Part shown: positions 1 to 47,678 of the stretch, one piece after another
How the letters are laid out: the number at the start of each line of letters is the position of its first letter
How positions within the stretch are numbered: position 1 is the stretch's first letter
Origin: Escherichia phage Lambda_ev058
Strand: one strand, 5' to 3'
DNA: 47,678 nucleotides
Sequence record: LR597651
Translations under genes and position numbers: made by a program
The notes under the pieces: generated by a model
Database searches by the model: none
What the model was told of the DNA's origin: nothing
The model's input: only the letters and a program-made list of their open reading frames with translations

Positions 1-146
1 GGTTTAAGGTGTTTCCGTTCTTCTTCGTCGTAACTTAATGTATTTATTTAAAATACCCCCTGAAAAGAAAGGAAACGACAGGTGCTGAAAGCGAGCTTTT
101 TGGCCTCTGTCGTTTCCTTTCTCTGTTTTTGTCCGTGGAATGAGCA
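1..146. promoter_or_regulatory. cos: cosB-like terminase-binding region (R3, IHF-like A/T tract, R2, R1); cosN itself lies outside the window
   Basis: Direct: three copies of a CGTTTCC(T)TTCT-type element at 11-27, 66-80 (inverted) and 108-123 around an A/T-rich tract at 31-57, immediately upstream of nu1. The layout matches lambda cosB (established). Window base 1 corresponds to about lambda position 45 (recalled). Confidence 0.7.
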
Positions 147-666
147 ATGGAAGTCAACAAAAAGCAGCTGGCTGACATTTTCGGTGCGAGTATCCGTACC
201 ATTCAGAACTGGCAGGAACAGGGAATGCCCGTTCTGCGAGGCGGTGGCAAGGGTAATGAGGTGCTTTATGACTCTGCCGCCGTCATAAAATGGTATGCCG
301 AAAGGGATTCTGAAATTGAGAACGAAAAGCTGCGCCGGGAGGTTGAAGAACTGCGGCAGGCCAGCGAGGCAGATCTCCAGCCAGGAACTATTGAGTACGA
401 ACGCCATCGACTTACGCGTGCGCAGGCCGACGCACAGGAACTGAAGAATGCCAGAGACTCCGCTGAAGTGGTGGAAACCGCATTCTGTACTTTCGTGTTG
501 TCGCGGATCGCAGGTGAAATTGCCAGTATTCTCGACGGGCTCCCCCTGTCGGTGCAGCGGCGTTTTCCGGAACTGGAAAACCGACATGTTGATTTCCTGA
601 AACGGGATATCATCAAAGCCATGAACAAAGCAGCCGCGCTGGATGAACTGATACCGGGGTTGCTGA

Positions 667-692
<26 letters not shown>
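147..692 (+). CDS. nu1: terminase small subunit
   Basis: 181-aa ORF; the translation matches lambda gpNu1 along its length as recalled (MEVNKKQLADIFGASIRTIQNWQEQGMPV...). First gene after cosB and overlaps the start of A. Confidence 0.95.
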
Positions 693-4373
<3,681 letters not shown>

Positions 4374-4393
<20 letters not shown>

Positions 4394-5693
4394 TCTCCCG
4401 CATATTGCCAGTATGGCCTTTAATGAGCCGCTGATGCTTGAACCCGCCTATGCGCGGGTTTTCTTTTGTGCGCTTGCAGGCCAGCTTGGGATCAGCCGCC
4501 TGACGGATGCGGTATCCGGCGACAGCCTGACTGCCGGAGAGGCACCCGCGGCGCTGGCGTTATCCGTTGATGATGACGGACCACGACAGGCCCGCAGTTA
4601 TCAGGTCATGAACGGCATCGCCGTGCTGCCGGTGTCCGGCACGCTGGTCAGCCGGACGCGAGCGCTGCAGCCGTATTCGGGGATGACCGGTTACAACGGC
4701 ATTATCGCCCGTCTGCAACAGGCTGCCAGCGACCCGATGGTGGACGGCATTCTGCTCGATATGGATACGCCAGGCGGGATGGTGGCAGGGGCATTTGACT
4801 GCGCTGACATCATCGCCCGTGTGCGTGACATAAAGCCGGTATGGGCGCTGGCCAACGACATGAACTGCAGTGCAGGTCAGTTGCTTGCCAGTGCCGCCTC
4901 CCGGCGTCTGGTCACGCAGACCGCCCGGACAGGCTCCATCGGCGTCATGATGGCTCACAGTAATTACGGTGCTGCGCTGGAGAAACAGGGTGTGGAAATC
5001 ACGCTGATTTACAGCGGCAGCCATAAGGTGGATGGCAACCCCTACAGCCATCTTCCGGATGACGTCCGGGAGACACTGCAGTCCCGGATGGACGCAACCC
5101 GCCGGATGTTTGCACAGAAGGTGTCGGCATATACCGGCCTGTCCGTGCAGGCTGTGCTGGATACCGAGGCTGCAGTGTACAGCGGTCAGGAGGCCATTGA
5201 TGCCGGACTGGCTGATGAACTTGTTAACAGTACCGATGCGATCACCGTCATGCGTGATGCACTGGATGCACGTAAATCCCGTCTCTCAGGAGGGCGAATG
5301 ACCAAAGAGACTCAATCAACAACTGTTTCAGCCACTGCTTCGCAGGCTGACGTTACTGAGGTGGTGCAAGCGACGGAGGGCGAGAACGCCAGCGCGGCGC
5401 AGCCGGACGTGAACGCGCAGATCACCGCAGCGGTTGCGGCAGAAAACAGTCGCATTATGGGGATCCTCAACTGTGAGGAGGCTCACGGACGCGAAGAACA
5501 GGCACGCGTGCTGGCCGAAACCCCCGGTATGACCGTGGAAACGGCCCGCCGCATTCTGGCAGCTGCACCACAGAGTGCACAGGCGCGCAGTGACACTGCG
5601 CTGGATCGTCTGATGCAGGGGGCACCGGCACCGCTGGCTGCAGGTAACCCGGCATCTGATGCCGTTAACGATTTGCTGAACACACCAGTGTAA
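4374..5693 (+). CDS. C: head maturation protease / scaffold C
   Basis: The track ORF 4260-5693 contains the lambda gpC sequence from V-TAELRNLPHIASMAF. A GTG at 4374 preceded by GAGGAGGA gives a 439-aa product, equal to lambda C. ClpP/S49-like region present. Confidence 0.9.
5088..5693 (+). CDS. nu3: scaffolding protein Nu3 (in-frame internal start within C)
   Basis: In-frame ATG at 5088 (MDATRRMFAQKVSAYTG...) at the position equivalent to lambda Nu3 (5132 in lambda); shares the C stop codon. Confidence 0.8.
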   Translation: MDATRRMFAQKVSAYTGLSVQAVLDTEAAVYSGQEAIDAGLADELVNSTDAITVMRDALDARKSRLSGGRMTKETQSTTVSATASQADVTEVVQATEGENASAAQPDVNAQITAAVAAENSRIMGILNCEEAHGREEQARVLAETPGMTVETARRILAAAPQSAQARSDTALDRLMQGAPAPLAAGNPASDAVNDLLNTPV

Positions 5694-5702
5694 GGGATGT
5701 TT

Positions 5703-6035
5703 ATGACGAGCAAAGAAACCTTTACCCATTACCAGCCGCTGGGCAACAGTGACCCGGCACATACGGCAACCGCGCCCGGCGGATTGAGTGCGAAAGCGCC
5801 TGCAATGACCCCGCTGATGCTGGACACCTCCACCCGTAAGCTGGTTGTGTGGGATGGCACCACCGACGGTGCTGCCGTTGGCATTCTGGCGGTTGCTGCT
5901 GACCAGACCAGCACCACGCTGACGTTCTACAAGTCCGGCACGTTCCGTTATGAGGATGTGCTCTGGCCGGAGGCTGCCAGCGACGAGACGAAAAAACGGA
6001 CCGCGTTTGCCGGAACGGCAATCAGCATCGTTTAA
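5703..6035 (+). CDS. D: head decoration protein D
   Basis: 110-aa product from [12 protein letters not shown]..., matching lambda gpD as recalled. Confidence 0.95.
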
Positions 6036-6090
6036 CCTTACCCTTCATCACTAAAGGCCGCCTGTGCGGCTTTTTTTACGGGATTTTTTT

Positions 6091-7116
6091 ATGTCGATGT
6101 ACACAACCGCCCAGCTGCTGGCGGCAAATGAGAAGAAATTTAAGTTTGATCCGCTGTTTCTGCGTCTCTTTTTCCGTGAGAGCTATCCCTTCACCACGGA
6201 GAAAGTCTATCTCTCACAAATTCCGGGACTGGTAAACATGGCGCTGTACGTTTCGCCGATTGTTTCCGGTGAGGTTATCCGCTCCCGTGGCGGCTCCACC
6301 TCTGAATTTACACCGGGATATGTCAAGCCGAAGCATGAGGTGAATCCGCAGATGACCCTGCGTCGCCTGCCGGATGAAGATCCACAGAATCTGGCGGACC
6401 CGGCTTACCGCCGCCGTCGCATCATTCTGCAGAACATGCGAGACGAAGAGCTGGCCATTGCTCAGGTCGAAGAGATGCAGGCCGTTTCTGCCGTGCTTAA
6501 GGGCAAATATACCATGACCGGTGAAGCCTTCGATCCGGTTGAAGTGGATATGGGCCGCAGTGTGGCGAACAACATCACGCAGTCCGGCGGTACGGAGTGG
6601 AGCAAGCGTGACAAGTCCACGTATGACCCGACCGACGATATCGAAGCCTACGCGCTGAACGCCAGCGGTGTGGTGAATATCATCGTGTTTGATCCGAAAG
6701 GCTGGGCGCTGTTCCGTTCCTTCAAAGCCGTCAAGGAGAAGCTGGATACCCGTCGCGGCTCTCATTCCGAGCTGGAGACAGCGGTAAAAGATCTGGGCGA
6801 AGCGGTGTCCTATAAGGGGATGTATGGCGATACGGCGATCGTCGTGTATTCCGGACAGTACGTGGAAAACGACGTCAAAAAGAACTTCCTGCCGGACAAC
6901 ACGATGGTGCTGGGGAACACTCAGGCACGCGGTCTGCGCACCTATGGCTGCATTCAGGATGCGGACGCACAGCGCGAAGGTATTAACGCCTCTGCCCGCT
7001 ACCCGAAAAACTGGGTGACCACCGGCGATCCGGCGCGTGAGTTCACCATGATTCAGTCAGCACCGCTGATGCTGCTGGCTGACCCTGATGCGTTCGTGTC
7101 CGTACAACTGGCGTAA
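6091..7116 (+). CDS. E: major capsid protein E
   Basis: 341-aa product from MSMYTTAQLLAANE..., matching lambda gpE as recalled; a stem-loop lies upstream in the D-E spacer. Confidence 0.95.
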   Translation: MSMYTTAQLLAANEKKFKFDPLFLRLFFRESYPFTTEKVYLSQIPGLVNMALYVSPIVSGEVIRSRGGSTSEFTPGYVKPKHEVNPQMTLRRLPDEDPQNLADPAYRRRRIILQNMRDEELAIAQVEEMQAVSAVLKGKYTMTGEAFDPVEVDMGRSVANNITQSGGTEWSKRDKSTYDPTDDIEAYALNASGVVNIIVFDPKGWALFRSFKAVKEKLDTRRGSHSELETAVKDLGEAVSYKGMYGDTAIVVYSGQYVENDVKKNFLPDNTMVLGNTQARGLRTYGCIQDADAQREGINASARYPKNWVTTGDPAREFTMIQSAPLMLLADPDAFVSVQLA

Positions 7117-7157
7117 TCATGGCCCTTCGGGGCCATTTTCTCTCTGTGGAGGAGTCC

Positions 7158-7553
7158 ATGACGAAAGATGAACTGATTGCCCGTCTTCAGGTGCTGGGTG
7201 AGCAACTGAACCGTGATGTCAGCCTGACGGGGACGAAAGAAGAACTGGCACTCCGTGTGGCAGAGCTGGAAGAGGAGCTTGATGACACGGATGACGCTGC
7301 TGGTCAGGACACATCTGTCAGCCCGGAAAATGCGCTGACCGGACATGAAAATGAGGTGGTATCAGCGCAGCCGGATACCGTGACTGATACGGCTGATCTG
7401 GTCACGGTTGTGGCACTGGTGACGCTGCATACTGATGCACTTCACGCCACGCGGGATGAGGCTGTGGCATTTGTGCTGCCGGGAACGGCGTTCCGTGTCT
7501 CTGCCGGTGTGGCAGCTGAAATGACAGAGCGCGGCCTGGCCAGAATGCAATAA
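7158..7553 (+). CDS. FI: DNA packaging protein FI
   Basis: Product from MTKDELIARLQVLGEQLNRDVSLTGTKEELALRVAELEEELDD..., matching lambda gpFI with one residue fewer than lambda (131 vs 132 aa). Confidence 0.9.
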   Translation: MTKDELIARLQVLGEQLNRDVSLTGTKEELALRVAELEEELDDTDDAAGQDTSVSPENALTGHENEVVSAQPDTVTDTADLVTVVALVTLHTDALHATRDEAVAFVLPGTAFRVSAGVAAEMTERGLARMQ

Positions 7554-7564
7554 CGGGAGGCGCT

Positions 7565-7918
7565 GTGGCTGATTTCGATAACCTGTTCGATGCTGCCATT
7601 GCCCGCGCCGATGAAACGATACGCGGGTACATGGGAACGTCAGCCACCATGACATCCGGTGAGCAGTCCGGTGCTGTGATACGTGGTGTTTTTGATGATC
7701 CTGAAAATATCAGCTATGCCGGACAGGGCGTGCGCGTTGAAGGCTCCAGCCCGTTCCTGTTTGTCCGGACTGATGATGTGCGGCAGCTGCGGCGCGGCGA
7801 CACGCTGACCATCGGTGAGGAAAACTTCTGGATAGACCGGATTTCGCCGGATGATGGCGGAAGCTGTCATCTCTGGCTTGGGCGGGGCGTACCGCCTGCC
7901 GTTAACCGTCGCCGCTGA
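7565..7918 (+). CDS. FII: head completion protein FII
   Basis: 117-aa ORF matching lambda gpFII as recalled (MADFDNLFDAAIARADETIRGYMG...). Confidence 0.95.
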   Translation: MADFDNLFDAAIARADETIRGYMGTSATMTSGEQSGAVIRGVFDDPENISYAGQGVRVEGSSPFLFVRTDDVRQLRRGDTLTIGEENFWIDRISPDDGGSCHLWLGRGVPPAVNRRR

Positions 7919-7929
7919 AAGGGGGATGT

Positions 7930-8508
7930 ATGGCCATAAAAGGTCTTGAGCAGGCCGTTGAAAACCTCAGCCGTATCAGCAGAACGGCGGTGCCCGGTGC
8001 CGCCGCAATGGCCATTAACCGCGTTGCTTCATCCGCGATATCGCAGTCGGCGTCACAGGTTGCCCGTGAGACAAAGGTACGCCGGAAACTGGTAAAGGAA
8101 AGGGCCAGGCTGAAAAGGGCCACGGTCAAAAATCCGCAGGCCAGAATCAGGGTTAACCGGGGGGATTTGCCCGTAATAAAGCTGGGTAACGCGCGGATTG
8201 TCCTGTCCCGACGCAGGCGTCGTAAAAAGGGGCAGCGTTCAGCCCTGAAAGGTGGCGGCAGCGTGCTTGTGGTGGGAAACCGTCGTATTCCCGGCGCGTT
8301 TATTCAGCAACTGAAAAATGGCCGCTGGCATGTTATGCAGCGTGTGGCCGGGAAAAATCGTTACCCCATTGATGTGGTGAAAATTCCGATGGCGGTGCCG
8401 CTGACCACGGCGTTTAAACAGAATATTGAGCGGATACGGCGTGAGCGTCTTCCGAAAGAGCTGGGCTATGCGCTGCAGCATCAACTGAGGATGGTAATAA
8501 AGCGATGA
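7930..8508 (+). CDS. Z: tail completion protein Z
   Basis: 192-aa ORF at the lambda Z position and length. Confidence 0.9.
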   Translation: MAIKGLEQAVENLSRISRTAVPGAAAMAINRVASSAISQSASQVARETKVRRKLVKERARLKRATVKNPQARIRVNRGDLPVIKLGNARIVLSRRRRRKKGQRSALKGGGSVLVVGNRRIPGAFIQQLKNGRWHVMQRVAGKNRYPIDVVKIPMAVPLTTAFKQNIERIRRERLPKELGYALQHQLRMVIKR

Positions 8509-8900
8509 AACATACTGAACTCCGTGCAGCCGTACTGGATGCACTGGAGAAGCATGACACCGGGGCGACGTTTTTTGATGGTCGCCCCGCTGTTTTTGAT
8601 GAGGCGGATTTTCCGGCAGTTGCCGTTTATCTCACCGGCGCTGAATACACGGGCGAAGAGCTGGACAGCGATACCTGGCAGGCGGAGCTGCATATTGAAG
8701 TTTTCCTGCCTGCTCAGGTGCCGGATTCAGAGCTGGATTCGTGGATGGAGTCCCGGATTTATCCGGTGATGAGCGATATCCCGGCACTGTCAGATTTGAT
8801 CACCAGTATGGTGGCCAGTGGCTATGACTACCGGCGCGACGATGATGCGGGCCTGTGGAGTTCAGCCGATCTGACTTATGTCATTACCTATGAAATGTGA
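8505..8900 (+). CDS. U: tail terminator protein U
   Basis: 131-aa ORF at the lambda U position and length, overlapping the Z stop. Confidence 0.9.
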
Positions 8901-8907
8901 GGACGAT

Positions 8908-9648
8908 ATGCCAACACCAAATCCTCTGGCACCGGTGAAAGGGGCCGGGACCACACTGTGGGTTTATAAGGGGAACGGTGACCCTTATGCGAACCCGCTT
9001 TCAGACGTTGACTGGTCGCGTCTGGCTAAAGTTAAAGACCTGACGCCCGGCGAACTGACCGCTGAGTCCTATGACGACAGTTATCTCGATGATGAAGATG
9101 CGGACTGGACCGCGACCGGACAGGGGCAGAAATCTGCCGGAGATACCAGCTTCACGCTGGCGTGGATGCCCGGAGAGCAGGGGCAGCAGGCGCTGCTGGC
9201 GTGGTTTAATGAAGGGGATACCCGAGCCTATAAAATCCGCTTCCCGAACGGCACGGTCGATGTGTTCCGCGGCTGGGTCAGCAGTATCGGTAAGGCGGTG
9301 ACGGCGAAGGAAGTGATCACCCGCACGGTGAAGGTCACCAATGTGGGCCGTCCGTCGATGGCAGAAGATCGCAGCACGGTGACGGCGACAACCGGCATGA
9401 CGGTGACACCCGCCAGTGCTTCCGTAGTGAAAGGGCAGAGCACCACGCTGACCGTGGCATTCCAGCCGGAGGGCGCAACCGACAAGAGCTTCCGTGCGGT
9501 GTCTGCGGATAAAACAAAAGCCACCGTGTCGGTCAGTGGTATGACCATCACCGTGAAAGGTGTTGCTGCAGGCAAGGTCAACATTCCGGTCGTATCCGGT
9601 AATGGTGAGTTTGCTGCGGTTGCAGAAATCAACGTCACCGCCAGTTAA
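8908..9648 (+). CDS. V: major tail protein V (with C-terminal Ig-like domain)
   Basis: 246-aa product from [22 protein letters not shown]..., matching lambda gpV as recalled. Confidence 0.95.
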
Positions 9649-9663
9649 TCCGGAGAGTCAGCG

Positions 9664-10086
9664 ATGTTCCTGAAAACCGAATCATTTGAACATAACGGTG
9701 TGACCGTCACGCTTTCTGAACTGTCAGCCCTGCAGCGTATTGAGCATCTCGCCCTGATGAAACGGCAGGCAGAACAGGCGGAGTCAGACAGCAACCGGAA
9801 GTTTACTGTGGAAGACGCCATCAGAACCGGCGCGTTTCTGGTGGCGATGTCCCTGTGGCATAACCATCCGAAGAAGACAAAGCTGCCTTCCATGAATGAA
9901 GCCGTTAAACAGATTGAGCAGGAAGTGCTTACCACCTGGCCCACAGAGGCAATTTCTCATGCTGAAAACGTGGTGTACCGGCTGTCCGGTATGTATGAGT
10001 TTGTGGTGAATGATGCCCCTGAACAGGCAGAGGACGCCGGGTCTGCAGAGCCTGTTTCTGCGGGAAAGTGTTCGACGGTGAGCTGA
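9664..10086 (+). CDS. G: tail assembly chaperone G
   Basis: 140-aa ORF at the lambda G position; its 3' end contains the slippery heptamer GGGAAAG at 10062-10068. Confidence 0.9.
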   Translation: MFLKTESFEHNGVTVTLSELSALQRIEHLALMKRQAEQAESDSNRKFTVEDAIRTGAFLVAMSLWHNHPKKTKLPSMNEAVKQIEQEVLTTWPTEAISHAENVVYRLSGMYEFVVNDAPEQAEDAGSAEPVSAGKCSTVS

Positions 10087-10502
10087 GTTTTGCCCTGAAA
10101 CTGGCGCGTGAGATGGGGCGACCTGACTGGCGCGCCATGCTTGCCGGGATGTCATCCACAGAGTATGCCGACTGGCACCGCTTTTACAGTACCCATTATT
10201 TTCATGATGTTCTGCTGGATATGCACTTTTCCGGGCTGACGTACACCGTGCTCAGCCTGTTTTTCAGCGATCCGGATATGCATCCGCTGGATTTCAGTCT
10301 GCTGAACCGGCGTGAGGCTGACGAAGAGCCTGAAGATGATGTGCTGATGCAGAAAGCGGCAGGGCTTGCCGGAGGCGTCCGCTTTGCCCCGGACGGAAAT
10401 GAAGTTATCCCCGCTTCCCCGGATATGGCGGGCATGACGGAGGATGACGTAATGCTGATGACAGTATCAGAAGGGATCGCAGGAGGAGTCCGGTATGGCT
10501 GA
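10068..10502 (+). CDS. T: tail assembly protein T (expressed mainly as a G-T fusion via -1 frameshift)
   Basis: ORF in the -1 frame relative to G, overlapping the G 3' end; the slippery site is seen directly. This is the conserved lambda G/GT arrangement (established). Confidence 0.85.
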   Translation: MFDGELSFALKLAREMGRPDWRAMLAGMSSTEYADWHRFYSTHYFHDVLLDMHFSGLTYTVLSLFFSDPDMHPLDFSLLNRREADEEPEDDVLMQKAAGLAGGVRFAPDGNEVIPASPDMAGMTEDDVMLMTVSEGIAGGVRYG

Positions 10503-13074
10503 ACCGGTAGGCGATCTGGTCGTTGATTTAAGTCTGGATGCGGCCAGATTTGACGAGCAGATGGCCAGAGTCAGGCGTCATTTTTCCGGTACGGAAAGTG
10601 ATGCGAAAAAAACAGCGGCAGTCGTTGAACAGTCGCTGAGCCGACAGGCGCTGGCTGCACAGAAAGCGGGGATTTCCGTCGGGCAGTATAAAGCTGCCAT
10701 GCGTATGCTGCCTGCGCAGTTCACTGACGTGGCCACGCAGCTTGCAGGCGGGCAAAGTCCGTGGCTGATCCTGCTGCAACAGGGTGGTCAGGTGAAGGAC
10801 TCCTTCGGCGGGATGATCCCCATGTTCAGGGGGCTTGCCGGTGCGATCACCCTGCCGATGGTCGGGGCCACCTCGCTGGCGGTGGCGACCGGTGCGCTGG
10901 CGTATGCCTGGTATCAGGGCAACTCAACCCTGTCCGATTTCAATAAAACGCTGGTCCTTTCCGGTAATCAGGCGGGACTGACGGCAGATCGTATGCTGGC
11001 CCTGTCCAGATCCGGGCAGGCGGCAGGGCTGACGTTTAACCAGACCAGCGAGTCACTGACGGCGCTGGTGAATGCCGGTGTGCGTGGTGGTGAGCAGTTT
11101 GAGGCAATCAGCCAGAGTGTGGCGCGTTTCTCCTCTGCATCCGGCGTGGAGGTGGACAAGGTCGCTGAAGCCTTCGGGAAGCTGACCACTGACCCGACGT
11201 CTGGGTTGACGGCGATGGCGCGCCAGTTCCATAACGTGACGGCGGAACAGATTGCGTATGTTGCTCAGTTGCAGCGTTCCGGCGATGGGGCCGGGGCATT
11301 GCAGGCGGCGAACGAGGCCGCAACGAAAGGGTTTGATGACCAGACCCGTAAACTGAAAGATAACATGGGTACGCTGGAGACCTGGGCAGACAAGACTGCA
11401 CAGGCATTCAAATCCATGTGGGATGCGGTGCTGGATATTGGTCGCCCGGACTCCTCTGCAGATATGCTCGCCAAAGCTGAAAAGGCTTTTGATGAAGCGG
11501 ATAAAAAATGGCAGTGGTATCAGAGCCGAAGCCACCGGCGCGGTAAAACGTCAGCATTTCTTGCCAATCTCCGGGGGGCATGGGAGAAGAGAGAGAATGC
11601 GCGACTTGGGCTTTCAGCCGCCACGTTGCAGGCAGATCTTGAAAAGGCCAGTGAGATGGCAGCAAAAGATCGGGCCGAGTCTGAGGCATCACGGCTGAAA
11701 TATACCGAAGAGGCGCAGAAGGCTTACGAACGCCTGCAGACACCGCTGGAGAAATATACCGCCCGCCAGGAGGAACTGAATAAGGCACTGAAAGACGGAA
11801 AAATCCTGCAGGCAGATTACAACACGCTGATGGCGGCGGCGAAAAAGGACTATGAAGCGACGCTGAAAAAGCCGAAGCAGTCCGGCGTGAAAGTGTCTGC
11901 GGGCGATCGTCAGGAAGACAGTGCTCATGCTGCCCTGCTGACGCTTCAGGCAGAACTCCGGACACTGGAGAAGCATGCCGGAGCGAATGAGAAAATCAGC
12001 CAGCAGCGCCGGGATTTGTGGAAGGCGGAAAGTCAGTTCGCGGTACTGGAGGAGGCGGCGCAACGTCGCCAGCTGTCCGCACAGGAGAAATCCCTGCTGG
12101 CGCATAAAGATGAGACGCTGGAGTACAAACGCCAGCTGGCTGCACTTGGCGATAAGGTCACGTATCAGGAGCACCTGAACGCGCTGGCGCAGCAGGCGGA
12201 TAAATTCGCACAGCAGCAACGGGCAAAACGGGCAGCCATTGAGGCGAAAAACCGGGGGCTGACTGACCGGCAGGCAGCGCGGGACGCCACGGAACAGCGC
12301 CTGAAGGAACAGTATGGCGATAATCCGCTGGCGCTGAATAGCGTCATGTCAGAGCAGAAAAAGACCTGGGCGGCTGAAGACCAGCTTCGCGGGAGCTGGA
12401 TGGCAGGCCTCAGGTCAGGCTGGAGTGAGTGGGAAGAGAGCGCCACGGACAGTATGTCGCAGGTTAAAAGTGCAGCCACGCAGACCTTTGATGGTATTGC
12501 ACAGAATATGGCGGCGATGCTGACCGGCAGTGAACAGAACTGGCGCAGCTTCACCCGTTCCGTGCTGTCCATGATGACAGAAATTCTGCTTAAGCAGGCA
12601 ATGGTGGGGATTGTCGGGAGTATCGGCAGCGCCATTGGAGGTGCTACCGGTGGCGGCTCATCAGCGTCAGGTGGTGCAGCCATTCAGGCCGCTGCGGCGA
12701 AACTCCATTTTGCGACCGGAGGATTTACGGGAACCGGCGGCAAATATGAGCCAGCAGGGATTGTTCACCGTGGTGAATTTGTCTTCACGAAGGAGGCAAC
12801 CAGCCGGATTGGCGTGGGGAATCTCTACCGGCTGATGCGCGGCTATGCCACCGGTGGTTATGTCGGTACACCGGGCAGCATGGCGGACAGCCGGTCGCAG
12901 GCGTCCGGGAAGTTTGAGCAGAATAACCATGTGGTGATTAACAACGACGGCACGAACGGTCAGATAGGGCCACAGGCGCTGAAGGCGGTTTATGACGTAG
13001 CCCGTAAGGCGGCAATGGATGTTGTGACCGGGCAGATGCGTGATGGTGGTCTGTTCTCCGGAGGTGGACGATGA
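10495..13074 (+). CDS. H: tail tape measure protein H
   Basis: 859-aa ORF (lambda H is 853 aa) with coiled-coil-rich sequence, at the lambda H position after G/T. Confidence 0.95.
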   Translation: MAEPVGDLVVDLSLDAARFDEQMARVRRHFSGTESDAKKTAAVVEQSLSRQALAAQKAGISVGQYKAAMRMLPAQFTDVATQLAGGQSPWLILLQQGGQVKDSFGGMIPMFRGLAGAITLPMVGATSLAVATGALAYAWYQGNSTLSDFNKTLVLSGNQAGLTADRMLALSRSGQAAGLTFNQTSESLTALVNAGVRGGEQFEAISQSVARFSSASGVEVDKVAEAFGKLTTDPTSGLTAMARQFHNVTAEQIAYVAQLQRSGDGAGALQAANEAATKGFDDQTRKLKDNMGTLETWADKTAQAFKSMWDAVLDIGRPDSSADMLAKAEKAFDEADKKWQWYQSRSHRRGKTSAFLANLRGAWEKRENARLGLSAATLQADLEKASEMAAKDRAESEASRLKYTEEAQKAYERLQTPLEKYTARQEELNKALKDGKILQADYNTLMAAAKKDYEATLKKPKQSGVKVSAGDRQEDSAHAALLTLQAELRTLEKHAGANEKISQQRRDLWKAESQFAVLEEAAQRRQLSAQEKSLLAHKDETLEYKRQLAALGDKVTYQEHLNALAQQADKFAQQQRAKRAAIEAKNRGLTDRQAARDATEQRLKEQYGDNPLALNSVMSEQKKTWAAEDQLRGSWMAGLRSGWSEWEESATDSMSQVKSAATQTFDGIAQNMAAMLTGSEQNWRSFTRSVLSMMTEILLKQAMVGIVGSIGSAIGGATGGGSSASGGAAIQAAAAKLHFATGGFTGTGGKYEPAGIVHRGEFVFTKEATSRIGVGNLYRLMRGYATGGYVGTPGSMADSRSQASGKFEQNNHVVINNDGTNGQIGPQALKAVYDVARKAAMDVVTGQMRDGGLFSGGGR

Positions 13075-13400
13075 AAACCTTCCGCTGGAAAGTGAAACCG
13101 GGTATGGATGTGGCTTCGACTCCTTCCGTCAGGGAGGTGCGCTTTGGTGATGGTTACTCCCAGCGCGCGCCTGCCGGGCTGAATGCCAACCTGAAAACGT
13201 ACAGCGTGACGCTTTCTGTCCCCCGTTGGGAGGCCACGGCGCTGGAATCGTTTCTGGCAGAGCACGGAGGCTGGAAAGCCTTTCTGTGGACGCCGCCTTA
13301 TGACTGGCGGCAGATAAAGGTGATCTGCGCAAAATGGACGTCGCGGGTCAGTATGCTGCGTGTTGAGTTCAGCGCAGAGTTTAAACAGGTGGTGAACTGA
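13071..13400 (+). CDS. M: tail tip protein M
   Basis: 109-aa ORF, same length and order as lambda gpM. Confidence 0.9.
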   Translation: MKTFRWKVKPGMDVASTPSVREVRFGDGYSQRAPAGLNANLKTYSVTLSVPRWEATALESFLAEHGGWKAFLWTPPYDWRQIKVICAKWTSRVSMLRVEFSAEFKQVVN

Positions 13401-14098
13401 TGCAGGATATCCGGCAGGAAACACTGAATGAATGCACCCGTGCGGAGCAGTCGGCCAGCGTGGTGCTCTGGGAAATCGATCTGACAGAGGTCGGTGGTGA
13501 ACGTTATTTTTTCTGTAATGAGCAGAACGAAAAAGGTGAGCCGGTTACCTGGCAGGGGCGGCAGTATCTGGCGTATCCCATTCAGGGGAGTGGTTTTGAA
13601 CTGAATGGCAAAGGCACCAGTACGCGCCCCACGCTGGCAGTCTCTAACCTGTACGGCATGGTCACCGGGATGGCGGAAGACCTGCAGAGTCTGGTCGGCG
13701 GAACGGTGGTCAGGCGTAAGGTTTACGCCCGTTTTCTGGATGCGGTGAACTTCGTCAACGGAAACAGCGATGCCGATCCGGAGCAGGAGGTGATCAGCCG
13801 CTGGCGCATCGAGCAGTGCAGCGAACTGAGCGCGGTAAGTGCCTCCTTTGTACTGTCCACGCCGACGGAAACGGATGGTGCTGTTTTTCCGGGGCGCATC
13901 ATGCTGGCCAACACCTGTACCTGGACCTATCGCGGTGATGAGTGCGGTTATAGCGGTCCGGCGGTCGCGGATGAATATGACCAGCCGACGTCCGATATCA
14001 CGAAGGATAAATGCAGCAAATGCCTGAGTGGCTGTAAGTTTCGCAATAATGTCGGCAACTTTGGCGGCTTCCTTTCCATTAACAAACTTTCGCAGTAA
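13400..14098 (+). CDS. L: tail tip protein L
   Basis: 232-aa ORF, same length and order as lambda gpL; Cys cluster near the C-terminus. Confidence 0.9.
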   Translation: MQDIRQETLNECTRAEQSASVVLWEIDLTEVGGERYFFCNEQNEKGEPVTWQGRQYLAYPIQGSGFELNGKGTSTRPTLAVSNLYGMVTGMAEDLQSLVGGTVVRRKVYARFLDAVNFVNGNSDADPEQEVISRWRIEQCSELSAVSASFVLSTPTETDGAVFPGRIMLANTCTWTYRGDECGYSGPAVADEYDQPTSDITKDKCSKCLSGCKFRNNVGNFGGFLSINKLSQ

Positions 14099-14103
14099 AT
14101 CCC

Positions 14104-14847
14104 ATGACACAGACAGAATCAGCGATTCTGGCGCACGCCCGGCGATGTGCGCCAGCGGAGTCGTGCGGCTTCGTGGTAAGCACGCCGGAGGGGGAAAGAT
14201 ATTTTCCCTGCGTGAATATCTCCGGTGAGCCGGAGGCGTATTTCCGTATGTCGCCGGAAGACTGGCTGCAGGCAGAAATGCAGGGTGAGATTGTGGCGCT
14301 GGTCCACAGCCACCCCGGTGGTCTGCCCTGGCTGAGTGAGGCCGACCGGCGGCTGCAGGTGCAGAGTGATTTGCCGTGGTGGCTGGTCTGCCGGGGGACG
14401 ATTCATAAGTTCCGCTGTGTGCCGCATCTCACCGGGCGGCGCTTTGAGCACGGTGTGACGGACTGTTACACACTGTTCCGGGATGCTTATCATCTGGCGG
14501 GGATTGAGATGCCGGACTTTTATCGTGAGGATGACTGGTGGCGTAACGGCCAGAATCTCTATCTGGATAATCTGGAGGCGACGGGGCTGTATCAGGTGCC
14601 GTTGTCAGCGGCACAGCCGGGCGATGTGCTGCTGTGCTGTTTTGGTTCATCAGTGCCGAATCACGCCGCAATTTACTGCGGCGACGGCGAGCTGCTGCAC
14701 CATATTCCTGAACAACTGAGCAAACGAGAGAGGTACACCGACAAATGGCAGCGACGCACACACTCCCTCTGGCGTCACCGGGCATGGCGCGCATCTGCCT
14801 TTACGGGGATTTACAACGATTTGGTCGCCGCATCGACCTTCGTGTGA
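14104..14847 (+). CDS. K: tail tip assembly protein K (MPN/JAMM plus NlpC/P60-like); alternative start at 14248
   Basis: Full ORF of 247 aa. The lambda annotation corresponds to the internal start at 14248 (MSPEDWLQ...). The upstream extension carries an HSHPGG...SEAD JAMM-type motif, which argues for the longer product. Confidence 0.85.
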   Translation: MTQTESAILAHARRCAPAESCGFVVSTPEGERYFPCVNISGEPEAYFRMSPEDWLQAEMQGEIVALVHSHPGGLPWLSEADRRLQVQSDLPWWLVCRGTIHKFRCVPHLTGRRFEHGVTDCYTLFRDAYHLAGIEMPDFYREDDWWRNGQNLYLDNLEATGLYQVPLSAAQPGDVLLCCFGSSVPNHAAIYCGDGELLHHIPEQLSKRERYTDKWQRRTHSLWRHRAWRASAFTGIYNDLVAASTFV

Positions 14848-15416
14848 AAACGGGGGCTGAAGCCATCCGGGCACTGGCCACACAGCTCCCGGCGTTTCGT
14901 CAGAAACTGAGCGACGGCTGGTATCAGGTACGGATTGCCGGGCGGGACGTCAGCACGTCCGGGTTAACGGCGCAGTTACATGAGACTCTGCCTGATGGCG
15001 CTGTGATTCATATTGTTCCCAGAGTCGCCGGGGCCAAGTCAGGTGGCGTATTCCAGATTGTCCTGGGGGCTGCCGCCATTGCCGGATCATTCTTTACCGC
15101 CGGAGCCACCCTTGCAGCATGGGGGGCAGCCATTGGGGCCGGTGGTATGACCGGCATCCTGTTTTCTCTCGGTGCCAGTATGGTGCTCGGTGGTGTGGCG
15201 CAGATGCTGGCACCGAAAGCCAGAACTCCCCGTACACAGACAACGGATAACGGTAAGCAGAACACCTATTTCTCCTCACTGGATAACATGGTTGCCCAGG
15301 GCAATGTTCTGCCGGTTCTGTACGGTGAAATGCGCGTGGGGTCGCGGGTGGTCTCTCAGGAGATCAGCACGGCAGACGAAGGGGATGGTGGTCAGGTTGT
15401 GGTGATTGGTCGCTGA
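14745..15416 (+). CDS. I: tail tip protein I
   Basis: 223-aa ORF, same length and position as lambda gpI. Confidence 0.9.
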   Translation: MAATHTLPLASPGMARICLYGDLQRFGRRIDLRVKTGAEAIRALATQLPAFRQKLSDGWYQVRIAGRDVSTSGLTAQLHETLPDGAVIHIVPRVAGAKSGGVFQIVLGAAAIAGSFFTAGATLAAWGAAIGAGGMTGILFSLGASMVLGGVAQMLAPKARTPRTQTTDNGKQNTYFSSLDNMVAQGNVLPVLYGEMRVGSRVVSQEISTADEGDGGQVVVIGR

Positions 15417-15475
15417 TGAAAAACGTTTATGTGAAACCGCCTCCGGGCGGTTTTGTCGTTTATGGAGCGTGAGGA

Positions 15476-18400
15476 ATGGGTAAAGGCAGCAGTAAGGGGC
15501 ATACTCCGCGCGAAGCGAAGGACAACCTGAAGTCCACGCAGTTGCTGAGTGTGATCGATGCCATCAGCGAAGGGCCGGTTGAAGGTCCGGTGGATGGATT
15601 AAAAAGCGTGCTGCTGAACAGTACGCCAGTGCTGGACAGTGAGGGGAATACCAATATCTCCGGCGTCACGGTGGTGTTCCGGGCCGGTGAGCAGGAGCAG
15701 ACACCGCCGGAGGGATTTGAATCCTCCGGCTCCGAGACGGTGCTGGGTACGGAAGTGAAATACGACACGCCGATCACCCGGACCATCACGTCGGCAAACA
15801 TTGACCGACTGCGTTTTACCTTCGGCGTGCAGGCACTGGTGGAAACCACCTCAAAGGGGGACAGGAATCCGTCGGAAGTCCGCCTGCTGGTTCAGATCCA
15901 GCGTAATGGTGGCTGGGTGACGGAAAAAGACATCACCATTAAGGGCAAAACCACCTCGCAGTATCTGGCCTCGGTGGTGGTGGGTAACCTGCCGCCGCGC
16001 CCGTTCAATATCCGGATGCGCAGGATGACGCCGGACAGCACCACAGACCAGCTGCAGAACAAAACGCTCTGGTCGTCATACACCGAAATCATCGATGTGA
16101 AACAGGGCTACCCGAACACGGCACTGGTCGGCGTGCAGGTGGACTCGGAACAGTTCGGCAGTCAGCAGGTGAGCCGTAATTATCATCTTCGCGGGCGCAT
16201 TCTGCAGGTGCCGTCGAACTATAACCCGCAGACGCGGCAATACAGCGGTATCTGGGACGGAACGTTAAAACCGGCATACAGCAACAACATGGCCTGGTGT
16301 CTGTGGGATATGCTGACCCATCCGCGCTACGGCATGGGAAAACGTCTTGGTGCGGCGGATGTGGATAAATGGGCGCTGTATGTCATCGGCCAGTACTGCG
16401 ACCAGTCGGTGCCGGACGGCTTTGGCGGCACGGAGCCGCGCATTACCTGTAATGCGTACCTGACCACACAGCGCAAGGCGTGGGATGTGCTCAGTGATTT
16501 CTGCTCGGCGATGCGCTGTATGCCGGTATGGAACGGGCAGACGCTGACGTTCGTGCAGGACCGACCATCAGATAAGGTGTGGACCTATAACCGCAGTAAT
16601 GTGGTGATGCCGGATGATGGCGCGCCGTTCCGCTACAGCTTCAGCGCCCTGAAGGACCGCCATAATGCCGTTGAGGTGAACTGGATTGACCCGGATAACG
16701 GCTGGGAGACGGCGACAGAGCTCGTGGAGGATACGCAGGCCATTGCCCGTTACGGTCGTAATGTCACGAAGATGGATGCCTTTGGCTGTACCAGTCGGGG
16801 GCAGGCACACCGCGCCGGGCTGTGGCTGATTAAAACGGAACTGCTGGAAACGCAGACCGTGGATTTCAGCGTCGGCGCAGAAGGGCTTCGCCATGTACCG
16901 GGCGATGTTATTGAAATCTGTGATGATGACTATGCCGGTATCAGCACCGGTGGTCGTGTGCTGGCGGTGAACAGCCAGACCCGGACGCTGACGCTCGACC
17001 GTGAAATCACGCTGCCATCCTCCGGTACCACGCTGATAAGCCTGGTTGACGGAAGTGGCAATCCGGTCAGCGTGGAGGTTCAGTCCGTCACCGACGGCGT
17101 GAAGGTAAAAGTGAGCCGTGTTCCTGACGGTGTTGCTGAATACAGCGTATGGGGGCTGAAGCTGCCGACGCTGCGCCAGCGCCTGTTCCGCTGTGTGAGT
17201 ATCCGGGAGAACGATGACGGTACGTATGCCATCACCGCCGTGCAGCATGTACCGGAAAAAGAAGCCATCGTGGATAACGGGGCGCACTTTGACGGCGACC
17301 AGAGCGGCACGGTGAATGGTGTCACGCCGCCAGCGGTGCAGCACCTGACCGCCGAAGTCACCACAGACAGCGGGGAATATCAGGTGCTGGCGCGATGGGA
17401 CACGCCGAAGGTGGTGAAGGGCGTGAGCTTCCTGCTTCGCCTTACCGTGGCAGCGGACGACGGCAGTGAGCGGCTGGTCAGCATGGCCCGGACGACGGAA
17501 ACCACATACCGCTTCAGGCAACTGGCGCTGGGGAACTACAGGCTGACAGTCCGGGCGGTAAATGCGTGGGGGCAGCAGGGCGATCCGGCATCGGTATCGT
17601 TCCGGATTGCCGCACCGGCAGCGCCGTCGCAGATTGAGCTGACACCGGGGTATTTTCAGATAACCGCCACGCCCCATCTTGCCGTTTATGATCCGACGGT
17701 ACAGTTTGAGTTCTGGTTCTCGGAAAAGCGGATTGCGGATATCAGGCAGGTTGAAACCACAGCCCGCTATCTTGGCACGGCGCTGTACTGGATAGCTGCC
17801 AGTATCAATATCAAACCGGGCCATGATTATTATTTTTACATCCGCAGTGTGAACACCGTTGGCAAATCGGCATTTGTGGAGGCTGTTGGCCAGCCGAGTG
17901 ATGATGCATCCGGCTATCTGGATTTTTTCAAAGGCGAGATAGGGAAAAGCCATCTGGCTCAGGAGCTGTGGACGCAGATTGATAACGGTCAGCTTGCGCC
18001 TGACCTGGCTGAAATCAGGACGTCCATTACGGATGTCAGCAATGAAATCACGCAGACCGTCAATAAGAAACTGGAAGACCAGAGTGCGGCAATTCAGCAG
18101 ATACAGAAGGTTCAGGTTGATACAAATAATAACCTGAACAGCATGTGGGCTGTGAAGCTGCAGCAGATGCAGGACGGACGCCTTTATATCGCGGGTATTG
18201 GTGCCGGTATTGAGAACACCCCTGACGGCATGCAGAGTCAGGTGCTGCTGGCGGCGGACAGGATTGCGATGATTAATCCTGCGAATGGCAATACAAAGCC
18301 GATGTTTGTTGGGCAGGGCGATCAGATATTCATGAACGAAGTGTTCCTGAAATATCTGACGGCTCCCACCATTACCAGCGGTGGCAATCCCCCAACGTTT

Positions 18401-18958
18401 TCACTGACACCTGATGGTCGACTTTCTGCGAGAAATGCGGATATCAGCGGTAACGTGAATGCGAACTCCGGGACGCTCAATAATGTCACGATTAACCAGA
18501 ACTGTCGGATTCTGGGAAAACTGTCAGCTAACCAGATTGAAGGTGATATTGTCAAAACGGTGGGAAAAGCCTTTCCGAGAAATGGCAGTTATGCCAGCGG
18601 TACAATAACGGTCACTGTGTACGATGACCAGGCTTTTGACCGTCAGATAGTCGTCCCCCCCGTTCTGTTTCGCGGTGGTAAGCATGAAAACTTCAACAGC
18701 AACAACCAACAGTCATACTGGTATTCAACCTGTAAGCTGCAGGTGCTGAAGAACGGACAGGAAATCTTTCAGCAACCCGCGACGGATGTCAGCAGGGTAT
18801 TTTCATCAGTCATTGATATGCCTGCCGGACACGGCCATGTCACCCTGACTTTCAATGTTTCTTCATATGGTGCAAATAACTGGACGCCAACGACCAGTAT
18901 CAGCGACCTTCTTGTTGTCGTGATGAAGAAATCAACAGCCGGCATCAGTATCAGTTGA
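15476..18958 (+). CDS. J: central tail fiber / host specificity protein J
   Basis: 1160-aa ORF; N-terminus [24 protein letters not shown]... matches lambda gpJ as recalled (lambda J is 1132 aa). Confidence 0.95.
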
Positions 18959-18976
18959 ATTTTAAAACCCAAATTC

Positions 18977-19001
18977 GGGCACCAGAAATGGTGCCTTTTT
19001 T
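18977..19001 (+). terminator. intrinsic terminator downstream of J
   Basis: Direct: GGGCACC-loop-GGTGCC stem followed by a T-run, between J and stf. Confidence 0.55.
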
Positions 19002-19016
19002 ATTTGTGGAGTGAAT

Positions 19017-21038
19017 ATGGCAGTACAGATTTCAGGTGTGCTGAAAGACGGTGCAGGAAAACCGATACAGAACTGCACCATTCAGCTCAAAGCAAAACGT
19101 AACAGCACCACAGTTGTGGTGAACACGGTGGCCTCAGAAAATCCGGATGAAGCCGGACGTTACAGCATGGATGTTGAGTATGGCCAGTACAGCGTCGCCC
19201 TGCTGGTTGAAGGTTTTCCGCCTTCACATGCCGGGACCATCACCGTGTATGAGGATTCTAAGCCGGGGACATTGAATGATTTTCTGGGCGCTGCAACAGA
19301 AGATGATGTTTGTCCGGAGGCACTGTATCGTTTTGAAAAGATGGTGGAAGAGGCGGCACGCAACGCTGAAGCCGCCTCTCAGAGCGCAGCGGCAGCAAAG
19401 AAATCAGAAACAGCAGCGGCATCGTCCAGGAACGCGGCGAAAACATCAGAGACGAATGCAGGTAACAGCGCGAAAGCGGCAGCTTCTTCAAAAACAGCCG
19501 CACAAAACGCAGCAACAGCGGCAGAACGTTCAGAGACAAATGCCCGTGCGTCAGAAGAAGCCTCCGCAGACAGTGAAGAGGCTTCCCGCCGTAATGCAGA
19601 GTCAGCCGCTGAAAATGCCGGAGTCGCCACCACAAAAGCGCGGGAGGCCGCAGCAGACGCAACAAAGGCCGGGCAGAAAAAGGATGAGGCTCTGTCGGCA
19701 GCGACACGAGCTGAAAAGGCGGCAGACCGCGCAGAAGCCGCAGCGGAAGTGACTGCAGAGCCCTGTGCGAATATAGTGCCGCCGCTGCCTGATGTGTGGA
19801 TACCGTTTAACGATTCACTGGATATGATTACGGGTTTTTCGCCATCTTATAAAAAGATAGTTATTGGTGACGATGAAATAACAATGCCAGGCGACAAGAT
19901 TGTTAAGTTTAAACGTGCTTCAACAGCAACGTATATTAATAAGTCCGGCCAACTCAAGCTTGCTGAAGTTGACGAACCGCGATTTGAGCGCGATGGCTTA
20001 TTGATTGAAGGACAGAGGACAAATTATCTGAGGAACTCAAATAAACCAGACTCATGGACTGTTCATTCCGCACTGAATAAAACATTTGGCACTGATAAAC
20101 AGGGGTTCAATTATGCCACGGTGACACCCACGGAAAGTATAGTGGGAACAACAGGTGGCTATACTGTGCATGGTGTGGTTGCAGCAGACAGATTCCCGCT
20201 GGCAAGTGGTGAATGTTTCACTTTTTCGTGCCGGGTTAAAGGCGCTAAAGCACGATGCAGGTTAAGAGTTTCAGTTATTATTGGTGGAACAGATACCTTC
20301 TCTGCTGACTCTTATCTTGATCTGGATACCCGGATCGCAACAGTAAGCGGTAATACATCCCTTATAACAGCCAAAGCTGAACAACAGGGCGAGTGGACCT
20401 ACTATGAGGCCACTTATACAGCTAATACGGACATTGATACCGTTAACTGTGCTTTTTATATGACAAATAAAATAAGTAATGAGCCATTCTATGATGACTC
20501 AACATTAACCATGACGACGCCGCAAATTGAACTGGGCAATACGGCATCGTCATTTATTGTAACTACAATGCCAACAACACGCGCAAGTGATGTAGTTACT
20601 ATCCCATCGCAGAATAACCTGTCAACACGGCCTTTTACGGTATTGTGCGAAGTAAGCAGGAACTGGAGTACACCGCCCAATGTTGCGCCAAGGATATTTG
20701 ATGTTGGAGGGCACAGTATTGATGATAATTATTTATCGCTGGGGTTTGTTGCAACAGGAAAGATAAGCGCCAACGTAGGAATGGTTCAGCCACAAATTGC
20801 CTCAGATGGAGAAAGGTTCATTGTGGGTGTGAGAGCTAAATCTGATTTATCAGTAAATGCAATATGCAATGGTAATTATACAACAAACCTTAATGGTAAA
20901 ATATTTGGAGTTACAGCAACATCGTACCGGTTTGGTGGGCAGACCGCAGCAGGAACGCGTCATTTGTTTGGACACATCAGAAATTTCAGAGTCTGGTTTA
21001 AAGAATTAAATGACAGGCAAATCAAGGAGGCAGTATGA
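19017..21038 (+). CDS. stf: side tail fiber protein with divergent C-terminal region
   Basis: N-terminal ~90 aa (MAVQISGVLKDGAGKPIQNCTIQLKA...HAGTITVYEDSKPGTLNDFL) resemble lambda Stf as recalled. Followed by Ala/Ser-rich SETNA-type fiber repeats and then an unrelated AT-rich C-terminal ~430 aa. RBS GGAG lies 6 nt before ATG 19017 (the track starts at GTG 19011). Confidence 0.8.
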   Translation: MAVQISGVLKDGAGKPIQNCTIQLKAKRNSTTVVVNTVASENPDEAGRYSMDVEYGQYSVALLVEGFPPSHAGTITVYEDSKPGTLNDFLGAATEDDVCPEALYRFEKMVEEAARNAEAASQSAAAAKKSETAAASSRNAAKTSETNAGNSAKAAASSKTAAQNAATAAERSETNARASEEASADSEEASRRNAESAAENAGVATTKAREAAADATKAGQKKDEALSAATRAEKAADRAEAAAEVTAEPCANIVPPLPDVWIPFNDSLDMITGFSPSYKKIVIGDDEITMPGDKIVKFKRASTATYINKSGQLKLAEVDEPRFERDGLLIEGQRTNYLRNSNKPDSWTVHSALNKTFGTDKQGFNYATVTPTESIVGTTGGYTVHGVVAADRFPLASGECFTFSCRVKGAKARCRLRVSVIIGGTDTFSADSYLDLDTRIATVSGNTSLITAKAEQQGEWTYYEATYTANTDIDTVNCAFYMTNKISNEPFYDDSTLTMTTPQIELGNTASSFIVTTMPTTRASDVVTIPSQNNLSTRPFTVLCEVSRNWSTPPNVAPRIFDVGGHSIDDNYLSLGFVATGKISANVGMVQPQIASDGERFIVGVRAKSDLSVNAICNGNYTTNLNGKIFGVTATSYRFGGQTAAGTRHLFGHIRNFRVWFKELNDRQIKEAV

Positions 21039-21313
21039 AAGATTTAACTTTGAAATTTCCTGGTAACAGAGAGTTTAAATCCTTCCTGTCATCTCTTGAC
21101 TGGGAGGAGGATGAAGACCTCCAGAATAAACTGTTAGTCGATGAAATTGGTTTCACCTACACAGAAACAGGGGTAACAGAAGAGGGAGAACCTGTCTGTG
21201 TCCGGAATGACGGTTATTTTGTCAACATTCGCATTCTTGATGACTTGTTTGATGTTTCTGTATTCTCTGATTATGTCGTGGAGCTGGAAACACCGCTTCG
21301 GGAATGGAGCTGA
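21035..21313 (+). CDS. hypothetical protein coupled to stf (possible fiber chaperone)
   Basis: 92-aa ORF whose start overlaps the stf stop (ATGA); acidic. No recognised homology. Confidence 0.5.
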   Translation: MKDLTLKFPGNREFKSFLSSLDWEEDEDLQNKLLVDEIGFTYTETGVTEEGEPVCVRNDGYFVNIRILDDLFDVSVFSDYVVELETPLREWS

Positions 21314-21325
21314 AAGGAGGAAATA

Positions 21326-21619
21326 ATGGATATAAGCCCCTTACTTCATGCACTTTGTGCTGTGGCTGCGCAGATACTGGTTGGTCTTTTTACCGGAAAC
21401 TGGGCTTACGGAGCGATAGCCGGTTGTACGTTCTTCATTGCGCGTGAACATACCCAGGCAGAATATCGCTGGATTGAAATGTTCGGGCATGGCAAGCGAA
21501 TGAATATGCCGTGGTGGGGCGGTTTTGATCCGCGAGCTTGGGATGTGGCAAGCCTGATGGATTTTGCTGTGCCGGTGGTGGCGTGTCTGCTGGTCTGGCT
21601 GTTGGTTAATCGTGGGTGA
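21326..21619 (+). CDS. hypothetical small membrane protein
   Basis: 97-aa ORF with AGGAGG RBS and two hydrophobic segments; no recognised homology. Confidence 0.5.
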   Translation: MDISPLLHALCAVAAQILVGLFTGNWAYGAIAGCTFFIAREHTQAEYRWIEMFGHGKRMNMPWWGGFDPRAWDVASLMDFAVPVVACLLVWLLVNRG

Positions 21620-21710
21620 AAAAAGGTGAGCTGTATATGCAACGGAGGAAGAAACCCCGTTGCTGGAAGCCAGGAAAAAGTATCGGGTGTTGCTGTCCTC
21701 GGATGTTGTG

Positions 21711-22568
21711 CTAATTGGGTGATAACAGATCCTGTGTATGGGAGTTTCCCTTTTTGCGTGCGTTGATGCTGGTAACGGCAAACGTCATGATGAACAAAAC
21801 CGCGAATAAGACGACAATCGTCGGAGCTGGTGCGCTGTCGATAAAAAAGGACAACCAGACACCAGTCATTGACACTATTACCGATATGCCAGTCGCCAGT
21901 AGGAGCGCAATATGAAAGCGTTGTGTCAGGAGTACCGCAATGGCGCCAGGCGCAATGAGCAGAGAAATGGAGAGAATGATACCTACCGCTTTCAGCGTCG
22001 CCACAATGGTCAGAGAGACCATGCACAGCAGCCCATAATGCAGCCATCTCGTATGCAAACCGCTTACCTGCGCCTGTTGATAATCAAAGCTGAACAGCAA
22101 AAAATCCCGCCATTTTACGCTAATAACAAGTGTAACCAGCCCGGCAATAATCATCGTCTGGATTATATCGCCGATGGTTATCCCGAGCATGTCGCCGAAA
22201 AGAATATGGTCAAGATGTACGTCTGGTTTGACTGCAATATACAAGATCAGACCTGCGGCAAACATGCCAGAAAAAACAATCCCCATCACTGTATCTTGCT
22301 TGATTCGGCTGTTGTCTTTCAGGTATCCCGTCGCCACCGCGCAGAATACTCCGGCGACGAATGCCCCTGTAGCCAAAGGTAACCCCAGAATCCAGGCAAG
22401 CACGATGCCAGGAAAAACCGCATGACTCATCGCGTCACCCATCAGTGCCCAACCTTTCAGGACCAGAAAGACCGACAGCAGCGCACAGGGTATGGAAACT
22501 ACCAGTGAAATCAGCAGTGCGTGACTCATAAAGGTGAACTGCAGTGGCTCCAGTAATAATGCCATCAT
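21711..22568 (-). CDS. sitD: Mn/Fe ABC transporter permease SitD
   Basis: 285-aa polytopic membrane protein of the MntC/ZnuB permease type; last gene of a four-gene operon with overlapping stop/start codons. Confidence 0.85.
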   Translation of the reverse strand: MMALLLEPLQFTFMSHALLISLVVSIPCALLSVFLVLKGWALMGDAMSHAVFPGIVLAWILGLPLATGAFVAGVFCAVATGYLKDNSRIKQDTVMGIVFSGMFAAGLILYIAVKPDVHLDHILFGDMLGITIGDIIQTMIIAGLVTLVISVKWRDFLLFSFDYQQAQVSGLHTRWLHYGLLCMVSLTIVATLKAVGIILSISLLIAPGAIAVLLTQRFHIALLLATGISVIVSMTGVWLSFFIDSAPAPTIVVLFAVLFIMTFAVTSINARKKGNSHTQDLLSPN

Positions 22569-23422
22569 GAGCGATCCTCCAGCGCCTTATGCGCACGCCG
22601 ACGATTTGCCAAAAGCCCATGGGTGGGCGCAAAGACAAATGCTAAAAGAAACAGCAGTGTCTGCGCCACCACGATGATTCCACCTGTCGCGCCGTCCAGA
22701 AAGTAACTGACCCACGCGCCGAGGAAACTGGTTACACTGCCAATAGTTACAGCAATCATGAGCAGGCGGGGAAAACGATCGGTTAACAACCATGCTGTTG
22801 CACCGGGAGTCACCACCAGACAGATCACCAGAAAGGCACCAACCGTTTGCAGCGCCGCAACGGTCGAAACCGACAGCAGGGTGAAGAAGAGGAGTTTTAA
22901 TCTGCCCGGATGCAATCCAATAGCACGGGCGTGATTCTCGTCGAAAAAGGTCACCATAAGATCTTTCCATTTGAAAAAAAGCACGATGATCGAGAGAATG
23001 CCAATGATAGTGAGTTGCAGGATATCCGCCGGATCGATTGCCAGAATATTGCCCAGGACGATGGTCTGAATGTTCACAGATGTCGGGTTCAATGACACCA
23101 TAAACAGCCCCAGGCCAAAAAAGGACGAGAAGATCAGACCGATGATGGCATCTTCTTTTAAGCGGGTGCGTTGGTTAAGAAACAGCATGCTGCCCGCAGC
23201 CAGTCCGCCGGAAAAGAAGGCTCCCAGAGAAAACGGAAGCCCCAGCATATATGCCCCCGCAACACCCGGGACAATAGAGTGCGACAACGCATCGCCAATC
23301 AGCGACCAGCCTTTTAGCATCAGATAGCATGACAGGAAAGCGCAGAGACCGCCGACCATCGCCGAGACCCACATCGCATTGAGCATATATTCATAGCTGA
23401 AGGGTTCCAGTAGCACGTTCAT
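22565..23422 (-). CDS. sitC: Mn/Fe ABC transporter permease SitC
   Basis: 285-aa permease paralogous to SitD; start overlaps the sitB stop. Confidence 0.85.
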
Positions 23423-24246
23423 CTTTCTTCCCTCTGCACCGCTGACGGTCGATGAGCCACAAAAGGGCGTTCATCGTCAGTAATAATGCTTTCTTCCGAG
23501 CCGTTAAGTGTGACATGGCGCAGTACGCCGCTAAAAGCCAGCTCTAGGTTCTCGGCTGTAAAAGTGGTGTCTGTCGGCCCGCTTGCCAGGACGGTGCCTT
23601 TGACCATGACCGTATAATCGCAAAATGTCGTGACGGATCCGAGATTGTGTGTTGAGACAAGCATCGTTTTGCCTTCCGCGCGTAACTCCCTCAACAGGCT
23701 GATGATTTTGGCTTCGGTTTTCACATCAACGCCAGTAAAAGGTTCATCCAGCAGGATCACATCACCCTGCTGTGCAATCGCTCTCGCCAGAAAGACGCGT
23801 TTCTTTTGTCCACCGGAAAGCTCGCCGATTTGTCGATGGCGAAAATTCACCATATCGACACGTTCCAGCGCATCGGTGACAATTTGACGATCCCTCTTTT
23901 TGGCGATACGCAACATACCCATATGCCCATAGCGGCCCATCATCACCACATCTTCCACCAGTACAGGAAATGACCAGTCAACATCTTCTGACTGAGGGAC
24001 GTAGGCAACCAGGTTTTTCTGTAACGCCTGTCGCGTGGGAATACCCAGAACAGATATCTTTCCGCTGGTCAGACGCACAAATCCCATAATCGCTTTAAAC
24101 AACGTCGATTTTCCGGAACCGTTTACCCCAACCAGAGCGGCAATAGATCCACTTGGTACTGTGAAGGATGCATCGCGCAGTGCTGTGTGCCCGTTACGCC
24201 AGGTGACAGTAACATCATTAACGACAATGCCTGCAGATTGCATCAT
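23419..24246 (-). CDS. sitB: Mn/Fe ABC transporter ATP-binding protein SitB
   Basis: 275-aa protein with Walker A (GVNGSGKST), ABC signature (LSGGQ) and Walker B (ILLDEP). Confidence 0.9.
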
Positions 24247-25160
24247 TATTTCTCCCTTTTCCCAGCTTTAATTCCCTGTACCAGCGTACTGGTAGTAACC
24301 TTAAGAAGGTCGATATACGTCGGTACCGGGCCGTTTTCTGTGCTCAGGGAATCGACATAGAGCACACCGCCGTAGTGTGCGCCGGTTTCACGCGCAACCT
24401 GACGCGCTGGTTTATCGGAAATCGTACTCTCGCTAAAGACTGCCGGGATATGATTTTTCTTAACTATATCAACAACCTTACGTACCTGCTGCGGTGTTCC
24501 TTGTTGATCGGCATTAATCGGCCACAGATAAAGCTCTTTTAGCCCCAAATCGCGTGCGAGATAAGAAAAAGCCCCTTCACTGGTGACCATCCATCGCTGA
24601 TTCTCAGGGAGTTCCGTAATCTGCTTACGCAGGGGGGCAAGGGTTTGGGTAATCTTGGCTTTATAAGTATCGGCATTGCGTTGGTAGGTTTGTGCATTTG
24701 CCGGATCGTATTTTATCAACGCATCACGAATATTATCGACGTAAATCAGAGCATTATCTGGCGACATCCATGCATGGGGGTTAGGTTTGCCCTCATAGGG
24801 TCCTTCGGTGATCCCTACAGGCGTCACACCCGAAGAGACAATTACTTCTGGAACCCCATTGAGATGCTGGTAAAAGCGTTGGAACCACAATTCCAGATTC
24901 ATACCATTGGCGAGAATCAGTTGTGCCCCCTGCGCACGTTTAATATCGCCAGGGGTAGGCTGATACTCATGAATTTCTGCACCAGGCTTGGTTATGGATG
25001 AGACTTCTGCAGCATCTCCCGCCACGTTTTTGGCCATATCCGCGATGATGGTAAATGTTGTAATGACCTTGAATTTTTCAGTTGCACTTGCCTGAAATGC
25101 GATCGAGCAGGTGAGTGCGAGCCCCCCCAAGAGCATGGTTACTTTTTTTATCGAGTGCAT
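24246..25160 (-). CDS. sitA: periplasmic Mn/Fe-binding protein SitA
   Basis: 304-aa protein with an N-terminal signal peptide and a TroA/cluster-9 solute-binding fold signature; first gene of the operon. Confidence 0.9.
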
Positions 25161-25192
25161 AATTTAGTACCTATAGTGAGCAAAATTAGAAC

Positions 25193-25214
25193 AAACATAG
25201 CAACGGCTATGTTT
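25193..25214. promoter_or_regulatory. MntR box upstream of sitA
   Basis: Direct: perfect inverted repeat AAACATAGC-AACG-GCTATGTTT. It matches the E. coli/Salmonella MntR operator (established). Confidence 0.75.
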
Positions 25215-25236
25215 TATAGCACAGCCTATACAAAAT

Positions 25237-25256
25237 GAAAATGATTATCATTAGCA
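25237..25256. promoter_or_regulatory. Fur box upstream of sitA
   Basis: Direct: GAAAATGATTATCATTAGC matches the Fur consensus GATAATGATAATCATTATC at 16 of 19 positions. Confidence 0.65.
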
Positions 25257-25557
25257 ACTTTGAGGCCCAAAACAGGGATTAGGTTGTTTCCTGCTGGCGA
25301 CGCGTTATTGAGGAAAAAAGTAAGGCAGCTAGTAGGCTTTGAAATAACGTTTTGCGGTTGGCTGATGCAATTTCGAGAGTGCATGTATTGAATGATTTCT
25401 AGCCGTTACTGATTTTCGTATTTTTTGTATGGGAGGATTTGCACCTCCCCCCACCGAGCCTCCATGACTTTACTCCACTGTCTCTAGGGCTGCTGTGTGC
25501 CAGGAGCGGAAGCAGGGGGGGCCAGAGACTCCTTAAAAGTTGATAGCTCGTTTTGCA

Positions 25558-25650
25558 GGGAGACTTACACGGTAAGCGTTATTCCGAAGAGCTTAAAATT
25601 GAAGCAGTCAAACGGGTTGTTGAGCGTGTTTATGCGCTGCCATCTGATTA
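25558..25650 (+). pseudogene. IS3-family transposase OrfA N-terminal remnant
   Basis: Short frame translating to GDLHGKRYSEELKIEAVKRVVERVYALPSD-stop. The KRYSEEhKhEAVK motif is typical of IS3-family OrfA N-termini; there is no start codon or full-length ORF. Confidence 0.3.
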
Positions 25651-25847
25651 ATCGACGGAAGCAGTTCCGTTTGGTCTATGATGCAGTTGTCCGGCAGGCG
25701 CTCTGTGACGCAAAAGAACGATAGGAGTAGCATTGAAGTGAACGAGGTTATGCTTGTCTTATATTATCCTCTATTTTAAAAACATCAGCTGGTTGTGTAA
25801 GAGTTTTTATTGTTTTATCTTGTTGACTTTGCTTTTATGAAAACAGA

Positions 25848-26618
25848 GTGATTGATACAATGAAAACCTTAAGTGGGAAAGAGTTTAGGAAATTATTTAA
25901 TCGTTATGAGACAGGATTCTATCTAAGTGAGTTTGAATACTTAAAGGACTTTGATCCTTTGTTTCCTGAATGCGTAGGGAAAGAATTAAAGTTGGGTTAT
26001 AAACGAAAAGTTGATGTATGGTGCGAAGAGGATGCTGCGCTATATGCAGAATTTATAGCTACAAAAGAAAGGCTGAAAAGAGGCCGGTTAATCCTAAAAA
26101 TAAACCAAGTGTGGTCGCGTGTATATCCTGCTTATATTTATGCAATTGAAGAAAGAATAAATGTCAGGGCAAAGGGGAGAGAGTCATTTAAGTATGAAAC
26201 TGTGCAAGAAAAACAATGTAAACTTTCCATAATGTTAGATGGTCTGAAAGACCTTGAATGTGAAATAGCTATGATTTCAAGTGAGTTTGAAATTGAAAAA
26301 CACTCTATGCACTATTTTTATATGATTTTTGATATTGAACGCTATATAAATGACTGCAGTTACTTTGTTTTTTCTGCTGCTAAAGTTGTTAAAGGCGTGA
26401 TTCAATGCATTGGTTACATTGACAAAAATAACAAAGCAAGTTGCGATGAATTTTATTCAGGCAGCTATGAATGCTTGGATGATGATCAGGAAACACTGAA
26501 CTATTTAAATGAATCATGCGCAGAGGGTATAGACGCTGATAAAGATCTCATCAGGAAGAATGAGTTATTAGCCTTATCCCTGAAGGAATTGTATCAACTT
26601 CTCGTTTCAAAAAAATAA
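25848..26618 (+). CDS. hypothetical protein, AT-rich accessory gene
   Basis: 256-aa ORF with strongly AT-biased codons, unlike the neighbouring phage genes; no recognised domain. Lies in the variable b-region between the sit operon and attP. Confidence 0.6.
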   Translation: MIDTMKTLSGKEFRKLFNRYETGFYLSEFEYLKDFDPLFPECVGKELKLGYKRKVDVWCEEDAALYAEFIATKERLKRGRLILKINQVWSRVYPAYIYAIEERINVRAKGRESFKYETVQEKQCKLSIMLDGLKDLECEIAMISSEFEIEKHSMHYFYMIFDIERYINDCSYFVFSAAKVVKGVIQCIGYIDKNNKASCDEFYSGSYECLDDDQETLNYLNESCAEGIDADKDLIRKNELLALSLKELYQLLVSKK

Positions 26619-27084
26619 CAAGTAATACGGCGAGCGATATGACGTGCCATGGGATATCCGCACCCAGCAGCATGTTGTCTCCACGATGTCCGCAGTTCGC
26701 TCATAATAGACATTCACTACAGTTATAGTAGAAGGTATGCATGCTGCTGAGTGGGGAAAGTGTGAAAGAAAAGAAGACAGCTGCTTTGTTTGTCGTCACG
26801 TTTATCTTCATTGGCTATGCAAGTCGTAATACAAGGCGGGACAAAACTGAGACACATAAGGCCTCGCAATGGCTTGCAAGGCCACACATGTATTGAGATG
26901 TTAATAAAATGTAGACTTGTAATTTTGATATAAATGGTAGAGAAAATCTTTCCCCAAAATAAAAACGAACGTCAATGAAATCAAACGGTTGAATAAAGTT
27001 GATTTTGGCTAATACAAAGACAAGAAAATAATATTTATGATTAAATATCAGCGAGTTGAATACATAATTTTTATATACTGTTAC

Positions 27085-27242
27085 GCCATATGGGCTGGAC
27101 TGAAGCCGCAGACCTGATTGTTAAAGGTATGGAAGGCGCAATCAACGCCAAGACTGTAACCTATGACTTCGAACGTCTGATGGAAGGCGCTAAATTGCTG
27201 AAATGTAGCGAGTTTGGCGACGCGATCATCAAGAACATGTAA
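27085..27242 (+). other. icd: phage-borne copy of the 3' end of icd (attP core region)
   Basis: Reading frame ends ...[52 protein letters not shown]-stop, i.e. the C-terminus of isocitrate dehydrogenase. Phage 21 and e14 integrate at the icd 3' end and carry a replacement copy (established). Confidence 0.8.
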
Positions 27243-27265
27243 TCACTACATGTGTTAAATATTTA

Positions 27266-27294
27266 AACGGGCGTGTTATACGCCCGTTGTTTTA
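27266..27294 (+). terminator. intrinsic terminator after the icd fragment
   Basis: Direct: AACGGGCG-loop-CGCCCGTT stem followed by GTTTTAT. Confidence 0.6.
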
Positions 27295-27309
27295 TGATGA
27301 TGTAAAATC

Positions 27310-27345
27310 TTCCCCAAAACTTTCCCCAAAACCCTTCCCCAAAAC
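27310..27345. repeat. three tandem TTCCCCAAAAC repeats, candidate integrase arm-type sites
   Basis: Direct: TTCCCCAAAAC at 27310-27320, 27322-27332 and 27335-27345, abutting the int 3' end; a fourth copy at 26949-26959 lies on the other side of the icd core. Confidence 0.6.
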
Positions 27346-27355
27346 TGGCTATTTT

Positions 27356-28498
27356 CTATGCTGTTTTGATATCTACGATAACCCAGTCTTTACCACGATC
27401 ATCATTGTATCGGTCGGTCATTTTTCTGGATTTATGGCCTAACAACTTTTGCGTATCCAGACCCTGTTCCCGATATAACCGTTCTGACAGAGATCGCTGC
27501 TCATGAAATGTGGGCGCAGTTCCTTGCTCCCATTTTATGCCACATTTTTCCCTGGCCTTTTTAAAAGCCGTTGTCAGAGTATTTGCAGAAACCTGGTCTC
27601 CTCTGTTTGCTTGAGAGGTAGTGTGACGGTAATGGACCAGATATTTACTAACAACAGCATCCCTGCACTGAGATATAACTTCACGAAGGGTAATATTCAG
27701 AGCATCGCATTTCAGGTTAAGCGGAATAGCAAGTTTTGAACCGGTTTTTTCCTGAGTAATGTGCAACATGTCGTCCCAGATATCAGAGAATTTCAAATTG
27801 CAGATATCACCTAAACGTTGTCCAGTAACAAGAGCAAGTAGCATGCCGCATTTTAAATAGGGCTGCCGTCTGCTTACGCTTTCAAATATTGCCTGCCATT
27901 CGGGCAGTGACAATCTTTGGCGGTTTACTCGATTTCGCGGTTGTTTTGTTGCCTGCGCTGGGTTAAATCCTGGCGGAACATGTCCTGCGTGTTGTGCTTC
28001 TTTGAAGACGTCGATCAACACCATTCTCACGACTTGCGCCATCCTGTTATGACCTTCAGCCTTTACAGCATCAATTATTTCGGCAATATCAAGTGCGGTA
28101 ATATCCTTGAGGTGTTGCATTCCACAATGCTCACGGAAAAGACGAATGGGTTTGCCTTTTTGCCGATAGGAGTTGGGTCTTAGTTCATTATGTTGCAGCC
28201 TGTCCTCCTGGATAGAAATATATTTATCAAGCCATTCTGTCACCGTAATTTCTGAGCGCCTGCCTTTCATTCTTTCCAGACGCTCATTGACGCTTAATAT
28301 TTGTCGGGTACGTTGTTCAGCAATAATGGTATTTGCTTCAGTAGCAACTTGTTTTGCTTCATTCTCATCAGTTCCTAAGCTATGAAAACGACCGGATAGT
28401 GGATGTTTGTATTGCCAATATACCTTTCCGGTTCGCTTATCTAATTTGCAATATAAATTGGGTATAGAGATTTTGTGAGATCGGGGTCTAGCAGCCAT
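27356..28498 (-). CDS. int: tyrosine integrase (lambda Int family, icd-targeting type)
   Basis: 380-aa ORF; C-terminus ...LLGHKSRKMTDRYNDDRGKDW resembles the lambda Int catalytic tail (LGHKS...Y..DDRG). Adjacent to xis and attP. Confidence 0.9.
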   Translation of the reverse strand: MAARPRSHKISIPNLYCKLDKRTGKVYWQYKHPLSGRFHSLGTDENEAKQVATEANTIIAEQRTRQILSVNERLERMKGRRSEITVTEWLDKYISIQEDRLQHNELRPNSYRQKGKPIRLFREHCGMQHLKDITALDIAEIIDAVKAEGHNRMAQVVRMVLIDVFKEAQHAGHVPPGFNPAQATKQPRNRVNRQRLSLPEWQAIFESVSRRQPYLKCGMLLALVTGQRLGDICNLKFSDIWDDMLHITQEKTGSKLAIPLNLKCDALNITLREVISQCRDAVVSKYLVHYRHTTSQANRGDQVSANTLTTAFKKAREKCGIKWEQGTAPTFHEQRSLSERLYREQGLDTQKLLGHKSRKMTDRYNDDRGKDWVIVDIKTA

Positions 28499-28724
28499 CA
28501 GCGATTATCCGTTGGAGTTTTGGGTTTGCGTTTATTGGGAGTTGCGGTTCTGCAAGCGTTCCTACAAAACGGGAATTTCGGTCAATCATCCAGTAGCGAC
28601 CAACTTTTATAGCGGGTGGGGCCATCATTTTCCCTTGCGCGTATTTTTTCAGAACTCGCTCACTTGGTGCTAAGTCCCCAAATTCTTCTTTAGCCCAGTC
28701 CTGTAAAGTGATTAGTCGAGACAT
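28488..28724 (-). CDS. xis: excisionase
   Basis: 78-aa ORF overlapping the int start; small basic winged-helix-type protein in the canonical position. Confidence 0.7.
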   Translation of the reverse strand: MSRLITLQDWAKEEFGDLAPSERVLKKYAQGKMMAPPAIKVGRYWMIDRNSRFVGTLAEPQLPINANPKLQRIIADGC

Positions 28725-28863
28725 TTGTCCTCCTCTTAGCTGCTGAGGGAGTTTGTGACCGATATATCTGACATGATATTAAGCTCATGGCAGGTACATC
28801 TCTTGACTGGTCATAGAGATAAATTTAATGCTGAGAAATGCAGTATTGAATTTATCAATTTTT

Positions 28864-29103
28864 CTATTTCCTGCGTATGGCACGTAACTTCTTAATGTGT
28901 TCTGCCGTTTCGATCTCTTCTGCTATCCGATCTGCATCAGCTTTATTCACAGGTTCAAAGTCATGATTAAAGCGGAACATGCTGGCGATACATGTTCTGC
29001 CTTTTCGGATGTAGTGAACTTTGTTGTAGGTAGAACGCAGGATTTTGCAGGGAGTGCCGTGGTGGTCGACGTACCAGGTGTTAGGAAAAATGATTCTGAG
29101 CAT
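28864..29103 (-). CDS. hypothetical protein
   Basis: 79-aa ORF in the int-exo accessory interval; no recognised homology. Confidence 0.45.
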   Translation of the reverse strand: MLRIIFPNTWYVDHHGTPCKILRSTYNKVHYIRKGRTCIASMFRFNHDFEPVNKADADRIAEEIETAEHIKKLRAIRRK

Positions 29104-29150
29104 TTTTACACCTCAGTTGGACGATGTTGAAATTTGCTGCTTTGAGGCCA

Positions 29151-29369
29151 TCACAATCCCCATTGTTTGTTCTTAAGTTCGATCTCCTCCTGGCAACTTG
29201 CACAAGTCCGACAACCCTGAACGACCAGGCGTCTTCGCTCATCTATCGGATCGCCACACTCACAACAATGAGTGGCAGATACAGTCTGGTAGTTCAGACG
29301 ACGCATTTTTATTGCTGTATTGCGCTGTAATTCTTCGATTTCTGATGCTGAATCAATGATGTCTGCCAT
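29151..29369 (-). CDS. TraR/DksA-family C4 zinc-finger protein
   Basis: 72-aa ORF with a CxxC-x17-CxxC motif (CECGDPIDERRRLVVQGCRTCASC), typical of phage TraR-like proteins. Confidence 0.6.
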   Translation of the reverse strand: MADIIDSASEIEELQRNTAIKMRRLNYQTVSATHCCECGDPIDERRRLVVQGCRTCASCQEEIELKNKQWGL

Positions 29370-29467
29370 CTTCCATTAATCCCTGAATTGTTGGTTAATA
29401 CGCTTGAGGGTGAATGCGAATAATAAAAAAGGAGCCTGTAGCTCCCTGATGATTTTGCTTTTCATGT

Positions 29468-29767
29468 TCATCGCTCCTTAAAGACGCCGTTTAACATGCC
29501 GATCGCCAGGCTTAAATGAGTCGGTGTGAATCCCATCAGCGTTACCGTTTCGCGGTGCTTCTTCAGTACGCTACGGCAAATGTCATCGACGTTTTTATCC
29601 GGAAACTGCTGTCTGGCTTTTTTGATTTCAGAGTTAGCTTGACGGGCAATGCTGCGAAGGGCGTTTTTCTGCTGAGGTGTCACTGAACAAGCCCCATGCC
29701 GGAAAGCATAAGCACACAGAATATGAAGCCCGCCGCCAGAAAAATGCATTCTGTTGTTGTCATGCAA
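29468..29767 (-). CDS. hypothetical protein
   Basis: 99-aa ORF, tightly packed in the leftward early operon. Confidence 0.45.
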   Translation of the reverse strand: MHDNNRMHFSGGGLHILCAYAFRHGACSVTPQQKNALRSIARQANSEIKKARQQFPDKNVDDICRSVLKKHRETVTLMGFTPTHLSLAIGMLNGVFKER

Positions 29768-29951
29768 GCTCTCTCTCGTTTGCCTCTGCTTTCGCCGCCA
29801 TCATTTCCAGCTTTTGTGAAAGGGATGCGGCTAACGTATGAAATTCTTCGTCTGTTTCTGCTGGTATTGGCACAAACCTGACTCCAATTTGAGCAAGGCT
29901 ATGTGCCATCTCAATGCTCGTTCTTAACTCAACAGGAGATGCTTTGTGCAT
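29760..29951 (-). CDS. hypothetical protein (lambda orf60a-like position)
   Basis: 63-aa ORF at the position equivalent to a lambda small ORF upstream of exo (constant offset from lambda coordinates through this block). Confidence 0.45.
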   Translation of the reverse strand: MHKASPVELRTSIEMAHSLAQIGVRFVPIPAETDEEFHTLAASLSQKLEMMAAKAEANERELA

Positions 29952-30112
29952 ACAGCCCCTCGTTTATTATTTATCTCCTCAGCCAGCCGCTGGGCTTTCA
30001 GTGGATTTTGGATAACAGAAAGGCCGGGAAATACCCAGCCTCGCTTTGTAACGGAGTAGACGAAAGTGATCGCGCCTACCCGGATATTATCGTGAGGATG
30101 CGTCATCGCCAT
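29924..30112 (-). CDS. hypothetical protein (lambda orf63-like position)
   Basis: 62-aa ORF immediately downstream of exo on the same strand. Confidence 0.45.
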
Positions 30113-30783
30113 TGCTCCCCAAATACAAAACCAATTTCAGCCAGTGCCTCGTCCATTTTTTCGATGAACTCCGGCACCATCTCGTCAAAACTCGCCATGT
30201 ACTTTTCATCCCGCTCAACCACGACATAATGCAGTCCTTCACGCTTCATACGCGGGTCATAGTTGGCAAAGTACCAGGCATCTTTTCGTGTCACCCACAT
30301 GCTGTACTGCACCTGGGCCATGTAAGCCGACTTTATGGCCTCGAAACCACCGAGCCGGAACTTCATGAAATCCCGGGAGGTAAACGGGCATTTCAGCTCA
30401 AGGCCATTGCCGTCACTGCATAAACCATCGGGAGAGCAGGCGGTGCGCATACTTTCGTCGCGATAGATGATCGGGGATTCAGTAACATTCACGCCGGAAG
30501 TGAATTCAAACAGAGTTCTGGCGTCGTTCTCGTACTGTTTTCCCCAGGCCAGCGCCTTAGCATTAACTTCCGGAGCCACACCGGTGCAAACCTCAGCCAG
30601 CAGGGTGTGGAAGTAGGACATTTTCATGTCAGGCCACTTCTTTCCTGAGCGGGGCTTTGCTATCACGTTGTGAACTTGTGAAGCGGTGATGACGCCGAGC
30701 CGTAATTTGTGCCACGCATCATCTCCCTGCTCGATAGCTCTCACGTCGATCCCGGTACGCTGCAGGATAATGTCCGGTGTCAT
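30103..30783 (-). CDS. exo: exonuclease (Red-alpha)
   Basis: 226-aa ORF matching lambda Exo as recalled ([16 protein letters not shown]...FVFGEQWR). Confidence 0.95.
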
Positions 30784-31565
30784 GCTGCCACCTTCTGTTC
30801 AGTGGCTTTTTGTTTCAGGAATCCAAGAGCTTTCACTGCTTCGTCCTGTGTCAGTTCTGACGATGCACGAATGTCGCGGCGAAATATCTGGGAACAGAGC
30901 GGCAATAAGTCGTCATCCCATGTTTTATCCAGGGCGATCAGCAGAGTGTTAATCTCCTGCATGGTTTCATCGTTAACCGGAGTGATGTCGCGTTCCGGCT
31001 GACGTTCTGCAGTGTATGCGGTATTTTCGACAATGCGCTCGGCTTCATCCTTGTCATAGATACCAGCAAATCCGAAGGCGAGACGGGCACACTGAATCAT
31101 GGCTTTATGCCGTAACATCCGTTTGGGATGCGACTGCCACGGCCCCGTGATTTCTCTGCCTTCGCGAGTTTTGAATGGTTCGCGGCGGCATTCATCCATC
31201 CATTCGGTAACGCAGATCGGATGATTACGGTCCTTGCGGTAAATCCGGCATGTACAGGATTCATTGTCCTGCTCAAAGTCCATGCCATCAAACTGCTGGT
31301 TTTCATTGATGATGCGGGACCAGCCATCAACGCCCACCACCGGAACGATGCCGTTCTGCTTATCAGGGAAGGCGTAAATTTCTTTCGTCCACGGATTAAG
31401 GCCGTACTGGTTGGCGACGATCAACAATGCGATGAACTGCGCATCGCTGGCATCACCTTTAAATGCCGTCTGGCGAAGAGTGGTGATCAGTTCCTGTGGG
31501 TCGACAGAATCCATGCCGACACGTTCAGCCAGCTTCCCTGCCAGCGTTGCGAGTGCTGTACTCAT
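30780..31565 (-). CDS. bet: recombination protein Bet (Red-beta)
   Basis: 261-aa ORF matching lambda Bet as recalled ([26 protein letters not shown]...). Confidence 0.95.
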
Positions 31566-31570
31566 CCGTT

Positions 31571-31987
31571 TTATACCTCTGAATCAATATCAACCTGGTG
31601 GTGAGCAATGGTTTCAACCATGTACCGGATGTGTTCTGCCATGCGCTCCTGAAACTCAACATCGTCATCAAACGCACGGGTAATGGCTTTTTTGCTGGCC
31701 CCGTGGCGTTGCAAATGATCGATGCATAGCGATTCAAACAGGTGCTGGGGCAGGCCTTTTTCCATGTCGTCTGCCAGTTCTGCCTCTTTCTCTTCACGGG
31801 CGATCTGCTGGTAGTGACGCGCCCAGCTCTGAGCCTCAAGACGATCCTGAATGTAATAAGCGTTCATGGCTGAACTCCTGAAATAGCTGTGAAAATATCG
31901 CCCGCGAAATGCCGGGCTGATTAGGAAAACAGGAAAGGGGGTTAGTGAATGCTTTTGCTTGATCTCAGTTTCAGTATTAATATCCAT
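31571..31987 (-). CDS. gam: host nuclease inhibitor Gam
   Basis: 138-aa ORF matching lambda Gam as recalled ([32 protein letters not shown]...). Confidence 0.95.
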
Positions 31988-32085
31988 TTTTTATAAGCGT
32001 CGACGGCCTCACGAAACATCTTTTCATCGCCAATAAAAGTGGCGATAGTGAATTTAGTCTGGATAGCCATAAGTGTTTGATCCAT
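31942..32085 (-). CDS. kil: host killing protein Kil
   Basis: 47-aa product from the internal ATG ([28 protein letters not shown]...) matching lambda Kil as recalled; overlaps gam and cIII as in lambda. Confidence 0.8.
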
Positions 32086-32218
32086 TTTTTGGGACTCCTG
32101 GCTGATTAAGTATGTCGATAAGGCGTTTCCATCCGTCACGTAATTTACGGGTGATTCGTTCAAGTAAAGATTCGGAAGGGCAGCCAGCAACAGGCCACCC
32201 TGCAATGGCATATTGCAT
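32054..32218 (-). CDS. cIII: CIII, FtsH inhibitor that stabilises CII
   Basis: 54-aa ORF below the track cut-off; translated by hand as [54 protein letters not shown], matching lambda CIII as recalled. Confidence 0.85.
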   Translation of the reverse strand: MQYAIAGWPVAGCPSESLLERITRKLRDGWKRLIDILNQPGVPKNGSNTYGYPD

Positions 32219-32290
32219 GGTGTGCTCCTTATTTATACATAACGAAAAACGCCTCGAGTGAAGCGTTATTGGTATGCGGTAACGCCGCGC

Positions 32291-32659
32291 TCAGGCGGCT
32301 TTGATAGTCATATCATCTGAATCAAATATTCCTGATGTATCGATATCGGTAATTCTTATTCCTTCGCTACCATCCATTGGAGGCCATCCTTCCTGACCAT
32401 TTCCATCATTCCAGTCGAACTCACACACAACACCATATGCATTTAAGTCGCTTGAAATTGCTATAAGCAGAGCATGTTGCGCCAGCATGATTAATACAGC
32501 ATTTAATACAGAGCCGTGTTTATTGAGTCGGTATTCAGAGTCTGACCAGAAATTATTAATCTGGTGAAGTTTTTCCTCTGTCATTACGTCATGGTCGATT
32601 TCAATTTCTATTGATGCTTTCCAGTCGTAATCAATGATGTATTTTTTGATGTTTGACAT
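32291..32659 (-). CDS. ea10: Ea10-like early protein
   Basis: 122-aa ORF at the lambda ea10-equivalent position and length. Confidence 0.55.
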   Translation of the reverse strand: MSNIKKYIIDYDWKASIEIEIDHDVMTEEKLHQINNFWSDSEYRLNKHGSVLNAVLIMLAQHALLIAISSDLNAYGVVCEFDWNDGNGQEGWPPMDGSEGIRITDIDTSGIFDSDDMTIKAA

Positions 32660-32919
32660 CTATTCATATCCTCACAGATAAAAAATCGCCCTCACATTGG
32701 AGGGCAAAGAAGATTTCCAATAATCAGAACAAGTCGGCTCCTGTTTAGTTACGAGCGACATTGCTCAGTGTATTCACTCGTTGGAATGAATACACAGTGC
32801 AGTGTTTATTAGTATGCCTGTCTTTTAACCACATCAGGCTCGGTGGTTCTCGTGTACCCCTACAGCGAGAAATCGGATAAACTCTATTCACCCCTACAGA
32901 GAGCAAAAGAGAAACGCCG

Positions 32920-33501
32920 ATGAACAACTCATGGTGGCAGGAACTAATGCATTTTTTCCTGCAAGGAATGACACTTAAACAGTTGATTCATATGCTAATC
33001 ATCCTGATCATATTGATTATTGTTATGCCTGTAAGCGTAAAAGAATGGATAAACCTGCATAATCCAGAAATCCTTCCTCATTACTGGATGTATTACATCC
33101 TGTTGTTTTGCGTTAGCTATGTGCTTAACGGCGTTGTTAATTCCGCTTATCACGCTGTGACTGTAAGAATTGAGATATTCGCTGCTCAGAAGCGCAAATC
33201 TAAAGAAGAGAAATACGTGCAAGATTTGTTTGATTCGTTAACTCTTGGAGAAAGAGCGTATTTGGCATTCGCTGTAGCCGCTAATAACCAGCTAAAGACA
33301 GAAAAGGGAAGCCCTGAAGCAATCTCATTGCTCGAAAAAGGGCTTCTTATTCGGGTACCTTCTGCTACTGGATATCCTGAAATCGACCGTTTTGTTATCC
33401 CGGAACGCTATAGAAATGAGTGCTACATTAGGTTTGCTGGGAAGAAAGACAGTCTTATGGATGAACTTATCGCTCAGGATAAGCATGGCAAAAACAAGTA
33501 A
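32920..33501 (+). CDS. sieB: superinfection exclusion protein SieB-like membrane protein
   Basis: 193-aa ORF on the strand opposite the pL operon, with N-terminal transmembrane helices (LIHMLIILIILIIVMPV, YWMYYILLFCVSYVLNG); sequence recalled as SieB-like. Own upstream region with repeats. Confidence 0.55.
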   Translation: MNNSWWQELMHFFLQGMTLKQLIHMLIILIILIIVMPVSVKEWINLHNPEILPHYWMYYILLFCVSYVLNGVVNSAYHAVTVRIEIFAAQKRKSKEEKYVQDLFDSLTLGERAYLAFAVAANNQLKTEKGSPEAISLLEKGLLIRVPSATGYPEIDRFVIPERYRNECYIRFAGKKDSLMDELIAQDKHGKNK

Positions 33502-33517
33502 TTAGCAAATGAATTTA

Positions 33518-33829
33518 TCATCTCGCCGTCAGTTGTTTTGATTTCCGGTAGCCTGCCGCGTAAATAGCTACGTTTGGCAGGCAAACACTTCCACTGCATT
33601 CATCTACTTTCTTGCAGCGAAGGCTTCCGAGTGATATTGCTTTTTCAGAAAGGCTTAACCGCTTTCTCGGGTCTTCCTGAACAGGTTCCTCACTGTCTGT
33701 GCCGAAGATCGAATCGATGATGTTGCAGATGGAATCACGCTCGATGGCCAGCTTTCTGCGCCGCTCATGACGGCGAGTTTTGGCATTTCCTGCAAATGTT
33801 GATTTTCCGTACACGATTACCGTCATGAT
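33518..33829 (-). CDS. N: N-type transcription antiterminator (P22 gene 24-like, arginine-rich motif)
   Basis: 103-aa product from MTVIVYGKSTFAGNAKTRRHERRRKLAIERD..., with an N-terminal arginine-rich RNA-binding motif. First gene downstream of nutL. Confidence 0.75.
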   Translation of the reverse strand: MMTVIVYGKSTFAGNAKTRRHERRRKLAIERDSICNIIDSIFGTDSEEPVQEDPRKRLSLSEKAISLGSLRCKKVDECSGSVCLPNVAIYAAGYRKSKQLTAR

Positions 33830-33944
33830 GTTTTCCTCATGTGAAATGGCTTTGGTGGTGATGCGCCAGATGCTGATCTTCTGGTTGCTGTCGTTACTGC
33901 TGCAATTCACATCACCCCAAACCCATCTCGTTTGGTATCTGTTC

Positions 33945-33978
33945 GCGCTTTGTCAGCGCATCATCGAAGTTAAAGAGC
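33945..33978 (-). promoter_or_regulatory. nutL: nutL (boxA plus boxB)
   Basis: Direct, on the minus strand: boxA GCTCTTTAAC (33969-33978), then boxB hairpin GCGCTGACAAAGCGC (33945-33959), which is the P22-type boxB-left sequence as recalled. Confidence 0.75.
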
Positions 33979-34268
33979 CTGCCAATCTGTTCCGTTTGGC
34001 TGCCAGCGTCCTGCTGATGGCGATTATAATGAACCAATAGTTCGATATTATCAAGAACTATAAGTACGAATTGTTTGTGGTTCATTAACTTAATGAGATA
34101 TGTTTTTGATATGTAAAGGAATTTATTTTTGTAAAGATTGAAGATTGGTCAGTAGGAGAGAAAGAATTGTTTGCTGGCGTGTTAGTTCGTGGGTTAGCAC
34201 ATGTGCGGATGTTAAATAAGGTAGACGATCGTGAGGAAAAGAAAAACCGGCGCTGAGGCCGGGTATAA

Positions 34269-35168
34269 TTATTTGATTATTTCTTTTATAAAGACTTCTT
34301 TCGGTTGGTATTTTTTATCTGATGATTTGAGCTGGTACGTTATTGTTATATCAGCACGTACAGAAAATTTACCTGCAAAATCTGATGGGTTTACGTTGGG
34401 GCCAAGAACCATATTTACTCTTCGATCTATTAATCCAGGGATAACAGCAGCCCAACCTTTCTCTGGATTGTCGAGGTCTAATGCACGGATTTCAACATCA
34501 ACATCAAAATGATCCTGAGTATATGACTCTGGTGTGAAGACAACTTCAGTTGGGGCTTTTTTAATGGTTTCAGCGGGAATGGTCACTGTACCACCCCCTG
34601 TACCTATGACCATCGTAGATCCTTCGTCTGCCCTAGCTGGGGCAAGCGTCTTAATGGAACTTTTGGCAAGAGTCTTCTTATTGGTTACCGTGCTTTCTAT
34701 GATTGCTTGAAGACGGTCAGGTGAAATATTAGCCTCACCGGCACCAATATTGATGATTGTATTGTTATTTGCTTCAAAGTGGGAGGTGTTGCTTGGAGCC
34801 ATAGCCTTAGTTGCTAGAACTAAGCCATATCCAACCAGACCAATAACAACAGCACCAACGAGAGCGTTTCTCATTTTCCCATTTCCGATCTTTGCATGAG
34901 CGCCAGCAAGAAACTTGTCCATTTCTTCTTGGCTACCAAAGAGGAGTTTAATAACAATATCTTCATAAAGGCTTCCTGCTTCTAATCGCGCAACATGCAC
35001 CGATATATCAAGGATATTAGCCCCTGTCAGTTCCTGCAAAACACCTTCTGATTGTTTTGCGATGGCCTCCCACCCTTGAAGGGAGGTAATCACATCTTTG
35101 ATGCTTACAGGTTCTTTAGTTGAATAATATATGTTTTCGGTAAAGGTTAAAGATAATTCTTGGGACAT
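34269..35168 (-). CDS. hypothetical membrane protein in the position where lambda carries rexAB (candidate exclusion/abortive-infection gene)
   Basis: 299-aa ORF directly downstream of the repressor gene on the same strand; one strong hydrophobic helix (NALVGAVVIGLVGYGLVLATKAM); AT-rich relative to cI and N; no recognised homology. Confidence 0.6.
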   Translation of the reverse strand: MSQELSLTFTENIYYSTKEPVSIKDVITSLQGWEAIAKQSEGVLQELTGANILDISVHVARLEAGSLYEDIVIKLLFGSQEEMDKFLAGAHAKIGNGKMRNALVGAVVIGLVGYGLVLATKAMAPSNTSHFEANNNTIINIGAGEANISPDRLQAIIESTVTNKKTLAKSSIKTLAPARADEGSTMVIGTGGGTVTIPAETIKKAPTEVVFTPESYTQDHFDVDVEIRALDLDNPEKGWAAVIPGLIDRRVNMVLGPNVNPSDFAGKFSVRADITITYQLKSSDKKYQPKEVFIKEIIK

Positions 35169-35297
35169 CCGAGCCCTCGCTGTTTCTTTCGATTTGCTGT
35201 GTTAAGCTAATATTTTAATATCCATGTTTCTGTTTGCTTGCAGTGTGTTTCTCACCACCATCCAAACGTACTGGTTACTAGCTATGTGATGATGAAG

Positions 35298-36005
35298 TCA
35301 TGAACTTTTCAGCCATTCCCTGGCCTCGATGTCATCTAGGTGGCGAGATTGCTTCAGAATACCAGCTACATACTCCACCTTTGCTACTTGATGATAAGGC
35401 AACGTTATTGGCCTGTGGTCTTGGTTGATGCTTGTAAATTGGTATTCTCCGTCTCTGTCATAGCCAAGAACCTTGATCATGTTGTGCCCTTCAATGGTTC
35501 TGACAAACACCTCATCACCTGGGAATACTTTGGTGTTAGGCTCAATGAGTACATATTCTCCTGATTTTATTCTGGGCCACATGCTGTCTCCTTTTACACG
35601 AAGACCAAAGGCATCTGGATCATCGCTATAAATCTTGAGCCACCCATCGCGCTCTTCGGTCATCTCGATGGCACCATCAACACCAAGAATTGCCTCACCA
35701 ACCACGCGCACTAACCCTTTTTTTAATTTGCCAACAATTGAAAAAGTATCTTCATCATTCGCTCCATTTAACGAAGTGCCGTGCTGAAGCCAAACAACAT
35801 CAACGTTTAGAAATTTCGCAAGCGCATTCATTTTTTCCTGGCGTGGTAAAGACTCAGCATTAAACCATTTGCTAACGCCTTTGGACGAAAGAGAAAGGGC
35901 ACGGGCTATGGCCATTCCCCTACCATGTTCATCAAGACCAGCTTCTTTACAGGCTTGCGCTAGCCGCTGGGCGAATTCTTTGCGCACTTTTTCATTCTGA
36001 ACCAT
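35298..36005 (-). CDS. cI: CI-type repressor (HTH plus S24 LexA-like autopeptidase domain)
   Basis: 235-aa ORF with an N-terminal HTH (GMAIARALSLSSKGVSKWF) and a C-terminal GDSM serine motif with downstream Lys, as in lambda CI/LexA. Divergent from cro. Confidence 0.85.
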   Translation of the reverse strand: MVQNEKVRKEFAQRLAQACKEAGLDEHGRGMAIARALSLSSKGVSKWFNAESLPRQEKMNALAKFLNVDVVWLQHGTSLNGANDEDTFSIVGKLKKGLVRVVGEAILGVDGAIEMTEERDGWLKIYSDDPDAFGLRVKGDSMWPRIKSGEYVLIEPNTKVFPGDEVFVRTIEGHNMIKVLGYDRDGEYQFTSINQDHRPITLPYHQVAKVEYVAGILKQSRHLDDIEAREWLKSS

Positions 36006-36083
36006 GAGTACGATACTAAAGCACTTGCAAAAACTTTCAGTTCAACCATAATGCGTACTGAAAGTACGAAAAAGGACATTCCT
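36006..36083. promoter_or_regulatory. OR/pR-pRM divergent control region
   Basis: Direct: candidate pR -35 TTGCAA (36025-36030) and -10 CATAAT (36047-36052); inverted repeat AAACTTTCAGT / TACTGAAAGTA; repeated AGTACGA motif. Confidence 0.45.
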
Positions 36084-36311
36084 ATGCAAAATCTTGATGA
36101 GCCGATTAAAGGTGTCGGCATCCCTGAAGTTGCGAAGGCTTGTGGAGTTAGCGAAAGGGCTGTCTATAAGTGGCTCAAAAACGGCTTCCTCCCTAAGACT
36201 GAGTTTTTTGGGAAAACGAAATACGCATCAAAAATCGAAGAGATTTCTGGTGGCAAATATCAAGCAAGCGAAATGCTTGAAATAAGCAAAAAGAACCTTC
36301 TGGCAGCATAA
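36084..36311 (+). CDS. cro: Cro-type repressor
   Basis: 75-aa product from MQNLDEPIKGVGIPEVAKACGVSERAVYKWLKNG..., with an HTH; first rightward gene opposite cI. Confidence 0.75.
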   Translation: MQNLDEPIKGVGIPEVAKACGVSERAVYKWLKNGFLPKTEFFGKTKYASKIEEISGGKYQASEMLEISKKNLLAA

Positions 36312-36318
36312 GTAACAC

Positions 36319-36353
36319 CGCTCTTTATCAATCTGCACCGCCGACAACGCGGT
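36319..36353 (+). promoter_or_regulatory. nutR: nutR (boxA plus boxB)
   Basis: Direct: boxA CGCTCTTTA (36319-36327) and boxB hairpin ACCGCCGACAACGCGGT (36337-36353), the P22-type boxB-right sequence as recalled. Confidence 0.75.
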
Positions 36354-36417
36354 AACTAATTAAGAACTCATCGAAAGATGCGTATTAGTGATTATTTACC
36401 TATGGAAATAGTAAGAA

Positions 36418-36717
36418 ATGGAACAAACAAATTACAGCAAACTATCACAGCGCGACGTTGATCGCGCAGAAACAGATTTACTTATCAACCTGTCAACGCT
36501 TACTCAGCGCGGTCTGGCAAAGATGATTGGCTGTCATGAATCGAAGATAAGCAGAACAGACTGGAGGTTTATAGCTTCGGTCTTGTGTGCTTTTGGCATG
36601 GCATCAGACATCAGTCCGATTAGCAGAGCTTTTAAGTATGCGCTTGATGAAATCACCAATAAAAAACGCCCGGTGTGCAAGACCGAGCGTTCTGAACAAA
36701 TCCAGATGGAGTTCTGA
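36418..36717 (+). CDS. cII: CII-type transcriptional activator
   Basis: 99-aa ORF; C-terminal ...TNKKRPVCKTERSEQIQMEF matches the lambda CII C-terminus (..TNKKRPAATERSEQIQMEF) as recalled. Confidence 0.85.
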   Translation: MEQTNYSKLSQRDVDRAETDLLINLSTLTQRGLAKMIGCHESKISRTDWRFIASVLCAFGMASDISPISRAFKYALDEITNKKRPVCKTERSEQIQMEF

Positions 36718-36749
36718 GGTCATTACTGGATCTATCAACAGGAGTCATT

Positions 36750-37649
36750 ATGACAAATACAGCAAAAATACTCAACTTCGGCAGAGGTAACTTTGCCGGA
36801 CAGGAGCGTAATGTGGCAGATCTCGATGATGGTTACGCCAGACTATCAAATATGCTGCTTGAGGCTTATTCGGGCGCAGATCTGACCAAGCGACAGTTTA
36901 AAGTGCTGCTTGCCATTCTGCGTAAAACCTATGGGTGGAATAAACCAATGGACAGAATCACCGATTCTCAACTTAGCGAGATTACAAAGTTACCTGTCAA
37001 ACGGTGCAATGAAGCCAAGTTAGAACTCGTCAGAATGAATATTATCAAGCAGCAAGGCGGCATGTTTGGACCAAACAAAAACATCTCAGAATGGTGCATC
37101 CCTCAAAACGAGGGAAAATCCCCTAAAACGAGGGATAAAACATCCCTCAAATTGGGGGATTGCTATCCCTCAAAACAGGGGGACACAAAAGACACTATTA
37201 CAAAAGAAAAAAGAAAAGATTATTCGTCCGAGAATTCTGGCGAATCCTCTGACCAGCCAGAAAACGATCTTTCTGTGGTTAAACCGGATGCTGCAATTCA
37301 GAGCGGCAGTAAGTGGGGAACAGCAGAAGACCTGACCGCCGCAGAGTGGATGTTTGACATGGTGAAGACCATCGCGCCATCAGCCAGAAAACCGAATTTT
37401 GCTGGGTGGGCTAACGATATCCGCCTGATGCGTGAACGTGACGGACGTAACCACCGCGATATGTGTGTGCTTTTCCGCTGGGCCTGCCAGGACAACTTCT
37501 GGTCCGGTAACGTGCTGAGTCCGGCCAAACTCCGCGACAAGTGGACCCAGCTCGAAATCAACCGTAACAAGCAACAGGCTGGCGTGACAGCCGGAAAACC
37601 AAAACTCGACCTGACAAACACTGACTGGATTTACGGGGTGGATCTATGA
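36750..37649 (+). CDS. O: replication initiator O
   Basis: 299-aa ORF matching lambda O as recalled (MTNTAKILNFGRGNFAGQERNVADLDDGYARL...); contains the ori iterons. Confidence 0.95.
   Translation: MTNTAKILNFGRGNFAGQERNVADLDDGYARLSNMLLEAYSGADLTKRQFKVLLAILRKTYGWNKPMDRITDSQLSEITKLPVKRCNEAKLELVRMNIIKQQGGMFGPNKNISEWCIPQNEGKSPKTRDKTSLKLGDCYPSKQGDTKDTITKEKRKDYSSENSGESSDQPENDLSVVKPDAAIQSGSKWGTAEDLTAAEWMFDMVKTIAPSARKPNFAGWANDIRLMRERDGRNHRDMCVLFRWACQDNFWSGNVLSPAKLRDKWTQLEINRNKQQAGVTAGKPKLDLTNTDWIYGVDL
37097..37225. repeat. ori: ori-lambda: four O-binding iterons plus A/T-rich unwinding region
   Basis: Direct: four ~19-bp inverted-repeat iterons (ATCCCTCAAAACGAGGGA-type) at 37097-37185, followed by the A/T-rich tract AAAAGAAAAAAGAAAAGATTATT. 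Confidence 0.85.
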
Positions 37650-38347
37650 AAAACATCGCCGCACAGATGGTTAACTTTGACCGTGAGCAGATGCGTCGGA
37701 TCGCCAACAACATGCCGGAACAGTACGACGAAAAGCCACAGGTACAGCAGGTAGCGCAGATCATCAACGGTGTGTTCAGCCAGTTACTGGCAACTTTCCC
37801 GGCGAGCCTGGCTAACCGTGACCAGAACGAACTGAACGAAATCCGCCGCCAGTGGGTTCTGGCTTTCCGGGAAAACGGGATCACCACAATGGAACAGGTT
37901 AACGCAGGAATGCGCGTAGCCCGTCGGCAGAATCGACCATTTCTGCCATCACCCGGGCAGTTTGTTGCATGGTGCCGGGAAGAAGCATCCGTTATCGCCG
38001 GACTGCCAAACGTCAGCGAGCTGGTTGATATGGTTTACGAGTATTGCCGGAAGCGAGGCCTGTATCCGGATGCGGAGTCTTATCCGTGGAAATCAAATGC
38101 GCACTACTGGCTGGTTACCAACCTGTATCAGAACATGCGGGCCAATGCGCTTACTGATGCGGAATTACGCCGTAAGGCCGCAGATGAGCTTGTCCATATG
38201 ACTGCGAGAATTAACCGTGGTGAGGCGATCCCTGAACCAGTAAAACAACTTCCTGTCATGGGCGGTAGACCTCTAAATCGTGCACAGGCTCTGGCGAAGA
38301 TCGCAGAAATCAAAGCTAAGTTCGGACTGAAAGGAGCAAGTGTATGA
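37646..38347 (+). CDS. P: replication protein P (DnaB helicase loader)
   Basis: 233-aa ORF matching lambda P as recalled (MKNIAAQMVNFDREQMRRIANNMPEQYDEKPQ...). Confidence 0.95.
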   Translation: MKNIAAQMVNFDREQMRRIANNMPEQYDEKPQVQQVAQIINGVFSQLLATFPASLANRDQNELNEIRRQWVLAFRENGITTMEQVNAGMRVARRQNRPFLPSPGQFVAWCREEASVIAGLPNVSELVDMVYEYCRKRGLYPDAESYPWKSNAHYWLVTNLYQNMRANALTDAELRRKAADELVHMTARINRGEAIPEPVKQLPVMGGRPLNRAQALAKIAEIKAKFGLKGASV

Positions 38348-38634
38348 CGGGCAAAGAGGCAATTATTCATTACCTGGGGACGCATAATAGCTTCTGTGCG
38401 CCGGACGTTGCCGCGCTAACAGGCGCAACAGTAACCAGCATAAATCAGGCCGCGGCTAAAATGGCACGGGCAGGTCTTCTGGTTATCGAAGGTAAGGTCT
38501 GGCGAACGGTGTATTACCGGTTTGCTACCAGGGAAGAACGGGAAGGAAAGATGAGCACGAACCTGATTTTCAAGGAGTGTCGCCAGAGTGCCGCGATGAA
38601 ACGGGTATTGGCGGTATATGGAGTTAAAAGATGA
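38344..38634 (+). CDS. ren: Ren
   Basis: 96-aa ORF matching lambda Ren as recalled (MTGKEAIIHYLGTHNSFCAPDVAALTG...). Confidence 0.9.
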   Translation: MTGKEAIIHYLGTHNSFCAPDVAALTGATVTSINQAAAKMARAGLLVIEGKVWRTVYYRFATREEREGKMSTNLIFKECRQSAAMKRVLAVYGVKR

Positions 38635-38659
38635 CCATCTACATTACTGAGCTAATAAC

Positions 38660-38690
38660 AGGCCTGCTGGTAATCGCAGGCCTTTTTATT
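38660..38690 (+). terminator. tR2-like intrinsic terminator
   Basis: Direct: AGGCCTGC-loop-GCAGGCCT stem followed by TTTTTATT, just after ren. Confidence 0.55.
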
Positions 38691-39401
38691 GTGCACAGAA
38701 AACCCCCAGCTAGGCTGGGGGTTCCGGAAAGCTTTCAGCTTTGAGCCAGTTATTAAAACCCCTTTTGATTTGTTAAAACACCTTGCGGTCTGGCAACTGC
38801 AAGTGTCAAACAAGAAATCAAAAGGGGGTCCCAATGGGGAACGAAAAGAGCTTAGCGCACACCCGATGGAACTGTAAATATCACATAGTTTTTGCGCCAA
38901 AATACCGAAGACAGGTGTTCTACAGAGAGAAGCGTAGAGCAATAGGCAGTATTTTGAGAAAGCTGTGTGAGTGGAAAAGCGTACGGATTCTGGAAGCTGA
39001 ATGCTGTGCAGATCATATCCATATGCTTGTGGAGATCCCGCCTAAAATGAGCGTATCCGGGTTTATGGGATATCTGAAAGGGAAAAGCAGTCTGATGCTT
39101 TACGAGCAGTTTGGTGATTTGAAATTCAAATACAGGAACAGGGAGTTCTGGTGCAGAGGGTACTACGTCGATACAGTGGGTAAGAACACGGCGAAGATAC
39201 AGGATTACATAAAGCACCAGCTTGAAGAGGATAAAATGGGAGAGCAGTTATCGATTCCCTATCCGGGCAGCCCGTTTACGGGCCGTAAGTAACGAAGTTG
39301 GATGCAAATGTCAGATCGTGTGCGCCTGTTAGGGCGCGGCTGGTAAGAGAGCCTTATAGGCGCATTTGAAAAACCTCCGGCTATGCCGGAGGATATTTAT
39401 T
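38691..39401 (+). mobile_element. IS200 insertion sequence (IS200/IS605 family)
   Basis: About 711 bp inserted in the ren-ninB spacer. Left-end stem-loop CCCCCAGC-TAG-GCTGGGGG (38702-38720), tnpA, and right-end hairpin CCTCCGG-CTATG-CCGGAGG (39374-39392). Boundaries inferred by comparison with the recalled lambda spacer; accurate to about 5 bp. Confidence 0.75.
38834..39292 (+). CDS. tnpA: IS200 transposase TnpA (Y1 HUH)
   Basis: 152-aa product from MGNEKSLAHTRWNCKYHIVFAPKYRRQ..., with the HxH motif (ADHIHML) and catalytic Tyr region; closely matches IS200 TnpA as recalled. Confidence 0.9.
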   Translation: MGNEKSLAHTRWNCKYHIVFAPKYRRQVFYREKRRAIGSILRKLCEWKSVRILEAECCADHIHMLVEIPPKMSVSGFMGYLKGKSSLMLYEQFGDLKFKYRNREFWCRGYYVDTVGKNTAKIQDYIKHQLEEDKMGEQLSIPYPGSPFTGRK

Positions 39402-39418
39402 TGGGGGAGAGGGAAGTC

Positions 39419-39859
39419 ATGAAAAAACTAACCTTTGAAATTCGATCTCCAGCACATCAGCAAAACGCTATTCACGCAGTACAGCAAATCCTTCCAGACC
39501 CAACCAAACCAATCGTAGTAACCATTCAGGAACGCAACCGCAGCTTAGACCAAAACAGGAAGCTATGGGCCTGCTTAGGTGACGTCTCTCGTCAGGTTGA
39601 ATGGCATGGTCGCTGGCTGGATGCAGAAAGCTGGAAGTGTGTGTTTACCGCAGCATTAAAGCAGCAGGATGTTGTTCCTAACCTTGCCGGGAATGGCTTT
39701 GTGGTAATAGGCCAGTCAACCAGCAGGATGCGTGTAGGCGAATTTGCGGAGCTATTAGAGCTTATACAGGCATTCGGTACAGAGCGTGGCGTTAAGTGGT
39801 CAGACGAAGCGAGACTGGCTCTGGAGTGGAAAGCGAGATGGGGAGATCGGGCTGCATGA
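39419..39859 (+). CDS. ninB: NinB recombination protein
   Basis: 146-aa product from MKKLTFEIRSPAHQQNAIHAVQQILPDPTKP..., matching lambda NinB as recalled. Confidence 0.9.
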   Translation: MKKLTFEIRSPAHQQNAIHAVQQILPDPTKPIVVTIQERNRSLDQNRKLWACLGDVSRQVEWHGRWLDAESWKCVFTAALKQQDVVPNLAGNGFVVIGQSTSRMRVGEFAELLELIQAFGTERGVKWSDEARLALEWKARWGDRAA

Positions 39860-40383
39860 CTATCAAATCAAATACGCCAGCACACGACAAGGACTGCTGG
39901 CAAACGCCGCTTTGGCTTTTTGATGCACTGGATATTGAGTTTGGATTCTGGCTGGATTCGGCAGCGAGCGACAAAAATGCTCTGTGTGCTCACTGGCTAA
40001 CTGAGGCCGACGACGCGCTCAATTCTGAGTGGGTAAGCCACGGTGCAATCTGGAATAACCCACCGTACAGCAATATCAGGCCGTGGGTGGAAAAAGCCGC
40101 TGAGCAGTGCATACAACAGCGACAGACGGTAGTTATGCTTGTGCCAGAGGATATGTCAGTCGGATGGTTCAGCAAGGCTCTGGAGAGTGTCGACGAAGTT
40201 CGCATTATCACTGATGGACGGATTAATTTTATCGAACCATCGACAGGGCTGGAGAAGAAGGGAAACAGCAAAGGCTCCATGCTGCTGATTTGGCGACCGT
40301 TCATCAGTCCTCGACGGATGTTTACTACCGTATCCAAAGCGGCATTGATGGCGATCGGGCAGGGCGTCAGGAGGGCGGCATGA
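39856..40383 (+). CDS. phage DNA N6-adenine methyltransferase (Dam-like, orphan)
   Basis: 175-aa product from [26 protein letters not shown]..., with the catalytic NPPY motif (WNNPPYS); start overlaps the ninB stop. Occupies the position of lambda ninC. Confidence 0.8.
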
Positions 40384-40556
40384 GGCGACAGCGACGAAGT
40401 TTCACCGACATCATCTGCGAAAACTGCAAATACCTTCCAACGAAACGCTCCAGAAATAAACGCAAGCCAATCCCAAAAGAATCTGACGTAAAAACCTTCA
40501 ATTACACAGCTCACCTGTGGGATATCCGGTGGCTAAGATATCGTGCGAGGAAATGA
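40380..40556 (+). CDS. ninE: NinE
   Basis: 58-aa product [52 protein letters not shown]..., matching lambda NinE as recalled. Confidence 0.85.
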
Positions 40557-40900
40557 CAATGGATTATTCACAGTTAAGTGATTTTGAAATTAACAGAATG
40601 GTAGGAGACATAATTTTTAAAGGCCTTTGGGCAAGTAAACCGGAAACATCAGGGAATAACACCAACAAATGGTATTACGGAAATGCTGATACAACTTTTG
40701 AGCCATTAAATCATTTGCCTGACTACTGCAATGATCCGAGCGCTTCATGGCCGATTATTGAGAAATACAGGATTTCTATCTTAGACCAGTTAACTGAATG
40801 GTGTGTGGATGCAAAAGGCGTAAGCCCAATATTTGATACCAGACCTCTCCGCGCCGCCATTATTGTCTTTCTCCTGATGCAGGAGGCCAATAATGCTTAG
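40553..40900 (+). CDS. hypothetical protein (nin region)
   Basis: 115-aa product from [19 protein letters not shown]...; AT-rich; no recognised homology. Confidence 0.5.
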
Positions 40901-41087
40901 CCCATCTCAATCCCTTCAATACCTGAAAGGAAGCATAGAGCGGGCTTCAATGTGCACAGAGTGGATTCTATCTAGGTTTAGCGCATACAGAAGATTGCCG
41001 GTAAAGGGCATGCCAAGCAAGTCGATGCTGCATATGCAAAAGAATGCGCGCGGGAAGGTATGGCGAGAACGCAGGTTATCTGGCTGA
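40893..41087 (+). CDS. ninF: NinF-like protein with divergent C-terminus
   Basis: 64-aa ORF; the first 10 residues [10 protein letters not shown] match the lambda NinF N-terminus as recalled, but the remainder lacks the Cys motifs. Confidence 0.4.
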
Positions 41088-41106
41088 AAGAGGGGGTAAT
41101 TAAGGC

Positions 41107-41469
41107 GTGAATACTTACCACATCACACTACCCTGGCCTCCGAGCAATAATCGCTATTATCGCCATAATCGCGGGCGCACGCACGTCAGCGCAGAGGGGC
41201 AGGCATACCGCGATAACGTCGCCCGAATCATTAAAAACGCAATGCTGGATATCGGCCTGGCGATGCCTGTGAAAATCCGCATTGAGTGCCACATGCCGGA
41301 TCGCCGTCGCCGTGACCTGGATAATCTGCAAAAAGCCGCTTTTGACGCACTCACCAAAGCAGGTTTCTGGCTGGATGATGCTCAGGTCGTTGATTACCGC
41401 GTTGTGAAGATGCCTGTTACCAAAGGTGGGAGGCTGGAATTGACCATCACCGAAATGGGGAATGAATGA
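41107..41469 (+). CDS. rusA: Holliday junction resolvase RusA
   Basis: 120-aa ORF matching E. coli DLP12 RusA as recalled ([34 protein letters not shown]...). Confidence 0.95.
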
Positions 41470-41606
41470 TGTTTGAGTTTTATATGGCAGAACGTCTTCG
41501 CCACCGCTGGGTGCGTCTGCGCTTATATCGTTTCCCCGGTTCTGTTTTGACCGATTACCGAATACTGAAGAATTACGCCAAAACACTGACAGGAGCAGGA
41601 GTATGA
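41466..41606 (+). CDS. ylcG: YlcG-like small protein
   Basis: 46-aa ORF below the track cut-off, translated by hand as [46 protein letters not shown]; overlaps the rusA stop; matches DLP12 YlcG as recalled. Confidence 0.7.
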
Positions 41607-41691
41607 AGTCAGAGATAACAATCAACTAATACTGTTTTGCTGATTTTTGCTTGTAATTGGCGTTCTGGTCTGATTTTTGTGGAGTAAGTTG

Positions 41692-42069
41692 ATGCGTGAT
41701 ATTCAGATGGTTCTTGAGCGTTGGGGAGCGTGGGCGGCTAATAATCATGAAGATGTGACCTGGTCGTCCATTGCCGCCGGTTTTAAGGGATTAATTCCTT
41801 CAAAAGTAAAATCTCGCCCGCAATGTTGTGACGATGACGCGATGATCATTTGCGGGTGCATGGCCCGTCTGAAAAATAACAACAGCGATTTGCATGATTT
41901 GTTAGTGGACTATTATGTCGGCGGCATGACTTTTATGGCGCTTGCGCGTAAGCATGGTAGATCTGATTGTTGGATTGGCAGGATGCTCCAAAAAGCTGAG
42001 GGCGTAGTGGAGGGCATGCTGATGGTGTTGGATCTCAGATTGGAGATGGATGCTGATTGTTTGAGATAA
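41692..42069 (+). CDS. Q: late gene antiterminator Q (phage 82 / DLP12 QuuD type)
   Basis: 125-aa product from [33 protein letters not shown]..., matching the Q82-type antiterminator as recalled. Confidence 0.9.
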
Positions 42070-42168
42070 TTAAAGGAAAAGTTGCTGTCTGGTTATCATT
42101 AGACTAATGTTTCAAATGTTAGAATCGCAACGTAGTTATGATCATATAACAGCTTGTTCCCTGATTTA

Positions 42169-42198
42169 GCCAGCCTCCCCAAAGGCTGGTTTTTTTTC
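42169..42198 (+). terminator. tR'-like intrinsic terminator downstream of pR' (Q target)
   Basis: Direct: GCCAGCCT-CCCCAAA-AGGCTGG stem followed by an 8-T run, about 100 bp downstream of Q. Confidence 0.6.
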
Positions 42199-42225
42199 TA
42201 ATAAGTATCAATCCGGTTAGGTATT

Positions 42226-42750
42226 TTATTGTTTGACCCATAATAGTTCATTGACATTGAATCCCAATTTTTGAGCAGTACGCACATAGTCTGCTTTTAC
42301 ATTATCTGGAATAGTTGGAGTCCGTGCCAGAATCCATAGGTATTCTCTGTTCGGACCACTGACAAGAGCATACTTATACTCATCATCCAGTTTGATTACA
42401 TTATAGCCACCATAGAAGGGGCCAAAAAACGAAACCTTCAACGCTGCAGTTGTATTATCTCCTGTAAAGTATGCTTTACCTTCGCTCTCGCTCCATTTGT
42501 TTTTCGTTGGGTCATATCCACGATTAAGTACACTAATCCCTCCGTCGTTCCGTTTCCCATAAGTGGCGCTGACCTGTTCCAGACCACGTTCAAATCGGTT
42601 CTCAAGCCGAGCTATTTCATACCATTTTCCGAGGTAGCGGTTGGTGTCAAAATTTGTAATCGGCTGCACACCTTTAGGTGGTGTCGGGGCCTTACATGCT
42701 ATCAGAGTGAAAGAGAGTGCAATGCCAGTCAACACAGGCCATAACTTCAT
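42226..42750 (-). CDS. blc: outer-membrane lipocalin lipoprotein (Blc-like)
   Basis: 174-aa ORF with lipobox LIAC after a signal peptide; lipocalin motifs (RYLGKWYEIAR, KVSFFGPFYGGYNVI, EYLWILARTPT) matching E. coli Blc as recalled. Confidence 0.85.
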   Translation of the reverse strand: MKLWPVLTGIALSFTLIACKAPTPPKGVQPITNFDTNRYLGKWYEIARLENRFERGLEQVSATYGKRNDGGISVLNRGYDPTKNKWSESEGKAYFTGDNTTAALKVSFFGPFYGGYNVIKLDDEYKYALVSGPNREYLWILARTPTIPDNVKADYVRTAQKLGFNVNELLWVKQ

Positions 42751-42942
42751 AATATATCCTGTACTTTTGATAGTTGAGAGTAAGTATTAAAGATAGATGA
42801 TTACTACCGATCACCTAAAGAACTTTCCTACTATATTAGGAATAGTCCATAACAAAAAAATTGTCAGTGATGACGGCAGAAAGGCAGTTTAGGTCGTGTA
42901 CTACACTGTTAACCTGTTAATGAATTAGTCAAGGGGTAGGCA

Positions 42943-43902
42943 ATGATAAAAAAACCTGTCGTTGGGATCAGTGGTTGTTTGGCCGGTTCTTCTGTCCGTT
43001 TTGATGGTGGTCACAAAAGAGCTAGCTTTTTAATGGACAAATTACTGGAATGGGTAACATTCAAACCAGTATGTCCGGAAATGGCTATAGGGCTTCCAGT
43101 TCCGCGTCCTGCTCTACGTCTTGTTCGCTCGGCGCAAGGAAATATACGGATGTGTTTCAGCCACGACCAGAATGAGGATGTTACAGAGAAAATGACAGAG
43201 TTTAGTCGTTCTTATCTTGACAAATTAAAGGATGTATCGGGATTTGTGGTTTGTGCAAAATCTCCTAGCTGTGGTATGGAACGCGTGCGTGTATATGATG
43301 AAAATGGTAATCGTGGTCGTAAAGATGGAGTGGGACTATTTACGAGCACGTTGATGGAAAGGTTTTCCTGGCTACCGGTTGAAGAGGATGGGCGACTACA
43401 TGATCCAGTGCTTCGTGAAAACTTTGTTGAAAGAGTATTTGCTTTACATGAGCTCAATCATCTTTATAAAGCGAAATTATCAAGAAGGGAATTATTAGCT
43501 TTTCATAGCCGTTATAAGCTTCAGTTGTTGGCGCATAGCCAGGCCGGTTATAAAGAGATGGGGCCATTTGTGGCTGCAATACATGAGTGGGCAGACCTTG
43601 AATCATACTTTGAGGTGTATCGTGAGAAGCTGATGGCGATTCTCAGAAAACCTGCATCACGTAAAAATCACACGAATGTGCTGATGCATATACAGGGATA
43701 TTTTAGTAACTGCTTAAATACACGTCAGCGTAAAGAGTTGAGCGATGTTATACTTAACTATCGAGCTGGCACGCTACCTCTTCTTGCGCCATTAACTTTG
43801 CTGAAGCATTACTTGGCAGAGTATCCTGATGATTATTTGCTTATACAGAATTACTTCCACCCCTATCCTGATGAACTGGCTCTAAGACTCTTGGTGAACT
43901 AG
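42943..43902 (+). CDS. DUF523-DUF1722 protein (YbgA/TudS-like; putative Fe-S thiouracil or 4-thiouridine desulfidase)
   Basis: 319-aa ORF with conserved Cys at roughly 12, 44 and 105-110 (GISGCLAG, KPVCPE, VCAKSPSCG) in the N-terminal half and a YbgA-like C-terminal half. Family assignment is from memory. Confidence 0.55.
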   Translation: MIKKPVVGISGCLAGSSVRFDGGHKRASFLMDKLLEWVTFKPVCPEMAIGLPVPRPALRLVRSAQGNIRMCFSHDQNEDVTEKMTEFSRSYLDKLKDVSGFVVCAKSPSCGMERVRVYDENGNRGRKDGVGLFTSTLMERFSWLPVEEDGRLHDPVLRENFVERVFALHELNHLYKAKLSRRELLAFHSRYKLQLLAHSQAGYKEMGPFVAAIHEWADLESYFEVYREKLMAILRKPASRKNHTNVLMHIQGYFSNCLNTRQRKELSDVILNYRAGTLPLLAPLTLLKHYLAEYPDDYLLIQNYFHPYPDELALRLLVN

Positions 43903-44211
43903 GCGTTTGGAATGCACCAACAAGATGATTTTCTCCTTAGAGAATGTTTACAATCGTAAAAACTTCACTATGATATCTATAGTTGTACAGTTTGTAAAAA
44001 AATTCGGTTCATGCTTAAGGTAATGTTAATATGTTAATTAATGATTAATAATCAAGCAAGCCAAAAATAGTTCTGTTTAATCTAGTATTACATAAATATT
44101 TTAAAGAAAATATCAAAGTTCATGATGATATAATGAGATTTTTCTCATTGAAAATATGGCAATTTTAATATTTCCACCTATACTTACTTAACTCAAATCT
44201 AATTATGTCAG

Positions 44212-44952
44212 GTGGATGGTATGCCATGCATATGTTCTATCATTTTGGTTTTGAACTCGTTTGATATCCGGCTTGGTAAAGAAAAAATCTCTCTAAAAAA
44301 AGGAAGTGTTGTTGCTATAGAATACAATTTAAAAGTTTTCTTTTCTTCAAATAAAGATAATATAATGATCGTGGATATTGAAGAGAAAACAGTTAATGAC
44401 TTCTTTAAAAACAATACACTCTCACCTTTTTCTGTAAGAAGATTTTATTCAGCATACTTGATAGTAAACTGTACAGACTATTCATTGTTAAAGAACTTGA
44501 TAGGTTGCTTGAATTGTGATGGTGAAACTACGGCTGTAGTTAAAAATTCAATATTATTTGCATGTCTTGCTATTTTATCCTCGGAAAAAATGTTTCAGAG
44601 TTTTTTGTTTGGGTGTCTTAATAGTTTAGGAAGCAAAGTTAAGGCTATTATTCACTCGGACATATCTGCAGCATGGAGACTTTGTGATATTTCTTCAAGA
44701 CTATGTCTGAGTGAAAGTTTGTTAAAAAGAAAACTAAAACACGAAGGCTTATCATTTAGCAAATTAATTCTTGAAGAACGAATGGTGATGGCTGAAAGGT
44801 TATTAAGCTACAATTTCTATCCTGTTGGGAAAGTTGCTAAAATATGTGGTTATGAAAGCGCGTCATATTTTATAAGTGTTTTCAGAAGATATTTTGGTGT
44901 TCCCCCCCATGAATATTCATCAAGATTTTTTTTAGAAAAAGGCAAGATGTAA
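44212..44952 (+). CDS. AraC/XylS-family transcriptional regulator (AT-rich; Rns/PerA/PatE-like)
   Basis: 246-aa ORF with a C-terminal double-HTH AraC signature (KVAKICGYESASYFISVFRRYFGVPPHEY); strongly AT-rich gene and upstream region. Start codon uncertain. Confidence 0.75.
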   Translation: MDGMPCICSIILVLNSFDIRLGKEKISLKKGSVVAIEYNLKVFFSSNKDNIMIVDIEEKTVNDFFKNNTLSPFSVRRFYSAYLIVNCTDYSLLKNLIGCLNCDGETTAVVKNSILFACLAILSSEKMFQSFLFGCLNSLGSKVKAIIHSDISAAWRLCDISSRLCLSESLLKRKLKHEGLSFSKLILEERMVMAERLLSYNFYPVGKVAKICGYESASYFISVFRRYFGVPPHEYSSRFFLEKGKM

Positions 44953-45013
44953 CGTGATGCGTTTTGATGATTTTGTAATTTTCATATTTGATGATTATAT
45001 GATGCTTTCAGCT

Positions 45014-45044
45014 ACGCCAGAATAATCGCTGGCGTTTTTCTTTT
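45014..45044 (+). terminator. intrinsic terminator after the AraC-family gene
   Basis: Direct: CGCCAG-AATAAT-CGCTGGCG stem followed by TTTTTCTTTT. Confidence 0.55.
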
Positions 45045-45119
45045 CTAATGTAACTTCTGTATCTTTCCCTCTTTCATTCCAAACCGTGTACACCATCCGT
45101 TATTCGCGGAGGTGAGGCT

Positions 45120-45335
45120 ATGAAATCCATGGACAAGTTAACAACGGGCATTGCCTACGGCACCTCTGCAGGCAGTGCTGGCTACTGGTTTTTACAGTGG
45201 CTTGATCAGGTCAGTCCGTCACAGTGGGCGGCGATTGGAGTGCTTGGAAGCCTTGTGTTGGGTTTTCTCACTTATCTGACAAACCTTTATTTCAAGATTA
45301 AAGAAGATAAGCGTAAGGCTGCGAGAGGTGAATAA
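45120..45335 (+). CDS. S: holin, phage-21-type pinholin (class II, dual start)
   Basis: 71-aa [53 protein letters not shown]... with the M1-K2-S3-M4 dual-start motif and two TMDs; matches S21 as recalled. Confidence 0.9.
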
Positions 45336-45832
45336 TGTCGCCATCATTACGCAAGGCTGTAGCAGCTGCTATTGGTGGTGGGGCTGTTGCCATAGCGTCT
45401 GTGCTCATCACTGGTCCGAGTGGTGACGATGGTCTGGAAGGTGTCAGCTACATACCATATAAAGATATTGTTGGTGTATGGACTGTATGTCACGGGCATA
45501 CAGGAAAAGACATCATGCTCGGTAAAACGTATACCAAAGCAGAATGCAAAGCACTCTTGAATAAAGACCTTGCCACTGTCGCCAGACAAATTAACCCGTA
45601 CATCAAAGTCGATATACCGGAAACAACGCGCGGCGCTCTTTACTCATTCGTTTACAACGTGGGTGCTGGCAATTTCAGAACATCGACGCTTCTTCGCAAA
45701 ATAAACCAGGGCGATATCAAAGGCGCATGTGATCAGTTACGTCGCTGGACATATGCTGGCGGTAAGCAATGGAAAGGTCTCATGACTCGTCGTGAGATTG
45801 AGCGTGAAATCTGTTTGTGGGGTCAGCAATGA
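45335..45832 (+). CDS. R: SAR endolysin (phage-21-type lysozyme)
   Basis: 165-aa ORF with an N-terminal signal-anchor-release segment ([20 protein letters not shown]) and T4-lysozyme-like E..D..T catalytic spacing; matches R21 as recalled. Confidence 0.9.
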
Positions 45833-46290
45833 ACAGAGTAACCGCGATTATCTCCGCTCTGGTTATCTGCATCATCGTCTGCCTGTCATGGGCTGTTAAT
45901 CATTACCGTGATAACGCCATTACCTACAAAGCCCAGCGCGACAAAAATGCCAGAGAACTGAAGCTGGCGAACGCGGCAATTACTGACATGCAGATGCGTC
46001 AGCGTGATGTTGCTGCGCTCGATGCAAAATACACGAAGGAGTTAGCTGATGCGAAAGCTGAAAATGATGCTCTGCGTGATGATGTTGCCGCTGGTCGTCG
46101 TCGGTTGCACATCAAAGCAGTCTGTCAGTCAGTGCGTGAAGCCACCACCGCCTCCGGCGTGGATAATGCAGCCTCCCCCCGACTGGCAGACACCGCTGAA
46201 CGGGATTATTTCACCCTCAGAGAGAGGCTGATCACGATGCAAAAACAACTGGAAGGAACCCAGAAGTATATTAATGAGCAGTGCAGATAG
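45829..46290 (+). CDS. Rz: spanin inner-membrane subunit Rz
   Basis: 153-aa product from [29 protein letters not shown]..., matching lambda Rz as recalled; start overlaps the R stop. Confidence 0.9.
46049..46231 (+). CDS. Rz1: spanin outer-membrane lipoprotein Rz1 (embedded in Rz, +1 frame)
   Basis: 60-aa ORF entirely within Rz, with lipobox VVGC and a proline-rich segment ([15 protein letters not shown]). Confidence 0.85.
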
Positions 46291-46321
46291 AGCTGCCCAT
46301 ATCGATGGGCAACTCATGCAA

Positions 46322-46615
46322 TTATTGTGAGCAATAGACACGCGCTTCCAGCGGAGTATAAATGCCTAAAGTAATAAAACCGAGCAATCCATTTACGAAT
46401 GTTTGCTGGGTTTCTGTTTTAACAACATTTTCTGCGCCGCCACAAATTTTGGCTGCATCAACAGTTTTCTCCTGTCCAATTCCCGAAACGAAGAAGTGAT
46501 GGGTGATGGTTTCCTTTGGTGTTACTGCTGTCGGTTTGTTTCCAACAGTAAACGTCTGTTGAGCACATCCTGTAATAAGCATTGCCAGAGCGGCAGAAAA
46601 CAACATTTTTTTCAT
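46322..46615 (-). CDS. bor: Bor lipoprotein (serum resistance)
   Basis: 97-aa product from MKKMLFSAALAMLITGCAQQTFTV..., with lipobox ITGC; matches lambda Bor as recalled. The track ORF begins 16 codons upstream. Confidence 0.9.
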   Translation of the reverse strand: MKKMLFSAALAMLITGCAQQTFTVGNKPTAVTPKETITHHFFVSGIGQEKTVDAAKICGGAENVVKTETQQTFVNGLLGFITLGIYTPLEARVYCSQ

Positions 46616-46974
46616 CTTATTATCCTGCATTGTTAAAAACGGCAGAATCCTATGTGACAACAATTAAACGATAGTTAAATGGATTGATGAAAATTAAAAC
46701 TATATAGGTGGATGCTCAGCCTATTGGAGGAGGGGGGCACTCAGAATCCTGTGGAATGAAATAAACCGCTCTTTCTGTCCATTACCCTTTTAGCTGCGCT
46801 GTATCGTCGCCGTATTCCCGCATTAACCATGACCGTAGCCCGACGGGGAATTCCTTCTGCGTGAGTGTGCGGGAATAATCAAAAACGATGCACACCGGGT
46901 TTTACTGTGCTGACAGACGCAGGGTTACCCTCATAGTCGCTTTTCCGGTGCGATGGTGGAAGAAACCGGGATGT

Positions 46975-47169
46975 TTATTCATCATCACTTTGGATTGATG
47001 TACATGCTCTCTTTTCTGACGTTAGTCTCCGACGGCAGGCTTCAATGACCCAGGCTGAGAAATTCCCAGACCCTTTTTGCTCAAGAGCGATGTTAATTTG
47101 TTCAATCATTTGGTTAGGAAAGCGGATGTTGCGGGTTGTTGTTCTGCGGGTTCTGTTCTTAGTTGACAT
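46975..47169 (-). CDS. hypothetical protein (YlcI/DUF3950-like)
   Basis: 64-aa basic ORF MSTKNRTRRTTTRNIRFPNQMIEQINIALEQKGSGNFSAWVIEACRRRL...; found near the right end of lambdoid genomes. Confidence 0.55.
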   Translation of the reverse strand: MSTKNRTRRTTTRNIRFPNQMIEQINIALEQKGSGNFSAWVIEACRRRLTSEKRACTSIQSDDE

Positions 47170-47326
47170 GAGGTTGCCCCGTATTCAGTGTCGCTGATTT
47201 GTATTGTCTGAAGTTGTTTTTACGTTAAGTTGATGCAGATCAATTAATACGATACCTGCGTCATAATTGATTATTTGACGTGGTTTGATGGCGTAGATGC
47301 ACGTTGTGACATGTAGATGATAATTA

Positions 47327-47678
47327 CTGTCTCTTATACACATCTCCGAGCCCACGAGACTAAGGCGAATCTCGTATGCCGTCTTCTGCTTGAAAAAAAA
47401 AATTGTCACGTACAAAGAAAGTAGCATTCCAATGGTCTATCAGGTAATCTTTAACAAAACGTTGAATACCAAAAGCGCCTACACCATCACTTGCTAAGCG
47501 GCTGTTGAACCACTTCTCACTACGGAGATGTGTAGAAGAGAAAGAATAGGATTGAGGTAACTGGGCTTGATTATAATGGTAAGATCGATAGTGTGATAAG
47601 ATTTTTTTTTTTTCAAGCAGAAGACGGCATACGAGATTCGCCTTAGTCTCGTGGGCTCGGAGATGTGTATAAGAGACA
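47327..47678. other. sequencing artefact: Illumina Nextera/P7 adapter sequences in inverted orientation flanking a ~200-bp unrelated insert
   Basis: Direct: 47327-47392 reads CTGTCTCTTATACACATCTCCGAGCCCACGAGAC + TAAGGCGA + ATCTCGTATGCCGTCTTCTGCTTG, then a 10-A run. 47614-47678 is its reverse complement (CAAGCAGAAGACGGCATACGAGAT...AGATGTGTATAAGAGACA), preceded by a T-run. These are the Tn5 mosaic end, an i7 index and the P7 sequence. Confidence 0.95.

Follow-up and report, generated by a model that had tools for sequence, protein, structure and literature searches.

Our data confirm that positions 38691-39401 (+ strand) of the window, by which we mean the whole 47,678-nucleotide stretch of Escherichia phage Lambda_ev058 analyzed here (record LR597651), hold a complete and intact IS200 of the IS200C type. 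Its 711 bp were delimited to the base by comparison with the empty site and by alignment of copies. With respect to how the element came to lie there, we favor with good confidence an account in which an autonomous IS200 hopped recently from an E. coli chromosome onto its normal kind of target, an intrinsic terminator, and now travels mostly as a passenger. IS200C is a familiar kind of element; its place in this lambdoid phage is new, and the insertion is ordinary in kind.

The element and its site between ren and ninB

The insertion lies in the spacer between ren and ninB, and the following features define the site.

38344..38634, + strand: ren, which matches lambda ren (alignment and annotation of related records) and ends with its stop codon 56 nt before the insertion point
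38660..38690, + strand: the intrinsic terminator tR2, consisting of the hairpin AGGCCTGC-TGGTAATC-GCAGGCCT (38660-38683) and TTTTATT (38684-38690), the target of the insertion
38834..39292, + strand: tnpA, intact, encoding a 152-aa Y1 (HUH) transposase (Pfam Y1_Tnp PF01797, 3.8e-38, residues 11-129 of 152)
39419..39859, + strand: ninB (Pfam NinB, 2e-54), separated from the element by 17 nt; its own ribosome-binding site, GGGGGAGAGGG, is intact

Where lambda has the empty site GGCCTTTTTATT^TGGGGGAGAGGG, the window has 711 extra bases at the caret, GTGCACAGAAAACCCCC...GGAGGATATTTATT. From the start of its hairpin through TTTTTATT, tR2 is the same as in lambda and was flagged as terminator-like by the terminator scan. 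Its T-run ends at 38690, directly against the left end of IS200, and the sequence just 5' of that end is TTTATT; folded jointly as DNA, tR2 and the left-end stretch give z = -4.2. Rfam matches of Trp_leader (E = 0.73) over tR2 and of CRISPR-DR57 (E = 0.75) were set aside as chance or generic-terminator matches. Taking out the 711 bp restores the empty site TTTTTATT^TGGGGG, as seen by comparison with lambda and Lambda_ev110, and there is thus no target duplication. No annotated gene is disrupted, and both tR2 and the ninB ribosome-binding site are preserved. A preliminary description of this DNA had placed an IS200 in the ren-ninB spacer immediately after a tR2-like hairpin, and the alignment with the lambda empty site agrees exactly.

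The two ends, GTGCACAG and ATATTTATT, do not form terminal inverted repeats. TTTATT stands both at the target and at the right end, which allows the 711-bp frame to be slid by up to 6 nt leftwards with the sequence unchanged. TTTATT is found at the right end of all copies whatever their insertion site, and when more than 100 independent insertion sites are compared, the element is best read as GTGCACAG...ATATTTATT. The published IS200 is 707 bp long, with its terminator hairpin at nt 12-34 (PMC4513863), and this numbering suggests that the conventional left end is placed 1 nt further left.

Other mechanical open reading frames overlap the element, and among them tnpA is the sole one with a family match. 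Its product is identical to the protein annotated WP_000526135.1 and, in an alignment with the solved Y1 transposases 2ec2, 2f4f, and 2a6m, keeps the HUH motif and the catalytic tyrosine, seen as DHIHM (DHIH(M/L)) and DYIKHQ (Y of (D/K)YI). There is no tnpB, a gene for which 711 bp would leave no space. The whole sequence differs from a chromosomal IS200C copy of E. coli EBJ003 at 1 of 711 positions (99.9% identity), is 98-99.5% identical to thousands of IS200C copies in 1,951 E. coli genomes, and is 91.7% identical to a Salmonella IS200 copy. Complete E. coli genomes can hold the element at up to 35 places, and Y. pestis genomes likewise carry many copies. These matches, together with Pfam and Rfam, bear out the earlier claim of an IS200 of about 711 bp with a Y1 transposase and terminal hairpins, and the proposed alignment with IS200 copies as a means of defining the ends returned a complete element at 38691-39401.

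The structural characters of the IS200 group are present, namely, a single Y1 ORF of about 150 aa, the HUH and tyrosine motifs, both subterminal hairpins, and an insertion without target duplication. The element shares with IS200 and IS200C of Salmonella and E. coli and with IS1541 of Yersinia the 152-aa Y1 HUH transposase, the length of about 710 bp, the lack of tnpB, of inverted repeats, and of target duplication, and a left end with a terminator hairpin, a Shine-Dalgarno-sequestering stem-loop, and art200/STnc490. It differs from other IS200 and IS200C copies in location only, as it lies in a packaged lambdoid phage genome; among 50,697 deposited phage records, 2 contain a full IS200 copy. 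Because its ORF and ends are intact, and because near-identical relatives without the element exist, we infer that this IS200 transposed through single-stranded DNA. The structures at its two ends are as follows.

38701..38723, + strand: left-end subterminal hairpin, AACCCCCAGC-TAG-GCTGGGGGTT, recognized by folding and as the first helix of the Rfam STnc490 model
38759..38827, + strand: left-end region opposite which the art200 antisense RNA is encoded (fold and STnc490; nt 69-138 in PMC4513863)
39374..39401, + strand: right end, with the hairpin CCTCCGGC-TAT-GCCGGAGG (39374-39392) and the tail ATATTTATT (39393-39401)

The Rfam family STnc490 (RF01405), the IS200 left-end RNA, matches 38701-38824 over model positions 1-124 with 146.4 bits against a gathering score of 56. 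The fold of 38691-38835 (z = -5.8) agrees with the published positions to within 1 nt (PMC4513863), and Rfam and folding together identify the terminator hairpin, the Shine-Dalgarno-sequestering stem-loop, and the art200/STnc490 region. By analogy with its relatives, the left-end hairpin would be the one to which the transposase of this family binds. The stem of the right-end hairpin is 8 bp long, 7 of its pairs being G-C, and ATATTTATTT comes next (fold z = -3.1); the hairpin was flagged as terminator-like on both strands. ATATTTATT is kept at every full right end of the E. coli-, Salmonella-, and Yersinia-type copies compared; two Vibrio-type copies terminate in ATACTTTTTT or ATATTTTTTTT, with compensatory changes in the stem. 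An Rfam match to Ysr202 at 39369-39471 (- strand), with 36 bits against a gathering score of 315, reflects merely a shared right-end hairpin.

Illumina adapter sequence remains at the right end of the contig, a sign of an incompletely cleaned Illumina assembly of imperfect quality, which could raise the suspicion that phage reads and host IS200 reads were joined into a chimera. Such an artifact is exceedingly improbable, since both junctions map to one nucleotide of the empty site, where no base is lost or gained, and since the identical arrangement occurs in independent records.

Relatives and origin of the insertion

The closest comparison is offered by Lambda_ev110, which is without the element and shows zero differences over 25258-38690 (13.4 kb on the left) and 39396-47326 (7.9 kb on the right). 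Ten records lacking the IS cover at least 80% of window positions 30000-47678 in one place at a rounded identity of 100.0%, and none of them spans the element. The IS copy itself is 1-2 nt from chromosomal copies and 7-10 nt from the other copies residing at tR2. These flanks and copy distances argue that the insertion is recent and that the E. coli host chromosome was the source of the IS200.

The element might instead have been imported by homologous recombination with a prophage bearing IS200 at tR2, or it might be ancestral and have been lost from the relatives by precise excision. Other lambdoid prophages do carry IS200 at tR2, lambdoid phages are prone to recombine, and this very phage differs from Lambda_ev110 by a recombinant patch, its tail region. 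Elements of this family also excise precisely (PMC5027513), so the relatives without IS could in principle be excision products instead of representing the ancestral state. However, the IS-bearing relatives diverge within 400 bp of the insertion (8 and 2 differences on the two sides in PhiR63_2 and 23 on the left in HCP4S3), whereas the flanks are identical to those of the IS-less Lambda_ev110. The closeness of the IS to chromosomal rather than tR2-resident copies, and the finding of many near-identical phages without the IS against one that bears it, point to an insertion that is derived. Import or ancestral presence is therefore quite improbable, and a recent hop from the chromosome remains the reading that we prefer.

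This phage and Lambda_ev110 form a public near-isogenic pair that differs over about 21 kb by the IS alone. The pair would document a recent hop of IS200 into a packageable phage genome and thus a route for IS200 between strains. In the laboratory, transposition of IS200 is known to be exceedingly rare. Following the insertion, the genome would be longer by 711 bp and still within the packaging limits of lambda-type phages, and the packaged phage would carry a usually dormant IS between hosts.

Choice of target by IS200-type elements

To see the tR2 insertion among others, we applied a strict test, demanding a G+C-rich hairpin with a T-tail, to 112 distinct left junctions of IS200 copies in phages and in bacteria of many genera. 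Both stand directly at the junction in 101 of these (90%), compared with 0.7% of random positions and 12% of positions after TTT[AT]TT, the latter control being sampled and not limited to intergenic DNA. The 11 junctions failing the strict test show imperfect or long hairpins by eye. All 112 junctions have T at position -5, and the left end is immediately preceded by the consensus TTT(T/A)TT. An ORF on the same strand ends within 150 nt upstream of 75% of the junctions (median, 55 nt) versus 26% in the control; in the window, this distance is 56 nt. Taken together, these comparisons argue that the adjacency to tR2 is the normal target choice of IS200 and no coincidence. In a statistical note from 2026, terminator-like sequences were reported to be enriched upstream of IS elements, most of all for IS200/IS605 (PMC13548323). 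An explicit statement that IS200 targets terminators was not found in the full-text literature searched, although older papers or ISfinder/TnPedia may contain one.

The same nucleotide of tR2 is occupied by IS200, in the same orientation, in PhiR63_2 (a deposited complete phage genome with ECOR13 as its listed host), in a truncated prophage of strain HCP4S3_I4, and in the metagenome contig OGYY01003055, where a different gene lies upstream of the tR2-type hairpin and the phage background is another one. The copies at this nucleotide are distinct in sequence. At a further locus (L052), IS200 sits on the opposite strand of a tR2-kind hairpin, after a hairpin and TGTTATT, and at another (L049), two copies form a tandem pair in which the second adjoins the right end of the first.

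Could survival alone have produced this pattern, with IS200 inserting at any short T-rich site and persisting where it is harmless, the hairpin being irrelevant to recognition? The T-rich target ends would suit a simple A-rich guide model, 12% of TTT[AT]TT sites already lie behind hairpins, and in the model for IS608 the target is recognized solely through the guide, without a target hairpin (PMC5027513). Moreover, all data are from fixed genomic copies, so the rule rests on insertions that survived in genomes, and selection against insertions within genes must contribute to it. Nevertheless, 90% against 12% is a large excess, and the insertion point falls at the very end of the T-run rather than being scattered over AT-rich intergenic DNA. 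Sequence-distinct IS copies hitting one nucleotide of tR2, once in a different phage background, the opposite-strand copy at L052, and the tandem copy adjoining a right-end hairpin at L049 likewise speak against survival as the only cause. We consider it unlikely and retain a genuine preference of IS200 for terminator ends.

Elements of this family move as single-stranded DNA that is cut and rejoined by the Y1 transposase TnpA, with a preference for the lagging-strand template (PMC5027513). In the window, ori-lambda lies 1.5 kb to the left of the element, and for the fork that moves rightward from it the + strand is the lagging-strand template. IS200 landed at the 3' end of the tR2 T-run, on the strand that reads from hairpin to T-run, and this choice of strand makes tnpA codirectional with ren and ninB. 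The A-rich GAAAA just 5' of the left-end hairpin, a putative guide, may pair with the T-rich cleavage site TTT(T/A)TT; in IS608, mutating the guide was shown to bring about a matching change of target (PMC5934647). GAAAA(A) is found 5' of both the left- and the right-end hairpins and is kept across lineages, as is GAAAAC before the left-end hairpin; the first 8 nt of the element are variable.

For the role of the hairpin, we tentatively offer another hypothesis, in which a terminator hairpin with its T-tail mimics the right end (hairpin plus ATATTTATT) and TnpA takes terminators as pseudo right ends. The tandem pair at L049 and the occurrence of GAAAA(A) before both hairpins would fit such mimicry. 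It is possible, though somewhat less probable than its opposite, that IS200-group transposases recognize intrinsic terminators in this way, which would make IS200 a structure-directed, terminator-specific element. The tail between hairpin foot and junction peaks at 6-7 nt, compared with 9 nt at the right end, and the similarity between the two is only rough.

IS608 and ISDra2 have a transposase with the fold and catalytic motifs seen in IS200, and each of their ends likewise bears a subterminal hairpin with a guide 5' of its foot; they also insert 3' of a short, specific sequence, against which the left end comes to lie, and prefer the lagging-strand template. Their targets, TTAC for IS608 and TTGAT for ISDra2, have no known need for a hairpin, whereas the TTT(T/A)TT of IS200 lies nearly always behind a G+C-rich one; in addition, the IS200 target closely resembles the right end of the element itself, and IS200 is without tnpB. 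Group IIC introns recognize a DNA hairpin and a few bases; their insertions follow closely after the stem-loop of an intrinsic terminator or after an attC hairpin, so that they come to lie behind a terminator and outside genes (PMC7923331). They consist of a ribozyme and a reverse transcriptase and retrohome through RNA, and the likeness to IS200 is in target logic only; an Rfam scan of 38000-40000 gave no intron family, and the only family-matched ORF of the element is the Y1 transposase. If the mimicry hypothesis is correct, IS200 would be the DNA-transposon counterpart of group IIC introns, and phage terminators like tR2 would be recurrent hot spots.

The survey indicates that IS200-type elements of many bacterial groups sit almost always at the end of a terminator T-run, co-oriented with the upstream gene. 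Such a rule would account for the harmlessness of IS200 copies and their very low expression, and would explain why some small RNAs have their 3' ends just upstream of IS200 copies. It also provides a testable model of target choice, combining an A-rich guide with right-end mimicry, and predicts where new IS200 copies should land in phages and chromosomes.

Expected effect on rightward transcription

The transcript from pR would gain two more hairpins from the element, both between tR2 and ninB. Passages in PMC4513863, citing Beuzon 1999, report the left-end hairpin of IS200 to be a bidirectional terminator against impinging transcription, and IS200 insertions are described as polar (PMC4513863). 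The preliminary description had held that the left-end stem-loop adds a terminator-like structure. The hairpin is indeed present and is a reported terminator, but on the + strand UUCCGG follows it in place of a U-run, and it was not among the hairpins flagged by the terminator scan. The strongest added terminator on the + strand is predicted to be the right end instead. That description did not mention this terminator-like hairpin.

These structures might substantially cut the read-through from pR into the nin region and Q and so delay or weaken late expression, as the reported termination and polarity and the score of the right end as an intrinsic + strand terminator would allow. The phage, however, encodes an antitermination system.

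33518..33826, - strand: N antiterminator gene, with the arginine-rich motif GNAKTRRHERRRKLAIER (Pfam N_peptide PF25694, 4.9e-41)
33945..33959, - strand: nutL boxB, an exact match to the query GCGCTGACAAAGCGC
36319..36353, + strand: putative nutR in the cro-cII interval, upstream of the IS, comprising boxA CGCTCTTTA (36319-36327) and, at 36337-36353, a boxB-like hairpin whose loop is GACAA
41692..42069, + strand: Q late-gene antiterminator, downstream of the nin region (Pfam Phage_antitermQ, 2.2e-51)

We take the arginine-rich motif GNAKTRRHERRRKLAIER of N to be of the P22 type, and GCGCTGACAAAGCGC at 33945..33959 is presumably the P22 boxB sequence; a pattern search of the phage for the lambda-type boxB GCCCTNNNNNAGGGC was negative. 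The nutR assignment at 36319..36353 is inferred from its resemblance to known nut sites. In lambda, tR2 terminates transcription from pR unless N is present, and N-modified polymerase reads through intrinsic terminators, tR2 included. Since N, nut sites, and Q are all present, antiterminated polymerase should read through the added hairpins as well, and since tR2 already imposes N dependence, the insertion would add little new dependence. The genome looks complete and may have been sequenced from virions or a virome, in which case the phage should be viable, and the same insertion occurs in the complete phage genome of PhiR63_2. A substantial loss of late expression is therefore rather doubtful. 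By analogy with lambda, reduced rightward transcription into nin and Q is plausible but probably minor, and the effect of IS200 in an N+ phage is probably small. An outward promoter supplied by IS200 to ninB was considered and dropped, as a promoter scan of 38200-39700 found no sigma-70-like promoters.

Insertions of IS1, IS2, and other classical elements into the cII-O or P-Q regions of lambda involve DDE transposases and arose as laboratory-selected mutations. The insertion described here resembles them in placing an IS in the pR operon of a lambdoid phage, where N antitermination should suppress polarity; unlike them, it occurred in a natural phage, concerns a Y1 element that moves as a single strand, and lies at a terminator with no annotated gene disrupted. 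For the phage, the insertion thus appears to be a small matter, a known IS in a noncoding spacer with probably little effect as long as N is functional. The comparison with an isogenic phage lacking the insertion that had been proposed earlier has its material at hand, as near-identical phages without the IS are already public.

The IS200 copy between ren and ninB

Between 38300 and 39800, the window runs from the end of P through ren, a hairpin with its T-run and a 711-bp block into ninB, and both flanks of the block are 100% identical to phage lambda, which aligns as two pieces.

Features around the insertion (window coordinates)
38344-38634, +, ren (ORF list and sequence read)
38660-38683, hairpin of the lambda terminator tR2, with T-run to 38690
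38691-39401, +, IS200
38834-39292, the single ORF (152 codons) inside the block, tnpA
39419-39859, +, ninB (ORF list and sequence read)

A three-way alignment with the empty lambda site, GCAGGCCTTTTTATT^TGGGGGAGAGGGAAGTCATG, places GTGCACAGAAAACCCCCAGC...CCGGAGGATATTTATT at the caret and gives exactly the interval 38691-39401 that the preliminary description had assigned to the element. Since one TTTATT lies directly 5' of the element and another in its right end, a leftward shift of up to 6 nt leaves the sequence here unchanged. Comparison with many other insertion sites supports GTGCACAG...ATATTTATT as the mobile unit. The insertion lacks a target duplication; it lies 56 nt from the ren stop and retains the tR2 hairpin, eight of the nine T-run bases and the ninB ribosome-binding site.

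The identification of the block as IS200 held in every sequence-level test of membership. The ORF matches Pfam Y1_Tnp (3.8e-38) and can be aligned to the solved Y1 transposases 2ec2, 2f4f and IS608 TnpA (2a6m), with the HUH motif (DHIHM) and the tyrosine (DYIKHQ) preserved. Rfam STnc490 matches at 38701-38824 with 146 bits over the entire model. The left end is predicted to fold into three hairpins (element positions 11-33, 38-52 and 69-137), the published IS200 having a terminator at nt 12-34 and a Shine-Dalgarno-sequestering stem-loop at nt 69-138 (PMC4513863). At the right end, CCTCCGGC-TAT-GCCGGAGG forms a hairpin, with ATATTTATT behind it. The element is complete and, judged by its sequence, functional. 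A weak match to the Yersinia sRNA family Ysr202 at 39369-39471 on the minus strand (36 bits against a gathering score of 315) was discarded, as it spans nothing but the right-end hairpin; an IS1541 end is probably part of that family's model.

Of 5,426 complete E. coli genomes, 1,951 carry near-identical copies with an IS200C family annotation, at up to 35 places in one genome. The copy in the yiaY/aldB spacer of EBJ003 differs from the window copy only by a synonymous change at element position 353, and its protein, WP_000526135.1, is identical to the window TnpA. The chromosomal IS200C copy closest to that of the window (L004, yiaY-aldB of NZ_CP086334.1) lies directly 3' of the yiaY terminator, with ATGGCTGGCTAATTGTCAGCCATTTTTTT joined to GTGCACAG; the same 737-bp match is found in dozens of human isolates and many ST131-like genomes.

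Terminators as IS200 insertion sites

IS200 left ends were gathered by the exact left-end hairpin pattern from 62 viral contigs and 120 stretches (one genome per species). A G+C-rich hairpin and then a T-run adjoins nearly all genuine copies in that set, in E. coli and Salmonella prophages and Yersinia (IS1541), and further in Vibrio, Serratia, Phytobacter, Kosakonia, Citrobacter and distant metagenome-assembled genomes.

Sequence context of IS200 left junctions
Strict hairpin + T-tail at the junction: 101/112 (90%); controls, 0.7% at random positions and 12% after TTT[AT]TT
Same-strand ORF (80 codons or more) with its end no more than 150 nt upstream: 79/105 (75%), median 55 nt; control, 26% at random positions

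The 11 junctions failing the strict test have, by eye, imperfect or long hairpins. The six bases 5' of IS200 read TTT(T/A)TT, with T at position -5 in all 112 junctions. Because a hairpin and T-run adjoin nearly every junction, the adjacency to tR2 seen in the preliminary description is the element's rule and not a coincidence; this rule also fixes the orientation, with tnpA always co-directed with the terminated gene. The junction pattern is surely made sharper by selection against insertions that do harm, its share being inseparable from that of targeting in these surviving insertions. The window has only about eight hairpin and T-run sites, both strands counted, tR2 among them. By position, we take two more as putative terminators:

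42197, just downstream of Q: putative late-operon terminator (hairpin/T-run scan)
36658-36661, -: putative oop terminator (hairpin/T-run scan)

In the literature searched, with several older key papers outside the search, no paper was found to say explicitly that IS200 targets terminators. [quoted passage not shown] The target rule is general and apparently under-described; the window holds a known element at a new and rare location, and the rule explains its position.

In the IS200/IS605 family, TnpA binds subterminal hairpins of one strand, a short guide immediately 5' of the foot of each hairpin recognizes the cleavage site through base interactions, and the left end is joined 3' of a specific short target, with the lagging-strand template being favored (PMC5027513). 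In IS200, GAAAA lies 5' of the left-end hairpin and GAAAAA 5' of the right-end hairpin; GAAAAC is kept across lineages, with the element's initial eight bases variable, and the right end finishes in TTTATT, the target consensus. In Vibrio-type copies, the right-end hairpin is maintained by compensatory changes, and a T-rich tail is retained. We propose that the A-rich guides pair-read T-rich cleavage sites and that a terminator, a hairpin with a T-tail, would be a structural copy of the IS200 right end, so that TnpA would cut it like its own right end and join the left end there. In L049 (IMGVR_UViG_2814123192_000002, ~6163-6893), a pair of Yersinia-type IS200 copies forms a direct tandem in which ATATTTATT of the first adjoins the left end of the second; this fits either use of a right end as a target for insertion or retention of a right-end/left-end junction. 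The target strand in the window is the + strand, the non-template strand of pR transcription; it also serves as lagging-strand template for the fork moving rightward from ori-lambda, whose position would be inside O, ~1.5 kb left of the insertion. IS608 and ISDra2 have the same working mode as IS200, which differs from them by its T-rich target behind a hairpin. Group IIC introns, which insert after terminator stem-loops (PMC7923331), are alike in target logic but have no parts in common with IS200.

Recurrent and recent insertion at tR2

Deposited phage genomes seldom carry IS200: a full copy is found in only 2 of 50,697 records, one of which is actually a Salmonella contig. In PhiR63_2 (ECOR13), the other deposited IS200-bearing phage, the element occupies the same tR2 nucleotide as in the window; it does so too, behind the same hairpin, in a defective prophage of the pig isolate HCP4S3_I4 and in the metagenome contig OGYY01003055, where a different gene lies upstream. 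Among complete E. coli genomes, the arrangement is rare (1 in 5,426). The same-site copies show 7-11 pairwise differences, chromosomal copies, at 1-2 differences, are nearer to the window copy than any other tR2 copy is, and the flanks of PhiR63_2 and HCP4S3 are distinct from those of the window; the tR2 insertions look like independent hits. In the viral contig L052 (IMGVR_UViG_2880350357_000005), a Salmonella-type IS200 with 57 differences from the window copy is inserted in opposite orientation at the far side of a tR2-type hairpin, after ...CAGCAGGCCTGTTATT (minus strand), between the hairpin and codon 8 of a small ren-ninB ORF. In HCP4S3_I4 (NZ_CM149872.1, 1332674-1339435), the lambdoid prophage comprises O, P, ren, tR2 and IS200 and stops exactly at the IS200 right end, suggesting an IS200-associated deletion or rearrangement. 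Chromosomal ybdG is joined to that right end, and an IS3-family element lies on the prophage's other side.

Window 30000-47678, less the element and the final 350 bases, has a rounded 100.0% identity to natural lambda-like phages (Lambda_ev110, 2E9, 1H12 and others), and the element is absent from all phages of this group. A full comparison with Lambda_ev110, filed under Jouyvirus, gave no differences over 25258-38690 and 39396-47326; the 82 differences all fall within 4652-25257, and most of them lie in tail genes (12.8-16.0 kb). The element is the sole difference across 13.4 kb to the left and 7.9 kb to the right, and the insertion is therefore recent; Lambda_ev110 provides a natural IS-less partner for the window phage.

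Since 77 of the 82 differences cluster at 12825-16006, bounded by the end of the tape-measure gene and the start of the J-like gene, in an otherwise almost identical genome, this interval is a recombination patch. By correspondence with the Lambda_ev110 annotation, cargo genes encode the SitABCD manganese/iron ABC transporter in the b region (~21700-25200, -) and, between Q and the lysis genes (~42200-43900), the Blc lipocalin and a YbgA-like protein. The non-phage segment 47328-47678 is an assembly artefact, with Illumina Nextera and P7 adapter sequence (CTGTCTCTTATACACATCTCCGAGCCCACGAGAC-TAAGGCGA-ATCTCGTATGCCGTCTTCTGCTTG) as a 75-bp inverted repeat flanking ~200 bp of unrelated sequence; Lambda_ev110 ends in a comparable remnant.

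Rightward transcription and the small ren-ninB ORF

The preliminary description had proposed that IS200, its left-end stem-loop adding a terminator-like structure, could further attenuate rightward transcription into the nin region and Q. This hairpin, a reported terminator (PMC4513863), is present and now in the path of the pR transcript, but UUCCGG follows it and the terminator scan did not flag it. The same scan scored the right-end hairpin, further along the transcript, as terminator-like on the + strand, and a scan of the IS200 region gave no promoter-like sites. The window phage encodes both N and Q proteins; the N arginine-rich motif is presumably P22-type, nutL exactly matches what we take to be the P22 boxB sequence, and a boxA with a boxB-like hairpin lies between cro and cII. 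Because, as established for lambda, N-modified polymerase ignores such terminators, little effect is expected in an N+ phage, and any attenuation by IS200 would probably be minor. The same insertion in PhiR63_2, which was deposited as a complete phage genome, speaks for its being tolerated.

Lambda has an ORF of 26 codons at 40567-40647 (MTIYITELITGLLVIAGLFIWGRGKS) that spans ren to ninB, with the tR2 hairpin inside and an ATGA stop/start overlap at each end. In the window (38631-38744, +), this ORF loses its last six codons to IS200 and runs on into the left end, for a predicted length of 37 codons; the extended form is annotated in PhiR63_2 as a hypothetical protein. The same ORF start follows another upstream gene in L052, again with an ATGA overlap; on stretch L189, the hairpin is present and the ORF start is absent.

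Follow-up and report, generated by a model that had tools for sequence, protein, structure and literature searches.

A probable GATC adenine methyltransferase in the nin region of Escherichia phage Lambda_ev058

The Dam enzymes of phage T1 and of Haemophilus phage HP1 have both been characterised as GATC methylases, and purified T1 Dam was reportedly found by Scherzer et al. in 1987 to be GATC-specific. The closest described system to the one reported here is M.EcoVT2Dam, cloned by Radlinska & Bujnicki 2001 (PMID 11720311), the paper to which methylation of GATC by this enzyme is credited in PMC6602927, PMC7139368 and PMC7556043. The first of these states that "M.EcoVT2Dam is known to target 5'-GATC-3'", and a search of its supplements for M.EcoVT2Dam found nothing. 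According to PMC7139368, Dam-like activity has been demonstrated in P1, VT-2 and T-even phages, T2/T4 Dam alone being homologues of the cellular enzyme. PMC7556043 lists VT-2 and HP1 among the phages with Dam-like genes, and it adds that the purpose of phage Dam enzymes is not yet well understood. Each of these two papers has an author in common with the one that described the cloning. Because all E. coli hosts already have Dam, the benefit that a phage draws from such an enzyme is not obvious.

Here we describe a gene identical in its product to the VT2-Sakai methyltransferase, carried by the phage Lambda_ev058 (record LR597651). All positions refer to the window, the whole stretch of 47,678 nucleotides that was analysed. 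Our conclusion is that the gene very probably encodes a GATC N6-adenine methyltransferase, which would be expressed from the nin operon in lytic growth and whose most likely role is the full GATC methylation of replicating phage DNA.

The gene, its family and M.EcoVT2Dam

The gene lies on the + strand at 39856..40383, running from an ATG at 39856-39858 to a TGA at 40381-40383 (528 nt, 175 aa); the original prediction had placed a 175-aa protein here, and the open reading frame is confirmed at exactly these coordinates. A mechanical ORF call in the same frame begins earlier, at GTG 39796, and yields 195 aa. We favour ATG 39856 because the public annotations and the start of the TIGR01712 family model agree on it: among the annotations inspected, this is the start used in VT2-Sakai, phage 1H12, PhiR63_2 and the RefSeq E. 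coli genomes, with a length of 528 nt in all of them, and the model begins at residue 2 as counted from this codon. A GGAG that resembles a Shine-Dalgarno sequence, by consensus match only, lies within the 3' end of ninB at 39842..39845 (+ strand), 10 nt before the ATG. A GATC site at 39845-39848 overlaps it, probably by coincidence, and the methyltransferase gene itself contains one GATC, at 40353. On the - strand, an antisense ORF of 174 aa (39990-40514) spans most of the gene and ninE; neither Pfam nor PADLOC gave a match for it, and we take it to be, most likely, a shadow ORF.

The protein matches Pfam family PF05869, "DNA N-6-adenine-methyltransferase (Dam)", with an E-value of 6.4e-65 (218.4 bits against a cutoff of 28.1), its residues 4-169 aligning with profile positions 1-167 of 169. 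It also matches the NCBIfam equivalog TIGR01712, "phage N-6-adenine-methyltransferase" (E 9.7e-80; 265.9 bits against a cutoff of 97.05), and phrog_111 (PHROG 111, "DNA methyltransferase"; E 8.6e-88). These matches are far beyond chance, and by its sequence the protein belongs, over its full length, to the small phage Dam family that includes the enzymes of T1, HP1 and VT2. The NPPY of catalytic motif IV, on which the original prediction of an N6-adenine methyltransferase had been founded, is read directly from the DNA at 40057..40068 (+ strand, residues 68-71), and the family models bear that prediction out. Two further segments stand out. The codons for LDSAAS (L33-S38; 39952..39969, + strand) specify a motif I-like loop, shortened in form, that follows the first strand and is the putative SAM-binding region, and those for DCWQTP (D13-P18; 39892..39909, + strand) specify a conserved N-terminal segment, a candidate for contact with DNA or with the adenine. 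Among 70 homologues, N68, P69, P70, D34, A36 and P18 are invariant, while Y71, D13, W15, Q16 and T17 are conserved in at least 90%.

The WxTP, LDxAA and NPPY segments align with T1 Dam and HP1 Dam, both of which also belong to PF05869 and are alignable over the whole catalytic core. T1 Dam (NC_005833 ST20, 237 aa) is 33% identical to the Lambda_ev058 enzyme (E 2e-26) and is longer, by about 45 residues at the N terminus and by an insertion; HP1 Dam (orf13, 173 aa) is 38% identical (E 1e-32). The gene contexts differ, since T1 is virulent and HP1 is temperate and P2-like. E. coli Dam, T4 Dam and DpnM are alpha-class enzymes of PF02086 (MethyltransfD12) with the same reported target, the N6 position of adenine in GATC, and the same general Rossmann fold, but Pfam gave the Lambda_ev058 protein no match to PF02086. 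The description "Dam-like" is thus apt for the reported specificity only, since the protein is not a homologue of host Dam. Nor did Pfam find an MT-A70 domain, and the motif is NPPY, not DPPW. The term "orphan" fits well: the best PADLOC matches are to its orphan-methyltransferase models, and Pfam and PADLOC revealed no cognate restriction endonuclease gene beside the methyltransferase, the neighbours being NinB, NinE, NinX and RusA.

The comparison that bears most directly on specificity is with the Stx2 phage VT2-Sakai. The Lambda_ev058 protein is identical at 175 of 175 residues to orf32 of that phage (NP_050531), which likewise lies between ninB and ninE and has the same 528-nt length. Because orf32 is the sole methyltransferase annotated in the VT2-Sakai record, among 86 features, we infer from this, rather than from a stated accession, that it is M.EcoVT2Dam. 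The idea that a second VT2-Sakai methyltransferase might be the real M.EcoVT2Dam was rejected: none is annotated, and the largest unassigned ORF of the left arm, the 299-aa orf4, is a DUF551 protein. The target sequence, which had been called unknown in the original prediction, can therefore be taken from the literature on this identical protein as GATC. The carrier differs, for Lambda_ev058 is lambda-like and not an Stx phage; its first 25 kb match those Escherichia phages known as 1H12 and Lambda_2E9 at approximately 99.7% identity.

Position in the nin region and probable role

Alignment with phage lambda defines the boundaries of the exchanged DNA. Window 38000-38690 corresponds to lambda 39936-40626 (P and ren) and window 39396-39859 to lambda 40621-41084 (ninB), each at 99.6% identity. 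The similarity ends exactly at the ninB stop codon (lambda 41084) and is back, at 95.2% identity, at window 40387, which is lambda 42097 within ninE. Therefore the methyltransferase module replaces lambda 41085-42096, that is, both ninC and ninD; the gene had been predicted to sit at the ninC position, and it does occupy that slot, but the DNA comparison shows that ninD has been replaced as well. Lambda NinC, which is PAPS-reductase-like, and NinD occupy this same ninB-ninE slot and have no homology to the methyltransferase. The flanking genes, both on the + strand, are ninB (orf), the recombination mediator, at 39419..39859 (PF05772, E 2e-54; 99.6% DNA identity to lambda 40621-41084), and ninE at 40380..40556 (PF05322, E 3.4e-42; 95.2% DNA identity to lambda 42097-42263). 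The locus thus illustrates cleanly how modules are exchanged in the mosaic nin region, the break points falling exactly on gene boundaries. Past ninE, lambda continues with ninF, ninG and ninH, whereas window 40559-41469 holds NinX (PF10765), a 64-aa ORF that matched no family, and RusA (PF05866); in a comparison of window 38000-44000 with lambda 38000-44500, no DNA similarity was found beyond window 40553.

Both junctions of the gene are overlaps. The ninB TGA (39857-39859) overlaps the methyltransferase ATG in an ATGA at 39856-39859, and the methyltransferase TGA overlaps the ninE ATG (40380-40382) in an ATGA at 40380-40383; an AGGAGG resembling a Shine-Dalgarno sequence stands at 40369-40374, 5 nt before the ninE start. 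Tight packing with ATGA junctions is described for the nin genes in PMC8022706. The translational coupling to ninB and ninE that had been proposed accordingly has its ATGA overlap on each side, and coupling of the methyltransferase to its neighbours is probable.

The nin position, in the rightward early operon behind terminators, suggests when the gene would be expressed. It would be transcribed downstream of ren and of a tR2-like terminator, and because of this placement its expression would be confined to lytic growth, after N-dependent read-through of the upstream terminators, and repressed in the lysogen. The product would be a small SAM-dependent enzyme that methylates N6 of adenine in GATC, the site of host Dam, and its most likely role would be to complete the GATC methylation of rapidly replicating phage DNA where the host enzyme lags. 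Progeny DNA would then be resistant to GATC-cutting enzymes that are blocked by methylation and would appear fully "self" to Dam-dependent host processes. We regard such a top-up role as the most economical because, according to PMC8022706, the Dam sites of lambda and P22 virion DNA are undermethylated, perhaps since modification does not keep pace with replication. The window offers such an enzyme 136 GATC sites, an observed/expected ratio of 0.61; this lies within the range of other palindromes, such as CTAG (0.55) and GGCC (0.66), and gives no signal either way.

The original prediction had named protection against host restriction and an influence on the lysis-lysogeny decision as candidate roles. 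A different role for the same activity is possible but rather doubtful, namely that GATC methylation by this enzyme is regulatory rather than protective, acting on phage promoters, replication, or the stability or induction of the lysogen. Support for a regulatory role comes from Murphy et al., as cited in PMC3342100, and from the finding that a different Stx-phage methyltransferase alters the frequency of spontaneous induction (PMC10810198). The latter enzyme, M.EcoPA8orf6770P / M.EcoGV, resembles the present one in being encoded by a lambdoid prophage and annotated as a Dam-like adenine methylase. However, it belongs to another family (MT-A70, with DPPW) and another locus, near the left arm, and it requires a partner, PNB-2, and prefers 16S rRNA as its substrate (PMC10810198). 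We could therefore rule out that the Lambda_ev058 gene is the rRNA methylase of that study. Moreover, a gene of the delayed-early operon behind terminators should be silent in the lysogen, and the prophage is already methylated by host Dam. Full methylation of replicating DNA in lytic growth remains the reading that we prefer.

Predicted fold and target recognition

An AlphaFold model of the methyltransferase, built with 70 homologues, consists of a single alpha/beta domain (pLDDT 89.4, pTM 0.87) in which NPPY follows the strand formed by residues 64-67. A sequence search of the PDB returned no relative, the best E-values (0.24 and 0.72) belonging to unrelated proteins, and PDB sequence and fold searches together found no solved structure for any member of PF05869. 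The closest solved fold is that of PCIF1/CAPAM, the eukaryotic mRNA cap m6Am methyltransferase, slightly ahead of the bacterial DNA adenine methyltransferases; chains of METTL3/14 and METTL4 come far down the Foldseek ranking, at a probability of at most 0.38. Between 133 and 141 residues align with the catalytic domains of much larger methyltransferases. The better fold matches are all far larger, at 320 to more than 700 residues, so the Lambda_ev058 protein appears to correspond to their catalytic core alone. The M.TaqI-type (gamma-class) N6-adenine DNA methyltransferases and PCIF1/CAPAM, for instance, have 380-750 residues and recognition domains of their own, and their identity to the phage protein is only 12-17%. 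The predicted fold thus reduces the M.TaqI/PCIF1 type to a minimal catalytic core, which in the model lacks a separate target-recognition domain. With the conserved LDxAA loop behind the first strand and NPPY behind strand 64-67, the order of motifs would fit that of M.TaqI-type enzymes.

How so small a protein might read GATC can be framed from the model and the conservation pattern. The invariant N-terminal segment (S5, D13, W15-P18) and a hairpin at residues 122-140 are the candidate GATC-reading parts. GATC might be read in a mode unseen in solved DNA methyltransferases, through the SNTP...WQTP segment, the 122-140 hairpin or dimerisation, or else the enzyme might have a lower specificity and a broad anti-restriction function; we consider this proposal, taken as a whole, to be fairly unlikely.

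That the specificity extends beyond GATC and is relaxed or degenerate, which would make the enzyme a wide-spectrum anti-restriction methylase, strikes us as distinctly improbable. It would accord with a protein that, as modelled, has no separate target-recognition domain, and digestion assays of the DpnI/MboI type would reveal the GATC part of such an activity only. Purified T1 Dam, a member of the same family, is nevertheless said to be GATC-specific. Methyltransferases encoded by prophages and plasmids are often promiscuous, according to PMC4659465, but GATC is the target reported for M.EcoVT2Dam itself in the three sources cited above (PMC6602927, PMC7139368, PMC7556043). In addition, PMC6602927 describes no extra m6A motif in strain 95NR1, which has the enzyme in two copies, though in lysogens the gene would probably be silent. 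M.EcoGIX, with SAY specificity, was considered as a relative of relaxed specificity and ruled out, being plasmid-borne and single-strand-specific.

That the enzyme methylates adenine in RNA rather than DNA is very improbable. The modelled fold match to PCIF1 would allow it, and the Stx-phage "DNA adenine methylase" that was found to act on rRNA (PMC10810198) offers a precedent by analogy. But DNA activity has been reported for a protein identical to that of Lambda_ev058, and the precedent enzyme, with its MT-A70 domain, DPPW motif and dependence on a partner, is a different one. A DNA methyltransferase directed at GATC is the interpretation that we carry forward.

Distribution and an upstream insertion

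The methyltransferase gene is already known and annotated, and it is among the commonest lambdoid accessory genes. The ninB-methyltransferase-ninE DNA matches 421 phage records; a dozen records of lambda-like coliphages carry it at 100% identity, and the value is 98-99% for phages 434, Sf101 and mEp332, as it is for many Stx phages. Taken by itself, the gene reaches a nucleotide identity of at least 95% in 1566 of 5426 complete E. coli genomes (~29%), and in every one among the matches listed it lies between ninB and ninE and bears the annotation "phage N-6-adenine-methyltransferase". At the protein level, relatives occur in 2133 phage records, and close homologues, down to about 60% identity, are spread across many enterobacterial genera, including Pectobacterium, Serratia, Yersinia, Providencia and Photorhabdus. 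As a standard lambdoid phage module with a reported specificity, the gene has little discovery value.

This abundance argues against the view that the gene is an inactive remnant carried in the nin region, to which we give almost no weight: lambda nin-region genes are indeed non-essential, according to PMC8022706, but the ORF here is intact and of full length, every family-invariant residue across the 70 homologues has been kept, and the identical protein is reported to be active.

Directly upstream of the ninB-methyltransferase-ninE block, the window carries an IS200-family element at 38691-39395, between ren and ninB and within the T run of the tR2-like terminator. Its Y1 transposase gene, tnpA, lies at approximately 38834-39292 on the + strand (PF01797, E 5e-38). 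The insertion is absent from lambda and from about 10 near-identical phages, and phage PhiR63_2 (PV340574) has the same one at 98.3% identity. The terminator, a hairpin at 38660-38683 followed by a T run (to 38690), is split by the insertion from the sequence that lay downstream of it, and the element could affect transcription of the three genes. A second terminator-like hairpin, 8 bp long, GC-rich and with T runs on both strands, is found at 39374-39392, 27 nt before the ninB start, at the right end of the IS200-like element. The same end supplies an in-frame ATG 36 nt before the normal ninB start at 39419 (39383-39418), which is why the mechanical ninB ORF has 158 aa, as against 146 aa in lambda.

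Follow-up and report, generated by a model that had tools for sequence, protein, structure and literature searches.

A blc lipocalin gene in the Q-to-holin slot of a lambdoid phage, probably a lysogenic-conversion gene

What is a gene for an outer-membrane lipocalin doing in a lambdoid phage, next to the late-gene antiterminator Q and antisense to the late transcript, and where did it come from? We addressed this question in Escherichia phage Lambda_ev058 (LR597651), the whole analysed stretch of which (47,678 nt) is called the window below. The original prediction, made from the letters of the DNA, described a Blc-like lipoprotein of 174 aa with the lipobox LIAC on the minus strand at 42226-42750, and the open reading frame, Pfam, NCBIfam and phmmer all agree with it.

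42226-42750, minus strand: blc, ATG start, precursor of a predicted 174-aa outer-membrane lipocalin lipoprotein
42694-42750, minus strand: type II signal peptide with lipobox LIAC, from the translation; Cys19 is the predicted first mature residue

The protein matches Pfam Lipocalin_2 with 148 bits (E=2.2e-43; cut-off 24) and, over residues 1-174, the NCBIfam model PRK10477 'outer membrane lipoprotein Blc' (NF007786) with 315.5 bits (cut-off 267 bits), and a phmmer search of the PDB returned the Blc chains 3mbt, 1qwd and 2aco (E=2.6e-69 to 6e-68). The alignment with chromosomal Blc that had been proposed together with the prediction runs gap-free over 174 aa, with 60% identity to K-12 Blc (b4149; PDB 1QWD, 2ACO, 3MBT), which belongs to the same length class and NCBIfam subfamily and has its lipobox cysteine likewise at position 19. 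The AlphaFold2 model of the phage protein, built on a shallow alignment of 23 sequences, reached a mean pLDDT of only 65.3; this low-confidence model has seven beta-strands, where the lipocalin barrel has eight antiparallel ones, plus one helix near each terminus (the N-terminal one at 43-50), and in a Foldseek search of the PDB its top 10 matches were all Blc or Blc-derived, at a TM of only ~0.4. Failure to predict a lipocalin fold had been named as grounds for refuting the prediction, but the model is too poor to count for or against it; the claim of such a fold rests on the 60% identity to crystal structures (E ~1e-69), and by this homology it is secure. Of the 19 residues that line the heme/vaccenate pocket, taken as those at most 4 A from heme in wtBlc-split (PMC8177097), the phage protein shares 18 with E. 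coli Blc, the sole change being K77R; R52 at the pocket mouth is kept. Residue 84 is Asn in the phage protein, the position of the G84E polymorphism of Blc, for which weaker LPE binding has been reported (PMC7026729). The affinity of E. coli Blc for heme is micromolar, and whether lysophospholipid or heme is behind the physiological role of the chromosomal protein is unsettled (PMC8177097).

At the N-terminus, the translation of 42226-42750 reads MKLWPVLTGIALSFTLIAC, directly followed by KAPTPP. For the lipobox we used the pattern [LVI][ASTVI][GAS]C with a residue other than Asp at +2 (outer-membrane sorting); L16-I-A-C19 followed by Lys20 conforms to it, so that lipidation is predicted. A18, C19 and the downstream PTPP motif do not vary across 9 Blc sequences from the two lineages described below. 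Judged from its sequence, the product is unambiguously a Blc-family lipocalin, in which the predicted type II signal peptide is intact and the ligand pocket conserved. A peptide specific to the phage protein is VSFFGPFYGGYNVIK, where K-12 Blc has ...NVIALDR.

The surroundings of the gene are as follows.

41677-42069, plus strand: Q, late-gene antiterminator (Pfam PF06530 Phage_antitermQ, E=2.5e-51), left neighbour of the slot
42052-45108: cargo block of 3.06 kb, with the PR'/terminator region, blc, a ybgA-like gene, an araC-like gene and a second terminator
42943-43902, plus strand: YbgA-family gene, divergent from blc, full-length with DUF523 and DUF1722 (PF04463, E=3.6e-40; PF08349, E=1.3e-40)
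44212-44952, plus strand: AraC/XylS-family regulator of the YdeO/GadX/PsrA type (Pfam HTH_18, HTH_AraC; GC 31.6%)
45120-45335: holin, and 45335-45832: lysozyme, on the right side of the slot

The predicted position between Q and the lysis genes thus stands, but blc is not alone there: in the Q-to-holin slot two more cargo genes follow it. Across 80 viral loci, Q and blc are adjacent with a single exception (L137), where an insert of ~1.3 kb separates them; they are adjacent in each of the prophage copies that we looked at (L001-L004) as well. In a blastn comparison with the K-12 prophage DLP12, identity is 93% up to 42051 and again from 45109, with no match between. Since the homology breaks exactly at the slot, we regard the slot as exchangeable; DLP12 holds the porin gene nmpC there, likewise on the minus strand. 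The phage block shows two marks of a moron, namely different cargo between flanks that are 93% identical to DLP12, and a deviating base composition: the window has 49.9% GC, but blc only 43.6%, ybgA 42.7% and the araC-like gene 31.6%. That blc is AT-rich relative to its chromosomal counterpart had also been predicted correctly: its GC content (GC3 39.4%) compares with 53.4% for K-12 blc.

As to the other two cargo genes, the DUF523 domain of YbgA is the 2-thiouracil-desulfurase domain. The best NCBIfam match of the AraC-like protein is YdeO, below the cut-off, and it shares 47% identity over 157 aa with PsrA of strain Sakai (ECs_1087). As this covers the C-terminal two-thirds, the protein is a relative of PsrA and not an orthologue, and we rejected an identification with PsrA, PsrB or PatE themselves. 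Sakai psrA is likewise situated between Q and lysis genes. The araC-like gene is annotated as frameshifted in YD786, absent from the IS3-truncated cassette of E. coli B, and missing or only partly matched in some viral loci. The phage also encodes a separate sie gene.

The original prediction took blc for a diverged copy of E. coli's own gene, which the comparison does not bear out. K-12 Blc is only 60% identical, whereas the nearest non-phage relatives, from another enterobacterial lineage, reach 79-82% (Raoultella 74%), and these adjoin a MlrA-like regulator gene and a ybgA gene whose product is 71-74% identical to the phage YbgA, which points to joint capture of blc and ybgA. The context differs as well, since K-12 blc lies in gdx-blc-ampC and phage blc between Q and the ybgA-like gene. 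In the second lineage (Leclercia, Enterobacter nematophilus, Huaxiibacter, Buttiauxella, Raoultella) blc is divergent from a mlrA-like-ybgA operon, and it shares with the phage both the divergent ybgA and a homologous 5' region. In the chromosomal loci, blc and ybgA are separated by a MlrA-like MerR regulator gene and in some of them also by a transthyretin-like gene, in contrast to the phage, which is without the regulator; a tblastn search of the window for its remnants gave nothing at E<0.1. They also have a GC content of 51-58% (phage blc 43.6%) and contain no phage genes. By these alignments, phage blc derives from the second enterobacterial lineage and not from the ampC/gdx-linked blc of E. 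coli. We infer that the blc-ybgA pair entered the phage from a chromosomal locus of the Leclercia/Buttiauxella type, probably with loss of the intervening mlrA-like regulator gene.

How the gene could be expressed depends on the signals on both sides of it.

42168-42200, plus strand: tR'-like intrinsic terminator, hairpin at 42168-42191 and T-run to ~42200
42783-42795, minus strand: candidate -10 region of the blc promoter, CTATCTTTAATACTT, alignment-based
42826-42842: conserved spacer block TTCCTACTATATTAGGAA, homologous to CTCAATATACTACGAA of chromosomal loci
45014-45045, plus strand: second intrinsic terminator, 7 pairs and T-rich tail (-11.3 kcal/mol, z=-2.9)

The location of blc just past a tR'-like terminator and antisense to the late transcript was confirmed. 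The terminator follows the Q stop codon by 99 nt and is 25 nt away from the stop codon of blc; in our scan its stem of 9 pairs encloses a 6-nt loop, and a T8 run follows (-14.2 kcal/mol on the plus strand, z=-3.3). On the minus strand the same hairpin folds (-13.3 kcal/mol), but CUAAAUCAGG comes next and there is no U-tract. Stem and loop do not vary in 6 cassette variants, in which the T-run is T7 or T8. A canonical terminator near blc on its own strand was looked for and none was found, the sole nearby hairpin being that of the plus-strand terminator. The second plus-strand terminator lies past the araC-like gene and 75 nt ahead of the holin start. A promoter-like site at 42041-42070 overlaps the Q stop codon and is a candidate for PR'. 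An Rfam search of 41000-46000 at E<=1 gave a sub-threshold match on the terminator hairpin as its only result.

Being antisense to the late transcript, blc needs a promoter of its own, for which the original prediction had proposed the divergent spacer between blc and the ybgA-like gene (42751-42942, 192 bp). A generic sigma-70 scan found zero minus-strand sites in this spacer. As it returned 12 sites overall against 11.0 expected from shuffles, the scan is uninformative, and we used comparative alignment instead. Indeed, the blc-proximal ~110 bp of the spacer are homologous to the upstream region of the chromosomal relatives, and the homology spans the RBS, a -10-like element and a distal block, whereas the upstream region of K-12 blc gives no alignment with the phage spacer. 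The -10-like element, CTATCTTTAATACTT, contains the overlapping hexamers TATCTT (42795->42790) and AATACT (42788->42783), and it aligns with a conserved TGCACTACACTT located ~35 nt upstream of the start codon of the chromosomal blc homologues. This sigma-S-like element (C-TATCTT-TAA / AATACT) is nearly unvarying among cassette variants. The assignment is drawn from alignment to chromosomal sequences that are themselves unmapped, and the predicted promoter, which it favours, is accordingly a candidate. For RpoS-dependent, stationary-phase or osmotic induction of the kind seen with E. coli blc, the indication is this sigma-S-like -10, positioned as TGCACTACACTT of the relatives, which makes such induction a candidate too. 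The distal block TTCCTACTATATTAGGAA is conserved in all phage variants bar one substitution, and its counterpart CTCAATATACTACGAA belongs to the blc/mlrA-like intergenic region of Leclercia, Enterobacter nematophilus, Huaxiibacter, Buttiauxella and Raoultella; by this homology we consider it a relic of the ancestral divergent promoter/operator region.

The gene is far from rare. Ten deposited phages of the Lambda_2E9/1H12 group contain the same cargo block, with blc annotated as "Lipocalin Blc", and the cassette was matched in 1152 of 5426 complete E. coli genomes; with blc plus spacer as query, 1140 genomes matched, and in 1038 of these the match covered 80% or more of the query. Mathieu et al. 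(2020) count blc among the morons and report it for more than half of their lambdoid phages (PMC6969025). Phage blc is thus already known, as an annotated gene and a published moron present in about one fifth of the complete E. coli genomes, so that it has to be called ordinary, and the novelty implied by the original prediction falls away. The literature that we found on its function consists of annotation-level mentions, with no phenotype among them. New here are the origin from the second lineage, the surviving ~110 bp of ancestral upstream region, the purifying selection, and the recognition of a 97% variant in published proteomic data.

With regard to selection, 80 viral contigs carry blc, and the 174-codon reading frame is intact in 79 of them. 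Compared with cassette variants of 93% identity, dN/dS of blc is 0.065-0.10 at a dS of 0.17-0.20 (~20 synonymous differences), i.e. the gene is, by this measure, under strong purifying selection; the values are 0.11-0.13 for the ybgA-like gene and 0.26-0.28 for the araC-like gene. E. coli B has kept an intact blc in its decayed Qin-like prophage, where IS3 cuts ybgA, and one strain has an IS1 insertion in blc. The protein of the YD786 cassette, WP_000780581.1, is 97% identical to the Blc of the window. A TMT proteomics study of E. coli CCUG 70745 measured it and found increases of 1.99-fold and 2.98-fold with meropenem, together with Spy, MliC, YcfJ and YgdI (PMC13459554). Since levels of an SSB and of an AntA/AntB antirepressor-family protein went up alongside it (PMC13459554), the increase could reflect a higher prophage copy number, and the signal could include peptides shared with chromosomal Blc. 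With these two caveats, the published data show that the 97% variant is made in a presumed lysogen. A role in the lysogen, as originally predicted, fits the low dN/dS, the intact copies and this detection.

Taken together, we think it probable that blc is a lysogenic-conversion gene (moron) of a lambdoid temperate phage, and that the following account of its route, function, regulation and origin is the best explanation as a whole. In the prophage, blc would be transcribed from its own promoter in the 192-bp spacer, a likely relic of the ancestral chromosomal blc promoter with its sigma-S-like -10 at ~42783-42795. The precursor would be exported by Sec and lipidated at Cys19 (Lgt, LspA, Lnt); as the +2 residue is Lys, Lol would then sort the lipoprotein to the outer membrane, at its periplasmic face. 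There the calyx, like that of E. coli Blc, may bind lysophospholipids and fatty acids, perhaps tetrapyrroles as well, and under stationary-phase or envelope stress the lysogen would gain a second, differently regulated dose of an envelope-maintenance protein. The terminator at 42168-42200 would halt the constitutive PR' transcripts of the lysogen before they enter blc in antisense; upon induction, Q-modified polymerase would pass the terminator, and blc would be turned off by collision and antisense transcription.

Other readings of the locus appear less convincing to us. Blc and YbgA might be a functional pair, so that the phage would carry a deregulated two-gene stress module against light, UV or oxidative damage, in which Blc handles photosensitising tetrapyrroles or damaged lipids and the DUF523/TudS-like YbgA handles thiolated nucleobases; blc would then do more than serve the general upkeep of the envelope. 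In five chromosomal relatives the two genes are neighbours, along with a MlrA/BluR-type MerR regulator; there is a palindromic operator of MerR type at the chromosomal ybgA, and nearly all cassette copies retain both genes, each under purifying selection. Moreover, K-12 ybgA overlaps the photolyase gene phr in the same orientation, a photolyase gene is found directly upstream of blc in three Bacteroidota loci, and heme binding by E. coli Blc (PMC8177097) would suit such a task. However, the photolyase link occurs in only 3 of 80 genome loci and ybgA in only 5-6, blc of E. coli B survives alone after the IS3 truncation of ybgA, and the regulator that would define the signal is absent from the phage. 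Also, we know of no biochemical link between Blc and YbgA. We therefore hold the module to be unlikely, and rather more doubtful still the specific version in which the phage took two-thirds of a chromosomal stress module (MlrA/BluR-like regulator, YbgA and Blc, with components associated with photolyase elsewhere) and Blc and YbgA serve one pathway. If a module it were, the prophage would give E. coli a regulator-free, constitutively poised defence against damage by light, tetrapyrroles or peroxidised lipids.

That blc is a neutral hitch-hiker, brought in by illegitimate recombination and kept by linkage to the Q/PR' module and the lysis genes, would agree with a slot that accepts unrelated cargo such as nmpC in DLP12, with the frequent decay of the adjacent araC-like gene, with IS1 in blc of one strain and with a literature that reports no phenotype. 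A dN/dS of 0.065-0.10 across ~20 synonymous differences, 79 of 80 viral copies intact, a conserved lipobox and pocket (18/19), and a 97% variant that is detected as a stress-responsive protein nevertheless make neutrality quite improbable. Prophage-encoded outer-membrane lipoproteins that block other phages are represented by T5 Llp and the Cor family, and by analogy Blc, a predicted outer-membrane lipoprotein, might alter the outer membrane against adsorption or injection, as the original prediction suggested in part. This exclusion reading is unsupported; PADLOC matched none of the three cassette proteins to a defence model. Moreover, the protein is a typical Blc whose pocket for small molecules is conserved and whose closest relatives are chromosomal housekeeping or stress genes, its probable orientation towards the periplasm, as in E. 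coli Blc, is unsuited to receptor masking, and the phage already has its sie gene; we give exclusion very little credence.

As a lysogenic-conversion gene, blc joins a known pattern of outer-membrane cargo opposite the late genes (bor, nmpC/lc, lom), of which it is a further example that raises no new question. The genes lc of PA-2 and stx of Stx phages are cargo in the same Q-to-holin slot; stx, in contrast to the antisense phage blc, is co-oriented with the late transcript and dependent on it. nmpC of DLP12 shares slot and minus strand with phage blc and also encodes an outer-membrane protein, but a porin and not a lipocalin. The Bor/Iss moron of lambda, present in this same phage, is a small outer-membrane lipoprotein expressed from the prophage and encoded opposite to the late genes, yet its fold is unrelated to that of Blc, it is located after Rz, and it is known to confer serum resistance.

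Judging from purifying selection and from detection by proteomics, the phage copy appears to be functional. If so, about one fifth of E. coli strains would hold a second, prophage-borne Blc with a different regulatory region, and studies of "blc" may conflate two paralogues, be it in lysophospholipid homeostasis, in gut inflammation linked to G84E or in proteomic signatures of envelope stress; a 2026 proteomics paper names the prophage-type accession simply Blc. Lipocalins also occur in S. meliloti prophages of the phiLM21-like type, presumably as independent cases in temperate phages. Finally, an independent blc occupies a different moron slot in the Morganella phage IME1369_01, where it lies in the interval from the lysis genes to the terminase, co-oriented with them, and its product is 51% identical to the Blc of the window.

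The original prediction of a Blc-type lipoprotein gene on the minus strand at 42226-42750 was confirmed exactly in position, strand and length (174 aa). Its product matches Lipocalin_2 in Pfam (E=2.2e-43) and, over its full length, the NCBIfam family 'outer membrane lipoprotein Blc' (315.5 bits; curated cut-off 267), and solved E. coli Blc chains match it with E=2.6e-69 to 6e-68. The predicted fold stands by this homology to the solved chains; the AlphaFold model is of low confidence (pLDDT 65) and adds nothing to it. The lipobox reads L-I-A-C, with Cys19 as the predicted lipidation residue and Lys at +2. As Lol-dependent sorting of lipoproteins is governed by the +2 rule, this Lys predicts Lol-dependent sorting of phage Blc to the outer membrane. 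The gene is also AT-rich, as had been noted (43.6% G/C vs 49.9% for the window). Its surroundings are as follows:

41677-42069, + strand: Q (PF06530), before blc
42041-42070, + strand: promoter-like site TGGAGA-18-GATAAT with upstream TG, overlapping the Q stop codon
42168-42200, + strand: strong intrinsic terminator after Q, without a U-tract on the blc strand
42226-42750, - strand: blc, ATG start, 174 aa, N-terminus MKLWPVLTGIALSFTLIAC-KAPTPP...
192 bp: divergent spacer between the oppositely oriented blc and ybgA-like genes
42943-43902, divergent from blc: YbgA-family gene, 319 aa, DUF523/2-thiouracil-desulfurase domain plus DUF1722
44212-44952, after the ybgA-like gene: AraC/XylS regulator of the YdeO/GadX type, 31.6% G/C
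45014-45045, + strand: second intrinsic terminator, after the araC-like gene
45120-45335: P21-type holin gene, then the lysozyme gene

The K-12 lambdoid prophage DLP12 is 93% identical to the window as far as 42051, a position in the 3' end of Q; this identity (93%) resumes at 45109, at the ribosome-binding site of the holin gene. For 42052-45108 DLP12 holds no alignable sequence; its nmpC porin gene fills the same slot, on the minus strand like blc. The break in homology and the presence of nmpC mark 42052-45108 as exchangeable cargo in the classic slot between Q and the lysis genes, with three genes, blc being the first. The promoter-like site at 42041-42070 sits 98 nt ahead of the terminator, where a PR' with a short terminated leader would be expected, and is a candidate only.

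Phage blc was rightly recognised in the original prediction, but as a moron it was already known, both annotated and published (Mathieu et al. 2020, PMC6969025); we add where it came from (a second Blc lineage, with co-capture of ybgA), the cassette boundaries, the prevalence, an estimate of selection and the tie to an entry in a proteomic study. Isolated temperate coliphages of the genus Jouyvirus (the Lambda_2E9/2G7a/4B5/ev*/1H12 group) share 99.7% identity with the first 25 kb of the window, and ten deposited records contain the Q-to-holin interval (42070-45119; 3.05 kb, roughly the cargo block) at 99.9-100% identity and already carry the annotation 'Lipocalin Blc' for the gene. Phage Blc is also covered by the PHROGs family phrog_2809. 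The block occurs in 1152 of 5426 complete E. coli genomes (~21%), 683 of which hold at least 80% of it; blc with the spacer matches 1140 genomes, and the identity is at least 99% in 110 of them and 90-95% in 1026 (sampled rows lie near 93.6%). PGAP names the product 'lipocalin family protein' or 'outer membrane lipoprotein Blc'. The lambdoid backgrounds are varied (E. coli B has the gene in a decayed Qin-like prophage), and the same Q type adjoins blc in every examined prophage copy and in all but one of 80 retrieved IMG/VR contigs, the exception (L137) having an insertion of ~1.3 kb between Q and blc. In E. coli B (BL21-AI, prophage locus L003, 7793-9132) ybgA is cut by IS3 and the remaining cassette is lost, with blc intact; strain GN02270 (NZ_CP095510.1) has an IS1 inserted in its prophage blc.

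The original prediction took the gene for a diverged copy of the chromosomal one; alignment bears out the divergence but not an E. coli source. Phage Blc is only 60% identical to K-12 Blc, which is encoded in the context gdx-blc-ampC. Enterobacteriaceae contain two Blc lineages: the gdx/ampC-linked one (75-79% identity to K-12 Blc, 58-61% to phage Blc), and a second in Leclercia, Enterobacter nematophilus, Huaxiibacter, Buttiauxella, Kosakonia and Raoultella with 74-82% identity to phage Blc; both occur in Buttiauxella izardii. Five second-lineage genomes have a ybgA divergent from blc, with a product 71-74% identical to phage YbgA. Four of these carry a gene for an MlrA-like MerR regulator between the two, and three, including Huaxiibacter (without the MlrA-like match), a transthyretin-like gene. 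Their ybgA promoters contain, near the regulator gene and between putative -35 and -10, the conserved palindrome ACTTgGACAAA-N7-9-TTTGTgTAAGT (chromosomal locus L006 ~4600-4640 and equivalents in L007-L010), and such palindromes are typical of MerR/MlrA-type operators. The phage lacks this palindrome, and no remnant of an MlrA-like regulator is detectable in it; its blc-ybgA layout is what deletion of the regulator would leave. GC3 is 39% in phage blc vs 57-71% in the relatives, which indicates a long stay in AT-richer mobile DNA.

About 110 bp of the spacer next to blc align with the region upstream of chromosomal blc. Besides the ribosome-binding site, the two share a -10-like element, CTATCTTTAATACTT in the phage and TGCACTACACTT in the chromosomes, and a more distal block that reads AATATAGTAGGAA and AATATACTACGAA, respectively. 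The -10-like element resembles the sigma-S -10 consensus (C at -13, TATACT, TAA); as a candidate, it fits the known RpoS dependence of E. coli blc. A generic promoter scan and Rfam gave nothing informative for the blc region. At 42896-42907 (+), 5' of ybgA and on its strand, the window reads GTGTACTACACT (CGTGCACTACAC in the 93% cassette variants); the same 12-mer lies on the blc strand upstream of chromosomal blc, as the -10-like element (L006-L009, ~5960-5975), and could be a piece of promoter that was duplicated or inverted, or else a site for a regulator.

A comparison of the two main cassette variants gives ~20 synonymous vs 5-7 non-synonymous differences in blc (dN/dS 0.065-0.10; ybgA 0.11-0.13, araC-like gene 0.26-0.28), and the 174 codons of blc are intact in 79 of 80 viral contigs. 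The structure of Blc with heme defines 19 pocket-lining residues, the pocket being also the vaccenate site (PMC8177097); 18 are identical in phage Blc, the sole change being K77R. R52 is conserved and residue 84 is Asn, a position at which the G84E polymorphism was reported to lower LPE binding (PMC7026729). In a 2026 TMT proteomic study of carbapenem-resistant E. coli CCUG 70745, WP_000780581.1, listed as 'Blc', rose under meropenem 1.99-fold at 128 ug/mL and 2.98-fold at 192 ug/mL, alongside Spy, MliC, YcfJ, YgdI and YceB (PMC13459554, Table 1). This accession is the cassette protein of strain YD786 (97% identity to the window Blc). Since it was quantified and rose, the prophage Blc paralogue is produced and responsive to envelope stress, with the reservation that some peptides are possibly common to chromosomal Blc. 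Prophage induction may contribute to the rise, because an AntA/AntB antirepressor-family protein and SSB were also up (PMC13459554). By its accession the 'Blc' of that study is prophage-type, not chromosomal, and studies of blc in cassette-bearing strains may conflate the paralogues. A neutral passenger is an unlikely reading in view of selection, intactness and expression; phage blc is a real, intact moron lipocalin gene and almost certainly functional.

Starting from what is established (family, signal peptide with lipobox, conservation of the pocket, status as cargo, selection, and expression of the protein), we propose that in the lysogen blc would be transcribed from the relic promoter in the spacer, and its precursor exported, lipidated at Cys19 and anchored in the outer membrane at its inner leaflet. 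In that position Blc would bind lysophospholipids and fatty acids, possibly also tetrapyrroles, like E. coli Blc, as an additional envelope-maintenance factor under different regulation. The terminator at 42168-42200 would serve the Q/PR' side, as it lacks a U-tract on the blc strand, and in the lysogen would guard blc against being transcribed antisense. Once the prophage is induced, polymerase modified by Q would have to cross blc antisense on its way to the holin gene, which should silence blc; the same logic would hold for bor and sitABCD of this phage, likewise on the minus strand. The initially suggested exclusion of other phages finds no support: there is no PADLOC hit, phage Blc is an orthodox Blc predicted to bind small molecules, and a separate sie gene is present in the phage.

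Of the alternatives, the most interesting one would make Blc and YbgA a pair out of a light- or oxidative-stress module, as suggested by the MlrA/BluR-like regulator of the ancestral locus, the ybgA-phr operon of K-12, the binding of heme by Blc, and three Bacteroidota loci with a photolyase gene beside blc. This linkage is thin, and blc persists alone in E. coli B. In the three loci (L056, L058 and L060, ~4580-5945) the photolyase gene lies directly 5' of the Blc homologue in the same orientation, which hints at a light- or UV-stress association of some Blc genes. Phage YbgA has the full two-domain form (DUF523/TudS-like plus DUF1722), whereas K-12 YbgA (169 aa, 50% identity), encoded in the same orientation as the photolyase gene phr with a 4-nt overlap, has the DUF1722 half only; judged by domain content, the phage brings a domain absent from K-12 ybgA.

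The AraC-like protein shares 47% identity over 157 aa with PsrA (ECs_1087), whose gene, in prophage Sp4 of O157:H7 Sakai, is likewise flanked by Q and the lysis genes; the phage protein is a relative and not an orthologue of PsrA/PsrB/PatE. By analogy with these regulators of acid resistance and T3SS (PMC10877973), it may reprogramme the GAD (acid-resistance) regulon of the host. The araC-like gene is frameshifted in YD786, has a partial or no match in several viral loci and is gone from the cassette that IS3 truncated in E. coli B. A separate phage-borne Blc (51% identity) is encoded between lysis genes and terminase in Morganella phage IME1369_01 (L168, 5001-5516), which has a second envelope-lipid cargo gene, for a lipid A lauroyl acyltransferase (1-406). 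Most of the length gap between the window and the deposited phage genomes is due to a 705-bp insertion relative to phage Lambda_2E9 (38691-39395), just 5' of ninB (39383-39859), which codes for an IS200-like Y1 transposase (38783-39292; Pfam Y1_Tnp, E=5e-38).

Follow-up and report, generated by a model that had tools for sequence, protein, structure and literature searches.

A RudS-type tRNA 4-thiouridine desulfidase gene in an accessory module of a lambdoid Escherichia phage

RudS enzymes and the phage protein

Enzymes that erase tRNA modifications are rare in bacteria, and one such eraser, RudS, is carried by temperate phages between Q and S, the place where Stx phages have their toxin genes. 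RudS joins a catalytic TudS (DUF523) domain to a DUF1722 domain and acts on 4-thiouridine (s4U) in tRNA. When six RudS orthologues were overexpressed in Escherichia coli, all six lowered tRNA s4U, by 4.7- to 26-fold, while no drop was seen with stand-alone TudS or YbgA (PMC11417400). Activity is lost in cysteine mutants, and it is for RudS_KT of Pseudomonas putida (PP_0741) only that in vitro activity and EMSA have been shown; in the RudS_KT model, DUF1722 is the domain that binds the anticodon arm of tRNA (PMC11417400). The stand-alone TudS enzymes (6Z92/6Z96) consist of a single domain of ~160 amino acids and act on free bases or nucleotides; they recycle 4-thio-UMP (PMC10611767). YbgA of E. 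coli (b0707) is a stand-alone DUF1722 protein that has no catalytic domain and does not affect s4U. Chromosomal rudS genes are located in light-responsive or MerR-controlled loci, and E. coli is said to lack RudS in both the primary paper (PMC11417400) and a 2026 review.

We analysed a stretch of 47,678 nucleotides of Escherichia phage Lambda_ev058 (LR597651), referred to as the window. The protein encoded by its rudS gene is identical over 319/319 residues to gp66 of Escherichia phage 1H12 (YP_009909557), which is the "RudS_vir" of Jamontas et al. (2024, NAR 52:10543; PMC11417400, Table 1), where cysteine positions 12/44/110 are also given. The gene was synthesised for that study, and overexpression of RudS_vir in E. 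coli caused tRNA s4U to drop as measured by HPLC-MS/MS, all RudS_vir assay data coming from plasmid overexpression in BL21(DE3) (PMC11417400). Since the identical protein was assayed in 2024, the molecular function is already known, and the phage gene almost certainly encodes RudS, a tRNA s4U desulfidase, so that the desulfidase activity proposed in the original prediction was in fact already published. The enzyme is thus not new; the new part here is the genomic context. As an overall explanation, a RudS enzyme carried in an accessory module with a role in lysogenic conversion probably accounts best for the locus.

The original prediction of a 319-amino-acid, TudS/YbgA-like two-domain protein between Q and the lysis cassette is borne out. 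The ORF, with an ATG start, a TAG stop and a Shine-Dalgarno-like AAGGGG ~7 nt upstream of the start, lies between the Q gene (PF06530) on its 5' side and the holin gene (PF04971) on its 3' side. Both domain profiles match at full length on the single polypeptide and far over their gathering scores, with TudS/DUF523 at the N terminus (PF04463, "2-thiouracil desulfurase", residues 7-149, profile 1-141 of 141, E 3.6e-40) and DUF1722 at the C terminus (PF08349, residues 192-309, profile 1-117 of 117, E 1.3e-40). The Fe-S cysteine triad that had been expected is found in the alignment with TudS, where C12/C44/C110 pair with C10/C43/C104 of the crystallised enzyme and where E46 and the SPSC motif align as well; the two catalytic domains are homologous by phmmer (E 8.9e-5). 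The putative catalytic residues E46, R55, S107 and S109 are all present and probably correspond to Glu51/Arg60/Ser111/Ser113 of RudS_KT, which has the same TudS-DUF1722 build but a distant sequence, the positions being mapped by offset from the cysteines and not by alignment. Across 13 homologues, with identities as low as 45%, C12, C44, E46, R55, S107 and C110 do not vary and S109 is replaced once, by Thr; all seven residues are kept in 80/80 viral loci. Chromosomal RudS proteins of Enterobacterales, among them RudS_ST of Salmonella LT2 (STM1389/ORF319), likewise have 319 amino acids and cysteines at 12/44/110.

A fold search pointed in the same direction. The model used for it was built on a shallow alignment (at least 71% identity), is of low confidence (mean pLDDT 59.7) and served the fold search only; Foldseek placed the TudS structures 6Z96, 6ZW9, 6Z92 and 6Z93 at ranks 1-4 in the PDB (probability 1.00, target TM 0.58-0.64), and the remaining matches had E values of at least 1. 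Two other assignments were rejected. The NCBIfam model of YbgA (PRK10167, NF007549) scores 189.6 bits (E 3.4e-56) against a cutoff of 237 and covers only residues 160-315 of the 319, and a stand-alone TudS, with its single domain of ~150-166 amino acids, does not agree with a protein that carries a full DUF1722. The encoded RudS is very probably a [4Fe-4S] desulfidase whose TudS domain turns s4U at tRNA position 8/9 back into uridine while the DUF1722 domain grips the tRNA by its anticodon arm.

The original prediction named thiouracil or s4U as the substrate. The tRNA s4U part stands as the main activity, while free thionucleobases fare poorly: cells with RudS_vir showed delayed growth on 4-thiouracil and no growth on 2-thiouracil (PMC11417400). 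RudS_vir nevertheless had the shortest lag on 4-thiouracil among the RudS proteins assayed, and its tRNA activity was relatively low for the protein level, below that of RudS_ST at a similar level (PMC11417400), so that its preferred substrate may not be tRNA. A salvage or detoxification enzyme acting mainly on free 4-thiouracil or 4-thio-UMP, and recycling pyrimidines from RNA turnover, would agree with these data and with the 4-thio-UMP recycling described for stand-alone TudS. We nevertheless find this unlikely, since growth on 4-thiouracil was still delayed relative to TudS, RudS_vir did reduce tRNA s4U (PMC11417400), the full-length tRNA-binding DUF1722 domain is retained under purifying selection, and the pool of s4U-derived nucleotides is presumably tiny.

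The Q-to-holin module

In lambdoid phages, the interval from Q/tR' to the holin gene is a site for cargo: stx in Stx phages and an nmpC/ompD porin in DLP12-like phages. In Lambda_ev058, the cargo is instead a tRNA-modification eraser together with a lipocalin and a regulator (Table 1), and these three genes appear to form an accessory module that fills the entire Q-to-holin interval. By blastn, ev243, a sister phage with a porin gene, is homologous up to 42051 and again from 45109, and OmpD/NmpC-type porins occupy the slot in sister phages whose Q/S flanks are ~93% identical. In phage 1H12, the flanking genes are the same as here, at 99.9% DNA identity. The base composition of the module differs from that of the rest of the phage, with GC contents of 42.7% for rudS, 43.6% for blc and 31.6% for the AraC-like gene compared to 49.9% for the window.

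Table 1. Features of the Q-to-holin interval of phage Lambda_ev058 (positions in the window)
Feature	Position	Strand	Basis
Q antiterminator	41677/41692..42069	+	PF06530 Phage_antitermQ, E 2.5e-51, full profile; 1H12 gp64
Candidate late promoter pR', overlapping the Q end	42041..42070	+	TGGAGA, 18-nt spacer, extended -10 TG-GATAAT
Exchangeable Q-S module	42052..45108	.	blastn breakpoints vs sister phage ev243
Strong intrinsic terminator, tR' position	42168..42200	+	9-bp GC-rich stem, then T9
Blc-type outer-membrane lipocalin lipoprotein, divergent from rudS	42226..42750	-	PF08212, E 2.2e-43; NCBIfam NF007786 (Blc), 315.5 bits vs cutoff 267
Divergent blc-rudS spacer, 192 bp	42751..42942	.	sequence scan
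rudS, 319 aa	42943..43902	+	ORF, two Pfam domains, identity to RudS_vir (phage 1H12 gp66)
TudS/DUF523 catalytic domain, aa 7-149	42961..43389	+	PF04463, alignment to TudS 6Z92
Putative Fe-S ligand codons	C12 42976-42978; C44 43072-43074; C110 43270-43272	+	alignment to TudS
DUF1722 domain, aa 192-309	43516..43869	+	PF08349; homologous to E. coli YbgA
Best promoter-like site of the interval	43947..43974	+	TTTACA, 16-nt spacer, TATGAT; 10/12; consensus match only
AraC-family regulator, YdeO/GadX-like	44212..44952	+	PF12833, PF00165; phrog_1450
Intrinsic terminator-like hairpin and T-run	45014..45045	+	75 nt before the holin start
P21-type holin S, first lysis-cassette gene	45120..45335	+	PF04971, E 3e-35

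The Q ORF opens at a TTG at 41677, while the start annotated in 1H12 is the ATG at 41692. The assignment of pR' at the end of Q rests on its position, since promoter-like sites occur at chance frequency in this region (12 sites in a consensus scan of 41600-45400 compared to 11 expected). The terminator at the tR' position is strong, with an RNA fold of -16.3 kcal/mol (z = -3.8) that was equalled by 0/200 shuffles, and it is kept in the 92% E. coli allele. At the other end of the module, the hairpin ahead of the holin gene folds with -12.1 kcal/mol (z = -2.15) and is kept in locus L001 with a 1-nt deletion in the stem; it would halt transcripts without Q modification ahead of the lysis genes. 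The holin gene is followed by genes for a lysozyme, a spanin (an ORF annotated in 1H12) and Bor. Rfam gave no match within the module; outside it, the window has matches only to STnc490 and to the lambda cIII thermometer.

The signal peptide of the lipocalin terminates in a lipobox-like LIAC. In the spacer between blc and rudS, the consensus scan detected no convincing sigma-70 promoter for rudS, and the best promoter-like site of the interval lies 5' of the AraC-like gene. The latter, for which the start annotated in 1H12 is the ATG at 44221, has YdeO as its top NCBIfam match, at 112.7 bits far under the cutoff. It is the variable part of the module, being frameshifted in L001, ~80% identical in L002, and missing or truncated in several viral loci. 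A short ATATAACAG box is common to this phage and ev243.

Prevalence and chromosomal relatives

The view that rudS would be an unusual phage cargo did not hold. Full-length rudS is present in 1064/5426 complete E. coli genomes (~20%) and part of the module in 1152/5426, with a Q gene beside it in every E. coli locus inspected. Relatives were found in 147 IMG/VR contigs, 80/80 viral contigs carry an intact ORF, and by 2024 several viral RudS genes had been listed and one of them assayed. The dN/dS ratio between two prophage alleles is ~0.11-0.13 at a dS of 0.29, indicating purifying selection. With an intact and selectively maintained rudS in this many genomes, prophages could be what makes strains differ in s4U, UVA growth delay, the stringent response and perhaps tRNA stability.

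Chromosomal RudS proteins of Enterobacterales are 68-76% identical to the phage protein (74% for a Salmonella enterica homologue), and in Salmonella, Citrobacter, Klebsiella, Kluyvera and Kosakonia they are often encoded beside the same Blc-type lipocalin as in the phage. In 21 chromosomal loci, from Kluyvera, Kosakonia, Buttiauxella, Enterobacter, Lelliottia, Raoultella and Huaxiibacter, a lipocalin gene on the other strand is found upstream of rudS; in 10 Kluyvera loci the two genes adjoin directly, and in Kosakonia a MerR/MlrA-type gene is placed between them. A MerR/MlrA-type regulator or a cfa/DUF3833 cluster often accompanies the chromosomal genes, whereas the phage copy is paired with the AraC-like gene and has no MerR regulator; in the chromosomal loci examined, the AraC-like gene never adjoined rudS. 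The chromosomal orthologues also have a GC content of 51-63%, compared to 42.7% in the phage. We infer that blc and rudS were acquired together from a stress locus on an enterobacterial chromosome and that the MerR regulator was left behind. No donor species was found, the best chromosomal relatives being only 68-76% identical with dS saturated. The phage spacer as a remnant of the MerR gene of Kosakonia-type loci was rejected, as neither tblastn nor blastn gave a signal, and its alignment with Kluyvera spacers showed scattered common motifs only.

Possible roles for phage and lysogen

The most likely role of rudS, which we put forward tentatively, is lysogenic conversion that blunts near-UV damage to tRNA. 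Natively, E. coli possesses just the DUF1722 remnant YbgA, and a lysogen would regain an s4U eraser. Removal of s4U would cut the near-UV cross-linking of s4U8 to C13 in tRNA, the growth delay and the stringent response, and after induction by sunlight RudS could keep translation going. In an experiment with RudS_KT rather than RudS_vir, overexpression shortened the UVA growth delay from ~105 to ~60 min, and the light-responsive or MerR-controlled loci of chromosomal rudS genes also speak for a UV role. Two points count against it: the phage module lacks the light-sensing MerR regulator that the chromosomal loci have, and E. coli, which lives mainly in the gut, meets little UV. Expression in the lysogen is a further difficulty: the terminator ahead of the holin gene is present, but the consensus scan found no convincing promoter upstream of rudS.

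Strong transcription of rudS should follow prophage induction, since the gene is on the strand of the late transcript, with Q and the tR'-like terminator ahead of it. This is where a helper function during late gene expression has to be considered, with RudS made mainly from the Q-antiterminated transcript and erasing s4U so that late translation is spared UV-damaged tRNA and ppGpp; it may also allow the SOS response and induction to go ahead under sunlight. Such a function would agree with rudS lying on the plus strand, after Q and its tR'-like terminator and before the holin gene, and with the lack of a good autonomous promoter upstream of rudS in the consensus scan. Only terminators separate rudS from Q, and Q-modified polymerase should pass them, read-through of terminators by this polymerase being established lambdoid biology. 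UV is, moreover, a natural inducer of lambdoid prophages. However, an enzyme made this late would have little time to clear s4U from a stable tRNA pool, and the terminator before the holin gene fits a cassette that is also transcribed alone in lysogens. A further point against it is that a thiI-deleted host, which is without s4U, causes a mild but significant inhibition of lambda replication; the deletion of thiI also alters thiamine synthesis and sulfur flux. On balance, we regard a mainly late function as doubtful. The slightly worse performance of lambda in the thiI-deleted host further suggests that losing s4U brings no intrinsic benefit to lytic growth in darkness, and the earlier idea that the enzyme reshapes translation during lytic growth is unsupported.

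Counter-defence, which had also been proposed, found no support either. Genes carried between Q and S often affect host-phage conflict, and removal of s4U could in principle protect the phage from, or arm the lysogen with, a system that reads tRNA thiolation, including during superinfection. In Vibrio cholerae, loss of s4U does alter the stability of some tRNAs via the degradosome, and in E. coli overexpressing RudS_KT the levels of tRNA-Ser and tRNA-Tyr were down ~2-fold. Against this, no PADLOC model matches RudS, the lipocalin or the AraC-like protein, and a literature search on thiI or s4U and anti-phage defence gave only DNA phosphorothioation and unrelated systems. The window is also without tRNA genes that would hint at tRNA warfare, and there is thus no sign of a phage tRNA set tied to the eraser. 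We therefore consider a role in defence highly improbable.

Returning to lysogenic conversion by RudS, a broader and more speculative possibility, to which we give rather little weight, is that the blc-rudS module is a widespread and overlooked conversion trait that uncouples sunlight from growth arrest and the stringent response by removing the near-UV sensor in tRNA. If so, about one-fifth of E. coli strains would gain an s4U eraser that is otherwise absent from the species, and both the survival of lysogens outside the gut and prophage induction and lytic completion under solar UV would be altered. In the databases, rudS falls in phrog_3275 of PHROGs, labelled "unknown function", and RefSeq calls the prophage gene "YbgA family protein", which understates what the gene is; both labels could be updated.

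Identity and activity of the RudS protein

The ORF predicted from the sequence alone matched exactly in position, strand, length, and location between Q and the holin gene, and its assignment to a TudS/YbgA-like DUF523-DUF1722 family is supported by two Pfam domains that are both matched over their full length, PF04463 ("2-thiouracil desulfurase," TudS/DUF523; residues 7 to 149, E = 3.6e-40) and PF08349 (DUF1722; residues 192 to 309, E = 1.3e-40). The sole solved relative found by sequence is the stand-alone TudS (6Z92 and four related entries), which shares the CPE and SPSCG motifs and the cluster cysteines with RudS: the predicted triad is present in a proper alignment, with C12, C44, and C110 paired with the TudS ligands C10, C43, and C104. 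Across 13 homologues, down to 45% identity, there is no variation at C12, C44, E46, R55, S107, or C110 and almost none at S109. The AlphaFold model of RudS is of low quality (mean pLDDT of 59.7); a PDB fold search with this low-confidence model gave TudS as all of the top four matches (probability 1.00), and every other match had an E value of 1 or higher. YbgA itself was rejected since the NCBIfam YbgA equivalog covers only the C-terminal half and scores 189.6 bits against a cutoff of 237, so the protein is a full TudS-DUF1722 fusion and not YbgA. In a single E. coli record, the RudS part is fused to a GGDEF domain (P0002, 403 amino acids; 94% identity over 92% of the query), which could be a real fusion or an artifact of gene calling or assembly.

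TudS-DUF1722 fusions were named RudS by Jamontas et al. 2024 (NAR 52:10543, PMC11417400), and the protein studied here is identical (319/319) to their RudS_vir of Escherichia phage 1H12. The molecular function is thus already known, and the checks originally proposed, including that of desulfidase activity, have essentially been done and published: overexpression of each of six RudS orthologues, RudS_vir included, lowered tRNA 4-thiouridine (s4U) in E. coli 4.7- to 26-fold, 2-thiocytidine was unaltered, and neither stand-alone TudS nor YbgA changed tRNA s4U (PMC11417400). Most orthologues lost activity when their cysteines were substituted, and mutagenesis of the Pseudomonas putida orthologue RudS_KT identified catalytic Glu, Ser, Ser, and Arg residues and assigned DUF1722 to the anticodon arm; in vitro desulfidation and tRNA gel shifts were reported for RudS_KT only (PMC11417400). 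By homology, three cysteines of the TudS domain would ligate a [4Fe-4S] cluster that binds the thio group through its free iron, Glu46, held by Arg55, Ser107, and Ser109, would activate water, and DUF1722 would position the tRNA. RudS_vir was present at a relatively high protein level yet gave comparatively low tRNA desulfidation, had the shortest lag of the RudS proteins on 4-thiouracil, and did not support growth on 2-thiouracil (PMC11417400). This profile suggests a shift toward the salvage of free 4-thiouracil or 4-thio-UMP, which we consider improbable given that the DUF1722 domain is conserved and under selection.

An exchangeable module between Q and the holin gene

The phage is a lambdoid coliphage, and the 3.8-kb region surrounding rudS matches ten deposited phage records at 99.9 to 100% identity (Lambda_2E9, ev203, ev087, 1H12, and others). 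The anatomy of the locus is newly described here.

Features of the Q-to-holin region
Feature	Coordinates	Strand	Details
Q antiterminator	41677/41692-42069		PF06530, E = 2.5e-51
Promoter-like element	42041-42070		Overlaps Q stop
Strong intrinsic terminator	42168-42200		9-bp stem and T9; -16.3 kcal/mol, z = -3.8
Blc-type outer-membrane lipocalin lipoprotein	42226-42750	-	NCBIfam Blc, 315.5 bits (cutoff, 267)
blc-rudS spacer			192 bp
rudS ORF	42943-43902	+	ATG start, 319 aa, TAG stop
AT-rich gap after rudS			309 bp; contains the 43947-43974 site
Best promoter-like site of region	43947-43974		In AT-rich gap
AraC-family gene	44212/44221-44952	+	Resembles YdeO/GadX; 31.6% GC
Second terminator-like hairpin	45014-45045		75 nt before holin
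P21-type holin	45120-45335		Downstream flank of rudS interval

The holin gene is followed by a lysozyme gene, a spanin ORF (per the 1H12 annotation), and Bor. In the sister coliphage ev243 (L156), which carries a porin in the slot and has Q and lysis genes ~93 to 94% identical to those here, homology ends at 42051 and restarts at 45109. Both breakpoints are sharp: the first falls 18 nt short of the Q stop, and the second precedes the holin start by 11 nt (42052-45108 versus 1253-3125 in ev243). Together with the porin swap, they show that the entire interval is one exchangeable module. In many sister coliphages, the same slot is occupied by a minus-strand porin of the OmpD/NmpC type.

The promoter-like element at the Q stop and the terminator that follows it have the layout expected of a late promoter and tR', for which they are candidates. 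No convincing promoter was found upstream of rudS, and promoter-like matches across the scanned region occurred at chance frequency; a ribosome-binding site (AAGGGG) lies immediately 5' of the gene. Since rudS is on the late-transcript strand, established lambdoid biology predicts that, after induction, it would be transcribed by Q-modified polymerase.

The AraC-like gene is the variable part of the module, being frameshifted in one E. coli prophage, lost or cut short in several viral contigs, and in another locus only ~80% identical. It falls far below the cutoffs of its closest named models, YdeO and GadX, is listed in PHROGs as phrog_1450 ("unknown function"), and may be kin to AppY and PatE, prophage-encoded AraC-like proteins that regulate acid resistance and virulence.

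Prevalence, selection, and origin

E. coli was said to lack RudS both in the 2024 paper (PMC11417400) and in a 2026 review (PMC13602947). This is true of K-12-type strains and untrue of about one-fifth of sequenced strains: rudS is present at full length (coverage of at least 80%) in 1,064 of 5,426 complete genomes, and all matching genomes include 110 at ≥99% identity and 971 at 90 to 95%. This prevalence has been overlooked; RefSeq labels the prophage gene "YbgA family protein," and PHROGs lists it as phrog_3275 ("unknown function"). Part of the module occurs in 1,152 of the 5,426 genomes, with Q adjoining it in every match listed; in ~450 genomes the match is confined to terminator-blc-rudS, owing to divergence or disruption of the AraC-like segment. 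The two loci inspected closely have different prophage backbones, one lambda-like (cII/O/P/nin) and one Qin-like (hokD/rem/ydfU), with the same module between Q and holin.

Relatives were also found in 147 IMG/VR contigs. In the best 80 of these, the 319-codon rudS ORF is always intact and retains all seven catalytic residues (80/80), and the Q-blc-rudS-araC-holin order is complete in 71. Two prophage alleles gave a dN/dS of 0.11 to 0.13 at a dS of 0.29, similar to chromosomal orthologues (0.05 to 0.16). The intact ORFs and low dN/dS indicate that rudS is maintained by selection.

The closest relatives outside E. coli are chromosomal, at 68 to 76% identity (Citrobacter, Klebsiella, Buttiauxella, Serratia, Kluyvera, Kosakonia, and others). 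In 21 chromosomal loci, a lipocalin 73 to 81% identical to that of the phage is encoded upstream of rudS in the opposite orientation; it directly adjoins rudS in ten Kluyvera loci (spacer of ~115 bp) and lies 1 to 1.5 kb away in Kosakonia, Buttiauxella, Enterobacter, Lelliottia, Raoultella, and Huaxiibacter. In Klebsiella, cyclopropane-fatty-acid synthase and DUF3833 genes precede rudS. Divergent blc-rudS loci among those compared include L024, L029, L035, L037, L039, L043, L046 to L048, L050, L057, and others. The shared gene order points to a conserved functional pairing in phage and chromosomes, of which we found no discussion in the RudS literature examined.

The Kosakonia locus examined has a MerR/MlrA-type regulator between lipocalin and rudS, whereas the phage module lacks it and has the AraC-like gene, which was never found beside rudS in the chromosomal loci compared. 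From these comparisons we infer that the phage would have captured the pair from an enterobacterial stress locus minus the MerR regulator, no remnant of which was found in the phage blc-rudS spacer, and that the AraC-like gene was gained by, or joined to, the pair after capture. The phage genes are far more AT-rich than any sampled orthologue (GC of 42.7% versus 51 to 63%) and dS between phage and chromosomal rudS is saturated, so either the capture is old or the donor is unsampled.

Possible roles and other features of the window

s4U8 is the near-UV chromophore whose cross-link to C13 leads to growth delay and a ppGpp burst. RudS_KT shortened the UVA growth delay from ~105 to ~60 min, an effect shown for this orthologue only (PMC11417400). 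Our favored reading, held tentatively, is lysogenic conversion: E. coli natively retains just the YbgA remnant, and an s4U eraser would be regained on lysogeny. A late-phase role, in which translation is sustained when sunlight is the inducer, is compatible with lysogenic conversion but rather unlikely; lambda replication is mildly but significantly lower in a thiI-deleted host, which argues against an intrinsic lytic benefit, although this mutant has other defects. The originally suggested counter-defense role found no support in the analysis and is very improbable. With the function known, the remaining interest is modest and lies in phage and lysogen biology and the missed prevalence in E. 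coli.

Elsewhere in the window, the lambda cIII thermoregulator element (32173-32231, minus strand; Rfam RF01804, 88.5 bits) confirms a lambda-type early-left region. A full-length match to the Hfq-binding sRNA STnc490 (38701-38824, plus strand; Rfam, 146 bits versus a gathering score of 56) sits upstream of the nin-region genes. The stretch 25001-29000 has a GC content of 37 to 42%, markedly below the structural-gene half of the phage (55 to 60%), and probably represents a further accessory or b-region-like segment. The 3' end (47327-47678) was rejected as phage sequence, being an assembly artifact: an Illumina Nextera adapter chimera with, in order, mosaic end CTGTCTCTTATACACATCT, CCGAGCCCACGAGAC, index TAAGGCGA, ATCTCGTATGCCGTCTTCTGCTTG, and poly-A, followed by ~190 nt of unrelated sequence and then that adapter again in reverse-complement orientation. 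ORF 47185-47427 (minus strand), with the peptide FFFKQKTAYEIRLSLVGSEMCIRDS, is a translation of this chimera.

Follow-up and report, generated by a model that had tools for sequence, protein, structure and literature searches.

Adapter read-through at the ends of phage contigs

Nextera adapter sequence at the ends of assembled phage contigs belongs to a well-known class of technical contamination. We observed that a 66-mer of this adapter matches 43 GenBank phage records, and that the adapter with any index, followed by a run of ten A (A10), occurs in 94 copies on 88 IMG/VR contigs. The copies share a number of features. The contig terminus is the site of 85 of the 94, the A run is exactly 10 nt long in 70 (the modal length), and the 8-nt index slot is filled by only 10 distinct words, TAAGGCGA among them. 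In 19 of the 94 copies an uninterrupted reading frame of 30 codons or more contains the peptide LVGSEMCIRDS, in agreement with an earlier note on the DNA studied here, which had called this peptide a recurrent adapter-derived pseudo-protein. The P7 oligonucleotide of the Illumina flow cell carries a T10 linker, and reads running on into the complement of that linker would give the modal A10.

The adapter is also found away from contig ends. In several deposited phage genomes (e.g. LR535910 SPFM13, MK327946 G4507 and MT584805 Tomato), near-full-length adapter matches lie inside the record, where the annotation shows baseplate hub/tail lysozyme or DNA polymerase genes. This suggests internal adapter-mediated misjoins in such records.

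We analyzed the record LR597651 of Escherichia phage Lambda_ev058, a stretch of 47,678 nt that we refer to as the window, and compared it with its relatives. The segment 46300-47326 is 100% identical to lambda-like coliphages including Lambda_2E9, 4B5, 2G7a, ev087, ev245, ev203, ev110, ev066 and 1H12. Among these, the sister record Lambda_ev110 (LR597652) is 99.7-100% identical to the phage and, like Lambda_ev058, has a right end with a T run and a reverse-complement adapter: it reads ...GGTTACGGGGC, T8, and then P7, index, read-2 segment and mosaic end in reverse complement. However, Lambda_ev110 includes the true right end (...GGTTACG plus GGGC), followed by T8 and the adapter; it carries the index CTAGTACG in place of the TCGCCTTA of Lambda_ev058; and it has a single adapter copy with no foreign insert. 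The identical 66-mer, index included, is also present in LR597643 (ev017) and MH538296.

The names of the closest genomes, and of the Felixounavirus VpaE1_ev035 discussed below, match the 'ev' coliphage series of one project (PMC6969025), in which lambda-like, Felixounavirus and T5-like coliphages were sequenced. That project used a MiSeq run and SPAdes assembly with k up to 127, and its authors reported the same adapter string inside reads (PMC6969025). The methods of that paper name the TruSeq Nano kit; its clipping sequence and the adapters in its genomes are Nextera-type (mosaic end plus CCGAGCCCACGAGAC). We regard the link between the tail of Lambda_ev058 and this run as circumstantial.

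The contig tail is built from inverted copies of a Nextera adapter

The last 352 bases of the contig (47327-47678) consist of Nextera adapter read-through and error-rich scraps from two other coliphages. An exact 66-nt adapter occupies 47327-47392 on the plus strand. It begins with the 19-nt Tn5/Nextera mosaic end CTGTCTCTTATACACATCT (47327-47345, 0 mismatches), which directly adjoins phage sequence and marks the most distal tagmentation site. The mosaic end is followed by the Nextera read-2 segment CCGAGCCCACGAGAC (47346-47360), the 8-nt i7 index TAAGGCGA (47361-47368), presumably catalogue index N701, and the P7 complement ATCTCGTATGCCGTCTTCTGCTTG (47369-47392). All three are exact, and their order over 47346-47392 is that of Nextera i7/P7 read-through. 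After P7 comes an A10 run on the plus strand (47393-47402), and then a 200-nt insert (47403-47602) with a GC content of 0.395, compared to 0.50 in the phage part. On its far side lie a T11 run (47603-47613, plus strand), of which 10 T are the complement of the A10 arm, and an inverted adapter on the minus strand (47614-47678) comprising P7, index, read-2 segment and mosaic end. This second copy is exact up to the contig edge, where the mosaic end is cut off before its final G.

A repeat finder recovered the same architecture as an inverted repeat with 75-nt arms (47328-47402 and 47604-47678) that are 100% complementary, together with a second pairing, not perfect, of the mosaic end with 47523-47544. 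When up to 3 mismatches were allowed, the window held no mosaic-end sites beyond the copies in the tail, and the number of matches expected by chance was 0.00 (100 shuffles). No TruSeq, P5 or Nextera read-1 adapter was found elsewhere in the window. These results confirm the earlier note in reading 47327-47678 as an Illumina adapter chimera with a poly-A run, a poly-T run and a reverse-complement adapter.

The tail resembles the read-through class in having an exact adapter with A10 at a contig terminus, pointing outward, and in encoding the pseudo-peptides LVGSEMCIRDS and VSYTHLRAHET. Most of the IMG/VR contigs end right after A10, whereas the tail of Lambda_ev058 continues through 200 nt of foreign, error-rich DNA into the reverse-complement adapter, resulting in a hairpin-like end with 75-nt arms. 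We conclude that the tail is almost certainly a library and assembly artefact and not phage DNA. It is a member of the known contamination class, unusual only in that it extends through foreign reads into a hairpin-like structure.

An unrelated segment flanked by inverted mosaic ends might also be expected of a genuine Tn5-derived transposon, or of an engineered cassette with inverted 19-bp mosaic ends, inserted near the right end of the phage. We consider such an element extremely improbable. The 75-nt inverted repeat includes the index, P7 and A10/T10, which have no role in transposition, and the cargo is made up of pieces of two genes from lytic phages and includes neither a transposase nor a marker. 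No phage sequence lies past the right arm, which precludes a 9-bp target duplication in the contig, and the 42 nt leading to cos are absent. Moreover, the same structure recurs at the termini of dozens of unrelated contigs. With neither functional cargo nor a target-site duplication found, a Tn5 or mini-Tn5 insertion is effectively refuted, and the artefact reading is retained.

The phage sequence stops short of both cohesive ends

We aligned the window with lambda (NC_001416) and Lambda_2E9 and observed that 47326 is the last position with homology to lambda-type genomes. The two references run 42 nt further, ending ...CCGACAGGTTACG / ...CGACAGGTTACG. The earlier note had placed the stop at about 47326, roughly 45 bp short of the expected right end; the position holds to the base, and the shortfall is corrected to 42 nt. 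At the left contig end (1..60, plus strand), position 1 corresponds to lambda coordinate 44 (alignment with NC_001416 and LR595860) and to position 44 of Lambda_2E9. The contig is thus without the first 43 nt of lambda, made up of the 12-nt cohesive end GGGCGGCGACCT and 31 nt beyond it. No adapter is present at this end. Neither GGGCGGCGACCT on the left nor ...CCGACAGGTTACG on the right occurs in the contig, which has no cos site. The missing stretches are expected to be those of Lambda_2E9 (left GGGCGGCGACCTCGCGGGTTTTCGCTATTTATGAAAATTTTCC, right TTATCATTTTGTGGGTCCTTTCCGGCGATCCGACAGGTTACG).

The contig is collinear with lambda and Lambda_2E9 to within 43 and 42 nt of their ends, but unlike the lambda cos termini it has neither the cohesive end nor the outermost 42-43 nt of either side. 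As judged from these alignments, such collinearity is consistent with a linear genome packaged from cos. With Tn5 tagmentation, about 50 bp at the ends of a linear template go unsampled, and such an end-sampling gap would fit the near-symmetric losses of 43 and 42 nt. With cos and the outermost bases missing (43 nt at the left end, 42 nt at the right), the genome should not be called complete.

The interior of the tail derives from two other coliphages

The earlier note had described the middle of the tail as about 200 bp of unrelated AT-rich sequence. It is indeed unrelated to the phage and low in GC, but it is not anonymous: we found in it fragments of a Felixounavirus and of a T5-like phage, and a third mosaic end. 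The first 122 nt (47403-47524, plus strand) match, in antisense, a fragment of the Felixounavirus nicotinamide phosphoribosyltransferase (NAMPT) gene, with VpaE1_ev035 as the best match at 95.9%. When five Felixounavirus relatives were aligned, the window shared the VpaE1_ev035 base at all sites of natural variation, including two at which ev035 differs from the other four. A degraded mosaic end plus CCG (CTTTCTCTTCTACACATCTCCG) follows on the minus strand (47523-47544), with 2 mismatches within the 19-nt mosaic end. The remaining 56 nt (47547-47602, plus strand) match, in antisense, part of a Clp-like protease gene from T5-like phages (Tequintavirus), with an identity of about 85% to relatives.

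Next to this allelic agreement, the interior carries private differences. The Felixounavirus fragment has 5 of them relative to its relatives, all transversions and all non-synonymous, and 4 of the 5 fall at sites that are invariant in all five relatives. In the T5-like fragment, 8 private substitutions affect positions that do not vary among three relatives. Of the 15 private substitutions in the interior as a whole, 14 are transversions (P = 0.019 against random substitution) and 10 are A<->C or G<->T changes (P = 0.0085 against random substitution). Miscalls between A and C and between G and T are typical of four-colour Illumina chemistry. Apparent errors affect 4% of the positions in the Felixounavirus fragment; this figure rises to 10% in the degraded mosaic end and to 14% in the T5-like fragment, as would be expected if read quality decayed. 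Because of this substitution pattern, we read the differences as base-call errors rather than natural variation. The data point to an interior composed of miscalled copies of real sequences from other libraries, as opposed to diverged homologues.

The same features bear on true co-infection or recombination of the lambda-like phage with Felixounavirus or T5-like phages. All three are coliphages able to share a host. However, the fragments measure only 122 nt and 56 nt and come, in antisense, from within coding sequence; synthetic adapter lies between them and adapters flank them; and their substitutions are non-synonymous and error-like. We assign recombination only a negligible probability, and the flanking synthetic sequences effectively refute it.

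How the foreign pieces came to be joined was assessed from their junctions, which share 3-6 nt of microhomology with the adapter: CGG where the Felixounavirus fragment meets the mosaic end, and TTTCAA where the T5-like fragment meets P7. At the A10|TTGTCACG junction, no A-run homology exists in the Felixounavirus genome. Template switching on an A run was rejected for this junction, as the genome has a T run there and the orientation does not fit. Read on the minus strand, the T5-like fragment followed by the mosaic end and CCG resembles normal read-through, and Felixounavirus sequence then stands where AGCCCACGAGAC would be expected. Read on the plus strand, the mosaic end that the Felixounavirus fragment runs into is oriented opposite to what plain read-through would give, and the two overlap by CGG only. 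A single mixed-cluster read thus does not readily account for the whole interior, and no single simple model fits the inner junctions.

These junctions raise the question whether the tail is an artefact whose 200-nt interior is nonetheless a real chimeric library molecule. Here, fragments of the Felixounavirus, T5-like and lambda libraries would have been joined by PCR template switching or Tn5 strand transfer, as distinct from calling past the end of a template or from a mixed cluster. The interior is real gene sequence of two phages and not noise, the mosaic end lies directly before the T5-like fragment in the orientation of a Tn5 strand-transfer product, and the overlaps with the adapter are of a kind that favors physical joining. 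On the other hand, 2 mismatches in a synthetic 19-nt mosaic end point to poor base calls. So do private substitutions at 4-14%, mostly A<->C or G<->T transversions, which are not those of a clean molecule, and the A10/T10 beside P7 on both sides places the interior outside any normal library molecule. We therefore hold a real chimeric molecule to be the less probable origin, while giving it appreciable weight: the interior may be the trace of a physical chimera between libraries that arose on the flow cell or during PCR. If so, this chimera and the match to the VpaE1_ev035 allele would together signify cross-sample carry-over in a multiplexed phage run, which might have affected sister public genomes. 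This would be a technical curiosity and not biology.

A model for the origin of the tail

The reading that we prefer, an artefact of read-through and assembly with a miscalled interior, can be set out as follows. The virion DNA would be linear with lambda-type cos ends, and the outermost Tn5 insertions would lie 43 and 42 nt from those ends. Short-insert reads ending at the 47326 site would have run through the mosaic end, the index and P7, and then entered the complement of the flow-cell T10 linker, producing A10. Past A10 the template would end, and the calls beyond it may reflect a low-quality or mixed signal, or else molecules that are chimeras of libraries sequenced together, namely those of a VpaE1_ev035-type Felixounavirus and a T5-like phage.

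During assembly, untrimmed adapter read-through would have supplied the only k-mers able to extend the contig past 47326, and a de Bruijn assembler would probably have followed them into the foreign material. It would then have left through the reverse complement of the same adapter node, and stopped where the adapter mosaic end meets many different inserts. We infer that the contig was extended past 47326 because untrimmed adapter k-mers were present and no genuine reads lay beyond. The phage|adapter junction has 0 matches in IMG/VR, and no GenBank phage record carries the tail 47327-47678.

Adapter-derived open reading frames and annotation

Two open reading frames overlap the tail. The first (47185-47427, minus strand, 80 aa) contains LVGSEMCIRDS and translates the adapter: its C-terminal part is encoded by authentic phage DNA, and adapter, A10 and foreign sequence encode the N-terminal part. 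A Pfam search with the 80-aa product returned no family. The earlier note had identified this frame as adapter-derived and warned against annotating it, and our translation upholds the identification. The second (47317-47424, plus strand, 35 aa, MIITVSYTHLRAHETKANLVCRLLLEKK...) lies on the adapter sense strand, and its type of peptide is annotated as a hypothetical protein in LR597652. Because the tail is an artefact, both frames are meaningless and are not to be annotated.

The risk of annotation is real. In Lambda_ev110 an adapter peptide has been deposited as the CDS VUF54222.1, 'hypothetical protein' (LR597652.1 46500-46770, locus 189-269), whose sequence VSYTHLRAHETVLDLVCRLLLEKKAP is a pure adapter translation. 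Adapter tails reach public databases as 'hypothetical proteins' in this way and can seed false homology clusters. For Lambda_ev058 the matter is one of data hygiene only, a technical artefact without biological significance. The contig should be trimmed at 47326, and the frames at 47185-47427 (minus) and 47317-47424 (plus) should be dropped.

Other differences from Lambda_2E9

The comparison with Lambda_2E9 also showed how the phage part of the window differs from this relative. A 705-bp insertion lies at 38691-39395, between ren and ninB. It contains an ORF (38783-39292) for an IS200-type Y1 transposase (Pfam PF01797, E = 5e-38). Over the insertion and its ren/ninB flanks, Escherichia phage PhiR63_2 (PV340574) gives a 98.4% match. 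The last 7.9 kb (39396-47326) are 100% identical to Lambda_2E9. The differences are concentrated elsewhere, with 81 of 83 clustering at 12500-16500, in the tail genes. From its distribution along the alignment, this 12.5-16.5 kb cluster looks like a recombination patch in the tail module.
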